A DNA stretch of 63,645 nt, filler included, from Hausera hauseri (Eukaryota), in the NCBI GenBank assembly GCA_046269625.1. It is 11 parts of 11 records of this genome, joined end to end, with 100 filler letters (N's around TTAATTAATTAA, not from the genome) between each part and the next. Parts side by side here need not be neighbours in the genome. Positions count along the whole stretch, not along the records: positions 59,419 to 63,645 come from JBJURY010688660.1; 10 more parts are not named here. One strand, given 5' to 3'. This document shows positions 1-63,645 of the stretch, one piece after another. Every line of letters begins with the position of its first letter. Within the stretch, counting starts at the first letter, position 1. A program made the translations under genes and the position numbers. Below the pieces are notes generated by a model. That model saw nothing but the letters and a program-made list of their open reading frames with translations. It had not been told where the DNA came from and made no database searches.

Positions 1-215
1 GTATTTCCCCAATAATTTTTCGTAAGAAATGTAAACAAAATTGCCGCAATATTTGAAATTTTAAAACTCTTAAACCATTTTGAATCAGTGCAGACCGTCT
101 GCTTGTGTGTACCACTTTAGAATGTCAATTTTTCGTATTTTCACCTGTTAACCATGCATGTGTGTATCGTTTTGGCTTACCCACAACCCATCTATGAACC
201 ACATCTATTTTAGTC

Positions 216-610
216 GGTAGTGAGGAAATAAGCATTCGGCCTCACTACCCTCTCACCCCGGGGGAGGGGTAATCGATAAAATCGGTAATACATTTGTGTT
301 AATCGATAATTCACCCGGTGGTGAAGTATGAGTGAAATATGGATGACATATAGGCGATATCGGCAAAATATGAACAATGTATAGGAAATGTGGAGAAATA
401 TATGGGCAAATTATCAGTAATGTAGGCAATTTATAGGTCATATATAAATTATATGGGTAAATTATGAGTAAATTCATGTGATATTAGTAAAATATTGTCA
501 AAATACGGGGTGGTATATAAGTAATAATTACGTAATGTAGGCAATATGTAGGTAATATACGTAATATTGGTAAAATCTGGTGATATTTGGATACATGGGT
601 CATATTTTTC
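216..610. repeat. Non-autonomous element-like end: 10-bp hairpin followed by a degenerate ~11-12 bp tandem array
   Basis: GGTAGTGAGG (216-225) pairs with CCTCACTACC (240-249). From ~330 to 610 there are degenerate AATATRTRGGY-like units. The motif at 266-283 is the exact reverse complement of 38547-38564. Confidence 0.5.
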
Positions 611-1899
611 CAATTTTTGCATAGGAAATATGTAGACAACACATGATCCTCATGATTGAGAGAGGCATTAGAGGCGGAATATGCCATGCCATTCACTGGT
701 ATAGTGAGGCCAATAACAAGTATATGGTCAAATACGACCCAGCAAAGGCATTAAAGTCATAGACCAACTCAATGTTAATCCTGTTGTGGTTATTCTCCAT
801 CGTCTTGACAAAATCACTGTTATTATACCTCTTAAATTGATCTTTTCCGAAGACGTTTTTGGCATTAGCCCAATGAATCTTCTTGATGCGCAGTACACTT
901 CTGACCGCTCGCTGGAGATTTTTGCAGTGTGGCGGATGCTTGCTGTCAGGGAGGAAAGGCAACTGTTCATGCCTTATGTGGTATCGGTCTTTACAAAGGT
1001 TTCCGAATCTCCCTTAGTAAATTTAATTTCGTAAAGGAGCATTGTAATACCAAAATTTGTTGGGAGAGCTAGCTTATCTCCAAAAACAGCCATGCATCTC
1101 CGAATGTCACTACACAAAATCTTCAAGGGGGGTTTTCTTGTAACGACAATCATACCTGAATTCAACTCATTAAAACGAAAATAACTGAGTTTTAGCTGAA
1201 AAGAATGTATTGGCATAGCAAATGTACAGAATCACTTACGAAATAAAAACGGCAACGAAAGTTTCAATTACAAATTAATTTCTTTTACACACTGTCAATA
1301 TTGTGTGTAATATTATATTTGCTACATAGCTGGCGAAGGTCTGGCGACTCCAACGCAGAGGCATGGGAAAGTCACTTATTTACAAAGCTCAAAATACAAA
1401 AAAATTGGGATAAAATTGTAAATTGTACACAAACATTTTAAATAATCCTTTTCCTTTTTTTAAACGATATAGTATTTCTTTGTACAGCAAAAACATAATA
1501 TTTATATACAACGAATAATTAATATTCAAAATTGGATATTCATTTGTCACTTTATAGTCAAGAGCACTGTATGAACTCTTCAGGGTTGATAAACTGGCTT
1601 TATACCATTCATTTTCGGATGGGTTCTCAAGATTCATACTTTCTGGAATATCCTGGCTACCTGTCCACCGAAAAAAATTGAGTACGAATTGGTCGGTCAA
1701 TTTTGATTGGTAATCGACGAAACTTTTCGAAAAGGCAATCGGGACCGACAATGGGTCCGACACGGTGGAAAAGGACGCCCGATCGTGTCCAGCCAAAATC
1801 GGCCGAAGTTCACGGCCCATGGTGGGTACAACTATGGAGACAAAAGAAAGTAGAAAACAAACGCAAAAACGGAACACGGTGGTCTACCTGTGCGGTCTT

Positions 1900-4125
1900 T
1901 GCGTGAATAAGACGATGTAACCTATCAATATTTAGTTCCTTACTGTAAATACTAAATGTGACTGATTTGTGGTGCTTCGCCGCTGGTGTATTTGACTAAT
2001 TGAGTTGTTGAGGTAAAACTGTGTTGGCTTTTATTGTGTTAGGTGCTGTGTCGTGTAAAGATGAGCCAGGAAGGCGAGAAGTAGAAGAAAAAGAAGAAAA
2101 CGGCGAAACAGGAATAGGGGTGGCTGAAGTGAATTACAGGAGTTATCAAAGAATGTTTGAGAAGATAGTAAGTTGAAAAGTAGGGGAAAACTGTTGGAGG
2201 AGTAGAAGTGAAGGTTACAGCATGAGAAAAAGAGAAAGCAAAAGATGCAACAGAAGTAGAGATGGTTGGATGTGAGTGGTTGAAAATGTCTAGACGAGTT
2301 TCAGAAGGAAAGAAATTAGTTGGAGACGTATGGATGGATTGAGGAACAGAAGCTTAGTCTGAAGCAGAAATAGGAATGAAAGAAAAGAGTGAAATAGACG
2401 TAGAAATGGAGGTAGAAGTCGTTACAGTTGATAAAAGAGAGATAGGGTTCATAGGAGAAAGAAAGGCAGAAGTGGAAGGTGAAAGAGAAGCAGAGGCTAA
2501 AATAGGAACGGAGAGCGAGATAGGCAAAGGAGTAAGAAAATGAGTTGAAATCTCGATTGGGAAGTATCGTCCACAATGAAGGCTGGTTTATCGGTGTTGA
2601 TGTGAACAGTTAATTCTTTGCCATCTTTGAAGATTATCGCATTGTACGAGTGTAGCTGAACGAGTTTGTAGGGCCCCAAATATTGTGGTTGAAAACCGCA
2701 CGGCGTCTGGTTCTTTATCCAAACGAACTTAGCAAAGTACAGATGGTCGGGTAAGTACCATTTCTTATTATGTAATATTCTGCAAAATGCGTCTCTGCTG
2801 ACATCAACGAAATGATTCTGTGCTACCCCAATCTTTTCGTCTGTAGTTGTATTTTCCGGAGCTGTTAGCTCAAATAACGATCTGATAGGATTTCCAAACA
2901 AGGATTCCGTAGGATAGCATTCTGTGAAAGTAGACGGAGTGTCCCGCCAGCCAAGCACAACTAAGGGAAGAAGAGTTGTCAAACTACTCTTGGATTCAGC
3001 GAGTGTTTATAGCGACGTTTTCAGTGTTCTATGAAATCTCTCAAGAAGGCCATTCAATTGGGATGATACGGCATTGTGTGCATGTGACTGATTCTCAATC
3101 GGTTAACGAGCGACTTGAACAGGTTGGATTCGAACTGAGAACCTTGATCCGTGATGATGAATCTAGGAAAACCAAACCTGCTGATCCAGGTGCGGATGTA
3201 AATGTCGGATATTGTGTCCGTGGTAGTGCTCCGCAGGAGGCTTCTGGCCATTGCGAGAAAAGTTCCATCATGGTCAAGATGAATTTGTGGCCGTTGTCTG
3301 GAGGAAGATGGCCAACAAGGTTTATATGCACGTACTCGAAACGCGATGTGCAAGTGAAACGAAATAATTGTGGCTTCAAATGCTTGGTGGTTTTAAATTT
3401 CTGGTAAGCCACAGACTTCTTAACACAGGCTTGCACATCAATACGCATTGACGGCCAAACTGCCTGTCGGTGAAGTAAGAAGAAAGTGGCCTTAGCACTA
3501 GGATGGTGTAATTAATTAACGCTGTTAAATGCGTGTTTTTGCAAGGCAGGAGATAGAATTATTTCAGACTGTCCTGGTTTAGAGTACCTAATGTCACGCC
3601 GTCAATGAATTTGCAAGATCGAAAAAATTTGAGCATGTCTGAAGGTGGTTAGTTTTCTTGAAGTTGTTACTGTGTGAAAATAGGCTAAAAGTTAATCGAG
3701 CTTACTGAACTTGATAAAAAGTCAGGAACAAAGTTATTTACACCTTTAATATGTTTGATCTCGAAATTGAACGTCGACAAGTACGAGATCTGTCGTTCCT
3801 GCCAAGACGATACGTGTTTCATTGCCATTATATTGATTAAAGGCTTGCGGTCGGTTTGTATGGTAAAGTGGCGAGCACTAAGTAGGTGGGATAAATGTTC
3901 TAATGTGAGAACTATGGCCAATAGCTGTTGATTGAACGTTGAGTACGTAATTTCAGAAGGTATGAACTTACGTGAAAAATCTCCAAAGGCTGGTTTTTTC
4001 CTTTATGGATTTGATGAAGTTTGGCGCCTACGAAGGTGGTGGATGCGTATGTAGTGAGGATCAGCTGGGCATTAGGCACAGGGAAGGATAATATTTCAAC
4101 TGTTTTTAAACCTTCTTTTAGCTTG
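1900..4125 (-). mobile_element. Ty3/Gypsy (CsRn1-like family) pol 3' remnant: RNase H, integrase, Ser/Thr/Pro-rich tail; degenerate and cut by the linker
   Basis: RNase H LLAIVLTLEHLSHLLSARHFTIQTDRKPL; zinc-finger region H..HP...WPSMRIDV; rve core VHINLVGHLPPDNGHKFILTMM, ITDQGSQFES, MPYHPN..GLLERFHRTLK; YLGPYKLV; many frameshifts. Confidence 0.93.
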
Positions 4126-4225
4126 NNNNNNNNNNNNNNNNNNNNNNNNNNNNNNNNNNNNNNNNNNNNTTAATTAATTAANNNNNNNNNNNNNNNNNNN
4201 NNNNNNNNNNNNNNNNNNNNNNNNN
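4126..4225. other. Artificial contig linker (first of ten)
   Basis: 44 N + TTAATTAATTAA (stops in all six frames) + 44 N. Same linker at 8449-8548, 14203-14302, 23395-23494, 27743-27842, 32779-32878, 37163-37262, 48812-48911, 54342-54441 and 59319-59418. Confidence 0.98.
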
Positions 4226-4332
4226 TTCCTCAGAACTCGGATTGTCTGTAAAAGAAAGAAAAAATCTGTCTGATTCATGTTTTTGCAGCGCGATTAAATT
4301 TCAAACAGCCTCTGTGTGAACCGGTTCCCCAC

Positions 4333-4476
4333 CTGGTAGTCTGTGCTGAAGTGCCGGTCTTCCTGCACCACCTCCAGCTCCTTGCCTCCCCTCACCAAAA
4401 CCGTCCTGACTCCACGGCCGGCCAAGTGGGTGTGCAGCTGGGATGCAAAAATATAGATACCACCTGGGGGCAAAGC
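4333..4476 (-). CDS. dbh: Single 144-nt internal exon of vertebrate-type (probably teleost) dopamine beta-hydroxylase, including the CuM HTH motif
   Basis: Encodes ALPPGGIYIFASQLHTHLAGRGVRTVLVRGGKELEVVQEDRHFSTDYQ, recalled as closely matching human DBH ALPPSGIHIFASQLHTHLTGRKVVTVLVRDGREWEIVNQDNHYSPHFQ. Flanked by a pyrimidine-rich ..tgtgtctccag acceptor and a GT donor, phase 0/0. GC content is visibly higher than the rest of the window. Confidence 0.88.
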
Positions 4477-4653
4477 CTGGAGACACAAACAGGCAGACTG
4501 ATCAGGAGACTTCCCAAGGAGAGAGCTTCTGAATTCTATGGGGGGGAAGAAAAAAAAACCCACTGTTTCCACTGAACGAGAAACCTGGCCTTGCACCCAG
4601 ACCACTGAGCGCACCCCCTCCCCAAATAGAAGAATAATTATGTAAACTAAATT

Positions 4654-4680
4654 AAAAAAAAAAAAACACACACACACACA
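4654..4680. repeat. Poly(A) + (CA)n microsatellite
   Basis: A-run followed by CACACACACACACA. Confidence 0.9.
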
Positions 4681-5040
4681 TATGACAGCTAACAAGGAAT
4701 TAGATAAGAAGAAGAACACAAACAGGATAACAGAAAAATAAGAAAGGAATGTGGTAATTTCGTGTATCGAAACCCACGACGCCAAGGCCTTGTCACTGTA
4801 ACCAGCCAAGTAGTCTACTCTAACTATGCACCCAGCTTACAATTTTCGTGCAACGTTCTTAAATAAAACGACAGTTCAGGGAATGGGGCTGGCACCTTCT
4901 AAGTATGTTGGTCAGGGCAACTCTACCTTCACGAACTTGCAGTGAGGAATATATTTATGCCTCCCCCGTTCTCGATAAGCTCACCTGAGATGTTGTCTGT
5001 ACAAAAATATTACGGATAATATTATAAAACACGTAATATT

Positions 5041-5315
5041 AAAGGAACCGAACTCACGCCTTAAGACGTATAAGGGAACGTGGAGGTAGTGTCGACTTTT
5101 TTACTGACCAGCGGCACGTAATTGGGTTTTGTGGTCAGTAAAACGCCAGGCCGCCTTTACTTTCCCAGAGAATCTCTCCGGTACACATTTTTCTAGGTTG
5201 CGTGAACTCCTGGAGCCGTTTTTTGGTCGCAAAAATTCAACCCTCCACAGCTGGGATCGAACCCCCGATCACTGATTAAAAGCGGACCGCATTACCACTC
5301 AGTCATCGCGGTCCC
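5041..5315 (-). mobile_element. tRNA-derived SINE with a Nin-like conserved central domain
   Basis: Minus strand starts GGGACCGCGA-TGACTGAGTGGT (A box) ... GGTTCGATCCC (B box), then AAATGTGTACCGG...GTAAAGGCGGCCTGGCG...CTGACCAC...GTGCCG..TACCTCCAC...TATACGTCTTAAGGCGTG, resembling the invertebrate Nin-domain SINE core. Possible ACGTA target duplication (5031-5035 / 5316-5320). Confidence 0.75.
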
Positions 5316-5339
5316 ACGTACAAACCACGTAATAACTAC

Positions 5340-5985
5340 AGACAAAAGTCCAATGGTAAATAGATGTCTACAAATAATGTATTCAGAATTAGGATGTGTC
5401 AGCTACCAGGAATGCTGACATTTGTAAATTACAAGCGATCGCATAATACCACAATACATTCTACAGTACAAGTGGTAATCAAAAATGAAAAGACAGAAAG
5501 GACAACAGGACGGTGAAAAATGCCAGCAGATACACAAGGTGGCTCACAACATATTATGTTAAACCAGCTGCAGATATCAAAACATGACACAACCGACGAT
5601 TGCTACGAAACCACATACATAAAGTATACACTAACATTTAGCTAACTAGAAAAGTGGCATGTCATTGTAATTAATAAAGAGGACTCTGCGGTGTTATATT
5701 GTACCAATCCTTCTGTATGGTTGCGAGTCTTGGGCATGAAAATTCTTCCAGTCAACAGAGATATGGTTTCTCTGAATAGAATATCTGCAGAACTTGGTCA
5801 CTACAGGCAAAATATTACGACATAAAAGTAGTGGGCAACAAAGATTGAAGAGCCTTGATGGTTGGCACGAATGGCTCAGAAATAGGGCCTAGTCAACGGC
5901 AGAGATGACTGTGGGGCCAGGTATCGCGAGAGAATAGTCATATGACTGCCAACGCTGGACTGCTCGACACTTTATTACAATGATG
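5340..5985 (+). mobile_element. RTE-clade non-LTR retrotransposon 3' fragment, heavily degraded
   Basis: Reads KRTLRCYIVPILLYGCESW..STEIWFL..LQNLVTTGKI..GQQRLKSLDG..MTANAGLLDT, typical of the RTE ORF C-terminus. Confidence 0.7.
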
Positions 5986-6148
5986 AACAGTAAAACAGCC
6001 GTTACTGTTATCAGTAAGTATCGACTCCAACACATGTAGAGGTCTACTGCATCCAGAATGTTCCTGCTTTCACTGTTAAAACTGGCATGGCTATTAAAAT
6101 TAGTTGCCAAGCCAGTAGGCGAGTTACCTGCAGTTCAACGGATTTTTT

Positions 6149-8223
6149 ATGTCCAGCTTGATGCTGTCAATGGCTTGGCAAGAAATCTCCTTATTCGGAA
6201 CAAACACTCTCCAAATTTGCCTCAAGTTGCCCACTGACATCGTCATCATCAACCCTAAACGAAGGGTCATACCACCACAAGGAAATCAATCCGCCATAAA
6301 TCAATTAGCCTCAGAACAACTCTTCACATTCAAAGATTCTTCACAACTCGGACTTTCGCGAGGTATCTTGTCGTTGGGAAACGCCAAAATAAGTAGACCT
6401 AACTTTCAACAAGGATCAGCCACCGAAATACGAAGAAAGTCATTTACTTTCGATGACCTTCCACAGCAAAAAAGGTCAAAACTTCAAGATCAGTTAGTTG
6501 ACAATCTGAACGAATTGGAACAAGACAGAATAATCAACCGATCATGAGACGAACTGGCTAAGAAATTCATAAAAATCTATGAAACAGGACGCAGTTTGTT
6601 TCCTTCCAAATTCTATCATCGAATTCTAGAAATAGCAGAAAATTCTACCGACTTAATCTACCCAGAATGTTGGTACATCGATAATGGTCTCAAAACTATG
6701 ACCATAAACAATCGCTCATTACGAATTTTGACTATCTCCAGTCCGTTATACAATGTTAACCTCAACAAGATACTAAATCGAGATTCACCTTTCGGAAAGG
6801 TAATGATACATTTAGCACAAGGGAAGATCCAATTTCGAGCTGAAACAGATGTTTATGAAGCTTTAAACCTTCGAAGTACATTGATAAATTCCAGAACATC
6901 TATGAGAATCAAATCACCAGCATTTGCCACTCAAATCTATTTCAAAATCCTCCAACAACCAGTTGTGATCGCTTTCGAGGTATGTCAATATATGGACGAA
7001 CGACTGGGTTTGAAAACTCCAATATTTTATTAAAGAGCAGAAAATCCAACTTCAAGTAATTATCGGCTAACAACAGCCTTTAATTACCGATATCTATCCG
7101 TTTTGTTGCATACGCCTCCAATGGCGATATGCTACCAATTGAAGTGATAATATCCGATCATAACAAATTACAAATATATCAAGCTTATATAAACCCCCGC
7201 AAAAGGATCTCTAACACAAATGAGCATCACCATGGTTTATCCATGGAAATTATCCAACAATCCCAAGACGAGGAAGAAGTACGAACAGAAATAATCAAAT
7301 ACCTGTACGGTTACACAGTAATAAGTGCTAACACCAGCACAATTCTGAAAGCATTACGTATAACTTTAGAATTTGTCTACGAAATATTCGATATTCTCAC
7401 TGCGGAAAACACAAAAAATCGATTTAACGAAATGGAATTTAAAGTTAATTTAACTCAACTCCCTAAAGTCTACAATTTACGATATGAATTCCCAAAGTCA
7501 GCAGAACCTGTTATGCAAGCTATAATGCAGATACATGGTTATTTTGCTAATAATTGCACCAATGAGCAATGGAAATGGGACTGGCTCCCACCAGAAAACA
7601 ATTTGATTAATGACGATGGCTTTATGAAAGTACCAGTAAAGTACCATTCAGATTATCAATATGAGAAAATACGATCAATCCACGAATTACAACTAAACAC
7701 AACTGAATCCACTATCCAAGAATTGACAAGTAACACAAATACTTTGCTAAAAACGACAAAAAATGAAAAAATGATTCGAACAATAGAACTCTCAATACTA
7801 ATCTATGGACAAATGCATCAAATAATTAATGTTCAGTTCATACAAAAGCCTACAGTGGCTATAAATCAACATAATCAAATCCAGCCTAACCCCAGGCTTA
7901 AATCGGCAGTTGGAATAGTGTATAAACATTCCATGAATAATACACTCCATTTGGCGATGGTTGGGGCCCATCTCGAGTCTATTAGAAGTCTCGATCATAA
8001 ACCGGTATTGGTAAACCAACCAATACCGATGCAAATGAATCAAATGCATATCCCTAAACCCAGGGGTAACAAATCAATTAACCTCAGAGGAACTACAAAG
8101 AAAAAATTGAAGATGATACTTTATCAAAAGAATGATCAATTCACCTTAGAAAACCTATACAATATGGAGAAGATGACTCAAACGGAAGAAGTGACTAAAG
8201 ACAATCTAATGATTCAACTGTGA
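6149..8223 (+). pseudogene. Long intronless disrupted ORF with a DEDDh (REX4/ISG20-like) exonuclease-fold domain at ~7084-7530; probable retroelement accessory ORF
   Basis: ORFs 6149-6547 and 6596-7033 share a frame, and one frameshift near 7100 leads into 7129-8223. PIEVIISDHNKLQIYQAYINPRKRISNTNEHHHGLSMEII..EEVRTEIIKYLYGYTVISAN..LKAL fits the REX4-type pattern. No ExoI DxE is visible. Confidence 0.6.
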
Positions 8224-8548
8224 TATCCTATCTTGCTTGTACTTTTTATTGTATAACTCTTTTATTTTATTTTATACCTTTCTATTAACATTTTCATGAC
8301 TATTAAAAAACATTGACAATTCAATAGTGATTTGTTATTTTTCTGATTTCTTTTTCATGCATATTCTTTCATTTACTTTGTGTACCCTGTATTTCATTTA
8401 ATCTGTTACATTATTTAATCTTTGTGTATATATTTTTTTATTTTTCTANNNNNNNNNNNNNNNNNNNNNNNNNNNNNNNNNNNNNNNNNNNNTTAATTAA
8501 TTAANNNNNNNNNNNNNNNNNNNNNNNNNNNNNNNNNNNNNNNNNNNN

Positions 8549-9800
8549 TGGGCACTTTGCTCTTCTTTCAAAGTATGTGCCGTACTGCTTTCAACTATCC
8601 GCACCATTCACTCACCTCAGGGGCGGGAAAAAGCACCAGTCAGTATTGTGGACACCTAAACTAGTAGACAAATTCGACAAGCTAAAAGAAGGTTTAAAAA
8701 CAGTTTAAATATTATCATTCCCTGTGCCTAATGCCCAGCTGATCGTCACTATATACGCCTCCACCACCTTCGTAGGCGCCGAACTTCATCAAATCCATAA
8801 AGGAAAAAACCAGCCTTTGGAGATTTTTCACGTAAGTTCATACCTTCTGAAACTACGTACTCAACGTTCAATCGGCAGCTATTGGCCATAGTTCTCACAT
8901 TAGAACATTTATCCCACCTACTTACTGCTTGCCACTTTACCATACAAACCGACCACAAGCCTTTATCAATATAATGGCAATAAAACACCCATCATCTCGG
9001 CAGTAACAAGAGATCTCATACTTGTCGACGTTCAATTTCAAGATCAAACACATTAACGGTGTAAATAACTTAGTCGCCGACATTCTATCCCGTTGGATCA
9101 ATTAACTTTAAACCTATTTTCACACAAAACCAGCTGCAGAATAGTACATAACAATAAAACGTACCTACCCGAGGATTTATATTATGCAAAGTTCGTCTGG
9201 TTGCAAATCTAGATGCCGTGAGGTTTTCCACCACGGTATTTGGGGCCCTACAAACTCATTCAATTGCACTATCACAATGATATTATTTCTAAAGACGGTA
9301 AAGAACTAGCGGTGCATATCAACAAGGTAAAGCCTGCCTTTTTCATAGATGATACCCAAATTGAATCTTCTCTCCCCTTTCTGACTTCTCCACTTTGTCC
9401 TTTTTCATTTCCTCCACCAACTGCACCCCTTTCCATGACGACCCCTATTTCTACTCCTTTATCAGAACCTACTCCAAACTCCACTTCTAATAACTTAACA
9501 ACCTCTACTTCCTCTTCTCCTACATCTCCTCCTCCAACTCCTTCTCCCTCCTTGTACGACACAACACCTTACACGACTAAGTCCGACATTCTTGTACCTC
9601 AATCACCTCAGCAAGCAGGTTCAAAGACATTGAAAATTCGCAAATCAGTCACATTTAGTACCTACAGTAAGGAGATTATCAATGCAGGGATACAACGTCT
9701 TATTCATACAAAGACCACTCAGACACACTACACCATTTCTACACATTTTCTACTTTCTTACCTCTCTAATCGTTGCATTGCCACGGGGGTGACGTTGTGC
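8549..9800 (+). mobile_element. Ty3/Gypsy CsRn1-like remnant: RT end and RNase H, integrase core deleted, integrase C-terminus and S/T/P tail retained
   Basis: 8680-9125 is nearly identical to the reverse complement of 3680-4125. It then jumps to YYAKFVWLQ..YLGPYKLIQLH..KELAVHINKVKPAF. Confidence 0.9.
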
Positions 9801-12800
9801 CCAACAAGGACGTGCTCTAATTGGCCAAATTTTTATTGACTTGTAAATACACTGTTGTTATTTTTCTTCGTTTTTTGTTTTTATTTGTTTTTGTAATTGC
9901 AGATGATTTGATACGCTTTTCGTCGTTTTTTATCTCATAATGCCAAAATATGGCTACAGTCGTCTATAATAAATTCGACATGATGAAAGTCAAACAGTAC
10001 ATTTTAATGTTCAAATATTCGGTTTAGCAATAGCCCAGTAGTTTGGTTTGGAAATCTTGATTCGGAGTAAAATTTTGGAAGATCCTTGTCTCGTATACTC
10101 ATTATGCCATCGAACGGAATGGGAAATGCGAAAACAGCATATCAGAAACAAGAAATAACAGCATTGCGAAAAATATTATGCACAGTACGAGTTCAAAATG
10201 TTCGTCAAATATTTTGGACAAACAACACGTTATTTTAACATTGAAAACATCGGCGAATGTGATAGGGTCTTTTCTAATCTTTTAACTATACAACAAATAA
10301 CTTCGACGTGTCCAAAACAGTTGTTCAAAATGATTGTTTTTAAGATAGTGCCACATTCGTACTTGGGTCAATTTCCCCAGAAAAGCCTCAATTTTGAAAC
10401 CTTGCTTTTATTTTAATAGTCTATGAATATTTTTTATTGTTGAGAAAATATTTCTGAATTTATAATTGTGTTAATTTGACTGTTGTGTAAATGAAATATT
10501 GATATTGATGTTTTGACAGTTTTCAAATAAGCAATTCAATAATATTTGTTCAAATTGTTCATTTTGTGATGATAGAAATGTGCAATATACGTGAAATAGC
10601 ACAAATTCTACAAGTGTCAGAAGTGGGATTTTGAACAGAAATATGGACTGACGAAGATCAAGCGAAGATATTCCGGATACGCATCAGCATTCTGTTCAAG
10701 GAATTGAAGGCCGTTGTCATTCAGTCGGTCGATCTTAGTTCCAGTCGAACATTTGCCATGAACATGCTCGCCGAGATGCTCAGTCTTGTTCAGAAATCCT
10801 AACACTGCAGTTTTGGCATTGGACCCGGTTGTTAGATGGATACAGGAGTCACAGTAGAGTCCGCTTATTCTTCCTCTTCTCACAACTTTGTATTGATTTC
10901 CTGTTTATATTACAGCCATGCTTCAGTTGACTGAGGAATTATTGCAGGGATGCACTGGTCATACATCGATTACTCTTAATTATAACACATGGAACCTACA
11001 GAATTACGTCGTCGCAGACATATCTCGAAATCGTATAGATTTCAAGCAACAACTGGATGATGTATTATTTAGTTGCTTTGAACAGCCGGTAAAGGCCGTC
11101 GTAACCCTAGAACATCTGATTATTAGACCGAACAACAAACTCAACCGAAAATAGATTAATAATAATGTTTTCGCATCTGAGAAATATCCACCGTACAAGG
11201 ACATGATATCGAGAATTTGGATTCTGTGGAGTCAAGATTCATGACTCTGGCTCCCAATCAGGCCAAACGTCTTTTGGATGGAATGCTGCAGAATTAACCA
11301 CTGGTGGAGTTCTTTGTGCCTCATTTCTGTCCCCATATCGACTCGCCTGACACTCCAGTTATGTATTCCGATGTTTGTTTGGTTCATCAGTTTGGTCGAT
11401 ATTCGACATTTACTATCGTGTCTATTTTAAACAAGTTTAATATGAAGCAATTCGTCGATAATTCACCGACTACATCAACTATGGCAGTTATTATTGAACC
11501 CATCTGCACAGGGTTATCTACAGCTAAGCCGAACAAAACCAAAACTTCGAAAACAGAGGACAGCATTAAACAGATGCATACGGAAAATTTGATCACGATT
11601 GTCTCAAACATTCTCAATGTGTGTTTACCGACTGTGTTAGCATGATTTAGGAAAGATTGTGCCAGATATGTTCTGTAACTCAGATTCTGGCCGGTGGCAA
11701 CTCTCTGCGTCCATGACACTAGTGTTGCACATGGTGAGTTGCCGTTGACAATAGACGAGATACGAATGGAACTTGACACATTCGGTCAATTGGTCAATCA
11801 GTTCCGTTTTGACGATGTTACATGCCAGAAATCTCTATGGCCATGTATATCTTTATGGATACTTCACGCTATACTCATTGGTGAAACTGATGCACGATGG
11901 GGTAAAAATGATTAATGTGTGCAAATTTGTCGTCAACGGTTTTTTCATATATCTTTTAAAGATAAATTTTATTTCCTGCTGTTGCCATATTTTTTGTCTG
12001 TCGATATACTGTTGATTTTTATTACCCCAATCAATTTAAGCATCGCGATAGCGCCTTCCGTGTCAATTCGCCCGACGTCACTGAAGTCATTATATTTCCG
12101 AATTCATCTATTCCTCTTGTAAATGTGAAGGAAATTTTCACTTCAAGGAAGAATTTTCCTCCTTGAATTTATTAAAGTATTGCTTATTGTAGCCGGTAAA
12201 ATTTCTATACTCGTTGAAATGGTGTATTTCAATTTATCCACATGGAGAGCTGCGTTGTTTCGCTTATTTTACAACTGTACAAATTCCGAGAAATGTTTTG
12301 AAACTATGGCCCAGCTTTTACTTCTTTACCAACATACCTTGCACGTGAAGTTGAAACTAATATTTGGTGTTTTTCTCGACAAAATTGAAAGGTACTCCAA
12401 GTTTAAAAAATTCCCTTCTATACGTATTGACATTCAACGGCGTTGGAGAGTTATTATCCTTTGAAAATTTTGATGACGACGGGAAAATTATGATACATTT
12501 CGATATCTTCCATCCAAATGTTGTTTTGCTTTTTCCCACTTGGGCTGCTGCGCAGATTTGCACCCGTGCACAATTCATTGGAAAGGAATTGCTACCCTTT
12601 ACGACAAAATTTTCGTAGAACAGACACAAACCGAAATTAAGGTCGAAATTCCTTAAAATTCTGTATTCCTGAAGCATCAATTCTTTCTTTATGACGTTAT
12701 TTCCACATTTTTCGTGCCCTTGGATTAAAACTTGCTGTAAATTTGATAAAGACATTAGGCAAGACACGGAGCCCGTTTGTTCTTTGATTATTAATTCCCT

Positions 12801-13403
12801 CAAAGATATCATCTGGGGATTTATATCGATTCGGTTACCCGATGATTCGCTGCATTATATTCCATCTCTGCCCCTAATCAAAATTCAAACTACTTTTCAA
12901 AAAAACTTACCACATTTAGTCCCTTCGGAATATCTTCCCGTAACATCGATTACTCACATAGTGTTTTAGTTTTCTTATCTGGCCGAGTACACGTGGAACT
13001 GATAAAGAAAGTAATAAATACTTCCCTTGTTAAATAGTTTTTGATTTTGCCCAATACGTGTGGTGATTTGACGAAATGTTTTTATCGATATCATCGATGT
13101 TTCTTGTTAAATATGTTCATAATGGAGTAAGTCTACGTGAATGGTTAAGTAATACGCGCAGCAGTTTTGCTGAGTTTCTTGTCACCATTGTTTATNNNNN
13201 NNNNNAAGAAAAATGATCATAACATTACCAAATTTTTTGAACAATTTTGGAATTTTCGACACTCATTTGTCAACGACATCTACCGGATACGTCAAGACTT
13301 TTATTCTTTCGACAATGCGCTTTATTATTTTGGAAGGCAGTAAAAAGTTTCTATTGACACTATCCCGTCAATTGTTTTTCCCCATGGAAATACGATTGGA
13401 CAA

Positions 13404-14202
13404 TTGAAACAAAATACATCTCTGACTGGACCAACCGGAGGAGATCCGGTCACCCCGGATTTTCAGGTACATCACAGTATGACCGACTGCCCGGCCGTAT
13501 GTCCTGTGTTAGTGGGTCCTACGCAATGGTCCGTTACGTCACCACATCACCCATTAGGGCCCACACCAACACTCTCCTTTCTCTTTTTGTTAGATAATTA
13601 CCAACTATTGGAACACAGAACAACGTATTTTATAAATGCTCCCTACTTGCACAATTATGTACTACACTTCGCCAATATCTCTGACTTTTACCTCATTTAC
13701 AACAACCGACCTATGATTGATGTCAATTTTCGTAACCTTTCTGTTTCTTCAACCCAATATATCATTATTCACGTACACATTCATATCCGTGGTGGCATGG
13801 ATTCTTCTCCCACCATTGACACTACTAATAAAACTAACTCTAAACCAACACCCTTCACTTATCTCCAAAAATCAACGACCGTCACCACATCATCCACTTT
13901 CCCCACTTATACACCTACCCTCCCTCCAGCCAAACACACTTCTTTTCAGTGTACAGAATACTTTATAGACCATGAAAAATGCAGTAAAACATGGCTTAAC
14001 TTTCACAAACTTTGGCTGCAGTCTAACAGTATTATTGATCCCTCAGTCAAATCTCATAGCTTACTTTATCTCTTACCAAACACAGTAAAGACTTCTTTTC
14101 ACGATATCTTAGATATCTTTCAGCAGTCCGACCCGTACACCCATCTCCATAACGTAGTCTTAAAACTCATGGAACCATCTATGGATTTCATAATCCATAG
14201 AT
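13404..14202 (+). mobile_element. 5' leader and gag N-terminus of the same Gypsy family
   Basis: CTEYFIDHEKCSKTWLNFHKLWLQSNSIIDPSVKSHSLLYLLPNTVK aligns with CVDFLLDKNNSSKPWLQFHQQWLKSNNITDSFVRANSLLILLPANVK at 20006-20236. Confidence 0.8.
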
Positions 14203-14530
14203 NNNNNNNNNNNNNNNNNNNNNNNNNNNNNNNNNNNNNNNNNNNNTTAATTAATTAANNNNNNNNNNNNNNNNNNNNNNNNNNNNNNNNNNNNNNNNNN
14301 NNTAATTTTTCGCCATGTGAAATCAATTATATCCATTGTCACTTAGTACATATATTCTTTCCTTCTAACCTCTATTTAAATAACATCCCCCATACAAATT
14401 ATTTATAAAAAAGTTAATTATTTTACGCTAGACAAAATTATATGATTAGTTTCCATAATTTTTTGACGGGATAAAACTTTGAATAATTTGTAAACAGTAT
14501 GGATGAAATTACTTTAGACAAACAAATAGT

Positions 14531-14567
14531 ACTCTGACGAAGATCTTAATAAGATCGAAATATCAGC
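14531..14567 (+). ncRNA. Minimal hammerhead-ribozyme motif of Penelope-like-element type
   Basis: CTGACGA-A-[GATCTT aat AAGATC]-GAAA-TA-TC: both catalytic boxes, a perfect 6-bp stem II and a loopless stem III. Stem I is only 2 bp. Confidence 0.55.
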
Positions 14568-15453
14568 TTCAAAAATTCGCAAGATTATTGTCTTCAAAAA
14601 GACATCATTTTACATTATCTCATTAAAGGTAGCTTAGAAAGAATTTTCGTATTCTGAAGTAAACAAATTGACTGTGACATCAGTCTGCGACAAAATTATA
14701 TTAAAAAACTTGTCGTTCAAATGTATGTATTAATTCGTAACAGTGTAGTTTCTAAAATTTGTGACTCACGACAGAATGTCAAAATGCTAGGGTTTGTTAA
14801 TAAAATAAAACCCAATCTAAAAAACCAAAATAACAAAGTCCTAATCAAAATTCCTCTTTCAAAGTCGAAATCAAACTGAATCAGAAACCGAACCGCAGCT
14901 CCAGACATTGCTCGAGATAGATGAGAAAACCGACAATAAATATTTGATCTGATTACTTGACAATTTTAATGAACAATTTATGATAATTTGACAATGTAAG
15001 CCTTGGTACTGTTATTGACAATGTGAATATTTGTGCATATTTAAACGTCTTCTTGTTGTGATCATGTTAAACCCCTTGATAGGTGTCGCTACTATGCCTG
15101 CGAGTTGTAAATTACTGTTATCCAAAGCGGCAAGGTAATCAATTAATCAAAATGATAATTAAATAACTAACATTCAAAATAGGAGACGAAATACACAAGT
15201 ACCAAAATGGCATATCGTATAGTATACAAATGCTAATATCGTATAATACACAAGTGTTGGTATGAAACACCACATTCGTCAAAGAGGCAAACACACTTTC
15301 ATCCGGCATATTTTACCTCAAAATAATATATTTCTATTTTTATTTCTGTTTTACCGTCCCTTCCGAAAATAGAAAACAAAGACCAAACAATTAGTTAAAT
15401 TATTGTCCCTTCATTCAACAGATTTTCATCATAAATAAACAGAATAGGATAAC

Positions 15454-15680
15454 TGTTGTCCCGGTGATAATACCGACATTGGGTAGAATATAAGGAGAGT
15501 CAAGCTAGGATAATTTTTTATTTTAAAGTTCAAAAAAACTACAAATCAATTATTATAATTATTAATTTGAAACTTATAAGTAGAGATTAACAAAATTAAA
15601 AGTGTATTCACATGGTGGGGAAAATCTCCTCGCCGATCCGCTAACTCCTCCAGTGCAACTACATTTTAGGCACTATATCA
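15454..15680 (-). repeat. Putative 3' LTR of the adjacent Gypsy element
   Basis: On the minus strand a polypurine tract GGAGGGGG (15688-15681) is directly followed by TGATAT...ACAACA, with AATAAA inside. No matching 5' LTR was seen. Confidence 0.55.
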
Positions 15681-18600
15681 CCCCCTCCAAAGAAGGAAAA
15701 ATAAACGTAGAATATCGTAATAAAAGGAAGAGCTTGTACCTATTCGGATTTAGTATGTGTCAGACGTTCGATTCCGTCTATGAACTTCTCCCTACTATAG
15801 GTGCTAAATGTCACTTGGCATCACCTGTTAGATGTTGCTGGTGCTTGTGAAGTTGTTCGAGGGAGAGATTCTGTGGATTTTGTGGTGTTTTGGGAGGATA
15901 TTTTATGAAGAGGTGAAAGTGGAAAAGAAGCTGAAAAAGGAAAAGATCACTCGAAGAAGGCAATACTGGAGATGAAAGCTAATCATGCGATGAAGGTGAA
16001 ATTAGTGGTGGATGTGCAGGCGATGACGGCGAAGTAAGTGGTGAAGGAGCAGTGGACGATGATGGAAGTGAATAGAACTGATTGTGACAAGAGAGTGACT
16101 GCTGCGACGGAACAATATCATCGAGGAAATTAGATGATGTCTCGAGGGAAGAGAAGTTAAAGTTTGGATTTGCAACAGGGCTGTTATCCTGGTCATCGTC
16201 AATGAAGAATGATGGCTTAAAATTGGAAATGTGTACATTTTGAGGTCTGTCCTTACGTAAAATAGTAGTGGTGTGAGATGAAATGTTGAGTAGTTTATAA
16301 CGGCCAACGTCCTGAGGTCAAAAACCAGAAGATGACGGATCCTTCAGCCATACAAACTTGGCTGAGTCTAAGTCCTCTGAAATATATGATTTGTCTTTAT
16401 TTATAAGGCGGCAAATGGTAAATGAGCTGACATTGACAAAGTGGGACTGTGTCGCACGAATAACTTCATCTGACGGGCTTTCATCGAGGTTGGAGAGCTC
16501 AAATAAGGCACGAATTGGTGTCACAAAGAGAGCCTCAACTGGAGCACAACCTGTGGTGGTGGATGGCGTGTTACACCAACCGAGTAAGACAAGAGGAAGA
16601 ATTTAGGTCCAGTTATGATTACTGTTTGCCAAGATTTTTAAGGAAATCTTCATGGTACGGTGAAATCTCTCAAGAAGACCATTTGCTTGGGGATGGTACG
16701 GTGTTGTATGGAAATGGGCTATCTCCAATTGTTTTACCAGAGATTTAAAAAGATCAACTTCAAATTGTGGACCCTGGCCCGTTATAATGTGACGTGGTGA
16801 ATCAAAGCGGCTGATCCATATTTTGATAAAGGCATCTGCTACCGAATCGGTATTGGCTGATCGAAGAGGAAAGGCGTCTGGCCAGCGAGAAGCGCGATCC
16901 ATCATAGATAAGATGTATTGATAACCGTTGTCGGATGGTAAAGGGCCGAGAAGATCCAAATGAACGGTGTCAAAACGAGAAGTACAAGGGAAGTGGTAAA
17001 GTGGTGTTTGAGATGATTATGGACTTCATATTGCTGACATTCTACACATCCCTTAACCCAGACCTGTACATCTGTACTCATAGTACTCATAGTAGGTGAT
17101 GCCATCAATGATCTCAACAGATTTAGAAGCTTGCAGAATATCAGATGATGGCTGATTACATCTCAGGATTTCAGAGGAAAAAATTGGCTGAACTGTAATT
17201 GAGCTAAACGACCGCGATAAAAAGTCTGCTAATAAGTTATCGGTGCCTGAAATATATTTCACAGAAAAGCTAAATGTTAACAGGTATGACATCTATCGTT
17301 CTTGTCTGGATGATGGCTGTTTTAGCGTCACGATATGAAGTAGAGGCTTATGGTCGATTTGGATGACAAATTGACGTGATAGAAGCAAATGCTAGAAATG
17401 CTTTACCACTAGAACTATGTCCAGGAGCTCACGATCGAATGTTGAGTATCGACTTTCTGGCTGCGTGAGCTTTCGGGAATAGGATTCTAACGGCTCATCG
17501 ACACCATTGTATATCTGGTATAATATCGCACCAGTGGCTGTGATGGAGGCATCGGTGGTTAGTATTAGTTTCGCATTGGGTTTTTGAAAAGCAAGGATTT
17601 CAACGGTTTTCAGACCTTCACGAAGGCGATCAAATTGGTTTATTAGATCAGGAGTCCAGTGGATTAATTGTCTTTTCTTCCCGGATGAGAGGTGTGCGAA
17701 AGGTGTCGTTAGTTCTCAGCAGTGTGGCACGTATTTTTGTACGAAATGCAGTGTCTCTAGAAAACTCCTCATGTCGGTGATAGTAGTTGGTAATATCACA
17801 TTTTTTAACTGTTGTAAACGATCAGGCTGGAGGGAATGACCATCGGGAGTGATTATGTGGCCTAAGAAGTTGATACGTTTCTGGAAGAAATTACATTTGG
17901 CGAAATTAATTTGCAGGTTGCTTTGATGCAATCTGTGGAAAATAATTCGGAGATGCTCATGACGCTATTTGAAGGAAGTGGAAGAGATTAGAATGTCGTC
18001 TATATATGGCTGAGCAAAATCAAGACCTGGGAGTACGGTATCAATATGGCGTTGAAAGATCTGAGATGCACTACGTAGGCCAAAAGGCATGAATATGTAT
18101 TCATAAAGGCCAAATGGTGTAATGACAGCAGTTTTCAAAATGTCATCAGGTGCGACAGAAATTTGATGAGAGGCCTTGTGCAGATCAATGATAGAATAGG
18201 TATTGGTGTTATTGAGGGTATGAAAGATATCCTTAATGAGTGGTAGTAAATAGGCATCTGTAATGGTCAGGTTGTTTAATTGACGATAGTTGCCACATGG
18301 CCTGTAGGTACCATCTTTCTTTGCTACTACTTGAAGAGGAGAAGCCCAAGGTGAATTCAATCTCCGAATGATGCCAGACATCCAGTTCATTAAATTTCTG
18401 TTCCACAGCTTCACGTATGCAAGGCGACAATGGCGTGACCTTTTGTTTGATAGGCCTCTGATGCTTTCTTATTATATGATGATAATTTGAGGATGGAGGC
18501 TTGATGTTGATGTCCCTTTTGACTATGCGAAAGCAAGATATTGTGATGTATAATTTAAGATCGGAGTCTAGAGATAAGAATGGTTGAGGCATGTCATCGG

Positions 18601-20660
18601 AAGAAACAGTTGCAGTAATTGACGAAAAGCAACTGACATTGCCACTGTTAACAACCAATTTGAATTTTTGTTTTAAAATAGATTTATGATTGTTATTCAT
18701 ATTTGAAGGAATACCGACTTTATCAAAAATTTTGTCAATAGTTGACAAGGCGTTCAACATATTTACAGAGCAGTGACATGAATTGCTCGCATGATCGTCT
18801 GTGAGACATTTGATTGGATTTGCGATCGGGTTGCTGCGCTGCAGGCAGCCGTATTTACAATCAACCAACAGATCGTGTGGGCCAGGAAGTCCGAGCCAAT
18901 TATTCGTGAATTTATGTTAGCAATAAAGAACTTCCAAACAAACTTGTCCGGTAAGTGATGGGAGGTAAAAGTTAGCTCTGTGGTGCCAACAATGCGCAAA
19001 GGCTGCCCACAGGTTGTGAAGAGTTGAGGCCAATAAAAATTGTTGGATGTTAGAGCGAAAGATAGCGGTAGTAAGGAAAAGGCGGCTTCAGAGTCAATGA
19101 GAAAGTCTATATTTAATGAATTGTCAGAGAAGATTGCGGCTTTCAACAGAAAGACTGCAGAGGTGGTATAAAGACGGCCAGAAAAATGCAATGTATCGCC
19201 TATACCAGAATATGCCGTCCAATCTGGTGGCGTTGTTCGTTTTTTGAAGGATTTGGAGGAGAAGAAGGGGAGGAAAAGGAAGAGATTTATTTTTGTAATA
19301 TTTGCAACCAGACACACATGACCTGGCCTGTGACTGGTACTTATTATTGTAGATGCAAATAGAATTGTCCACAGCGTATTGTTCGCTGTAGAATCGGGCA
19401 GCCCAAGAAACAGTGCCTTGCATCCTTTCGAAACTTCGCATGATAGAAACAAGCCATGCGTCCGCCAGGTGAAATGGATCGCGTAGAATGTCTTGAAGTG
19501 CTTCGCTTCCTCGAAGGTCTGGTTTCACTTCGCCGAGGCCCATTAAGATTGCTCAGTTGGGTGGTAATGGCCGAAATTGACTGCTGTAATATGTCAAATT
19601 GTTGTTGCATCATTTGAAAAACTGTTGAGTGAATAATTTTGTATCTATAGCTGGTGCGTGTCTGGTTGCAGCCGCAATTGGAAGAGAGTTATTTGTATGT
19701 AGGATTTCAAAGGATTTATCATCCATTATCGCCAATTTTGCAATAGCAGTAGACTCGTCGACGGCGATAAGCAAGGCTCTAACTGAGGTGGGCAAGGACG
19801 ACAAGAAATAAAACCTAATTAAGTCCACGTTACTAGTAGGTGTTACGCCTAAGGTGCTAAGCTGCAAAATGGCCGTTCGGAGAAAATCCGATAGCTTTTG
19901 GTTTCCTATCGTATGGTCGTTGAAGTATTTTTGTATAACGTTGTCTATCGAAGAATTCGCGATATGGAGTACAACCTCACAGAGTGTTTCGTAAGGTGTC
20001 GAGGATTAAAGCAGTTCGGAGATGTTGCTGATCTGCTGCTTAACGTTAGCAGGCAGAAGAATTAAAAGACTGTTGGCTCGCACAAAAGAATCAGTGATGT
20101 TGTTAGATTTTAACCACTGTTGGTGGAATTGGAGCCATGGTTTACTGGAATTGTTTTTGTCAAGAAGAAAATCCACACAGGGTAGATTCAGTGAAGCTCG
20201 TGGTTGTTGATAGTTGATAAGCGATAGATATTGCATGTATTTGTAGATTTATCATCCGAGAAAGATGGATTTGGGTCCGATCCACTCCGAAGCGGACGTA
20301 AAGCGTGAGATGGATGATCGGATGTTCGTGACTTGTGAACAGTAAACAAGAGTATGAAGGATGTATAGTAAGACCATGATAGGTGAAATAGAAGTCAGAA
20401 GTATTAAATAAGGAGGATAAAGAGTTCTATAAGAGCTGTGCTGTGTCGTTGAGTGACGCTCTTATGGTTTTTATATGCTGTTTATTGCTAAAAACAAGAA
20501 AGTAAAATTGCTGTGAAGTAATATGAGCAAGAGGTTGATATGAGTGGAGGGCTTGGGCGGTTTTCGTTTGGACAAGGGAAAAACTTGAGCATGCCACCCG
20601 GGGAGTAGTGGCAAAATGATCGCACTGGTGGGCGCAAATCAACAAAAAGAACCTCACCAA
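15454..20660 (-). mobile_element. Near full-length degenerate Ty3/Gypsy element, CsRn1-like: gag-PR-RT-RNase H-IN
   Basis: Gag CFYHAKFRKDARHCFLGC (CHCC); PR FLIDSEAAFSLLP; RT WASPLQVVAKKDGTYRPCGNYRQLN, TPFGLYEY..MPFGL, YIDDILI; RNase H TTDAS; IN DLLGPLPSDNGYQYILSMMDRASRWPDAFPL, YHPQANGLLERFHRTMK. Many stops and frameshifts. Confidence 0.95.
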
Positions 20661-20720
20661 CCTGTGTCTAAATGTCTATGATGGTAGAACTTCTGCCGAA
20701 TTTTGCCAAATCAGAAATGT

Positions 20721-21850
20721 TCACTCGACTAGATTATCCTTATTGACGATGTTTGAGAATTCGCTGAGGTTCAGATACTCCCGTGGAGTGTATGGCAGGC
20801 AAATATTCGATGTGGACGAGTCTGAGGATTCGGTTGTTTGGGCTTTATTGACGACATCAGCGAGTCCGTCTGTTAGTCGGTCGGTACGGTTGCTGAGACA
20901 ATTTTGAGTGGTTAGTTGCACCGAGTGGGAATGGCTGGTCATTGACTGCAAAAGGTGATTAATCATGGCCAACGATCGTCGCGGTATGTCCCATGGATCA
21001 TCAATGTGGACTTGTCCAGAAAATTCGTAATTGTCGATAGCGTTGACTGGACAGACGGATACACGCTCGGTGAATGCCACCAGATACTGTTGGAACAAGT
21101 CACAATAGGCCATTTTGCCTGATATGATGGTAAAATATTCACGTATCGGTGTGACAACAGAGTCATTGAAGAGGTTAGCCCATTCATCGACTACAGAAAC
21201 GATGGTAACAGATGCCAATGTCACCATGATACTGCAAATGAGTCAATAGCCAGCAACCATTGAGTAAATGGTCTAAACCGCTGTCGGTCGCTGTTTTCAG
21301 ATAATTCATACAGTCGGCAAACTTCTCGCCTCTCACCAGCGCTGCAACAAGACAGAGGATAAATTCTCATTGATAAGTGATCAGTTGAACTGAGGAATCA
21401 ACACCAATTTGCAGCAGCTCCAGCAACGATGCCAAAACGAACTCAGTTTCCGACAGTATTAAAAGGTTTGTGAAAACTGGCCTCAATGAGTCCATATGGG
21501 ACTCGAACAAATATTTGACTTCCATCATTAGCCACTTCAGTAACTTATGGATTTCAAAAGTTATCTTGTTCTTTCTAAACGGATTAAGGTGGAAAGACGA
21601 GTGAATATCAAAATAGTTGGCATATATTTCTTTCCTCTCGAAGAATCTCTGGTATGGTATGTTCCCGAGTGTTAGTAACAAATGGACCATTTGGTATATG
21701 GAATATAACCGGAGTTTTATCATCACGTAGATGAAATATCAGTTCAGCTATATCATCTTCAAGACCCTATTCAAGATTTTGGTGCAACCTTTTTACAATA
21801 TATTCAATATTTCTTGACACGTTGTCATTCTTCCATATTGTAGTTAGTGG
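20721..21850 (-). pseudogene. Unidentified decayed coding fragment(s)
   Basis: ORFs 20721-21227 and 21367-21726 have protein-like composition and lie on the same strand as the Ig fragments. No family was recognised. Confidence 0.3.
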
Positions 21851-22089
21851 AACATAATGTACAAATACATGATGTAGACAATCATCCCCTTTTGTATAAA
21901 AATGTTATGGGTGTTTCTATGCGTTCTACTAATCCATCAACTCCAACGTTATCACGAAACAACAATTGTCGAAAGAAATTGGGTTTTGATTTATCCCATT
22001 TAAAATTAGTTGAAGATACTCTTCTAACCTCCAGTAAAAATTCCACAGATTCCTGTCTAACAACTATCAACATCTTCCGCCAAGTTTAA

Positions 22090-23145
22090 GAAACAAGACG
22101 TAAACTACTGGTCTGCAGAGTTTGAAACACTAGCCGAGTAAGTACCGTGATTGGATTCTTCAAAATTCTTTATGTATAAATGTTCGCATCCATTTTGAAC
22201 CTTTTGCGTAACTCGTGAATTTAGATCGTTAATCGGAAAGCCGTTTCGGTATCACTTTAAGTTAGGAATAGGACTTCCAACCGCCGAACAGTAAAGTTGT
22301 ACATCGGATCTAGCCGTAAGCCTTTGGTCTTTTAATTGTCTTGTAAATTCAGGAATGTGTCGAAGAGAATATCTAACCCCATCAACAGTTTTCGGTTGTG
22401 GTTAGACCAGTAGACAAAATGTCTGTCTCAGTTACTACACTTCCCATAACGTTTGTTGCAATACACGATACCGTTATTGTCATTGAATGACTTCTTATGT
22501 ACGATCTATTGATATTATATGTACTCAATCCGGAATTTTCGACGAAAGATGTATGTAGGACCTTTTCCGGCAATTGTCTACGATTTACAAACCATCTAAC
22601 ATCTGGTAAAGGATTTCCTTCAACACATACGGCCAGTGATAAATCTCTCTGTCAGAAACGGTAACAGCGTTAAATGTCTTGGAAAATCGTGGTGTTACAA
22701 AACAAGGATCTGGGCAAACTTCTGAAATTCCTACGTTTGCCGAACATGAATCAGATCCAAAACCATTAGACATGGTAAGTGTATACAAACCAGCGTCTTC
22801 CATTGTGCAATTTTCAATTAACAGTTTGACATTGTTGTCATTTTCTATTTGAGAGTAATGAGTGGAAATAAAATCGATGGTTTTTTTATTTAATTGCCAA
22901 CGAATTTGAGATGTAGGAATATCACAAATTTTAGTGCCCAATGACATTTTCTTTCCGCTAAGTGTTATAAAATCGAGGATTGGTAAAATGATACGTGGTT
23001 CTTTACTTTCAATTTTTACTAATTTGGTTTTTTCGAGAATTATTCCACTCTTTATGGTTGTATTTCGTAAAAACATTACAAGAATTAATTGTGTATCCGG
23101 CTTCATTGCAAACTTCAACAGAGTACGTTTTAATAGTCAGACTTT
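22090..23145 (-). pseudogene. Tandem I-set immunoglobulin domains (titin/obscurin/MLCK-like), disrupted
   Basis: TSQIRWQLNKK..KLLIENCTMEDAGLYTLTMSNGFGSDSCSANV; PRFSKTF; VSCIATNVMGSV; PEFTRQLKDQ..VQLYCSAVGSPIPNLK*YRNG..LYIKNFEESNHGTYS. Contains stops and frameshifts; no introns evident. Confidence 0.8.
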
Positions 23146-26100
23146 CGGCTGTTAGTAGGGGGGGAAAGCCGGTTCTGGGCCAACGGGGGGTCCACCCACG
23201 CACCAAATGACCAATCACAAGCGGCTCGCATGCTGGTTGGTTAATTCGACAACGGCGAGTTCAGTGATGCGGTCGGATTTCCTGTGTCTCAAAAGACAAA
23301 GCCGGGAAATGCAAAAGAAAAAAACGAACTTTTTCCAGAAGCAAAATTTGAGCAGGGATGGATAGGAGAAATTGTAGAGTAGAGTATGGGCGTTNNNNNN
23401 NNNNNNNNNNNNNNNNNNNNNNNNNNNNNNNNNNNNNNTTAATTAATTAANNNNNNNNNNNNNNNNNNNNNNNNNNNNNNNNNNNNNNNNNNNNCACTTA
23501 CAAACTTTTCTATATGTGGAGTTTATTTATATTTAAGAAACATAGTGCCACTTTTAATATTCAACTCTACTACCAAATTTTTGTTTTTGAATAATTTAAA
23601 TGCTAAAAGCATAATTTCGTCACTTTTAAACTGGAAATGCATAAATTATAAATTGATATGACAAAACTCCAGAATTCAGTGGTTTGAAAAACTGGGGGAA
23701 TCAGTGATCCTTTAGATATCATCAGATGACAACCTAATTTCACACCATGGCTTTCGGTTACAAAAATCAATTTGTGCAAAATATTGTGTAATACAGTGAA
23801 TGAATGTTAAGATTTGTATTTTTGGTTTTTACTTATATTGAAAACAAACGGAAACAAATAAAATATAATTCTCTTTTTACAATTTCTTAGTTGCTCTAGT
23901 GGTTGAATTTTAAAATACTCCAAGGAAACAAAATGCAGTCCTTATGTTGGAAATGATATTTTACATCTCTAAGTATCCATGATACTCATAAGAATTTATT
24001 CAACAAAATGAAAAGTAATATTTGTGAAAACAAAGTAATTAAATATAACTGATAACTAATTATCAAATAAATTAAATTTTACTTTTCACTGATTCCTGTA
24101 TTTGATTCCAAATTTTTATTGCCGTTTTTTATGATCTTGTTCTAAATAAAAATGAAGTAGTTAGTCTAGTAAGGAAAGTGATTTTACTTTAAATGCCTAT
24201 GAAAATCATTATACAGAATTTCGTGATGATTAGTAATATGAAAAATATTCTACAAAAGCAGAGAAATAACGTAGCTGGGGTTTTAAATGTGGTTCTAATT
24301 TTGGCATTTTTTCTATTATGTAGTTTTGTTAATATTTTCTTCATTTCTCAATAGATATTCCACAAATATTTCATTTCTAAATAACCGAAATGTATTGGTA
24401 AAGTTATTTGAGACGTCGTTAATATTGGATTTATATACTTTCAAATCAGATTTTTGATCAACAGAACATTGACACAATACTATAAACTGAACGTTTTGAT
24501 GAAGCATTGGTTGAAAAATGTATTAAGATTTTGTACGATTACGATCAAATGACCATCGATCAAATAACCATCAAATAAACTTTGTGAACTTTGAAAAAAT
24601 GGATTCTAACATGAACTAAACGTGATCGAATTAACTTTATGTAAATAAATATCTGTGTAATTTTATAATGATCACGATCAACTGATTTGGAATTTTTAAT
24701 GTATACCTGATTTTGTGACGATTTTTGTTATTTTTCAATAGGATAAATAATTTTGTTTACGCATGATGTAATTATTTTACGTGATCATTTGTCATAAAAC
24801 TCCTATATAAGTAGTGATTTTTTGGTTGACAGACACAAGAATTTTGATCATCATGTGTTCACGTAAGCATACTATTATTGTTCTATATGTTTGATTGCCA
24901 AATTATTTTTATTTTCTTCTTTTAATATCATTTTTGTTGAATAATAAAACGTATTTGGTACGAGTTATCGTTGTGCTTTACTAAGTAATTTAAGTAAATA
25001 ATTTTTATAATTAACACGGATAAATTCTTCGTCCAGGTTAAAGCTACCTGACGGAGACCAAAGTAATTCCTAAGTAAAGTATAGGATATTAATCCGTAAG
25101 TAAGTAATTGAGCATTTGACATCGTTATATTCACTTTCCTTGCAACACATTACCGACTCACAGTTAGGTAAGCCAAGCCATACCCACTTTCCCAGACATA
25201 AAAGAAAAAGAATTGTTCTACTCATTAATCAACGAAAGTACAACTTTAATTGTGGGCATAAGGGTTATATTAGTGAGTACTGAACAATTTTGATATCATT
25301 CGTTTTGTTTTAGCGAATCAAATTTTCCAGATCAAGCCTAATATTTTCAAATAATATTTAAAATAGCAATTATTAACAGTAAGTTCTCGATTGAGTGGAA
25401 CAATCATAATATAAATTCAAATGGATAATAATAATAAAGGCTCAAAAGTTGCAAAACTTCACCATTCTGTTGTAAATAACCAAATAAATTGCATACTTTA
25501 ATCGATTCGATAATGGACGATTATTAACATTTAATGAATTAATGATTAAAATTATTGGGACATTTTTTTTTAAAATAAGAAATAATCCATTTTCTAAAAA
25601 AATATCTTAACAGAACCTATGATATCATCAGTTTTAAAAAATCTTAGAAAAATACATTTTCACTGTAATTCACAAATAAGAGCAATGTTTAAATGTTCGT
25701 GATAAATTACGGTTATATACACTGTTTTATTCATTAAATAACATTAAGGATTTCACAAAATCTGTTGGTGTATGCTTCATCTTTGTAATACAAACGGATT
25801 CTGCTAACGTCATGATATTATGGCAGTTTAAGTTCATTTTGATTACATTGAAAGTTTTGATTATATTTTACTGCCTTGTTGACTGAGGTTATTACATTTA
25901 GTAACATTACCGTAAATAGATTTCGTTCCTCTTCCATTAAAATGTTCTCAAACTCTTGTGTGGAGATGACGCGATACTTCTCTTATGTATGAAGAACTAC
26001 CTTCATGATATTCGAAATGACATATAAAGTTAGAGTACAATTCTTTAGGTGTTCGAGATGTTACTTAAGTATGAAATTCGCAACATTTTAAATATAAATT

Positions 26101-26210
26101 TTTACTCTAAAGAAATCGGAGTGATTAAGTAACTTATTTTATATTCTAGCACATTATTGCTTAACACATAATCAACAAACATGTCAAAAAATGGAAATGA
26201 CTTTAGTACA

Positions 26211-27050
26211 TACGACCGTAAAACAGTTTGTCCGGAAAGTTCCCGGAATGACTGTATCAGTAATGTTTGTATGATAATGTAATTAGTCATATGCTTGTTA
26301 TGAACTATGAACTGTTGTTGACATGCAGTAAAATTTTAGTTATGTAGTATTAACGGCTGTTGAATGGTTAATGATTTTGTTTTGCATACAGATAACCACT
26401 GTCATAGTTTCTAAGATGGAAAGGCCAGCTGATATTAAGTTTTATTTCAAGTGTGATAAAAGTGCAAGTGAAATGTTTAAGACGATGAAAACTGCTTATG
26501 GTGATGACTGTATGTCCAAAACAAGTGTGCTTAAGTGGTACTGATGAACTCCAGATGATGAAAGCAACGGTGTACTATATCTTAACAGAGGTTTTAGGTA
26601 TGAAGAAGGTATGTGCCAAATTAATTCCTCATTCCCTGACACCTGAGCAAAAGGAACAGTCAGTAAATACGTCCAATGACTTTATTTAAACGGCGATTCG
26701 CAATCCTAATTTTCTAATATCCATCATGACAGGAGGTGAATCTTGGTGCTTTGAATATAATCGCTCCATAAAGCGAGAAACAAGTGTGTGGATCAGACCG
26801 GGAATTCCAAAGCCGAAGAAAGTGAAATTAGTGAAGTCCAAGGTAAAAGCAATGGTCATCGTTTTCCTTGATGCAGCTGATATCATTCACCACAAATTTG
26901 TTTCAGAAGGTCGCACTGTCAACGTAGCGTTTTGCAAAGATGTCATGAAGCGTTTACTAGTGAGGATTCGTCGTGTCTGACCGGAATTTCATATCTCGGG
27001 TGACTGGTTTTTTTGCATGATAATGCATCAGCGATTACTTCTATATTATT
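26211..27050 (+). mobile_element. mariner (DD34D) transposon, internally deleted and 3'-truncated
   Basis: Left end TACGA..GTCCGGAAAGTTCC; IKFYFK..AYGDDCMS; LGMKKVCAKLIPHSLT; IMTGGESWCFEY; KAMVIVFLD; LHDNASA. Confidence 0.9.
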
Positions 27051-27080
27051 GTAAAATTGCCGGTTCTAGCACAGACCCCC

Positions 27081-27214
27081 TAGAATTGCGCAACTTCCGG
27101 TCTGAAATTACGCAACTTTCGGTGTAGATTTGCGTCACTTCCGGTGCAAATTCCGTGAATTCCGGTCAAAATTGCGCAAAGTTACGCCATTTTAGACCGG
27201 AAGTTGTGCAATTT
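27081..27214. repeat. 22-bp tandem repeat (~4.5 units) plus one inverted unit
   Basis: TAGAATTGCGCAACTTCCGGTC and variants at 27081, 27103, 27125 and 27147; inverted GACCGGAAGTTGTGCAATTT at 27195-27214. Confidence 0.85.
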
Positions 27215-27989
27215 CCGGGCAGGAAATGACGCAATAATGCGCAGCAGCCGTGTCCTCGTGTGTTCGGCTTTAAAAAATTGCGAAAATGGTCTAAGGGCAC
27301 TGGGAAATTCACTTGGACAAAAAAGTGGTTTTTGGGCAATTGCGTTGGACTGAAGAAATATAATGTAATTTTCTCATCACGGTTGACCGGGGCACATAAC
27401 AACGGTTCGAATGGTATAAGGATTGTAGTGATAACCTTTCAGGATAGCCCTAAAAGGGTATGCCGGTTCTGGAACAGTTCCGGTTTTTTGCCGGAAAGTC
27501 CATATCTTAGCCCATAGGAATCGTTCGGAGTTCGTTATGGTGTCATTCAATTGGTCTCAATGAGCTGAGTCAAATGGACGTGATTGGTGTGTATGGGCCG
27601 GAGTTGAGCAGAAAACTGAGCAAAAAAATAAGTTTGAAATGAACACTGCCCTAAATCCTCACATCACACAGGGTTTTCATCGATTCCATTGAGTAATATT
27701 CGGTTAAATCTATCGACTGGTATGTGAATGGATTCAGTCCAANNNNNNNNNNNNNNNNNNNNNNNNNNNNNNNNNNNNNNNNNNNNTTAATTAATTAANN
27801 NNNNNNNNNNNNNNNNNNNNNNNNNNNNNNNNNNNNNNNNNNATTATTGTCCTCTAAAAGACTTTATTTTGTTTAATAATATATCATTGAATGTTGCTCC
27901 TAAAGAACTTTCATATTTTTTTCTAAATTATTCCAAATTATAATCTTAATGTAAATTTAAAATTGTATCTGATTTAAATTTAGAACTTC

Positions 27990-30900
27990 TGTTATCAATT
28001 ATATCCTCACAACAACTAAATCAACTACGAGCCGAAAATGCGGCCTTAAAAACTACAATAAATAATATTAACAACAAATTGAACAAAATTCCATTGACTG
28101 GATGAGGGGTTTGTCTCTGACCGTACCAGTTCCGCATCCAGAGGGCGATCACCTTCGTCTGGGTGATCGCTGATTTGATATTATCACAGTAGATAAAGCT
28201 CAAAAATGCCATCTTGATTGCAAATTTTCCACCCAGAAGTACAATACAGACAACGTCGTTTGCATATATCATGCGAAATATAGAAATAAAAACGCAAGTG
28301 CATCTCATGTTGCACTTTTAAAAGCAACGCACAGTTCTCGAATAAAGGATGTGCTAACTTCATTTCTAATAGCCATCCTAGTTCTCCTCTTTCAAAAACC
28401 TAGCTTCGTCGCCAGAGATTACGGCGGGCACTGGCGAAGGCTACTCTTTACTTTCTAACAGCCGAAAAGTTTCTTTCGCTGTATTCACATTAACAGCTTC
28501 AACCATCGCACCGGCACCTCAACACAAACTTTCTTAAAGATACAGGCGCAGCGATATTTCTACTATCGCTTATCTTCCACGTTCAGGACGTTCTATCTAA
28601 AACAAAATCTCTTTACAGCTTCCGTGCAGCCGCTACACGTTTCCGCAACCTCCAGACTTTCATTTACTTTGCAAAACTTTCCTTCCAAGTTTCATTGGAC
28701 GTTTACCGTTCCAAATGTCCAGACAGCCATTCTAAGGTTTGATTTTCTATCATATTACAACCTTCCGGTTGACTGTAAATAACACTGTTTGGAAAGTAGC
28801 TTCAACAAAAATCAAATCAGTCAGATAAATGGCGTTTCAGCTACCACTCGGGTGGACGTCACGTAGAAGCCAATATTAAAAAAGTCGCCGATCAAACATA
28901 TTTTTTCAAATAGTCATGATATATTTCATAAATTATTAAAATATAACATTGATACTGAACCAAGATCGGATATTGACAGATATGACTTTGTCGCCACTGA
29001 AAAATCACCGGATAAGGTCACAGCCTCAAATACAATCTTCAACACGACCATCCTACATCAAATACCTCTCGATTTTAAGCCACCAAGTAGCTTCCAAATT
29101 TCAAATGTTAAGGACAAAATTATTTTGCCTTCACCTGATCTTTGATAATTCTATAAAAATCTGCAACAGTATCTTAATACATCATTCACTTGCGTAATTC
29201 AAAAAGATAGGTCTTTCACACCAATAAACATCACTTTTCAACACGTCATTGTGCAACACCAAATGCCCATTTGTCAGAAGGTGCGTCCATTATCACCTGT
29301 ACGAAGACAGGCGGTTGAAGCCGAATTTATAGCCCTTGAACGCTCCGAAATTGTACGTCGATCCAAGTCGCCATGGACTTCTCCTTTACATGTTGTGCAA
29401 AGACAGACGGATCGTTTTTACCATGCGGCGACTACCGGCAGCTAAACTCTTTGACAATAATGTACGCGTACCCGTTACCACTGATCAAAGACATCTGACA
29501 TAGCCTAAATTCCATCACATTCTATTCCACTATTGACCTAGCCAAGGCATATCACTAGATTCCTGTGGCACCAGAAGATATTGCAAAAACCGCAGTTACA
29601 ACGCCCTTCGGCCTTTATGAATACTTATATATGCCTTTTGGCTTCAGTAATGCTGTCCAAACTTTTGGACGCTATATAGATGCAATTCTCTCTGGTTTTC
29701 CTTATGCTCACCCTTATATCGACGACATTTTACCTGTTTCTTTATCAACTAAACAGAATGAGGAACACTTCCGATTCATTTTTCAGCGTCTACATCAACA
29801 CAAACCTTCAGATAAGTTTTGCAAAATGTCTCCTTTTAAGCAACGCATAAATTTTCTCGGAAACTTTATCTCTTCTGAAGGTCACTCGCCCTACCCCGAC
29901 AGAGTTGAAGCCCTCAGGAACGTACAACTACCACGAGCAACAACTGAAATAAGAAGCTTCCTCGGAATTTTGTACTTCGTCCACACATACGTCCCATATT
30001 GCTTAAAACTAATTGCACCCTTTGCTCATCTAAGTAACGAGAAAAAGCATCTGTCAGTACTGTAGACGCCGAAACTGCTGAATAAGTTTGATAAATTAAG
30101 AGAAGGCCTAAAATCAATCGAAATTTTAGCATACCCTAAGCTAAATGCTAGCTTATTCTTACTACGTATGTTTCCACCACTGCTGAAGGAGCCGTACTAC
30201 ACCAGATTCATAAAGGCGAAAATCAACCGCTGGAGTATTTTCACGAAAATTAACACCTCAGGAAATCATATACTCCACGTTCGAACGACAACTACTGGCG
30301 ACAGTTCTCGCTTTAAAACACTTCACATTCATTCACTGCTCGACACTTCACTATACAAACTGACCATAAACCCCTAATAAACATCATGGGGATGAAACAA
30401 CATTCTATTCGGTAGGAACGACAGATTTCGTACTTATTGACATTCAACTTTGAAATCAAACATATTAAAGGCGTTAACGACTAGCCAACAATTTTATCCA
30501 GGTCAGTTAGCTTAATTAACTTTAAGCCTATCTTCACTTTAGATCAGCTTCAGGAAAACCAGCCACCTCAAGACATCCTTAAATCTTTTAAATCGTGCAA
30601 TATCGCTGACGGCGTGGCCTTAGACACGTCTAAACCAGGACCGTCTAAAATTATCTTAGCTCCTGCCTTGCAAAAACGAGCATTAAACAGCGTGCATTCA
30701 CTGCATCACCCTTGTGCTACGACCATGTTTCGCTTGCTTTACCGGCAGGTAGTTTGGCCGTCAATGCGTTCTGATGTGTAAGGGTAGGTTAAGGAGTGCG
30801 TGGCTTGCAAGAAATTTAAAACCACCAAGCATTTGAAACCACCACTATATCATTTCCCTTGCACATCGCGTTTCAATTTGAATCCAACATGTTTAAATCC

Positions 30901-31520
30901 TTCGTTAACAGATTGTAGATTAGCCATATGCACACAACACTTTATCTCCCCCAATCGAATGGCCTTCTTGAAAGATTCCACTGAACACTGAAAATGTCGC
31001 CTAAAATCTTTGCTGAATCCAACAGTAGTTGGACAACTCTTCTTCCGTTAATTCTGCTTCGCTGGCGTGAGACTCCATTCACTTCTACAGGAAGCTCCTG
31101 TACGTTCATTATTTTAGCTAACTGGCTTAGAAGACACACCTACAGACAAAACAATCCCAGCGGCATATGATCACTTTATTGCAATCAGTAACGATTCGTT
31201 CTGCAGAACAATACGTAACAATAAAATGTATCTACCTGATGATTTATGTTCTGCAAAGTATGTTTGGCTAAGAAATTAAACGCCGTGCGGTTTTCAACCA
31301 CGTTATATAGATCCCTACAAACTTGTTTTCTTGTACGCTCACAATGCCATTGTCCTCAAAGACGGTAAAGAACTAGCGGTGAATATCAACAACGTCAAGC
31401 CCGCTTTCTTAGAAGATGATACATCTCAAACCGAATCTCTTACTTCTTTTCTCCATTCTTCATCTATTCCTGTTCCTACCTCTACTTCGGAATCTGCTTT
31501 ACTTTTTACTTTTTTTGTAT
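27990..31520 (+). mobile_element. Degenerate CsRn1-like Ty3/Gypsy (gag end, PR, RT, RNase H, IN with core deletion)
   Basis: CIYHAKYRNK knuckle at ~28260; DTGA protease at ~28540; [10 protein letters not shown]; KTAVTTPFGLYEYLYMPFGF; YIDDIL; HSLHHP..WPSMRSDV..CVAC; NGLLERFH; KELAVNINNVKPAF. Confidence 0.92.
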
Positions 31521-31649
31521 CATTCCAGCAGTCTCTATTTCTCTACATCTTAAAGGGAAGTCGTTATAAAAAATATCAGGATTATTATCTGTTTCTGTGG
31601 AAGATTTAAGGAATTCTATCAAGGAAAGAGTCCCAATATGTGTAATTTA

Positions 31650-32717
31650 TATAATTTAAATCATTTTAGAAATATAAGTAAGGAGGATCAGTAGCAAACA
31701 GAAGAGGAAAGAGTGGAATACGCAAGAAGCTATCAACACGAGGCGTGTGTCATCTCAAACTGTGTTCGGTAAGCTCCCTTCAAGACATCGGGAAAGTCAA
31801 GAAAGAATTTGTCGAATATAGTAATATTACTGTGCATCCAAGTACCATTCGGCGCTATTTGAAGAGAATGAACATAAAATGCAGAAAATCTAATCGTAAG
31901 CCACTATAAAATGCGTTTCAAAGAAAGAGACGGGAGAAATGGGCGAAGCAATTACTGAGAAAGCGTTCAGACTTTTGGAAAAGATCACTTTCTCTGATGA
32001 AACTAGAATAGAACTTTTACAGTGGGATGTGTCAGAAAATGTCTACAGGACTGATGGAAAGGCAGATTTACTTTAGCATATACGACCTACATTCAAACAC
32101 CCTCCTTCAATAAGTTTTTCGGGAAAGTTTTAATTACAAATGTGTGGGCAGGTTAAAGTTTGTAGACACTCAGCCATCAATGAATTTAGAATGGTGTTTT
32201 TCATAAGCAGGTCTGTGAGACATTGCATGGGCTATTTAGAGGTGTGCAGTATGCCTTTTTTCAAGATGATGGTGCCCCTTGCCATCGGTCTAGGACTGTG
32301 CATAAAAAATTTCAACAGTTGGGGATAAGGCATTTGGATTGGGTGCGGCAGTCTCCAGATTGTAAACTCATTGATAACCTGTGGGAATATTTGAAGAGAA
32401 AAGTCAGTGCTAGGATGCCCCAAACAATGATAGTCTTGAAGGAAGTAATTAATGAAATATGGTTCAGTGAGATATCATTGCAATATTGCCAAATGTTATG
32501 CAATTCCATGAGTAGAAGGCTTTCTGCTGTTGTGAAAAATAAAGGCTTCTCAACAAAATATTGACACTGTGTCATTACGTCCTTCATCATGTTCATTCTG
32601 GCCTTCTGATTTATGAAATTATTATGGTTCTTACGAATAAAGCGCCTACATGCCTTCCTAATATGTTATTTCCGTCATATTTCATGGGAGTGCTTATTTT
32701 TTCTCACGACACTATAT
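31650..32717 (+). mobile_element. Tc1 (DD34E) transposon remnant
   Basis: VHPSTIRRYLKR; FSDETRIE; FFQDDGAPCH; WVRQSPDCKLIDNLWEYLKRKV; SMSRRLSAVVKNKGFSTKY*; TIR-like end ...CACGACACTATA. Confidence 0.9.
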
Positions 32718-32922
32718 GTAGGGGACAACGTCGTGATGATGTTTATTTTACTCAGCTAATGTTCATTTGACACTACGTNNNNNNNNNNNNNNNNNNNNNN
32801 NNNNNNNNNNNNNNNNNNNNNNTTAATTAATTAANNNNNNNNNNNNNNNNNNNNNNNNNNNNNNNNNNNNNNNNNNNNTATGCTTCTGTAATCTCGGATT
32901 GTTTCTATCAATATAATGATTG

Positions 32923-35240
32923 TTAGGAATTTTTAAGGGGATCCGAAACCCCATCGTAATCATCATTTGTGGCTCTAAAGAGAGCCGTTAACATTCCCAA
33001 TTCTATTGTCACATCTATTGAATTCCACAGAGATTGAACATTATCTGGTTCCTTGTGCGTCTCGACAACAATGGGAGTTGTAACCCCAATAGATGGTGGA
33101 ACATTCGATTCCAATAAATCTATTTTTGAGTGAATCATCTATACGAGTTTGATGCAATTGCACGGTTCTTTCGAATCTGGACTTTTCTTGATTCGATTCC
33201 AAATTCAACTGTTTAACTTTAGCTTTGAGTTCGATTTCGGTATTCGAGTAAATTTCAATACTCGATTTTGAAACAGCGTTTTGGGGATTCCAAGCGGGTT
33301 GATATATTGTTCATTGTTTTGAGCAGTTCGCATCTTTCGGACTGTTGGGATTTAACTTGCATTTCCAATCTCGTAACGCTCTTTAATTCTTTTTAATTCT
33401 TTCATCCCGTATTCAAATTCAATGAATTGATGTTCCATGATACACAGCTCATTTTTCGTGTTCTTTAATTCTCCACGGATCTGTGCTAATTTCTGGTTGG
33501 AATTACTGAAATCAGTCTGTATGTCACTGTATTACAGTTACCTGTTAATCAAATCCTGTTCCAAAGTTTCAATATGACTTTGATTTGACGTACACTTTAA
33601 CATGAGTGTGACATATGACGTCTTTGCATTGGCTAATAGTCGGTTTAACTGTTCGATAGTCACCATAAGGTTTTCTTTAATTGTTTCTCGTTCGTATTGC
33701 AAATACTTAATCTCTAAACGGAGACCGTCAATTTTTTCTTGCAAATTAATAATCTTTTAATTGGATTCAATAAGACACGTTTGATTCAGACTATCATCAG
33801 CGACTTTCGATGGAATGACCAGAGACATTGTAAGATCCACATTGGCCGATTCATCCATGCTGTTAACAATTCGTGATATTTCCGATTTATCAACGGACAA
33901 TGCTTTGATGATGTACTTTTGTTTTTCTATTATTTTTTCCAGTTCCGAAATTTTTTTGATTTTCTCTTTCAGTAAATCTACTTCTTTGAACGAACTTTCT
34001 TATTTCTTTCCTAATTCTTGTATGCTCTGCTCATTAATCTGTCCCTCAACTTTCTCCATATCATCGCCCAAATCTCTCAGTTGTTCAATAAGATGAATAT
34101 TTTGCTGTTGTAGTTCGCAAATGTTCTTAAACGTCAGCAGATGAGTCGTAATGACGTCTTTGGACGTTATGTATTTTTTGGTATGTTCACTGGGTGTGAT
34201 GCTCAGTGACGAATTGGACCGATGGATGTTATACGACTGTTGACTGAGATACTTTCGACGGTTTTCCAGCATGGATTCGTTGCCGTTTTGACTGTCGGTT
34301 GATCGGATAATGGTATCGCGGAACGATTCGATTTCTTTTAGTAAATAACAGACCTGCTGCAAGAGATCGGCAACAGTCTGTGATTCACGTTTCAATTTCT
34401 TCGTTACTTCTTCGCACTTCTTTTTGTATTCTGTTAAATCCGAACGACACATGTACAGTTCCGACAGTTTCGTCCTATCTGTTGCCCAACAATGACAGTG
34501 ACAATTCGATATATACGTAGTCTTCCTGTTGTTTCTTGATGAGAGGAGCTTTCAGTTTCAGTTCTTCATACATCAAATTCAAATATTCGTTCAATCGATC
34601 TTTGTCGACACGTAATTCATATCGTTCGGTGACAACTTCAATATGTTCATTGTAAATTTGTGTAAGACTAACCCTTTTCAAGGCACTAATAGCAGCTTCT
34701 GTTGTCGGATTCATCGCTTTTAGATCGTATTCGGATACTTTTTATTCTGAATTTTTCGATTAATTCATTGGCTTCATGAATTTCCGTTTCCTTCTGATTA
34801 ATCGTACGTTTCAAATCGATAATCTGAGAATTGATCTCACCGAGTTTGGCATTACATACAGCTTTCATACTTTCATTTTGAGCGCACACGTCCTTCAGGT
34901 AGTCTTGCATGTCCTTTAAAGCCTTGGTTATGTTTTTAATTTTCAACTGACTTTCTTCCTTCTCCTCTTTGTAAATGTCGCACATCTGGGTCTGAACGTG
35001 GAGTTCTTTGTGCAACAAACCGTTAATATTGGTTTGGCTTTCAACGGCTGCTCTTAAACTCTCGGTTTTTTCGGCGTTTACCTTCTACAAGTAAGTAATT
35101 TTTTTTAATTTCTCAATGGTTGTATTTAATTGTTTGATCTCATTTCGTTTACTTTCCGCATCCAAATGAACATCATGCATGTTATTGTTATTTCGAACTT
35201 CTTCATCAACTAATCGCTTTCTAGCAGCACTCAAATCACC
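32923..35240 (-). pseudogene. Tpr: Nucleoprotein TPR/Megator/Mlp1 coiled-coil fragments, disrupted and apparently intronless
   Basis: MNPTTEAAISALKRVSLTQIYNEH..RLNEYL..LKLKAPLIKKQQEDY and DLLQQVCYLLKEIE..TSKDVITTHLLTFKNICELQQQNIHLIEQLRDLG match the conserved TPR N-terminal motifs ([49 protein letters not shown]). Confidence 0.85.
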
Positions 35241-35794
35241 TTCCAACGATTTTGTATAAGCTCGAATATAACAGCAACATTCTACTAATTTGTAATTCAT
35301 GATTATACAATTGTAGTGCCAATGAAATTTCTAGTGGTCCACCGCCGGTAATCAATGCTGGTTTCTTTACCAAATGCTGTATTACACATAATGCGTTGTG
35401 TAATGACCGCTCAATCTTAATAAAGACTAATTGACTACTGTTATACATCCAATTCGACACTGTCGAATTAGCATCTTGAATGTCACTCACTCTCATAACC
35501 CTTAACGAACCGACTGATATTTCCACATTTTTCATCACATTTGCTGATTTATTTGTTTCATCGGTAACTTTNNNNNNNNNNCAACACCGACTCAACAACA
35601 ATTGGTGTTGGAATTGTCGAATTTTGACTCATGATTTTTGAATTGAATAAAGTCGTTGCTATTGTCATCAGAGTTTCTTTGTTGCTGGGATCATTTAGCT
35701 GAAAATTTCCTAACAATTTCTCACAGGTCAATTCTGCGAATTTCAGAAATGTCTTTGAAACGGCAGTCGGGAGAATTCCTTTGTCAAATAATTT
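35241..35794 (-). pseudogene. CCT4: Chaperonin CCT4 (TCP-1 delta) fragment lacking most of the apical domain
   Basis: KLFDKGILPTAVSKTF..KETLMTIATTLFNSKIMSQNS..VVESVL|KVTD and SSQLVFIKIERSLHNALCVIQHLVKKPALITGGGPLEISLAL match CCT4 GIHPTIISESF..TSLNSKVVSQYS and [34 protein letters not shown]. Confidence 0.85.
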
Positions 35795-36966
35795 AGCAAA
35801 AGAATTCTCAAATACATCTTGATATACTGAAGTATCAATTTCATAAACGGGAGGTTTTCCAAAATCATTCTCGTTACAACCAAAATCGATACCGACCGGA
35901 ATTGAGACATTTAAACTGGGTGTTCTCAAATTAGGATATAGCGGAGGTAACTCATATCGTGCAGGGAACCTATCGTCCTTTTCAATCGGTTTATCTAGTA
36001 CATGACGTGGCATCTTATTTATAGTCTCATCATATACAGATTCTATATCAATTGCATGGTCACCGGTATTACTTTTGTGGGCAAATTCCACCTCTTGCGT
36101 ATTTTTCGCCTGATTTATAAAGTTGAAAATATTCATTGTTGTTTTTGGAGGATCATTAGTTAAAAACGATTGTATGTATTCAACATCGTCATTTAAATAG
36201 GTCAGAATTTTCTCTATTAAATCCGGTCGTTCTTCTTTTTTGTACTTCACTTTTCAATCAGTTTATACACGTGCGATCCTTTAGCACTTTCTGGTAAATA
36301 ATTTACCAGAGGCATTTTATTACGAGTGACAATCTCTGGAACTTCGTCGTTATTATAATTATAGTATGGCCGGAATCCAAAGGTAGAGATTTCAAAATTC
36401 ACAACACCAAAACACCAAATATCTGATTCTATAGAGAAATAACCAAACTGGACTGCCTCCGATGGCATCCAAAGAACGGAGAATACAAAATGTCTTGAGA
36501 TTCGATGATGTTGATTTTCTTGTCAATTTAAAATGGGTCTCGTGAAACCAAAATCTCCAATTTTTACACCATTATCGTCGGATAACAAACAATTTCGACC
36601 AGCTAGATCTCTATGAATCAGATTATTATCATGCAAATAAAGTAATCCAGAAGTAATATCTTTAACAAAGCAAGTTAGCCTTGCTAGACAAACCATTTTA
36701 TGCGTAGGATATTTATGGCAATAGACTATGTACGACAATAAGTAATCTTCTAAATCACCATTAACAACTAATTCCATAACGAGATAAATGACAGGATTTG
36801 ATGGATTAAGACAAATTCCAATGAGTTTAATAATATTTGGATGTTTCGTATCTTTCATCATATTTTCAACAACTGTAATAAATAACAACACATTAACTGA
36901 ATGTGTGTCGCCATTTTCAAAATTTGTATATAGATCATAATTCCAAAATAAGCAAGTATCATTCAC
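35795..36966 (-). pseudogene. Receptor-type protein tyrosine kinase domain plus C-terminal tail, frameshifted
   Basis: HPNIIKLIGIC..YLVMELVVNGDLEDYL; IHRDLAGRNCLL; KIGDFGFTR; WMPSEA..FSIESDIWCFGVVNFEISTFGFRPY; EERP. Confidence 0.9.
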
Positions 36967-37849
36967 CTAGGCAATTAATTCCAAATGATAAATAAATTTA
37001 ATATTCCAAGTGTTGATTTCGCTTGGTATGTAAAATCTCAGCGATTCAACAGATTCATTGATTAATTGGCAATAAGTAAGCAATATCATTTCAATAAGAA
37101 TAGTAAGATATTTTGCATTCCAATCGTACGTTATTTAAAAAACATTTAACAACGACTTCTTTNNNNNNNNNNNNNNNNNNNNNNNNNNNNNNNNNNNNNN
37201 NNNNNNTTAATTAATTAANNNNNNNNNNNNNNNNNNNNNNNNNNNNNNNNNNNNNNNNNNNNTTTTACCATATTGGAAAAGCCCTGTTTTAATATACAGT
37301 GGTGTATTGCACCGCACTAACATTGATTGCCATATAGGTCTTCGACCATGTGGATTTAAATGGAATGATTTGATTCTTCGAATAATGCATGCTCGACCGA
37401 GTTTTCGAGTTCAAATAGCTAAGTATTCGACTTGTAAGTTCGAATTCGAATATCTAACGTCATATTCCTATTCAACATTCATGACTTCCTATCCAGTCCC
37501 ACTTAATGATTTATTGATTTCCGCTTCACTGGGCTTTAAATGCAGATTTTGCTTAATTCGAAATATTGATTTTATTCCTATATAGTACATTTTCATGGAA
37601 TAATTTTTATGTATAAGGGGATTTTCATATATGAGGAATCGATTGCCGTTGTTAAATTTTTCGAATAATTCGATATTCGACATTTGAGTTCGAAAATATT
37701 CTCATTTCGGTTATCTTAGTTGAGATTCATGATCGCCCTAGTCGACTTTATATCTGTCCCCGTTAATTATATTTTCGAATTTTGAGTGCTAGGTCAAATA
37801 AATCATATGGGCATTCGCCCTCAGTTGCACTTTGGATCGATATTATGCA

Positions 37850-38580
37850 AAAATTGATCAATAAATCTAAATTTTAACTGCACATTCGTTTACTGCCCCA
37901 TGAGTATGTTTGATTGCACCCGGTCACATGCCCTAATAACCAATATTGGAAATATTGGAAAACCGATATTATTGATTTTTGCACACCTGCACGTGTTTCT
38001 GCACTGCACAGTGTATATTAAGATGCATCTCGACATGCTCTGTCCATTAGCACTTGGTTCCGATCAATTCCATTAACTCTAGGCCGTACAGCTACAAAAG
38101 TGTAAAAAGTGCAAATGTTCCATGGAAAGGGTACCTAACAGCACCTCCACAATGAGTATTTCTCGATCGGTAGTGCACAGAGTGCACTACCGACTAATAC
38201 ATGTGACATGACGATTTTATCGATTTTTATTTTATAGCGGAAAGGCTTATGGGATGTCGGTCTCAGTTGCCATTTATTCGAAAACCAATTGATCGATTTA
38301 AATATTAACTGCACATTCATTTAGAGAATCGATTTTGCACTCGATTGCACCCGGTACCGAGTGACAATCATCAATATTGGAAATATCGGAAACCGATATT
38401 ATTGACTTTGGCACATTTGCACATGTGTATCACACCTGCTAGTGCACTAATCAAATCAATACAGCATTATGCAGCGATCAATATATGCAAAGTGTAAAAG
38501 TGCTATAGCAACCGGGTGTACTATCAATTAGCACATGTGAAATATTGATTTTATCGATTACCCCCACATGGGAGTGGTGA
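37850..38580. repeat. Direct repeat with ~430-bp period, ending in a motif shared with 266-283
   Basis: TTAACTGCACATTC..GATTGCACCCGGT..CAATATTGGAAATAT..AAACCGATATTATTGA..GCACA occurs at ~37870-37995 and ~38303-38428. Confidence 0.75.
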
Positions 38581-38605
38581 GAACCGGTATTTTCCCCTTT
38601 TTTTC

Positions 38606-39861
38606 AGGTTTAATTGCGCTATGTTTAAATAGCTCTTGTGAAAAACTGCGAAATGTTTTGTTTATTTATTTTTGAATTTTATAGTTCTGCTATTTCAATT
38701 TGGTGATTCACAACTGGTTTTGCCATCGCAATTAACGTGAAGTTAAAAAAGTGTGAAGATGATTCTAAGAAAATTATTCAATTTTTCTTAAACAATAAGC
38801 AAGAGTAAAAGTTTTTGAAGATGTATGATGTAAAAAGAGAACAATTCAGAAAGTATTAAAATGTTATGCTGATACTGTTAAAGTTGAATACTCAAAGAAT
38901 TCAGGTCCACAAAAATCTATATTAACTGCTAATGAGCTGAAGAAGATTAAAAACCATTGTATACGTAAGCCAAACACCAGTAAACATTCAACATCATCTA
39001 AATTCCCAAATATCTAAAACTAGTGTTGTGAATGAAGCAAAGAAATTAAGAATTAACCTAGAAAGAAGGTCCCTTGTCTAAAATATGTAAAAAATTACAA
39101 AGAACAAGCTAAAGGATCTTTTTGAAGACGTAAAAACTTTCGGTTCCGTCTGATGGTAAAAGGTTTTTCGTTATTTACGATAAAACGTACTCTGCAGTTG
39201 ATCCATCTCAGATGATGAATACAACATTAGGTTGGTGATTGTGAAATTGATATTCAAGCTGAAACAAAGAAAAAGTTTAACCTTTATGCTAAATATTTAG
39301 TGTGGCAAGCGATTGCGCAGGATGGTTAAGTTTCTGAACCTTACGTCACATCTCGAACGATGAACAAGCAAGTTTACGTAGAAGAATGTGTCAGGAAGCA
39401 TCTAGTCCCATTCATAAACAAACTGAAACAAGATTACGAAATAATCTTCTGAACAGATATGACTAGCTCACATTACGCCCAAATTATATATAGATAAAAT
39501 TGACTATGTAACCAAAGAGAGAATTACACCAGCTGTACCTAACTTAAGACTAACAGAACGTTTATTGGCATTGTGCTAGAAAAAGAACATAGGGTTGTAC
39601 AATGGATGTAACACAATTCGTAAATTCAAGAATGCTTGGATGAAAATTTCGAAGGACGTAGCGGAGAAAAGTGATGATAATCTGTTTATACATCTGAAAC
39701 ATAATCTGTAAGATGGTTGTCATAAACGGCTGTAGTTTTATTGAAATCTAATAAACATTTTTGTATTCTTTTTATTTCAGAAGAACGCTTTTAATTATTT
39801 CTTACAGTTCAGATTTTATTTACTATTGAATATAGCACAATTAAACCTTGACCACCCTCTA
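38606..39861 (+). mobile_element. IS630-Tc1-mariner element of DD37E (ITmD37E-like) type, degenerate, with TIRs
   Basis: Left AGGTTTAATTGCGCTATGTTTAAATAG matches the reverse complement of the right end (TAGAGGGTGGTCAAGGTTTAATTGTGCTATATTCAATAG). Transposase AKYLVWQAIAQDG*VSEPYVTSRTMNKQVYVEECVRKHLVPFI..F*TDMTSSHYA corresponds to the KYLVWQAI..FWPDLASCHY motif. Confidence 0.8.
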
Positions 39862-40752
39862 TGCACTTTGTTTCGCGATATGTTAGAACATTAAATACTC
39901 GACGATCAATTAGATTTTTACCTTTTCAAAAATTTTAGTCCAATTTTAATTTAACGTTTTAACCTTGACAATTCACAACAATTACTCAAAAATGAAATAA
40001 TAAAAATACCTCTTAATGTTGTGAATACAATAAAATAGTAAAATACAATCAATTTGTCCAACGATGAAATGAGATTGTCACAATTACTATACAAATCTTT
40101 ATACCAAAAGCATTAATTGTTTTTGTAATCTTGTAGTTGTTTTTCGTAGCTGTTAGGACCATAACTTCATAAATTTTCTGATTTTGACAACAAAGTTATA
40201 AAGATTTTCCGAAAATATGTCTGTTATATACCTATAAGGAAATATTAACAATGAATATTAAGATTAATTACAGAGGGGGTGATTGTTTGATTGTTTGGTT
40301 GTGTAAGAGAATGTTTGCGTTATTTCATAATTTGTAAATTTATATGATTATAAGTGTTTCGGTACAAATGTACATAATCCCCAAGGCGTGTGTATGTCTT
40401 TATTCTGAATTTTATTACCAATAAAAGTGAAATGACTGCCGTAATCCGTTTTTTAAATATCATAAAGCTTTATCTGTCACGTCATTGACACAGCTGTCGA
40501 ATAAATGCATGCCATCAACAAACCCACATGCAAGCATACTGAAACAAACATACAAATCCATATTGTGTAACAAGCAATAAAAAGTAATTAGACACAAATT
40601 TACATTATATAATTTTATTGACATCTTCACAATGGTTTTAATATTATTCCAAATCGCAAGTCCTAGTTGTTGAGAAACGAATTAAAAATGAAAGTCACAC
40701 GGAATGCAACTGGAAATTTTGTTCAACGGTAGACATGAAAATATTTCAAATA

Positions 40753-40840
40753 AATAATATTGTATATTAAATCGAATGCCCAAGATGTTTTATTGGTAGT
40801 ACAATACGGAAAGTACATACTAAAATTGCGGAACATTTCA
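40753..40840 (+). mobile_element. Penelope-like element GIY-YIG endonuclease remnant
   Basis: NNIVY*IECPRCFIGSTIRKVHTKIAEHF fits the PLE VVY.I.C..C..YIG.T.R.L..RI.EH pattern. Confidence 0.65.
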
Positions 40841-42181
40841 AATCATAATAGACATTTAAAATCATGCATCATCGGAAACTTTAAACCAGAATATATTCAT
40901 ATTGTCAAAGGAAGGAATTCACAGATTGAAATACAACATTATTTCCATATTTAAAGTATCCAAAAGATTTGCCAATTGAATCATAATATATATAGATATA
41001 ATTGTAACAAAGTAACGAAATAAATTGCAATAAAACAACAAACGTGATATATCAACGATAGGAGTGATAAACCTAAGACAGATACGGAAAACGACAAACA
41101 ACAAAAACATTGTAGTATGAACAAGACAGGAAAAATCGAATGACGAATATGTCAAGTGAAAATTTGTCTGGTGCTTATCGAACGTCTTTGTTTTTATTTT
41201 ATGTATTTATATGTAATTATCAAATATTTAATTGCATCTCTAAAAATTAAAACTATTCCTCGTGAGTTCCTTCATCATTCTGTATAAATGGGATAACAAA
41301 GTGAATATAATTATATGGAGGGACAGAATCCAATGAATTCACTAATTTATTGGTAAAATATGTTAAATAAAATTTGTAAATTTTGTTCAGTGATTTAAAT
41401 CATATCATATGAAAATATACGTTTATAAAAATTTTTTCATTTTGATATTTTATTATTCAGCAATGAACTTAACCGTATAGCATCACCCGGATTAGCAATT
41501 AAGGTAGATTCATTCAAGACATTAAACGAAAATATCATGAAATTGATCAAAAACATATGCCCTATAACAAGTAAGGATTTTATTTCAATATATATATCAT
41601 TTTGAATATTTGAACAACAAAAGTGCTTTCACTTAAATAATCGAAAGTGTTTGGAGAGTTGTAAAAATAGTTTGGAAACGTTTCGTGGGAAAATGTAATA
41701 ATTTTATAATGACTCGAATTTGGTTTTGAAAATTATATTTGTATGGAATGCTTCGATCTTTTCACAGCCCATCGACAGTTAAAAACAATATAAATAAACC
41801 AAATTACATTCTTCGATATCAAAAGTTGTTTTCACATAAATTAAAAAGAATCAAACGTTAATATCTACCACAATAGTTGCATGTGAAACTCCTTGAATGA
41901 GGAACTCAAAACGTTATTGGAATATTCAATTAGAATATTTAAATTTGGTAAAAAGCAATGCATCCTTAATTACTCAACGATGTATTTCTCAATATTTACC
42001 ATTTTATACTTGAACATGGCACTGAAGCGGCTGATATATGTCCCTCAATTATATTTTCAGATAATTATAACCGAGTCCCAGCCCTTTTAATTTTAATAAG
42101 CGGTTTTTATCTACATTAAATAAATACAGTCGTTCGCATTTAGTAACACCAAATTTGGTATTTATGAAAGGCTGACATAAA

Positions 42182-42275
42182 AATAAATCTAAATATAGTA
42201 AAGTAAATGAATAAAATAATGAAAATAAATTTTTCTCATTACTTTATTTATTTCTCTACTATATTTAGATTTATT
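42182..42275. repeat. 94-bp imperfect AT-rich palindrome (MITE-like foldback)
   Basis: AATAAATCTAAATATAGTA... pairs with ...TACTATATTTAGATTTATT; the inner arms also pair, with a few mismatches. Confidence 0.8.
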
Positions 42276-43650
42276 AAAGCAAGTTTCATTTACCACAAGA
42301 AAATATTATATGCCCATACACTCACAACCAAACACGTTTAATAGCATACTTAAAAAAGATTTTAGTGAAATTTAATAAAACTGACACTGGATGATATAAA
42401 ATTTTACTTACCAACATCTGTGAAAATTAATAAAATTGAAATAATTTTAAGGCACGAAAAATAAATTACTATTTTTCCAGTTAATAGCATACCTTTATAT
42501 AGCAACACACGCACATGCAGACAGACAATTTTGCATAGAGACACAGACAAGATAAACACACATGAATTTTCGAGCATTTAATGGCATGCCTACATTTTTT
42601 GGAAATTGCATATTTTACTATTATTATCACTTTATTTAAATGTGGCAAACATTGTTATTGAAAATTTAGGAGATATTTTGTGTTCTAAACCATGTTACAT
42701 CGAAATTCTTTCAAACTTGACTTTCAATGAAAAATGAAATTTCATATTTATCATAAAATACCAATGATATTTTGTCAGAAAATGATTGAAAATACTCAAA
42801 AATAATTTGGAACAAAAATCAGTTGAAAAATGTTGATGAAAGGTTTTTGAGATTTTCACCATTTAAAATTAATCTAGTAGTTTTATAAATACATGAAAAT
42901 ATTGAAGTGCTTTTTGACTGATATTTCATCCTACATGTAAATGCTTTCAAAACGTCAAAAAATAATTATTGAAAACTAAACTAAAACAAAATTCTGGTAA
43001 AGTATGTCTAAATTAGACATAAAACATACAATAAAACAAAAAATAACATATTTTTATGAACAAATAATTCCATGGAATTGCTAAATATTCATTCTAGAAA
43101 TTAAATACGAAAAGCTGCTTAGAAAGAAATAAATAATCAAAAATATGCAAAAACCTGGAAAATTCAGGTGTGTAATTAAATACCCGGTACTGTAGTTTTT
43201 CTTGACTAATACACATACATGAATAGAAATAGTGCAGAGAAAACCATAAATGTATTTATTGAACTATAGACGTAGTGGCGTAATATAGTTCCAAGAATAA
43301 AAAATATTTAAGTGTAATTTTTCATGATACAACTTTATATATAAATACATATCCTTGTATAAAATCGAAAAATATACCGTCCTGCATATTTGATTTTTTT
43401 AAAAAATGGATTACTTAATATACCAAGGTCACTACACACATCGTAAAGTTATATTATTACTTAGGTAGTGGTCGAGGGTAAATCACTAATTAATCAAAAA
43501 TAAATAATACTGAACACTAAAATTATATTGATATGAATAAATACTCCAAGAAATATACACAAATAGAATGATACAAATCAAATAGATAGAATAACGTTGA
43601 TATAAATCAAATAGACTTCAACCAGCTACCAGTCAGTAATTGTAACTTTC

Positions 43651-43785
43651 CACAAAGATAGTAATAATAAATTAACTTGCAACAAAGACAGTAATAATAA
43701 ATTAACTTGCCACAAAGACAGTAATAATAAATTAACTTGCCACAAAGACAGTAATAATAAATTAATTTGCCACAAAAACAGCAAT
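43651..43785. repeat. 30-bp minisatellite, 4.5 copies
   Basis: CACAAAGACAGTAATAATAAATTAACTTGC at 43651, 43681, 43711 and 43741, partial at 43771. No spacers. Confidence 0.95.
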
Positions 43786-44189
43786 TTAACTCCGGATTAC
43801 CGGGAAGAAATGTTCCATTCTACTGAATTTAACGTCAGTATTTATAGCTGAATTTTAACTGACCTAGCGAGTCTCAGCGAATCAGAGACAAAGCTAATCT
43901 AATTTCTAAATTTACTTAGTTTAAACAAATTGACTGAAACTCGCATAGATTTTAATTTTAAAGGGTGGTTTGAACTTATTCATTCTGGACCTAATGTATT
44001 AACACTCTAATTTAAAATTAACTGATGAATTTTAGAATTAATTTTTTACTGATTAATTTTAGGTTACATTCCTAACAGTTATACACACTAACGTACACCA
44101 ACATAAAATGAAAATTATGAACTTTTTCTTACAGTGGTAACTATGGAAAATTTCTAGCAATTATAAACTTTAACACTTATCCAAGAAAT

Positions 44190-44496
44190 ATATTTAGTAA
44201 TGTCCATGCAATACGGTAAGTGAATGTTGATAATGAAGTCGATTATATACAACACGATGATGATGTGATTGCTGTTCAATTTGGGAAACTAACGATTACG
44301 GGTAATAAAACCCGAGCGGATCGAGTACCTCGACGACGGTCGGATGTACGTACATCGCAATCCAATGTTCGCCCCGTAATGATGAACTGCGTGTATTGAC
44401 TATGAAACCTTCGCCACCGCCATTTTGTCTTAAGTCACGTGGCACACGGTTCAGTGGAAACAGCGCGGTATTTCGCATCCAAGGGCAGTTTTTCAT
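44190..44496 (-). pseudogene. Adenain-like cysteine protease (Polinton PRO)
   Basis: FPLNRVP..GFIVNTRSSSLRGEHWIAMYV...VEVLDPLG (N-T-x-x-x-x-x-G-x-H-W and D-x-x-G motifs). The C-terminal half is disrupted. Confidence 0.85.
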
Positions 44497-44540
44497 AGTG
44501 AGTGAGTTCAGTTGAGCTAAACGTAAAACGTGATTTAATC

Positions 44541-45860
44541 CTAATAGTAATAATGGTAATAAATTACTTCATGGTACAAAGAGGAGGAAGAAGAAGAAGA
44601 AGGTTTTATTTGAACAATGATGGTTCCGTTTTTCATTATTTCAACCTCGGTATCAAATACACCGTAAATATACATCACGGTAGATTGCTCCAATGCTTTA
44701 GCAAAGTGAACCTCCAATTGTAGGTTTCCCTGCTGAGGTAATTGAGCCTGCTCAACGTCATAGTCAGGAGCCAGAACAAATGTGAAGAATGGATAGGTGG
44801 ACTTGAACAAATCCATAGATATGCCATTGTTGATATTTTTGTTGAGCAAACCCATGTTGCACACGATAGATTGCATATATGTGTAAACGTAATCGCCGGT
44901 CTTATAATCCTGCTGGTATGTCTCAACGAAATCCGCATTTCAACTCAAGCTGATGTAATTTACACTGCTATTGGTAAAGGTTTCCGAATCGGTAATATAA
45001 CTTCCCGTTTGTTGAACAGTCGTTTGAAATGTAACGAGCACAAATTTCGTCAATCGCATGTCGACAAACAGTGCATCTTTGTAAAACGTAGCGAAACCTT
45101 TCAGTATGATGCAAAAGACGAGTTCTGTGAGTTGCACCGGGTAACACGCATTTTGTCTTTCCAAGCCCAATCGAAGTTCCATGAGCACAGATGGTTCAAC
45201 CTTTACTCGACGTATGTATAATCGTACCTCGGTAATTTCCAGTATGGGTTTAAGCTGTGCAACGGCAGTTTTTAAACAAAAGACGTTGTTGCTACGTTTG
45301 AGCTGAATCATGGCTTTAGCACCGGAAAGTAGGTATTTCGGCTAATTAAAAAAGTCAAAATAAAGCGGTCCACACATTGTAAGTGGTTTTGATTCTGCCA
45401 CCCATGCCTGACGGTTTGCAGCAGTGGCGTAATATCCGATGGTTTTCGTCAAATGAGTCGTTTTTGTGTTTATGCTGTAATTCAGAGCCGTTTCAATGAG
45501 TGCTTTGATAATGTATAGACTGGTGTCGCCTTTGATTTTGACGCTGTTCAGAGTTAAGGAAGCTTCCTGGAACCTTGTGAGAAAAAAGTAATTGGCCAGT
45601 GTGACAGTGTCTGTTGCAGCGGGAACCGTTTATGCATCTTTTTTGACAATGACTTTTACATAAAGTAGCGTATCGTTCAAATACAGGTATTCATTGTCCG
45701 ATGTCATAATGTTGAATTGAATGTCAATGATATCATCCGTTGAAACCGAATCAGCGGGGTAGATTTCTTCAAATGTCGCATTGTCAAGAACAATTTTTAG
45801 GACTACTTTGATGAATATACACAATTCAGATTTTGCAGATGTCATTTGTCTATTTGTCAA
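44541..45860 (-). pseudogene. Polinton major capsid protein (PY)
   Basis: AKSELCIF..FEEIYP..IQFNI..EYLYLNDTLLYVK; PLYFDFFN*PKYLLSG..IQLKRS..FCL; LYIRRVKV.PSV; GNLQLEVHFAKAL..VMYIYGVFD. Confidence 0.88.
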
Positions 45861-45954
45861 TCAATCGATCGAAAATCTTACGAGGGCGAAGTTTGTTTAT
45901 AGTTAATGAGCTCGATGATGATCTATGGCGTTTTCTCAAGCCACTGCCAGCGAA

Positions 45955-46222
45955 TTATTTCTTGACCGACTCAACGACTCCCGGTTCAGCGCTTTTTATT
46001 TCTGACAAGGCGTGTTTTATCAATGATGGTAAAATCGATTTGTTTTCATATAGTGCGTCCTGTGCTGTTTTTGCTGCCACGACGCCAACACGCTTCAATA
46101 CCGGAAATGCTAAACATTCCAATGTACGCAACCATCCAGAGCCATACTGTTTAACAAAGAAATATGGCAATTCACCGCCCTTCTGGGGTTTACTGTAAAT
46201 GGAAACGAATTCAGAATCAATC
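45955..46222 (-). pseudogene. Small basic Polinton ORF with Q-x-G-x-G motifs (core/cement-like protein)
   Basis: YSKPQKGGELPYFFVKQYGSGWLRTL..LAFPVLKRVG..AAKTAQDAL; sits in its usual position immediately before the MCP. Confidence 0.65.
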
Positions 46223-47287
46223 TTGTTGAATTCGACGGAAATGAAGAGTTAGACTGGTTGTGGTACCGTACGGAAATTCAATAAGGTAGCCCGTGTCACA
46301 TCGGATATTCACTTCAACATTGTTTATAGATGTAGATGCCACAGGTAGGTACATTGGAATATCGAGCTTGACAGTGACATTGTCGCCAGTAGTATATCTG
46401 CTGCTTTCCGGATAAAATGCACGGAGTAGCGATACACGTATTCCACCGACCAAAATCGGTTCGGTGACGTACACGTAAATGTTCCTTTGACTTAGACCAG
46501 TTTTCAGTTTGGTTTTATGTGTTGCAACATGTGCCGTCGCCGCCGTCGATGCCTCAAACCGCTGATTTGCAAAACCCAATACCATGGCAAAAGCTTTGTC
46601 CAATGAAATGTCAACAACATCCTTAGCCAGTTCAAATTTAATGTACCCATTTGCATCTGACTCGAAAACATTAAATATCGCCTTGTACTTTTGATTTGAA
46701 GAAGAAAAGTGTTGACAGAGCTGTGCTACAGATTCGCAATAGACATGGTCTCCAATGGATACGTATGACGTTGACACCCTTGCTGTTGTATAGGTAAATT
46801 TCACCGTTGTTTGCTAATATACGGAACTTAATCTATGAGCAACTATTTTCACTTTTAATATTTGTACCTTTGTGCTCTGTATTTTTGAATCCCAATTTCT
46901 GCACCATCTCAGGACTGAAAGGTAACAGTAAATGCAAAATCTGTCATAAAATGTAAGTATTCCCATAAAATATAAACGCCGATCTTGCCGAATATACCGT
47001 AATTTTCTTTGGTCGTGCAAAAGCCCGAGTCTCCAGTTGTTATTTTATTGTTAGTAAGTGTCATAGAACAAGAATGTTTTGGTTTTAGTAACAGTCTTGT
47101 ACGTTATTTTCATACTACCTTTCAATATCACCAGTGTGTAAGGAAAGTTAAATTCAGTTAGTGCAACCTCCCATTTTTTAGCAGATATATCTAAAGGATT
47201 GTTCCAATCTACAACGTATTCATCGGCTGAATTGTTCGGACGAGACGTCGGACAACTGTTGCTCGGCAAAACCACGTAAATACTCAT
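46217..47287 (-). pseudogene. Polinton minor capsid (penton-like) protein, copy 2
   Basis: N-terminus IYVVLPSNSC..NNSADEY..PLDISAKKWEVALTEFNFP; C-terminus VTEPILVGGIRVSLLR..PMYLPV..INNVEVNIRCDTGYLIEF..LTLHFRR. Confidence 0.85.
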
Positions 47288-47379
47288 GATCTCGATGTTG
47301 TTGTTGTTGATGATGATAGTGATGACGCAGTTTGTTTACTATCGACGACGACGAAAATGTAGAATCAAATATGTCTTGG

Positions 47380-48345
47380 TTTGAACAGAAATTTAATGGG
47401 TTTCCAAAATTTTTCTACCATATACACTGAAATACTGTGCACAACAATGTTAGACAACTATAAATACATGGGCCGTATGATATTTACATGAGCAGTTTCG
47501 GCCGGTGTTTTGTAAGTGTCCGAATCCAGTCCAATAGAAGCCAATAGTTGTTTACGATCTCCGCCAACATATACGGATTCGGTTAGATCCGCTAAAATAT
47601 TGATTCGATAAAATGCCTTGTAGAGACGTGGTTTGTGTTTAGCAACAATGGACCATCCGCTGCCGGTTTCACCGAATTCTCGTTTCTTAAAACCCAGATT
47701 CCGTGCTAATAGTTTATCAAAGGCAAAATATGTAACATTATCGTGTAGTGTAAACGACATACGACCATCAGAGTTTGATTCAAATGCCTTGAGAGCCAAT
47801 TTAGCTACTGCCTTGATGGTTGCACACAATTCTGTTTTCGTTTCCGTAAGAAAACCAATTCCTGTTCTATAAAAGTAAAAGAATAATTCAGTCTTTTTCC
47901 GGTTCACTGTAATATCGGTGGTTTTCGCAGTGGAGAAATTCAATTTTTCACTAATTATACTCTGTCCACCGAGTTGTAGACCTTTCAAGCGCACATAGGG
48001 AGATGATTGAAAATCCCATGCCTGAGCGTCGGCTAGTGATTTAAATTACAATTCAATTGGATGTTTGTGTTTTAGCACAAATCGGCTGTTTAAATGAAAC
48101 ATAAACCGGGAAATCTTGGCACTTGTAATTGCGAATGTGAAATGTTTCATTAGAGGCTCGGACTAACTACAAACGACTAGATGCAGGAGATTGTCTTACT
48201 AAAATATAGTATATTCCACTGTTCTCACGTATTGTTATTGGTGAAAATGTAAATATGAATTCCACCAAAGACACTTCCCAAGCTACCTGGCGTAAGTCAA
48301 GTGGCTGGTCCAACGCCATGATAAACCGTTCTGATAATCTGTTAC
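47380..48345 (-). pseudogene. Polinton minor capsid (penton-like) protein, copy 1
   Basis: FIMALDQPLDLRQVAWEVSLVEFIF (~48325-48255) and LARNLGF..INILADLTESVYVGGDRKQLLASI..RPMYL. Confidence 0.8.
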
Positions 48346-48811
48346 TATCAAGTATGCATGAATAATATCCGGTAGTACATCTATCCAGCGTTTGTTGCCT
48401 TGCTTCGTAAAGAATTTGTTTAGGTGACCGTGCAATGTTTGATTAAATCGTTCAACGAGTGCAGCCTTAATTGGAAAAACACCGAGTTGTGATTTATACT
48501 GAACCGTTTCAAGACCGCTGAAACGTGGGCGACGTAGAATTCCTTACCCAAATCCGTTTGTAAATGCTTCGGTTGTTGTTGTTGTATCATAGTATGTACA
48601 GCATCGGCAATCTCTTTAGCGGATTTAGATTTCACAGAAATTGCAGATGCAAAACGACTAAACACATCAAAGCATGTCAGCACGTATCGATACCCATTAT
48701 TGATGCTGGCGTACGGAATCATTTCCATCATATTCATTTGCCATACATTATTTACACCGGCAGCACGGTATGCACGAGTTGGAAACCGCCTTCTTATCGG
48801 TTTGTTTAGGC
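48346..48811 (-). pseudogene. Polinton retroviral-like (rve) integrase, C-terminally truncated
   Basis: NNGYRYVLTCFDVFSRFA..VKSKSAKEI..PKHLQTDLGKEFY; KAALVERFNQTL; RWIDVLPDIIHAY. Confidence 0.9.
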
Positions 48812-49454
48812 NNNNNNNNNNNNNNNNNNNNNNNNNNNNNNNNNNNNNNNNNNNNTTAATTAATTAANNNNNNNNNNNNNNNNNNNNNNNNNNNNNNNNN
48901 NNNNNNNNNNNGTTTATTCGTTGGAGCGACATTTTCTTAAAGAAGGTGCATATGATGTAAATATGCAAATCTGTCAGGTGAACATTGATGTCAAATCAAA
49001 TATTCTATGATGAGTAATACAAAATTCTATGATGAGTAATAGAATTTTGTACTTGTATTACTAATTTTCATAAAAAAACGCCGACTAGCAGTAGTCTTTT
49101 ATGAGTATTTTAAAGTAAGAAGCAGCATTATGAAACTAGTTACTCCTTTTGTTGACAGTAATTATTGTAAACTACTTCCCCGCAATACAATATACTAAAT
49201 CATTGATTTTAATATTGAAGTATTTATATCTATGGTATGAGAAAATAACATTTTTAAACAAAACTCACAATAATAATATTTAGTCTTCATTGCTGTTGTG
49301 ACATTTGGCTTGACTCTTAGGCGACGCACTGGAAATCTCATTTTAATATTGCATTCTAATACTACTGATATCGACAAGTTAATATTTCATACTCACAATA
49401 ATTTAGTGATATTTTGTCCTATTACTAATTGATAAAAATTAATTTCACATTTAG

Positions 49455-52400
49455 TGTCCTGATGTTGCCAACACAGTATATCATTGTGAATTAGTCGATC
49501 AAGCCATTGTCAATGAGCAATGCAGCAAAATTCCCAGCTTGTGCAAACTTGGTACAGAAACATTATTTCTGATACATTTTATCTACAACGGATTTTAGGA
49601 AAATTCCCAACCGTATTTTGATATTTGCCAATAAAACCTATATGGGGGTTTCAGCCAACAGCAATACGTCATTGGACAGTGCAACAGTTTTAGTTGAAGT
49701 TTGTAAACACTTCTCCGCTTATTCCGATAGTTATGCTGTCAAAGAATCGTGTATCCAGTGTAAAAGCGATACATTCTGCCGTAAGAAATACACATTGAAA
49801 TTGATTTATTTTCATGGGATATTTTTACAGCTGTTCTATGTACGGGATCAAAAGTATGGTCAGATTGTCCAACATCAGACTGTCCAACAACGTGCAGAAA
49901 TATGCTCTAAATACCAAACACGTATTGTCAAATGTCAAAAGTTGGGAGGTGTTTTCGGACCGGGGCAAGTTGAATACAACGGAACGTGCATTTCCCCGTC
50001 AGAATGCCCATCTATTTACGATGGAGTAGAACGTCCATCTGGATTGAAAATCAAAATGGATTGCAACACGTGGTATTGACATTGTTATGGTGATATTCTT
50101 TAACTGTTGTTACAGCACATGCGTCTCATCCGTATGGCAATGTACATAGAATAATTGCCCCGCGGAATGCAAAATTATCAGTTCTCAAATTGAAACATTT
50201 GATGGAGCAAGAATGGCGTTTAACGACATGGGGTGTCAGTACAGTTTAATTGAACAAGTGAAGGGCAACAATGAGTCCCGGGCCAATGTCCAATTATATT
50301 TGCAGACTAACGCAATGGGCGGTTCAAGTTCAATGGATTCGGATGCTTATTTGAAATTACCGAAAATTTTAAAGATGATTGTCAACGGTATGACCATACT
50401 TTTATCATCAACGTCCAGTTCGATTGGCGATAATCCGATCACTGTTCAAGTGAATGGAGTCGATGTAACATCAAATCTACCGTATACGGATGATAAGAAA
50501 TACGTTGAAATCAAACAAATCACAACTGTTTATACATCGATAAAAGTTGGAAGCCATCTCACAATAACATTTGGTGGTTTCAGATCAATATTTATTAAAA
50601 TAACACTATCTTTGAAAAGAAATGTTGGACTTCATTTTAATGATATATCAAAACCAATTGTGTAATTTAGGTATATGGTCTGTGTGGAAAATTTGACGGA
50701 ATCTCAGAAAACGATTATACAGAGAAAACTCAAGATATTCGACAAAGTGTCACCAATATTGCACATTCTTATATGGTGGACACTTGTTCAAATGTTCCCG
50801 GATTTATTGTAGATCCACCAGTTCAAGATGTAAGTTTTTTTTGGGAAAAATGCAACCATCTGCTAAAATTAGCGACATCAGTGTTCTAATTTGAATCCGA
50901 TAGGTTAAAATGTTCCATTGCAAGCATTCGACTTCAAAGAGATTCAATATCCTTTTCTGTTAATTGGCATTTTGGTGAAATTTAGTCATTTATTAATATT
51001 CATTTTAAGTACATAAAAATTCAATTTATTACTCAAGTAAAATGTAATAAATAAAATTTCTCATTTACAAATTTCGAAAATTGAAGTCAGAATAATAAAC
51101 TTAGATTTGAAATGCGTCTAGCATATTTGATTTTCATGCGCTTCTGTTATCAGTGCTTGCAATAAAACTGGAAACATTAATGCAACATCGAAATTTGGAA
51201 TGTCCTATAATTGTCCAGTAGTATGATATGGACCTGATGTAGCACCCATTCTCAATTCCTAATCCTTATTTGATTACTACAGTGCAATGGTCGCAAGACA
51301 TGTAAATTTAAATGCTTTACATTTTGAAAGCATGAATGTGTCTCATTTACGCGACTGTCTTTTACAATGGGGACAAATTGCAGAAAATGTCCTAATTTTA
51401 CTTAAAATAAATATAACTTATACTACAACCCCATATAAAGCACCAAATTTATAAATCTCAATATTAATGAAACGAATATCAAATTGAAATGAATTAATAT
51501 AAATATCATTAAGAATGATTTGTGCAATAAAATTTTTGGAGGACTGGAATTCAGTGCGTGCATGAACACCAGTAAAGTTGAAAAATATTATTATGCTTCA
51601 TCATGTCGACGAGAAAATGTAGCGAATACGGATAGTTTAGCATACTGCTCAGCTGTTGTAGCCGCCGCAATCGACTGCAGACAATATGGTAGTCAATACG
51701 AAGTTTCATTTAAATCGGATGCTCTACGCAAATGCGGTAGGACTTTATTAATTTTCAGCATGTTCAAACTATAACCATAACTTATTACTACAATGTAATT
51801 ATCACAACAAAAGAATAAAAATAACCTGAATGCTCAAATTGCATACAACATTATGATTGGATAATAACGATGAGTCATAATTAACTCTGTCGAACTTATT
51901 AAATATTGTTTTAACCAAGGAACTTTGACACCTGAAAACAATTTATTGGTTTAATCTTATATCTTTTAACTTACTCTGCACCTAAAGAAGGTATCTTGGT
52001 AATAAAAAACGATTAAAAAATCGATTCAACCGATTAACTTTATCATCCACGTTACGGAGTAATATCAATCAACTAAATAGTTATAGAAACCCGTTGGGTA
52101 TTCTGTACCCTATTTAGTGCAAACAAACTTAATTTTCAAGCAAATTATTTTAAGCCCTAAAAGTTTAATTTAAAACGTAAAAGTAGTAGGAAGGACAATT
52201 AAAGGTATAAAAAAGAAACAAATAACTATACCCACTTGTAGTTACTGCAAAAGCAAACAGGGGTCCAAGTCAATATTGTACAACATTTATTTCAGAGTTA
52301 TACATGATAACAATTGTAGGCACTAGTAATCACAAATAAATTTTGTAAATTTTGAGGATTGTGAATGCTACTTATATAGATAAGAAAAAAATAAGTAATT

Positions 52401-54301
52401 ACAATTTCATAAAAGAACCAAAAAAAACAATTATTATTACAGCTCACTGGGACAGCTGTTATAATTTCAATTTTCCCATCAACGTGATAAATGCGTGGTG
52501 CATCGAAATTCTTAAATCGGCAATGTGATTAATCTTCAGTTTTAATTAAAGTTCATAACTTCATTGTTGAGCAGCATGAACTGAACTTATTCCCATCAAC
52601 TCCATGATTTAGCGTGATTTTGCCTGAATCATGTTTGTTAATCGATAATTCAAATGATTATGGCCTTGCTTATTTGATGATTTATTGCTAGTTTAAGTTT
52701 ACTTAATAAATAACGTTTAGGTTTTAATGATTGTTAACAAAGGAAATTAGATTTAAATAAACGAAACAGTTATTTTGTTGAATATCCAGTATACAATATA
52801 TTAATTTTTCCTGAAGTTGGCGTTATTATTTGTAACCATAGAACATTAAGTTCAAGTAATGGTTTCTCAATTTTTCTGTACTACAAAATTGATCTTTTGT
52901 GCATTAGATTTAAGGTTAGGTTTAGGAATATGTTTAGAGTTAGGTGAACATAATGAATTGTAGTAAATTAGGATTTGTAATACTAGAGAATTATGAAAAA
53001 GAGTATTAAGGTCATATAAAATTCTATTGAAATTTAATAAAATAATTTTTAAAAAAATGGAAATGTATAGAAGTTCATCTGAGAATACTGGATAATCCAC
53101 AAAACTTAGAAATTTTTGGATCATTATATTGCTTAATAGCCGTAGATAACTCCAATGAATTATAGACGATATATCTTATTAATTAGTCATTATAACAGTT
53201 TTGTTCTACCATGATGATGCATATTTTTTGCTTTTTAAAATACGCAGTTGACAATAAATATTTTTGACTGATGGGCTTTTAATTCCGTTACTGCAATATC
53301 GTTTTTATAGCTTTTGGACAGTATCCAAGATAGGGATGAATTGAAAAACGTGTCCATTTGACATAGGGTGATAGTGGAAACTATTGTAAGATGTCCATAT
53401 TAAATTACATAACTGTCACGCCGATTTCATAAGAAATAAAATTTTTTAATCACATTAAAATTGCCCAGTATTACATAACATTTTATGAGATTATGAAATT
53501 CATCACTTCAATGTTGACGAGTTGCCTAATTCAAGTGCTTTAAGGTGAATCAAGTTTAGACCTCCTTGATAAATTGAATCAGAATAATTTTCATTTGTAT
53601 TTGTTTTTTCAGTTTCTACTTGTAAGATTGGCGGACGATACTTCCAGATGTGTTCTCGTACTTGACAACGAACATGTAAAAACCTAGGAACTTCATCAAC
53701 CAGTACTTGTGAGAGCAATTACTATCTGGGCTGTGATTACGCTCCTGGTACATATTTAAGTGCTTCTGGACAATGCGTTTCAGTATCTGAGTGCACTTGT
53801 TGGAATCCATATAGACAGGATGATCCTAGTGTTCCAGCTGAAGCAGTGTTTGAATTATGTTGTCAGAAATGGTATTTTGTGTATTTTACTTTCCAATGAC
53901 AAACACAATGTTAAAGCATTTGTCAAAATGGTCTATTTAACTACACATCCAAACCAAATTGTCAAACGATTCAGTGTCCTAAAAACCAAGTGTACACGGA
54001 TGTTGTTCCTGCATGTAATTCGTGCGATAATCTGGATACATGTGATCCTTCTAAATCAATCATTGGTTCTTGCGGTTGTCCAAACGGAACAGTGGCCCGA
54101 AAAGATGTAGACATTCAACATTTATGGTTCATGGTTCATTTGTGCCGTTTTAGGGTACATGTGTTGAACAATCCGAATGCCCCTGTGTTTACATGGGTAA
54201 AGAATACACACATCAACAGCAGTTGTCCGTAAACTGCTTTAGTCATATTTGCAATAATAGGAAATGGACATCCGTGTCCTCAAATAAGGATAATTGCGAA
54301 G
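49455..54301 (+). pseudogene. Multi-exon vWD-C8-TIL (gel-forming mucin / vWF / SCO-spondin / hemocytin-like) gene segment with disabling lesions
   Basis: GT-AG exons at 49455-49551, 49599-49780, 49831-50072, 50116-50623, 50671-50829, 51514-51736, 53613-53871, 53917-54106 and 54154-54301. Motifs ETFDG..CQYSL, VYGLCGKFDGISEND, C8 cysteines, TIL CPTTC/CVSVSEC/CVEQSECPC. In-frame stops at 49908, 50147 and 53663 and a frameshift near 49950. Confidence 0.88.
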
Positions 54302-54461
54302 GTATATTCATTATGTGATGGAATTATGTGATTGAATTAATNNNNNNNNNNNNNNNNNNNNNNNNNNNNNNNNNNNNNNNNNNNNTTAATTAATTAANNN
54401 NNNNNNNNNNNNNNNNNNNNNNNNNNNNNNNNNNNNNNNNNTATGAAGTGTAAAAGGATAA

Positions 54462-55003
54462 AGAGAAAAATCGCGAAACGAAAAGTGTTTGTGTCAGTTG
54501 AGCTTAGTTTGAATAAGATGTTGGGTACCTTTGACTGATTTTTCCCTGCTATACTTGCTGAATTTGACTCTGCGTGTTGTGTCTTTGTGCGATGTGTTTG
54601 TTTGCAGAGATTGAGGTTGGGGAAAATTGTTAGATTTTGATGTAGGTGTTGTGTCGTGCGAAGATGAATCAGAATAAAGAGAAGAAGGAAGAGGGATTGT
54701 TGAAGACAGATGGTTAAAGTCATTGAAAAGAGTGTTGGAAGACGAAGGAGTGATGAAAGGTGTAGTAGTGGACAAAGGAAGAGAGGAAAAAGTTGGAGTA
54801 GAGATTGGAATTGTGTTGAGTGAAAGGGTGGAAGTGGAAGATGATACAGTGGGAGTAGTAGGAATAGGGGTAGAAAGTGGAGAAAATGATGGAGCAAGAC
54901 TAGGCGTAGACGAGGAATGTGGAAGTGGTGTAGCAATAGATATAGAGATAGTAGGGAGTGAAGGAGTGAGAAAAGATGTTGACGTGTCGGTTGGTAAAGT
55001 CAA
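54462..55003 (-). mobile_element. Ser/Thr/Pro-rich post-integrase tail of the CsRn1-like Gypsy family
   Basis: Low-complexity S/T/P ORF ending RRVKFSKYSREKSVKGTQHLIQTK, homologous to RKSVTFSTYSKEIINAGIQRLIHTK at 9639-9712. Confidence 0.75.
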
Positions 55004-57920
55004 ACATAGCCAAAAATAGCATATTTAGGGTCAAAATCGGTCAAAACACCAAATAATCGCACAACCTATAATATATTCACAAACCCCGTGAAAAATACTA
55101 CTTACCAGCTAAACACATAATTTTGATCCATCTCCCCCTTCGCCCTCAAATCCAGCTACGAAGTTGAAAAAATGCCCTCAGCAAATGTTCAATAATTTTT
55201 GGGTATCTTAAGGGTCGTAGGACAGGTCAATTTTACTACTAGGTTATAGCTCTTGGCCCAACGAATAAGATTTCATATTTTTATTTCCCCTTCGGGCTTG
55301 TTTTTTGCAATGAAGGCTCAATTTGATGAAAATTTCTAAAAAAGTACTCCAAAAGAGGTGAAAATCACCCGTCACCCCCAAATGCACAGTAGATTTGAAA
55401 GCCCACAAAAATACTTCTGACCACCTGAACACAAATTTATCCAACCTCCCTTTACCCTCAAATCCAGCACCTAATGTGAAAAAATGTCATTCTGTATATA
55501 TTACTTCTCCCATCGAATTTTGTTTCAATAAATCTATTCGCAAATATACTTGTCATAAGTATAACTGATGGCAATTATATAGCTGCTCAAATTCGTTGTG
55601 GCTGGTGCGCACAACTCTTCTGTGCATTTCATTACTTCTTCTATGAAAATTCCCATAATTGCAGAAGATATAATCCTAATCCGGATTAAGCTTTCTTGAC
55701 AGAAGTCAGATCAAATCCCGTTGAATATTTAATTTATGCAGCTCTTTGATGATCAGGCTTTTTATTGTATATTAATTTATATAAAATAATGAACGTAGAA
55801 CATGTGCTCAAAGATCAACAAGAATTCATAAGTTTTAATGTCGCCATAGAACTTCCACATTCCTAAGTTTACTTGCTTGTTGCTTTGTATGGATATTTGT
55901 TTTGAAATTTTGTATTTTGCTTTCGATGTTTCAAATTTCTGTTTCGTAATTTTAAATATTTTTATAAGTAAACAATAATATGTGTTATATATTAGGGTGG
56001 CCCTTAACTTTCTCCCCTATATATAACGTTACACTTGAATTTAAACAAGTTACCTGCAGATTCGGTTTAACGTTCTTGTTAAACGAATGTGCCAATATGT
56101 CAAGATTTATTAATGCAGGTAGGTGAATGCGTATCCTGTGCAAGATTTCAATGTCTAGTCGCTATATAATTTAAGTGAAAATTTTATCCTAGGGTAACTC
56201 TAATCGACTTTAAAACTATTCAATTTATTTTAAAAAAACAATCACTGAAAACAACTGTTTACACCTACTACTTACAGATCATGTACTACAATTTCAACGG
56301 CTAATAATATCGATCTATGACATATGTGGTGCGTTCAATAAGTACCCGACCTGAGGCAGAAAACAATTTCAGGATCACATAATTTTATTACACAAAAAAA
56401 ACAAAATTATAAAGTACAATTTAATCAAAATATCGGATTCACGCAATAAAATCAGCAAAATAACTACAAGTGCCAAAAAACGAATCACTGCAGAAGTGAT
56501 CAGCACTTGTAGTCAAGAAGCAAAATTAATAAGCAAAATCTGTGGATTTAAATGCGTTTGTTTCAATCCACAGTAAAAGACCTGAACATGATATTCAAAG
56601 AAACAAAACGATGAAGCAAATCACAAGAGAATAAATGTCAGAAACTCTGAAAATCAAGGGAAAGGGCCAGATGACAGCTATCAGTAGCGAAAAAACAAAA
56701 AATATGTAGCAAGCCCCGGTAAACCGATAGTCAGGAGAATCGAAAAGGTGATTGCGTCTATGCGTACCACAGAGACTAGAGGGAGTGCGAAGCCCACTTA
56801 ACCCTACGTTCCCCGTCAATCTTGATGAGACCATCGACTTGACTTCGGGATACCAAAACCCGAAAGCACCTCAACTTACATACACGGAAGGAAGCGCGAG
56901 CTCTGTCATAACAAGCAGTATTACCAATAACTCCCGACAAAATGGATATTGTATCGGAGAGTCCAAGGCGATGACTCCGGGGTACAACATTCCAAAAATG
57001 CTCCTACCAGCACACGCTGAAACAGAAGTGAAAACCGACAGCCGTGTCGCTTCCACGGAACAAGTGCAAACAGAGGATCGACAACTCCTAACCCGGCGAG
57101 AAACCGTTTCACGCGGAAGAAGACGCTGCAGCAACGTCCAGCGAGCTCCGTACCGATTTTATTCGGATTACCGAACGGTACTTTAGCTATTACAGCGCAG
57201 CTGTGTCATGCGGCACCTTACCAGTTTAAGGGATGACGATCCCTATTCCCTTCCGGTCGACACTCTCGACCGAATCTACATCGACGGGGAGAATAGGCGA
57301 CTCTTGATTCATCGGTCGTCCTATCAGTCTTCATAAGACTGGTGGCTGCAACAGACCGTCTCTTTGAATCGCTGGTTCCATCCGAGAGCAAGCTGATTTC
57401 AGGCAACCAAACCAACAAAACACGGCGACTAACGACGTCGAGCTCCAGCTCGGACGATTTGCCGATCGCTCCTCGGCAACTTCGCAGACCCGAACCGTCC
57501 CGATCCTCTACCGAGGACTCATACGCGTCAGCGGATAAACCGAAAAATTATAATAAACTTTTTTCGAGTTACTTGTTTTTTTGTTCCTTTTATTCGCCCA
57601 CGTCGTTTTATTCGACAGTCTTGTGAAATCTGCACGCCATGTTGTGCATAGTTCTTTTAGGAGCATAACAAAAGCTTCTAAACCTACTCCATTTCTGCTT
57701 TATTTTTAATTTGGGGTCTGAAAATTCGTTTTTGCGGGTTTCTCGTGACTCTCTAGCTATCGCAAAAAGAATTATTCAAATCCCGAAATTCCAACATAAT
57801 AAATTTACTGGTTAGAAATTACTGCGGTTATAATAAAGTCAAAATTCCATGTTAGAAATTTATGAATCTGTTGTACTCTATTGAAACTAACAAAAACAAA
57901 ATAGACCGAAGCCGACAGAA

Positions 57921-59318
57921 TTGATGAAAAATATTGCAAGACGATATTGCTGCAAAGCGATGGGTAAACAAGTTCCAGAAGCCAAACCGTTGCTACCCGG
58001 TCAATGTTTCTGCTGCGGCGAGCACGGCCACAGAAGGTTTGAATGCCCCTTACGTCATAGATGTTTGATATGTGGACAAGAAAGTCATCGTTATAGGATG
58101 TGCCCCAGGATTCACAGGATCAGAAACCAAGAGAAGCCGGTTGTGTGTCTACAAGAAGAATTTTCTGATGATTTTGACGTCACGTACGAATATGATGATA
58201 TTTTAGATGCTGTAGACGAGGAGAGGTCACAAAAATGGGTGGCAGCCCACTGTGCCTATCTTGACAATCGGGTTGCAGCAGTAAAGGAAAAAGAAGCCAA
58301 AGATAGACAGAGGAAGCCGATGATGTATAAGAAGTCAGACGGTCGGTGGTGGAGTACCATGATGTGTAGAAGAACAGAAATTAAAATTCTATGGGACTCT
58401 AGAGCTTTAGTTTCGGTGATAAGTGCAGAATGTTGGAGAAAGATTGGACAGCCAACCCTTTTAGCATCGGATGTTCGTTTAATTGGAGTTTTTCGCCAAC
58501 TAATGAAAGTTGCATGGGAACATGTAAAGTGCGTGCAAAATGGGGAGTTAAAGATGTAGTACTAACTACTTACGTGGTGAAAAAGCTATCGCCTGCCTTT
58601 ATTGGAGGAATCAACACAATGGATAAGTTTGGAGTAAGGTTAGTGGGGGTTGCCGTATTGGACTCACGAAAGACGGCACAAGAAGTGACGACAGAGAAGC
58701 GGACGCAGTTGGCCTTGAAAGTTGTCGCAGCACACCCATCGCTCAAAAGGATAATTCAAATGTATAGTGATATTTTTATGGCTTCAGCTTTTGACATAGG
58801 CCATACAAAGATCGTGCAACATCACATTCAGACAACAGGGGACCCAATTGCACAGCCGCCCAGGAGACTTCCGATTCACTTGGAGCCAAAGGTTGAAAGA
58901 TTGATCGACCGAATGCTAAACAGCGAAATTATCAGGACGTGCCAAAGCCCTTGGAATACACCACTGGTAGTGATATCTAAAAAATACGGGTCCATTCGCA
59001 TGTTCATGGACTTTGGGAAGTTGAACGCAGTTACGGAGAAGTTCACGTTTCCATTTCCGGATATTTATGGACTCTGGGATGCTTTACAAGGTGCGACTGT
59101 GTTTTCAACAATAAATCTCGAAAACGCATACTATCAGGTAGAGTTAACAGAAACCTCAGAAGTGAAGACAGCGTTTAGCACAAAGATGGGTCAATTCTGT
59201 TTTAATCGATTGCCGCTTGGGTTATGCACGGCTACTGCGATGTTTCAAAGATTGATGCACATAATTTTTGAGGGAATGCTGTATAAAGGGGTTGTAGTAT
59301 ACCTGGATGACATATTGG
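57921..59318 (+). mobile_element. Second Ty3/Gypsy lineage: gag with two CCHC knuckles, protease and RT (cut by the linker)
   Basis: CFCCGEHGHRRFEC and CLICGQESHRYRMC; ILWDSRALVSVI; SPWNTPLVVISKKYGSIRMFMDFGKLNAVT; KTAFSTKMGQFCFNRLPLGL; VYLDDIL. Confidence 0.93.
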
Positions 59319-59838
59319 NNNNNNNNNNNNNNNNNNNNNNNNNNNNNNNNNNNNNNNNNNNNTTAATTAATTAANNNNNNNNNNNNNNNNNNNNNNNNNN
59401 NNNNNNNNNNNNNNNNNNAAGGATTAAAACAAAAAATTAAAACAAAGAATCTATTACATATCGCGGAAGAAGCCTAAAAGTACTTTATTTAATTTAATGA
59501 AAGGTCTGAAAACAAAGGTGAGAAATGCTAGTAGATTTAATGTTGATTCTGTCATTTGATAATGTATTTTCATGTACATAATACTAAATTTGTACGATTT
59601 TTTTGTCGCCACAACCTTATGTAACAATCTTCTGCTTGTTAATCAAATAGATTTTCAACTCCATGCTTACTCATATGTGAAACTAAAAATTAAAAACTGC
59701 ATAAAGTTTACATAATGCTAATGTGTTTAATCCTCACTAATTCACATGGGAAGAGACTTATTATCTGAACGCGTGGAATTAATGGGAAAAAAATTTACTT
59801 CGACAGATGTTTTAGTGCAATAAATCGGGCGGGAGAGA

Positions 59839-60072
59839 TGTGAGATCCTTACTTAATCCTAACTTATAGGTAATGTGTGGGGGACAGTGTCCTCTAATGC
59901 TGATTTTAGATTATTACTCTCTACGATTTACTTTGCACTCAGTTACTTAAGATTAGACAGGATGCCATCGGGTAGGTTTGACCTGGCCGGCTTGTGCAAC
60001 CAAATTACTTACGGGTTTATTTAGTTATTGACAGTTTACTTAAGGATAAAACATAAAAGACAGCATCTCACG
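59839..60072 (+). repeat. Putative LTR preceded by a polypurine tract
   Basis: GGGCGGGAGAGA directly precedes TGTGAGAT (59839); the inverted terminus ATCTCAC(G) is at 60065-60072. Confidence 0.5.
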
Positions 60073-60479
60073 GATACAAAAACAACAGTATGTAATTCTG
60101 GAAACAAATAAATGAAGAATCCAAAACATAAAAGTTACTATGCGTACGTAATATCAAATGACAGAAGTAATAAGTATCAACGTATTAAATATGATAACCG
60201 TGACAATTAACAAAGAAATAAAAATATATCGCTTACGTCAATGAAGCACATATCACCAGAGTTCAAAAATGTTCGACTAGTTGTATTTTTACACCAATAT
60301 TTATATCCTATTTCACAATCGACTCATCACACAAATAATGAAATAAAAACACAGTAAGCTTATCTTTCATTAAATCCCATTAAGTCTAATTCAGGGAGTC
60401 ATGCAGAAGAAATAAACCAGCAGGAGAAAATCAGTATTCAATTACATTGTAAGTTTATTTGTTTTCAATTTAATTGTTT

Positions 60480-61400
60480 AATTAGCGATCAATCAGGATT
60501 GTTCAATCGGTCAACTTGCTGGGGAGTTAGAAGGAAATTGTACCGAATTTTATTGGCTGGCCGGTAGAGAATGGAAGGTGGTCGTTCTCGAAGCAAATTT
60601 ATACCGTATTCCATCTGGTTTGAAGATTTCGTCATCTATCAATACTTCCTCTATATTAATTCTTCACTTCCTTAATAATGCTTCTTTTGGTCATTCTAGG
60701 ACCCTGTTAGAGGCCGCAGTATCGTTTATGAATTCATCACCCCATCGTAAAGTATTGTAATTGGCATGGTAACATTGTACCAACGCCATGCTACGGAGCG
60801 GCATACCCCGAATTTCATAAAATTTCTTCGCAAGCTCTTTATACGTTGCCGTCTCTAATTTATACTTTTGAATTACCTCTTCGCGATACACCAGATCACG
60901 AACTCTGATCATTCGTCGTAATGGACATAGGAGGTGTTTTTGTAACATCTCGAGAACTGCGGCTCCGACTACCAATTTTTCAGTTAAGATGATGGAAACT
61001 TTTTAATAGAAGACATTGCCATCCATCTGGTTATTAATATTTAATTATGTCAGACCAGTGATGAGAATCAAAATTGTTTATTCGTTGTCTGGAGGTTACT
61101 ATGGTATAGAGTAAGGTGTTTCCATGCAAATCGATAATAGAACACCCCAACGGGCTAAGTTGATTATTTTGGTCGTAAACAAGATTAACAGCTACAAATA
61201 CGATGTCGTTATTGGTAATGTGGGCTAATCGTCTGTAGGGTTTTCCAACGTATTTCAGATAGTCTGGTTCGACAAGGTCAAAACATTTTCCAGGTGGAGG
61301 CGTGATCCAATTGGCTTATGCCCTTATAAATTCCACTCCGATCATAATTTTATTGGTTAGTGTACGAATTTTGAGATCATTTTTCCTGACCAGATCAAAT
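60480..61400 (-). pseudogene. Second, highly diverged DEDDh (REX4/ISG20-like) exonuclease-fold ORF, disrupted
   Basis: Hand translation: DIVFVAVNLVYDQNNQLSPLGCSIIDLHGNTLLYTIVTSRQRINNFDSH/TGLT*..KVSIILTEKLVVGAAVLEML..RVRDL..TYKELAKKFY, following the pattern VALDCE..ARVSIVN.HG.VLYD.YVKP..V.DY....SGI...KV..LL.G.ILVGHAL. Confidence 0.65.
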
Positions 61401-61930
61401 TGAATTGTCACTCCAGATTAATCAAGTCACCTGATTGATTTGTCTTTTTATCTTTTGTTTTTATTTGAAATTTTCCAATTATGTCGTAGATGTTGATGCT
61501 ATGGAATTTGTCGGGAAGACTAATTATATCCTGGAGAAGAAATGAGGTCACCTTTGTTATCTAGATCAGAGCTAACTACTGATTACCGTATCCTTTTAGA
61601 TTGTTGGGGATCTGTTGTACCATAGAGTAGTTGAGACTATAGGTATTTTCACTTATTACAATATGGTATTGATTAGAGGAACTGGCGTTCATGAGATGAT
61701 TTTTGGCATTTTCATACCATTTTTGATGCGTTGTACTGATTGTATTTCCATTAGGGTGATTACTACAAATAGAAATGTCAAATACCCATAGCTTAACAAT
61801 GATTCAATGGTTATCCTAGTAATTTTGGTAATCGTTGTTATAGCAAGTCTATTATATTTCAAGGTAACTGAGTAACGTTCAGTTATCCTATTTTTTGGAT
61901 TGCGTCGACAACAATCCGTTGAAGCCATCG

Positions 61931-62489
61931 TCAATTTGGATTATCTGTATCCAAGATATTTGGTATACGTCGCATGTCTATTCTAGCCCTGTTTGTTCTA
62001 CGACGCTTTCGTGAGTAAGAGACTATTTTTACGGTAAATATTATACCTATTGCTATTATTATGGGGGTTATTGTACATATTAATATTATCTCTAACCGTG
62101 AATGCAAATACGTCGTACGTGAGGGTTTTAAGGTTGTGACTACCTCAACGGTGAACTTTTCCTGTAATTTTATTCTTACTTCATTTCTAGTCAGAAAGTA
62201 AAGACCTTTGTTGATATTATCTCATTATTGTCGTTATAGAGTTGCAACATTATTGTACATACGGTATTTGGGGTCAATGCCACACAGGGCACAATTAAAT
62301 AATGTGGTGTTACTACTCCTTTGGCGACGATGACGTCTCGTGTCTTACAGGTAAAATTTACTTTAAAGAAATCAAGGTCTGGTTTCACAGATATTATTAG
62401 GGAAGTCGGGGCGGTGGTAACTGTTACGTTTTCCCATATGGAGCATTTTGTCGGTAATATGATGTGTATGGTTAAATTAGAATAGTCAT
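61931..62489 (-). pseudogene. Small intronless type-I membrane protein: signal peptide - FN3-like domain - Thr-rich stalk - TM - basic tail (two frameshifts)
   Basis: MTILI/TIHIILPTKCS-IWENVTVTTAPTSLIISVKPDLDFFKVNFTC..LTPNTVCTIMLQLYN..VFTF/LTRNE..VVTTLKPSRTT..IILICTITPIIIAIGIIFTVKIVSY-SRKRRR..DNPN*. Confidence 0.55.
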
Positions 62490-62714
62490 CTCCCTTTCAT
62501 TACATTTATTAGTTAGCAAGGAGTACACATATGATGCTGTGACATTCTTTAGTTCTTCAACATACTCAACTTTATTTCGATATCACACGTACATGGTTGG
62601 TCCTTCTCTTTTTATACTATTCAGAGATTGCCAATATTCTTTCCGAGTAAGCTTGTAGTCAACCATATATAGAAGGTGAGTCAAAAGTAACAAACTGAAA
62701 AGATAAGAATTTTC

Positions 62715-63195
62715 AATCTTAGAAATACAATCCATTCTACGGTGTTTTGTCATCGATCAGCAAAATTTTCGATTCCGACCAGATACCATGCAGCCGGCTT
62801 TGAGGCGAAGAACTCAGACACCCTTCTCGACTTCGTTAAGGTTCCGGAAAGTTCTGCCGCGAAGTGAGCCATCGACTTGAAAAGATGGTAGGCCGAAGGA
62901 GCAATGTCTGGGCTATAAGCTGGATGTGGCAAAAGTTCGATTCCATCCAGCTCCCGAATTTTTTCTTCCGTAGATCGGACGGTGTGCGGCGGAGCATTAT
63001 CTTGCTGAAGCAGAACCCGTTTTCTGTTGACCCTTGCCGGGTACTTTCGGACTAAGACCTCATACATCCGTTCAAGTTGTTGATATAGCTGTAATGCCAT
63101 GGCCATCTGCGACTAGCTCAAAATGTACTGGACCCTTAAAATTCCACCAAAAACATAACATGACCTTGTGTTCGAACCGTCCCCGTCTCGCAACA
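62715..63195 (-). mobile_element. mariner (DD34D) transposase C-terminal remnant
   Basis: KVMLCFWWNFKG; VLLQQDNAPPH; LLPHPAYSPDIAPSAYHLFKSM. Confidence 0.92.
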
Positions 63196-63645
63196 GGTTT
63201 TTTGGGGGTTGAATTTTTAGGCAGTTGACTTTTTGGGTGGTTGACCTTTTTGAAGGGTTGCGACTTTTTTTGGGGTTGACTTTTCTGGGGGTTGTGACTT
63301 TCTTCAAGGGTTGTGACTTCTTTGGAGATTGACTTTTTGCGGGTTGACTTTTCTGGGGGTTGTGACTTTTTTGAAGGGTTGTGACTTCTTTGGAGGTTAA
63401 TTTTTTGGGGTTTTTTCTAGGGGTTGTGACTTTCTTGAAGGCTTGCGACTTCTTTGAAGATTGACTGTTTTGCGGGTTGACTTTTCTGAAGGGTTGGGAC
63501 TTTTTTGGGGGTTGACTTTTCTGGGGATTAAATTTTCTGGGGGTTGACTTTTGTGGGGGTTGACTTTTTTGAAGGGTTGGGAATTTGCTGCGGGTTGACT
63601 TTTTTGGGAGCTGACTATTCTGGGGGTTGACTTTTTTGGGGGTTG
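63196..63645. repeat. Degenerate 16-19 bp tandem array (GGGGTTG[TG]ACTTTTYT), running to the window end
   Basis: Recurrent ggggttgactttt / agggttgtgactt units interrupt the mariner. Confidence 0.92.

What the first reader, a model, noticed from the sequence alone, without database searches (positions are those of the whole stretch)
6149..8223. A second, independent member of the same pseudo-exonuclease family
Seen: on an unrelated contig, a ~690-codon disrupted ORF has the same fold pattern. IYQAYINPRKRISNTNEHHHGLS aligns with LLYTIVTSRQRINNFDSH-TGLT, IIKYLYGYTVISAN with VSIILTEKLVVGAA, and EIFDIL with RVRDLV. Weak similarity extends upstream (IYFKILQQPVVIAFEV vs LKIRTLTNKIMIGVEF), and both copies are followed by T-rich 3' UTR-like sequence. 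Both lack the ExoI D-x-E residues (YLSV-VAY; FVAVNLV). Inference: two very divergent copies in 63 kb imply an old multi-copy family in which loss of catalysis predates decay.
Basis: partly seen in the sequence, partly recalled or inferred. Interest (0 to 1): 0.72.

Follow-up and report, generated by a model that had tools for sequence, protein, structure and literature searches.

The report
Retrotransposon-borne dead exonuclease gene relic
This is a broken copy of an extra gene probably carried by large retrovirus-like jumping elements in an animal genome; in intact relatives the gene encodes an RNA-trimming-enzyme shape that lost its cutting site but is kept by selection right next to a working twin, an arrangement I did not find described.

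Summary
6149-8223 is an intronless frame of about 690 codons broken by two stops and one frameshift; a second relic lies at 61975-60730 (minus). Their direct similarity is weak (31 of 1000 shuffles score as high), but both match one family of intact metagenome proteins (79 and 44.5 bits; null maximum 21.6). Family members carry a cupin-like domain and an ISG20-like DEDDh fold. All 6 aligned lack D-E-D-H, yet dN/dS is 0.08-0.22. In 7 of 9 fetched loci the gene sits directly before a paralogue with the full D-E-D-H-D site; in the 2 loci that reach far enough upstream it follows a Ty3/Gypsy pol extended by ankyrin and membrane domains. Contigs of one sequencing run pile up on the window copy far above the flanks, and most lack its two stops. 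So catalytic loss predates decay, but the family is best read as a retroelement accessory gene, not a host gene family. Neither window copy shows pol, LTRs or the active twin, and the relatives are only about 25% identical. Function (RNA binding without cutting) is inferred. New variant of exonuclease-carrying LTR elements.

The parts
6149..8223 (+). Disrupted, intronless ORF of the pseudo-exonuclease family (copy 1); two in-frame stops (6545-6547, 7031-7033) and one frameshift (between about 7087 and 7107)
   Evidence: family profile 79.1 bits over 6638-7788 against null maximum 21.6
6248..6274 (+). Family N-terminal motif RRVIP (6260-6274); the family's start position maps to about 6248, which carries no start codon in this copy
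   Evidence: only RR[VI]IP match in the six frames of the window; RRVIP follows the start within 2-4 codons in the 4 loci compared; multi-copy cover starts in the 6200-6340 bin
6677..6982 (+). Cupin-like beta-barrel domain (inferred from the paralogue's model); keeps the His and Glu that are invariant in the family
   Evidence: combined profile E 5.8e-4; H and E invariant in 11 of 11 rows; model of the active paralogue matches cupins at E 2e-5 to 8e-5
7090..7584 (+). ISG20/REX4-like DEDDh exonuclease fold without catalytic residues (Ser at the first Asp position in both registers, Ile at ExoII Asp, Val at ExoIII Asp)
   Evidence: family HMM E 2.5e-14; Pfam RNase_T E 0.065; ESM features 0.93 to RNase_T clusters; positions
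7620..8220 (+). C-terminal extension of about 200 codons, part of the repeat but with no match found
   Evidence: covered at summed depth 35-297; z at most 1.3 against 9 family and neighbouring ORFs; no Pfam hit there
8224..8448 (+). T-rich tract (55% T) up to the contig end; 3' UTR or inter-gene spacer (spacers before the active paralogue are 285-342 bases in relatives, longer than what remains here)
   Evidence: contig ends at the N run 8449
60730..61975 (-). Second, more decayed family member (copy 2): MRRIPN at 61975, QIPNNLK at 61614, dead exonuclease domain 61198-60730
   Evidence: 44.5 bits against null 21.6; tblastn E 2.2e-5 with the L003 gene; z 10-23 against the 5 pseudo-enzyme proteins; N-terminal part z 2.5-3.7
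62033..62089 (-). Hydrophobic 19-residue stretch followed by a basic cluster just upstream of copy 2; possibly the membrane anchor ending an upstream polyprotein, as in L001 and L003
   Evidence: hydropathy 2.73, reached at 7 places in the window's six frames; similarity to polyprotein tails weak (z -0.2, 2.9, 1.1); tail HMM gave no hit

Best explanation
The stretch is a dead genomic copy of an accessory gene of a lineage of giant Ty3/Gypsy LTR retroelements. An ancestral element carried a cupin-plus-ISG20-like 3'-5' exonuclease gene and duplicated it in tandem; one twin kept the catalytic site, the other lost it and was retained by purifying selection as a non-cutting nucleic-acid-binding protein. 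Shown: family membership, fold, catalytic loss in intact members, purifying selection, tandem pairing and pol linkage in the relatives, many similar sequences in this organism's run, neutral-looking decay of this copy. Inferred: that the window's copies came from such an element; that the genes are expressed from spliced sub-genomic RNAs; and the mechanism, most likely (about 50%) that the dead twin binds RNA 3' ends or structured element RNA and so shields or chaperones it, or steers the active twin, during the element's replication.
For: A search of 1.84 billion representatives gave one hit, P0002 (E 3.8e-4), which led to 5 intact proteins of 446-486 aa. Their profile scores both window copies above the null while the active-paralogue profile does not (24.6 and 20.4 against null 26.2). 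Fold: model of P0006 hits ISG20L2, PAN2, ISG20, SDN1 (best E 6.4e-5); profile hits ISG20L2 E 9.1e-5. Catalytic columns read S, R/K, Q, gap, E/M in 6 of 6 pseudo rows and D, E, D, H, D in 6 of 6 active rows. The two genes are paralogues over 299 columns (probability 98.6, E 5.3e-16). dN/dS 0.08-0.22 in the 14 of 23 pseudo pairs that were not saturated, e.g. 0.078 (0.04-0.13) over 248 codons. Active twin directly downstream in 7 of 9 loci; PR-RT-RNaseH-integrase polyprotein directly upstream in L001 and L003. Spacer ends AG|ATG before the active gene in 4 of 4 printed. In run X1 summed depth is 35-297 across 6200-8173 against 0.3-1.3 just upstream; at both stops most of the laid depth (12 contigs each) reads through; 9 of the 11 listed indel rows in the ORF keep the frame; the 27 listed differences fall 9/10/8 on codon positions 1/2/3, as expected of unselected decay. 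At the ExoIII Asp codon 57.8 of 61.5 depth carries a first base that cannot begin an Asp or Glu codon.
Against: No pol, LTR or active twin is seen beside either window copy: copy 1 is preceded by unrelated repeats and cut by the contig end; copy 2 has 1.1 kb downstream with no hit to the active profile. Identity to the relatives is only 22-26% and both copies are long branches attaching on the stem between the pseudo and active groups, so separate catalytic losses are not excluded. Replacement residues differ between copies and relatives except the Ser of copy 1. 7 of the 9 loci share one assembly id and L004 repeats L003, so the context rests on few independent sources. No locus reaches gag or an LTR. 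The P0006 model is poor (mean pLDDT 36.9; about 55-65 in the exonuclease part). Summed contig depth is not a copy number, only 40 substitution and 12 indel rows were shown, and X1 may be the window's own source. No evidence on binding or expression.
Confidence: 0.72

Rival explanations
1. Same gene family, but in this genome it travels in another vehicle: a short non-autonomous retro-element made from the spliced sub-genomic RNA, or a different element class that shares accessory genes.
For: Multi-copy cover starts sharply near the family start motif (about 6200) and fades after the stop (6.5-11.6 beyond 8174), as a gene-sized unit would give; no RT or LTR next to either copy; accessory exonuclease genes are shared between LTR and Penelope-like elements in rotifers (PMC5408684, passages).
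Against: Truncated relics are expected in a fragmentary assembly full of decayed elements; copy 2 has a membrane-anchor-like stretch upstream at the place where relatives end their polyprotein, though weakly similar; every relative with enough upstream DNA shows the polyprotein or its tail (4 of 4: L001, L003, L004, L005).
Confidence: 0.17
2. Retrocopies or expanded pseudogenes of a host ISG20/REX4-like gene, with the catalytic residues lost during decay.
For: Intronless, ISG20-like fold, T-rich 3' end, lying antisense near a host monooxygenase exon.
Against: Intact relatives already lack the site and are under purifying selection; shared non-nuclease features (RRVIP, QIPNNLK, cupin His/Glu) tie the copies to the element-borne family; a host REX4/ISG20 gene would have given many strong hits, yet only 1 protein reached E 0.001 in 1.84 billion.
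Confidence: 0.05
3. The dead twin does not bind nucleic acid at all; it is kept as a protein scaffold or decoy, for example soaking up a host inhibitor or sensor, or oligomerising through the cupin domain.
For: The best structural matches of the N-terminal domain include the CENP-C cupin, a dimerisation module by my recall; the same elements carry ankyrin and ubiquitin-like genes that suggest interference with host proteins.
Against: Acidic catalytic positions are replaced by Ser, Arg/Lys and Gln, which suits phosphate binding; known dead DEDD folds (Exuperantia, PML PXL, Maelstrom, EXD1) bind RNA (PMC13659232, PMC5408684, passages).
Confidence: 0.25
4. Endogenised gene of an RNA or DNA virus (nucleoprotein-type or giant-virus exonuclease).
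For: ESM features list an arenavirus nucleoprotein cluster at 0.86 (a lead only); viral DEDDh proteins match the active paralogue's fold.
Against: No relative in IMG/VR with three protein queries; the only relatives with context are pol-linked.
Confidence: 0.04

Closest known systems
ORF3 DEDDy exonucleases of bdelloid-rotifer LTR retrotransposons Juno and Vesta, shared with Athena/Terminon elements (PMC5408684, passages read)
   Same: Extra 3'-5' exonuclease gene downstream of pol in an LTR element; dUTPase-like segment between protease and RT is reported there and a similar-looking segment is present in L001/L003 (my reading, no Pfam hit).
   Different: Those are RNase D-like DEDDy enzymes with intact catalytic residues, as a single ORF3. 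Here the fold is ISG20/REX4-like DEDDh, fused to a cupin-like domain, and present as a tandem dead-plus-active pair among several extra ORFs.
Burro giant Gypsy-like elements of planarians (PMC6431247, passages read; the original 2018 genome paper not read)
   Same: Very long Gypsy polyprotein with ankyrin repeats, a ubiquitin-like domain and accessory ORFs.
   Different: The passages read list no exonuclease or cupin for Burro; its env-like region lies between gag and pol, whereas here two membrane helices and beta-rich domains end the polyprotein. Relationship by RT tree not tested.
ISG20 / ISG20L2 / SDN1 / PAN2 DEDDh exonucleases
   Same: Closest solved structures: active twin to ISG20 Z 21.2, rmsd 2.1 over 162 residues, profile E 1.4e-15 to ISG20L2; dead twin E 9.1e-5.
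   Different: Host enzymes, active, no cupin-like domain; the gene studied here lacks the metal-binding residues.
Host DEDD pseudonucleases Exuperantia and PML PXL (PMC13659232, passages read), Maelstrom and EXD1 (PMC5408684, passage)
   Same: DEDD fold kept without catalysis; functional model of RNA binding.
   Different: Host genes; Exuperantia and PXL pair the fold with a SAM-like domain; none is reported there as element-borne or paired with an active twin. Analogy only, not membership.

Membership tests
DEDDh exonucleases (ISG20/REX4/AEN-like) | RNase H-like DEDD exonuclease fold | tested here: met
   for intact relatives; window copy 1 by family HMM E 2.5e-14 and ESM 0.93
DEDDh exonucleases (ISG20/REX4/AEN-like) | ExoI D-x-E | tested here: not met
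   S and R/K in 6 of 6 intact relatives; no D or E in either window copy under either register
DEDDh exonucleases (ISG20/REX4/AEN-like) | ExoII Asp and ExoIII His plus Asp | tested here: not met
   Q; gap; E in 5 and M in 1 of 6 relatives; Ile and Val in copy 1
DEDDh exonucleases (ISG20/REX4/AEN-like) | Metal-dependent 3'-5' exonuclease activity | not testable with these tools
   needs a bench assay
Accessory ORF of a Ty3/Gypsy LTR retroelement | PR-RT-RNaseH-integrase pol in the same element (intact relatives) | tested here: met
   L001 and L003, the 2 of 9 loci that reach that far
Accessory ORF of a Ty3/Gypsy LTR retroelement | pol linked to the window copies themselves | tested here: inconclusive
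   RT relics in the window lie on other contigs or beyond a contig join and are 26-50% identical pieces; upstream of copy 2 only a weak membrane-anchor resemblance
Accessory ORF of a Ty3/Gypsy LTR retroelement | gag, paired LTRs, primer site, polypurine tract | tested here: inconclusive
   L001 and L003 begin inside the polyprotein; no repeats shared by the two window contigs other than an internal tandem array
Accessory ORF of a Ty3/Gypsy LTR retroelement | Many dispersed, intronless copies that decay neutrally | tested here: met
   depth is summed contig depth, not a count, from one run
Juno/Vesta DEDDy ORF3 (bdelloid rotifers) | RNase D-like DEDDy type with intact catalytic residues | tested here: not met
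   the active twin has the DEDDh His and ISG20 affinity; the gene studied is catalytically dead
Burro giant Gypsy elements | Giant polyprotein with ankyrin repeats and ubiquitin-like domain | tested here: met
   Ank_2 E 1.7e-11 and 1.3e-10; ubiquitin E 6.6e-7 in L002 and 0.04 in L003, as separate ORFs
Burro giant Gypsy elements | BIR, BCL2-like, MATH domains and env between gag and pol | tested here: inconclusive
   not among Pfam hits, but the 5' part of the elements is missing
Burro giant Gypsy elements | RT groups with Burro | not tested
   no Burro sequence available from the tools
EXO-SAM pseudonucleases (Exuperantia, PXL) | SAM-like domain after the dead exonuclease | tested here: inconclusive
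   no Pfam hit and model unreliable beyond residue 350

The most novel reading that the evidence does not exclude
An old, widespread but undescribed lineage of giant animal Ty3/Gypsy elements encodes its own enzyme/pseudo-enzyme pair of cupin-ISG20-like nucleases that works as a counter-silencing or RNA-quality module: the dead twin caps or sequesters RNA 3' ends (element RNA or host small RNAs) while the active twin trims or destroys them.
Probability: 0.2. Interest if true: 0.8.

Novelty: new variant of a known kind. Interest (0 to 1): 0.52.

Why it matters
Why some LTR elements carry exonucleases is an open question: the rotifer paper that reported them notes activity was not demonstrated (PMC5408684). 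This family adds a second, independent nuclease type (DEDDh, cupin-fused) and supplies a natural matched pair, one active-site-intact and one dead, both under selection in the same element. That makes 'cutting versus binding' directly testable with two proteins, and may point to how animal retroelements handle host RNA surveillance. The window copy itself is junk; its value is as the pointer to the family.

Tried and rejected
No whole genome is held for this window, so copies could not be counted or their flanks read. Word-index search with the 379-aa piece found nothing among 208-664-aa proteins; a profile including the window pieces found only the same 5 proteins; longer or shorter forms were not searched. 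No relatives in IMG/VR or GTDB genomes. The spacer motif was not found in IMG/VR or in the window; Rfam gave one weak chance-level match; no tRNA genes in 4 loci. Binding of the two twins: complex prediction returned no verdict (score 0.00, partner fold uncertain). Sequencing runs: no RNA holder listed. ESM Atlas gave no usable hit for the N-terminal 200 residues of P0003; sequence searches of the N-terminal domain against PDB and Pfam gave nothing consistent, and the PilZN hit of one member (E 1.3e-5 in 1 of 11) was set aside in favour of the cupin fold match. A third candidate copy at 11996-11895 (26.1 bits, 34 codons) and one at about 12260-12080 (E 0.012) were judged probably chance. Similarity of the region upstream of copy 2 to the polyprotein tail was not significant; one comparison used the wrong frame and was redone. 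Trees lack an outgroup and the window rows are long branches. Earlier-finding look-ups by place and sequence returned nothing.

Full report
Setting. The window is a string of short contigs joined by N runs from an animal: it holds exons of a copper monooxygenase, TPR, an Ig-domain and a VWD protein, and several reverse-transcriptase relics. The finding lies on the contig 4226-8448; the other copy lies on 59419-63645. No whole genome is held.

Observation. A frame opens at ATG 6149, is interrupted by stops at 6545-6547 and 7031-7033, shifts frame between about 7087 and 7107 and ends at 8221-8223. Alone, the evidence for an exonuclease fold is faint: Pfam RNase_T E 0.065, PolC exonuclease E 0.44, ESM features 0.93 with RNase_T clusters. 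The two copies barely resemble each other directly: tblastn E 0.38; local score 45, reached by 31 of 1000 shuffles.

The family. A full HMMER search of 1.84 billion representatives with the 379-aa piece gave 1 hit, P0002 (E 3.8e-4). P0002 retrieved 4 more intact proteins, 42-73% identical over nearly the whole length; none has an informative name. Their profile finds copy 1 at E 2.5e-14 and copy 2 in pieces at E 5e-4 and 0.01. A frameshift-aware scan of both strands gives 79.1 bits for copy 1 and 44.5 for copy 2; the next peak is 26.1 and reversed sequence reaches 21.6. Each copy scores z 6-16 and z 10-23 against the 5 proteins. Motifs outside the nuclease domain agree: RRVIP at 6260 and MRRIPN at 61975 match the family's start, QIPNNLK at 61614 matches a near-invariant motif, and copy 1 keeps the invariant His and Glu of the N-terminal domain.

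Context of the relatives. A metagenome scan returned 9 loci of 218 candidate stretches. In 7 of 9 the gene is followed, after a spacer of about 290-340 bases, by a 430-443-codon gene with Pfam RNase_T E 1.5e-11 to 5.8e-8 in the 3 scanned; the other 2 loci end first. In L001 and L003 it is preceded by an open frame of 2220 and 2368 codons, both cut at the 5' end, with protease, RT, RNase H and integrase in Ty3/Gypsy order, then a second protease domain, ankyrin repeats and two membrane helices around beta-rich domains; L004 and L005 show the tail only. L002, L003 and L004 carry a ubiquitin-like gene further down. Limits: 7 of 9 loci share one assembly id, L004 repeats L003 over both genes, and no locus reaches gag or an LTR.

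Dead and active twins. The two neighbouring genes are paralogues over 299 columns, N-terminal domain included (probability 98.6, E 5.3e-16). The five catalytic columns read D, E, D, H, D in 6 of 6 downstream genes, and S, R/K, Q, gap, E/M in 6 of 6 family members. The downstream twin models as ISG20 (Z 21.2, rmsd 2.1, 162 residues); a poor model of the dead twin (mean pLDDT 36.9) still ranks ISG20L2, PAN2, ISG20 and SDN1 first. The N-terminal domain of the active twin (pLDDT about 65-75) matches cupin-type barrels in both structure libraries (E 2e-5 to 8e-5 in PDB); this rests on one model, and sequence searches did not confirm it. Nei-Gojobori dN/dS is 0.08-0.22 for the 14 of 23 unsaturated dead-twin pairs and 0.07-0.16 for 10 of 15 active-twin pairs; the cleanest dead-twin pair covering cupin and nuclease folds gives 0.078 (0.04-0.13, 248 codons); pairs with L008 and L009 cover only the tail. 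The window copies side with the dead twin: the active profile gives no peak above its null and z scores are 2.7-7.7. In trees each copy lies outside the active group but on a long branch at the stem, so one shared loss of catalysis is plausible, not shown.

The copy in its own genome. One run, X1, holds the stretch and may be the window's source. Laid at 80% likeness, its contigs give summed depth 35-297 over 6200-8173, against 0.3-1.3 in the 280 bases upstream and 2.8-9.5 over the host exon region. This is no copy count, but up to 18 distinct contigs cover single sites. At both stops most of the depth reads through, 4 contigs differ by a one-base indel at the frameshift, and 9 of the 11 listed indel rows in the ORF are multiples of three or compensating pairs. 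The 27 listed substitutions in the ORF split 9/10/8 over codon positions, as for unselected decay of this copy. At the codon aligned to the ExoIII Asp, 57.8 of 61.5 depth has a first base incompatible with Asp or Glu, so that residue is missing in the local family too. Only 40 substitution rows and 12 indel rows were shown.

How it most likely works. Shown for relatives: pol, then dead twin, then active twin, all open and under selection. The spacer before the active gene ends in AG immediately before ATG in 4 of 4 printed, which I read as a splice acceptor for sub-genomic RNAs (inference from how Gypsy third ORFs are expressed, recalled). The dead twin has swapped acidic metal ligands for Ser, Arg/Lys and Gln, which would suit holding a nucleic-acid end without cutting; host pseudonucleases with this fold bind RNA (PMC13659232 and PMC5408684, passages). 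I put RNA binding in service of the element at about 50%, a protein-scaffold or decoy role at about 25%. That the window copies came from such an element is inferred from family membership (about 0.72 overall); neither copy shows pol or the twin, and copy 2 has 1.1 kb of downstream DNA without it, so its lineage may have lacked or lost the twin.

Comparison with what is known. Exonuclease third ORFs are described for rotifer Juno and Vesta elements, but they are DEDDy, intact and single (PMC5408684, passages; restated in PMC5718144, passages). Planarian Burro elements are giant Gypsy elements with ankyrin and ubiquitin-like parts; the passages read name no exonuclease (PMC6431247; the original genome paper and all supplements were not seen and may bear on this). 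Nine literature searches (listings and abstracts only, apart from the four papers named) showed no ISG20-like, cupin-fused or dead-plus-active exonuclease pair in an LTR element; the library lacks most subscription journals and repeat databases. Two earlier unchecked notes of this scan describe Rrp6-like genes in other invertebrate LTR elements, one of them dead; untested here, they suggest exonuclease capture recurs, which lowers the surprise of the general theme but concerns a different nuclease type.

Verdict. Observation confirmed; interpretation partly supported. A decayed member of an unnamed, selected pseudo-exonuclease family that is most likely an accessory gene of giant Ty3/Gypsy elements, twinned with an active paralogue. 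New variant of a known kind; interest 0.52.

Noticed in passing
L001:8385-8500, L003:8812-8950, L002:1536-1578, L006:719-760, L008:391-432, L009:379-422: A conserved motif of about 35 bases (core GTAGGAGG ... CCCAA) in the spacer between the dead and active genes, twice in L001 and L003; predicted two-stem hairpin with an internal loop, 4 of 9 pairs with a two-sided change. No Rfam match; absent from the window. Could be a splicing, translation or protein-binding signal.
   Followed up: partly
L001:1-6660, L003:3-7106: The pol frame continues past integrase into a second aspartic protease domain with an intact DTG motif, ankyrin repeats, a membrane helix, beta-rich (weakly Fn3-like) domains and a second membrane helix: an unusual Gypsy polyprotein tail.
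   Followed up: partly
L002:4038-4625, L003:10906-11517, L002:3113-3433: Further accessory ORFs downstream of the nuclease pair: a ubiquitin-like protein (E 6.6e-7 in L002) and a short acidic ORF without a Pfam hit.
   Followed up: no
window 6271-7056: Two contigs of run X1 (depth 45 and 15.5) join about 6271-6277 to 7056, skipping the cupin-like part; short anchors (21-28 bases), possibly a deletion derivative of the family.
   Followed up: no
window 5060-5320 and about 5650-5950: A very high-copy short repeat (summed depth up to 254,000; looks like a tRNA-derived SINE, my reading) and a LINE-like RT relic (depth about 2,000; motif recalled) lie just upstream of the finding.
   Followed up: no
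window 4327-4482 (-): Exon of a copper type II monooxygenase (Pfam E 1.4e-14); the finding lies antisense about 1.7 kb from it, probably in an intron.
   Followed up: no
window 62750-63190 (-) and 63198-63645: A mariner-like transposase relic (motif recalled) and a lysine/serine/proline-rich tandem array cap the contig upstream of copy 2.
   Followed up: no
window 62191-62496 (-): A 101-codon open beta-strand-like frame upstream of copy 2's membrane-like stretch; resembles by eye the ectodomain repeats of the polyprotein tail but is not significant (z at most 1.4).
   Followed up: partly

Follow-up and report, generated by a model that had tools for sequence, protein, structure and literature searches.

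Among the LTR retrotransposons described so far, the closest systems are the bdelloid Juno and Vesta elements, in which ORF3 encodes a DEDDy exonuclease with intact catalytic residues, and the small membrane ORF3s that bdelloid LTR elements carry in the same slot, as set out in the text of Rodriguez et al. 2017 (PMC5408684). The statement on which the original prediction had built, that some LTR elements carry captured DEDD exonuclease and membrane ORFs, agrees with that description. PMC6338049 counts DnaQ-like domains among the known accessories of LTR elements, and both non-autonomous LTR derivatives and giant elements with extra ORFs are described in PMC6431247. The main text of an errantivirus survey (PMC13524379) contains neither the word 'exonuclease' nor the word 'fibronectin'. 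In the literature searched, neither an FN3 surface protein nor a dead DEDDh ORF was found in any LTR element; Repbase, supplements and subscription journals may hold one. This suggests that the general idea of an exonuclease or membrane ORF3 in LTR elements is already known, while the pairing of a dead DEDDh protein with an FN3-like protein was not found in the literature.

We examined such a pairing in a stretch of Hausera hauseri DNA. The window (the whole stretch that was analysed, 1-63645) is made of 11 contigs of 4-12 kb joined by artificial N-TTAATTAATTAA-N linkers; these carry stops in all frames, and parts that lie across a linker are not linked. The cassette of two genes studied here sits on the last contig, 59419-63645, and no DNA similarity was found between this contig and the rest of the window, Gypsy contigs included. 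The features of the repeat that bears it are collected in Table 1.

Table 1. Features of the cassette, of the repeat around it and of a distant relative (positions in the window)
Feature	Position	Strand	Basis or remark
LTR-like terminal segment	59724..60053	-	Depth step and loose ends; sharp outer end at 59724
Short conserved non-coding block, deepest of the terminal region	59952..59992	-	Summed depth 3645
AT-rich non-coding stretch, 3' UTR-like, multi-copy	60054..60549	-	Summed depth 36-359 in every bin
Second gene, broken copy: hydrophobic N-terminal segment, middle domain without family, putative dead DEDDh-like domain, short tail	60550..61928	-	
Putative ISG20/REX4-like DEDDh fold without catalytic acidic residues	60747..61207	-	P0002 and profile searches
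Hydrophobic stretch close to the N-terminus encoded by the second gene, possible membrane anchor	61743..61799	-	Kyte-Doolittle (KD) 1.85
First gene, broken copy, predicted type-I membrane protein	61931..62489	-	Frame reading, hydropathy, model, Foldseek
Predicted FN3/Ig-like domain of the first gene	about 62430-62194	-	AlphaFold and Foldseek
Coding-like remnant upstream of the first gene, multi-copy, part of the same element	62490..62670	-	Summed depth 253-846
Mariner/IS630-type DDE transposase remnant interrupting the element	62670..63112	-	Inner boundary inferred
Distant second member of the second-gene family (different contig): ORF 6548-7033, like the middle domain, followed by ORF 7084-8223, like the dead DEDDh domain	6548..8223	+	

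The window shows many mobile elements, and its DNA is animal-like by look. On the other contigs, Pfam recognized a tyrosine kinase (E 5e-29), a piece of a TPR nucleoporin (E 3e-20) and a VWD domain (E 2e-9), which makes an animal host likely. The vWF-like gene lies on a different one of the 11 joined contigs from the cassette. Gypsy-type elements are common among these contigs (RVT_1 at E 2e-14 in Pfam, and further pol-like ORFs by eye). The RVT_1 match is part of a Gypsy-type pol at 58403-59318, on the contig that precedes the cassette's, where decayed gag (zinc knuckle, E 0.015) and pol together span 56752-59318. A link between the cassette and this pol was ruled out because an artificial linker separates the two contigs. 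Elsewhere, at 22100-23136 and 20721-21738, there are Ig repeats that by eye look titin-like and decayed, and a pair of unnamed ORFs, upstream of a Gypsy gag and on the same strand; this sequence at 20721-23136 is possibly captured or pseudogenised host sequence. Decayed minus-strand coding sequence was also seen between a Gypsy integrase end and gag (10700-12900), a part of which resembles the integrase zinc-binding region by eye, with no Pfam match of note. Two further stretches were recognized by eye, one tRNA-like and SINE-looking (5230-5320), the other a 3' fragment of a non-LTR, RTE-like element (5670-5750); ARAGORN reported no tRNA genes.

We estimated the abundance of the cassette region from the contigs of two public runs, X1 and X2, matched against 59419-63190. 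Matches came from 1471 of 15,501,002 contigs in X1 and from 142 of 9,551,390 in X2. The X1 contigs were spread widely in likeness (114 at at least 99%, 213 at 95-99%, 468 at 90-95% and 676 below 90%), and 1144 of the 1471 were under 95% alike to the window. Up to 50 contigs lay over one site, and the summed depth, which is not a copy number, ranged from 41 to 6093 per bin compared with 5-7 for window-identical contigs. The runs do not count as independent lines of evidence, because X1 may derive from the same sample as the window and X2 includes a window-identical contig. The region belongs to a family of diverged repeats present in many copies.

The repeat has a sharp end, seen when contigs were matched against 59419-60620. 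Summed depth was 11.6-11.9 at 59583-59705 and 227-331 at 59706-59787, and 11 contigs continue into unlike sequence before 59724 (agreement 0.5, among the 6 of 98 loose-end rows listed). At 59724 the window reads TG on the plus strand and CA-3' on the minus strand, which is the coding strand, with low-copy DNA beyond. This terminus is 830 bases downstream of the cassette, and diverged contigs tile the whole distance from it to the end of the second gene. An AATAAG word, resembling a poly(A) signal, is found at 59762, about 35 bases inside the terminus. TG/CA was seen at one end only, and the inner end is not fixed, with minus-strand TG starts at 59937 and 60053 as the candidates; the segment is called LTR-like here. 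Within it, the deepest block had up to 40 contigs at one site, and 8 contigs diverge before 59952; these 40 bases, shared by far more contigs than the sequence on either side, could be a cis-element common to several subfamilies. Rfam gave nothing at gathering score, this block included, the three matches seen (E 2.6-4.7) being of chance quality.

The multi-copy state and a sharp TG/CA end with unlike flanks led us to favour an LTR retrotransposon that carries the cassette in sense before its 3' LTR. We consider the locus to be the decayed 3' part of an animal LTR retrotransposon, with the gene pair in the env/ORF3 slot, at a probability of about 0.68. The end at 59724 would then be that of the 3' LTR, and gag-pol would lie upstream, beyond the mariner insertion. 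TG/CA ends occur in some DNA transposons too. The cassette might be cargo at the end of such a transposon or of an integrated DNA virus (Ginger-like, or Polinton/adintovirus-like). This would fit a repeat of which only one terminus is seen and in which no polypurine tract is found; no 12-mer with at least 10 purines followed by TG occurs in 59680-60600, in a copy that is decayed. A purine-rich word at about 59825-59838 (plus strand) was rejected as such a tract, the sharp boundary being at 59724. FN3-like folds are common in DNA viruses, and by eye another contig holds minus-strand ORFs (44541-48863) that we take to resemble the major and minor capsid genes and the integrase of Polintons or adintoviruses; two of these ORFs tested in Pfam had no match, and four tested in PHROGs had no relevant one. 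The poly(A)-signal-like word fits an LTR better, and so do the loose ends, whose majority cell resembles, two letters beyond the end, a primer-binding site for a tRNA. Such a site is what 5' LTR copies would contribute to the mix of flanks, but the cell is mixed (agreement 0.5) and is a weak sign. When the window was scanned for the motif of a corresponding LTR/primer-site junction, matches stayed at chance level (9 against 6.6 expected). We regard the DNA transposon or virus as quite unlikely.

The original prediction had seen here a candidate accessory module of a large retroelement or virus. Membership in a mobile element is upheld by the multi-copy state and the sharp TG/CA end, but 'large' and 'virus' are unsupported, and the completed IMG/VR scans contained no relatives. 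The RNA-binding or silencing-modulating role that had been suggested is likewise conjectural. Scans of JGI metagenomes found no relative either. A 36-residue match at one GTDB locus (L001) lies inside an unrelated bacterial enzyme gene and was set aside as chance.

The repeat also reaches further than the cassette. The cassette had been placed at 60480-62489, and the repeat goes on down to 59724 and up to about 62670. The coding-like remnant upstream of the first gene has one stop, is in frame with that gene's ATG and could be assigned to no family; the alignment of one diverged X2 contig runs from 62446 to 62670. There the element is interrupted by the mariner remnant (Pfam DDE_3, E 5.6e-4 for 62753-63112, below the cut-off), whose presumed boundary near 62670 was placed from the extent of that X2 alignment and from a likeness to mariner ends. 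A degenerate 16-base tandem array of 27 copies (63198-63645) lies between this remnant and the end of the window. A physical link of the cassette to pol was not found, and neither gag, pol nor a second LTR is linked to it on the contig, the element being truncated by the mariner insertion and by the end of the contig.

Both genes of the cassette are on the minus strand. The first begins with an ATG at 62489 and ends with a stop at 61933-61931, giving about 186 codons; the reading frame shifts near 62475 and again near 62205, so that three frames are used. A hydrophobic run opens it directly from the ATG, and this putative signal peptide spans one of the frame changes. The predicted membrane span (62089-62033) has a 19-residue Kyte-Doolittle mean of 2.7, and it is followed by an RKRRR basic patch (62011-61997) and a short tail. 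The predicted type-I membrane protein of about 185 residues that had been read through two frame changes was recovered. Its Thr-rich stalk was found in part; Thr and Ser are present, but only modestly (7 of 21 residues). The ectodomain is more than 110 residues long, three N-glycosylation sequons occur in the piece 62496-62194, and there is no Gly at position 2.

A single-sequence AlphaFold model of the piece 62472-62194 (93 residues) had seven beta-strands at a mean pLDDT of 62 (46-62 over five models). When the model was compared with the PDB using Foldseek, the top five matches were FN3 domains or monobodies (E about 0.002-0.003, TM 0.53-0.55), and none reached E ≤ 0.001. An FN3-like beta pattern had been expected, and the model bears this out at the level of a moderate-confidence, single-sequence prediction. 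VIA-align described the model as a generic Ig-like sandwich, with a best Z of 7.2 (rmsd 2.6, 75 aligned) and nothing at Z 8; DUF3244, cytokine receptors and CBM56 were tied at Z 6.5-7.2 (rmsd 2.2-3.1, 70-79 aligned). Among viral structures, the FN3-like matches were weak only. Pfam gave no fn3 or other match at E ≤ 1 for the first-gene pieces, NCBIfam and PHROGs gave nothing relevant for two membrane-gene pieces, and PDB sequence searches with two single cassette pieces returned chance matches only. We consider the product FN3/Ig-like by predicted fold, a candidate member of the FN3 family, and the gene as encoding a predicted FN3-like single-pass surface protein with a signal-like start.

The second gene starts with an ATG at 61928, 3 bases beyond the stop of the first, in agreement with the earlier observation that same-strand coding resumes within a few bases. 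The joints near 61923-61936 were also considered as splicing and rejected, as they have no GT-AG ends. A search of 1.84 billion representative proteins with the C-terminal piece returned one protein at E ≤ 0.001. This protein, P0002 (447 residues, 56% identical), is an unbroken relative and a singleton, so that its support is that of one sequence from one 1561-base ENA contig. Residues 31-447 of P0002 are collinear with 61755-60553 in three pieces (49-57% identity, E 9e-115), without introns. The exonuclease-like part thus makes up the C-terminal half of a single gene that lacks introns and has about 460-490 codons. The exonuclease-like ORF that had been proposed is ISG20/REX4-like by similarity, but it is not a small ORF of its own. 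The description of the cassette as intronless holds for the second gene by comparison with P0002, in a copy more decayed than had been thought, with three frame changes (near 61760, 61412 and 61060) and seven stops in the part mapped by P0002.

Matches to known families were sparse. Among PDB sequences, the top three of four matches to P0002 were ISG20L2 (E 0.0026), the PolC exonuclease (E 0.14) and ISG20 (E 0.14), and with a five-row profile (A2) the match to ISG20L2 strengthened to E 9e-5. Pfam gave nothing at or near the cut-off for eight cassette pieces, six stop-read-through frames and P0002, and NCBIfam and PHROGs gave nothing relevant for P0002. Word-based protein searches with P0002 found only P0002 itself (3250 candidates) and none among shorter proteins (270 candidates). 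For the middle domain of about 200 residues, between the hydrophobic start and the DEDDh-like domain, there was no family match in Pfam, NCBIfam or PHROGs.

The catalytic residues of the DEDDh enzymes were then compared. Counting back without gaps from the ISG20 alignment, with D11 and E13 of ISG20 taken by us as the Exo I acids, the Exo I positions read V-x-V in both P0002 and the window copy. At Exo II, D94 of ISG20 aligns with T315 of P0002, although both P0002 and the window copy have an acidic residue at the position just before; neither has H-x4-D in the Exo III region. Two-metal catalysis is established for DEDD enzymes, and with the Exo I acids, the Exo II Asp and H-x4-D missing it is unlikely here. 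Catalytically dead DEDDh domains also occur in Exuperantia and Maelstrom. A dead active site had been predicted from the window copy, and P0002 agrees with it; the C-terminal domain of the second gene is, judging from its sequence, probably a catalytically dead, DEDDh-like pseudo-nuclease. Residues 4-29 of P0002 are hydrophobic (KD 1.8), as is the corresponding region of the window copy. The alignment of these segments is weak (its score is matched in 19 of 2000 shuffles, as the best of three frames), and BLASTP does not see it; the hydrophobic N-terminus is a possible membrane anchor.

We observed a distant second member of the second-gene family on another contig. P0002 236-378 matched 7105-7536 in ORF 7084 at 25% identity (E 1e-7, 0 of 1000 shuffles), and P0002 64-141 matched ORF 6548-7033 weakly (7 of 1000 shuffles), with a spacing that agrees within 3 codons; ORF 6119-6547 did not match P0002 (627 of 1000 shuffles). 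ORF 7084 was recognized by NCBIfam dnaQ at E 1.5e-4 and by Pfam RNase_T at E 0.065, and its first 13 residues, the Exo I region, hold no acid. The Exo I acids are thus lost in all three sequences (P0002, the window copy and ORF 7084). No membrane segment at KD ≥ 1.8 occurs in 5700-8230, and at this threshold the N-terminal anchor is also absent from the distant member; the pairing with an FN3-TM protein is therefore seen in one family only. A word-based search with residues 1-190 of ORF 7084 found no relative (50 candidates), and AlphaFold of this ORF alone gave no usable model (pLDDT 37). About 190 extra residues follow its dead DEDDh domain (7650-8223); they are absent from P0002 and have no credible family match.

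These relatives also bear on where the cassette's genes come from. In a non-autonomous, LARD-like derivative, the genes would lie between LTRs without pol and be mobilised in trans; an LTR-like end with no pol linked to it is what such a derivative would present. However, an unbroken frame of 447 codons at about 55% identity, together with a member at 25% identity, indicates coding kept over a long time, which is more typical of autonomous lineages, and the mariner insertion hides the upstream part, so that the absence of pol is not shown. We think that a LARD-like origin is improbable. Still less probable is that amplified host genes or processed pseudogenes (a surface antigen family and a REX4/ISG20-like paralogue) were swept into a repeat. 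In its favour, membrane proteins with a single FN3 domain and nucleases of the ISG20 type both belong to the kinds of protein that hosts make, and the copy is dead; against this stand the loss of the Exo I acids throughout and the finding of a single protein among 1.84 billion. The three-base gene spacing, the lack of introns, the very low likeness to cellular DEDDh proteins and the lost acids are better explained by fast-evolving genes of an element than by recent host copies. The outcomes that had been named beforehand as speaking against the original prediction (no FN3 or DEDDh match, or homologues that are single-copy, intron-containing host genes) did not come true.

If the LTR retrotransposon is the correct reading, a subgenomic RNA would serve to express the two genes in the env/ORF3 slot. 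The surface protein might act as an attachment or cell-contact factor and not as a fusogen. The pseudo-nuclease, which its hydrophobic N-terminus may anchor in a membrane, would keep the RNA-end-binding fold of DEDDh proteins and bind RNA rather than cut it; it may cap or tether the element RNA and shield it from host exonucleases, or alternatively recruit particles to the membrane that carries the surface protein. A signal anchor with its basic N-terminus inside would leave the nuclease-like domain facing the lumen, which argues against cytosolic RNA binding. This mechanism of contact by the surface protein and RNA binding or shielding by the pseudo-nuclease is as a whole tentative, and we would sooner expect it to fail than to hold. 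More speculative, and in our estimate unlikely, is the broader proposal that a high-copy animal LTR lineage replaced Env with two parts, a captured FN3 adhesin and a membrane-anchored, dead ISG20-like RNA binder, which jointly protect its RNA and pass particles between touching cells without a fusogen.

It is an open question how LTR retrotransposons lacking Env gain entry to the germline and escape the RNA decay of their host, and sORF2 showed that small membrane ORFs can serve germline entry. If true, the present proposal would add a non-fusogenic candidate for cell contact and a second independent capture of a DEDD fold, this time from the DEDDh branch and as a dead copy of an antiviral-type (ISG20-like) fold. 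The naturally unbroken P0002 allows direct tests of the nuclease and RNA-binding questions. Should the link to pol fail, an orphan gene pair on a repeat would remain.

Compared with ORF3 of Juno and Vesta as described in PMC5408684, the second gene is likewise a DnaQ-superfamily exonuclease gene in what would be the third-ORF slot. The bdelloid ORF3 is RNase D-like, of the DEDDy type and intact, whereas the domain found here is closest to ISG20L2/ISG20/DnaQ (DEDDh) and has lost its Exo I acids; unlike in Juno and Vesta, it is fused behind a domain of about 200 residues without family and follows a separate gene for a membrane protein. Its similarity to the DEDDh exonucleases of the ISG20/ISG20L2/REX4 type (PDB 7yw5, 1wlj) extends over the core strands and the Exo II region, but the catalytic residues are not kept, there are extra N-terminal domains, and it is borne on a repeat. 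The dead DEDDh domain at the C-terminus of amniote PML, compared here by its description in PMC10123124, resembles it in keeping the DEDDh fold with changed catalytic residues and a non-cutting role; PML, Exuperantia and Maelstrom are encoded by host genes, and some of them act against retroelements.

The first gene resembles ORF3 of Vesta4 and Vesta6c (PMC5408684) and the MDG1-group, FAST-like sORF2 (PMC11952523), as these are described, in encoding a short membrane protein with no homology to Env and a basic patch after the span. In Vesta4, ORF3 combines a coiled coil with two membrane spans (PMC5408684), compared with one span here. The ectodomain of sORF2 is only about 30 residues long, and the protein is often myristoylated (PMC11952523), whereas the present protein has a signal-like start and an FN3/Ig-like ectodomain of about 90 residues. 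Env and other class I fusion glycoproteins, by the account in PMC5408684, have about 500-600 residues with a furin site, a fusion peptide and heptad repeats in the ectodomain; here there are about 186 codons and a predicted all-beta fold, and the basic site, unlike the furin site of Env, lies after the membrane span. Judged by its size and predicted build, the product of the first gene would thus be neither an Env nor a fusogen of the sORF2 type.
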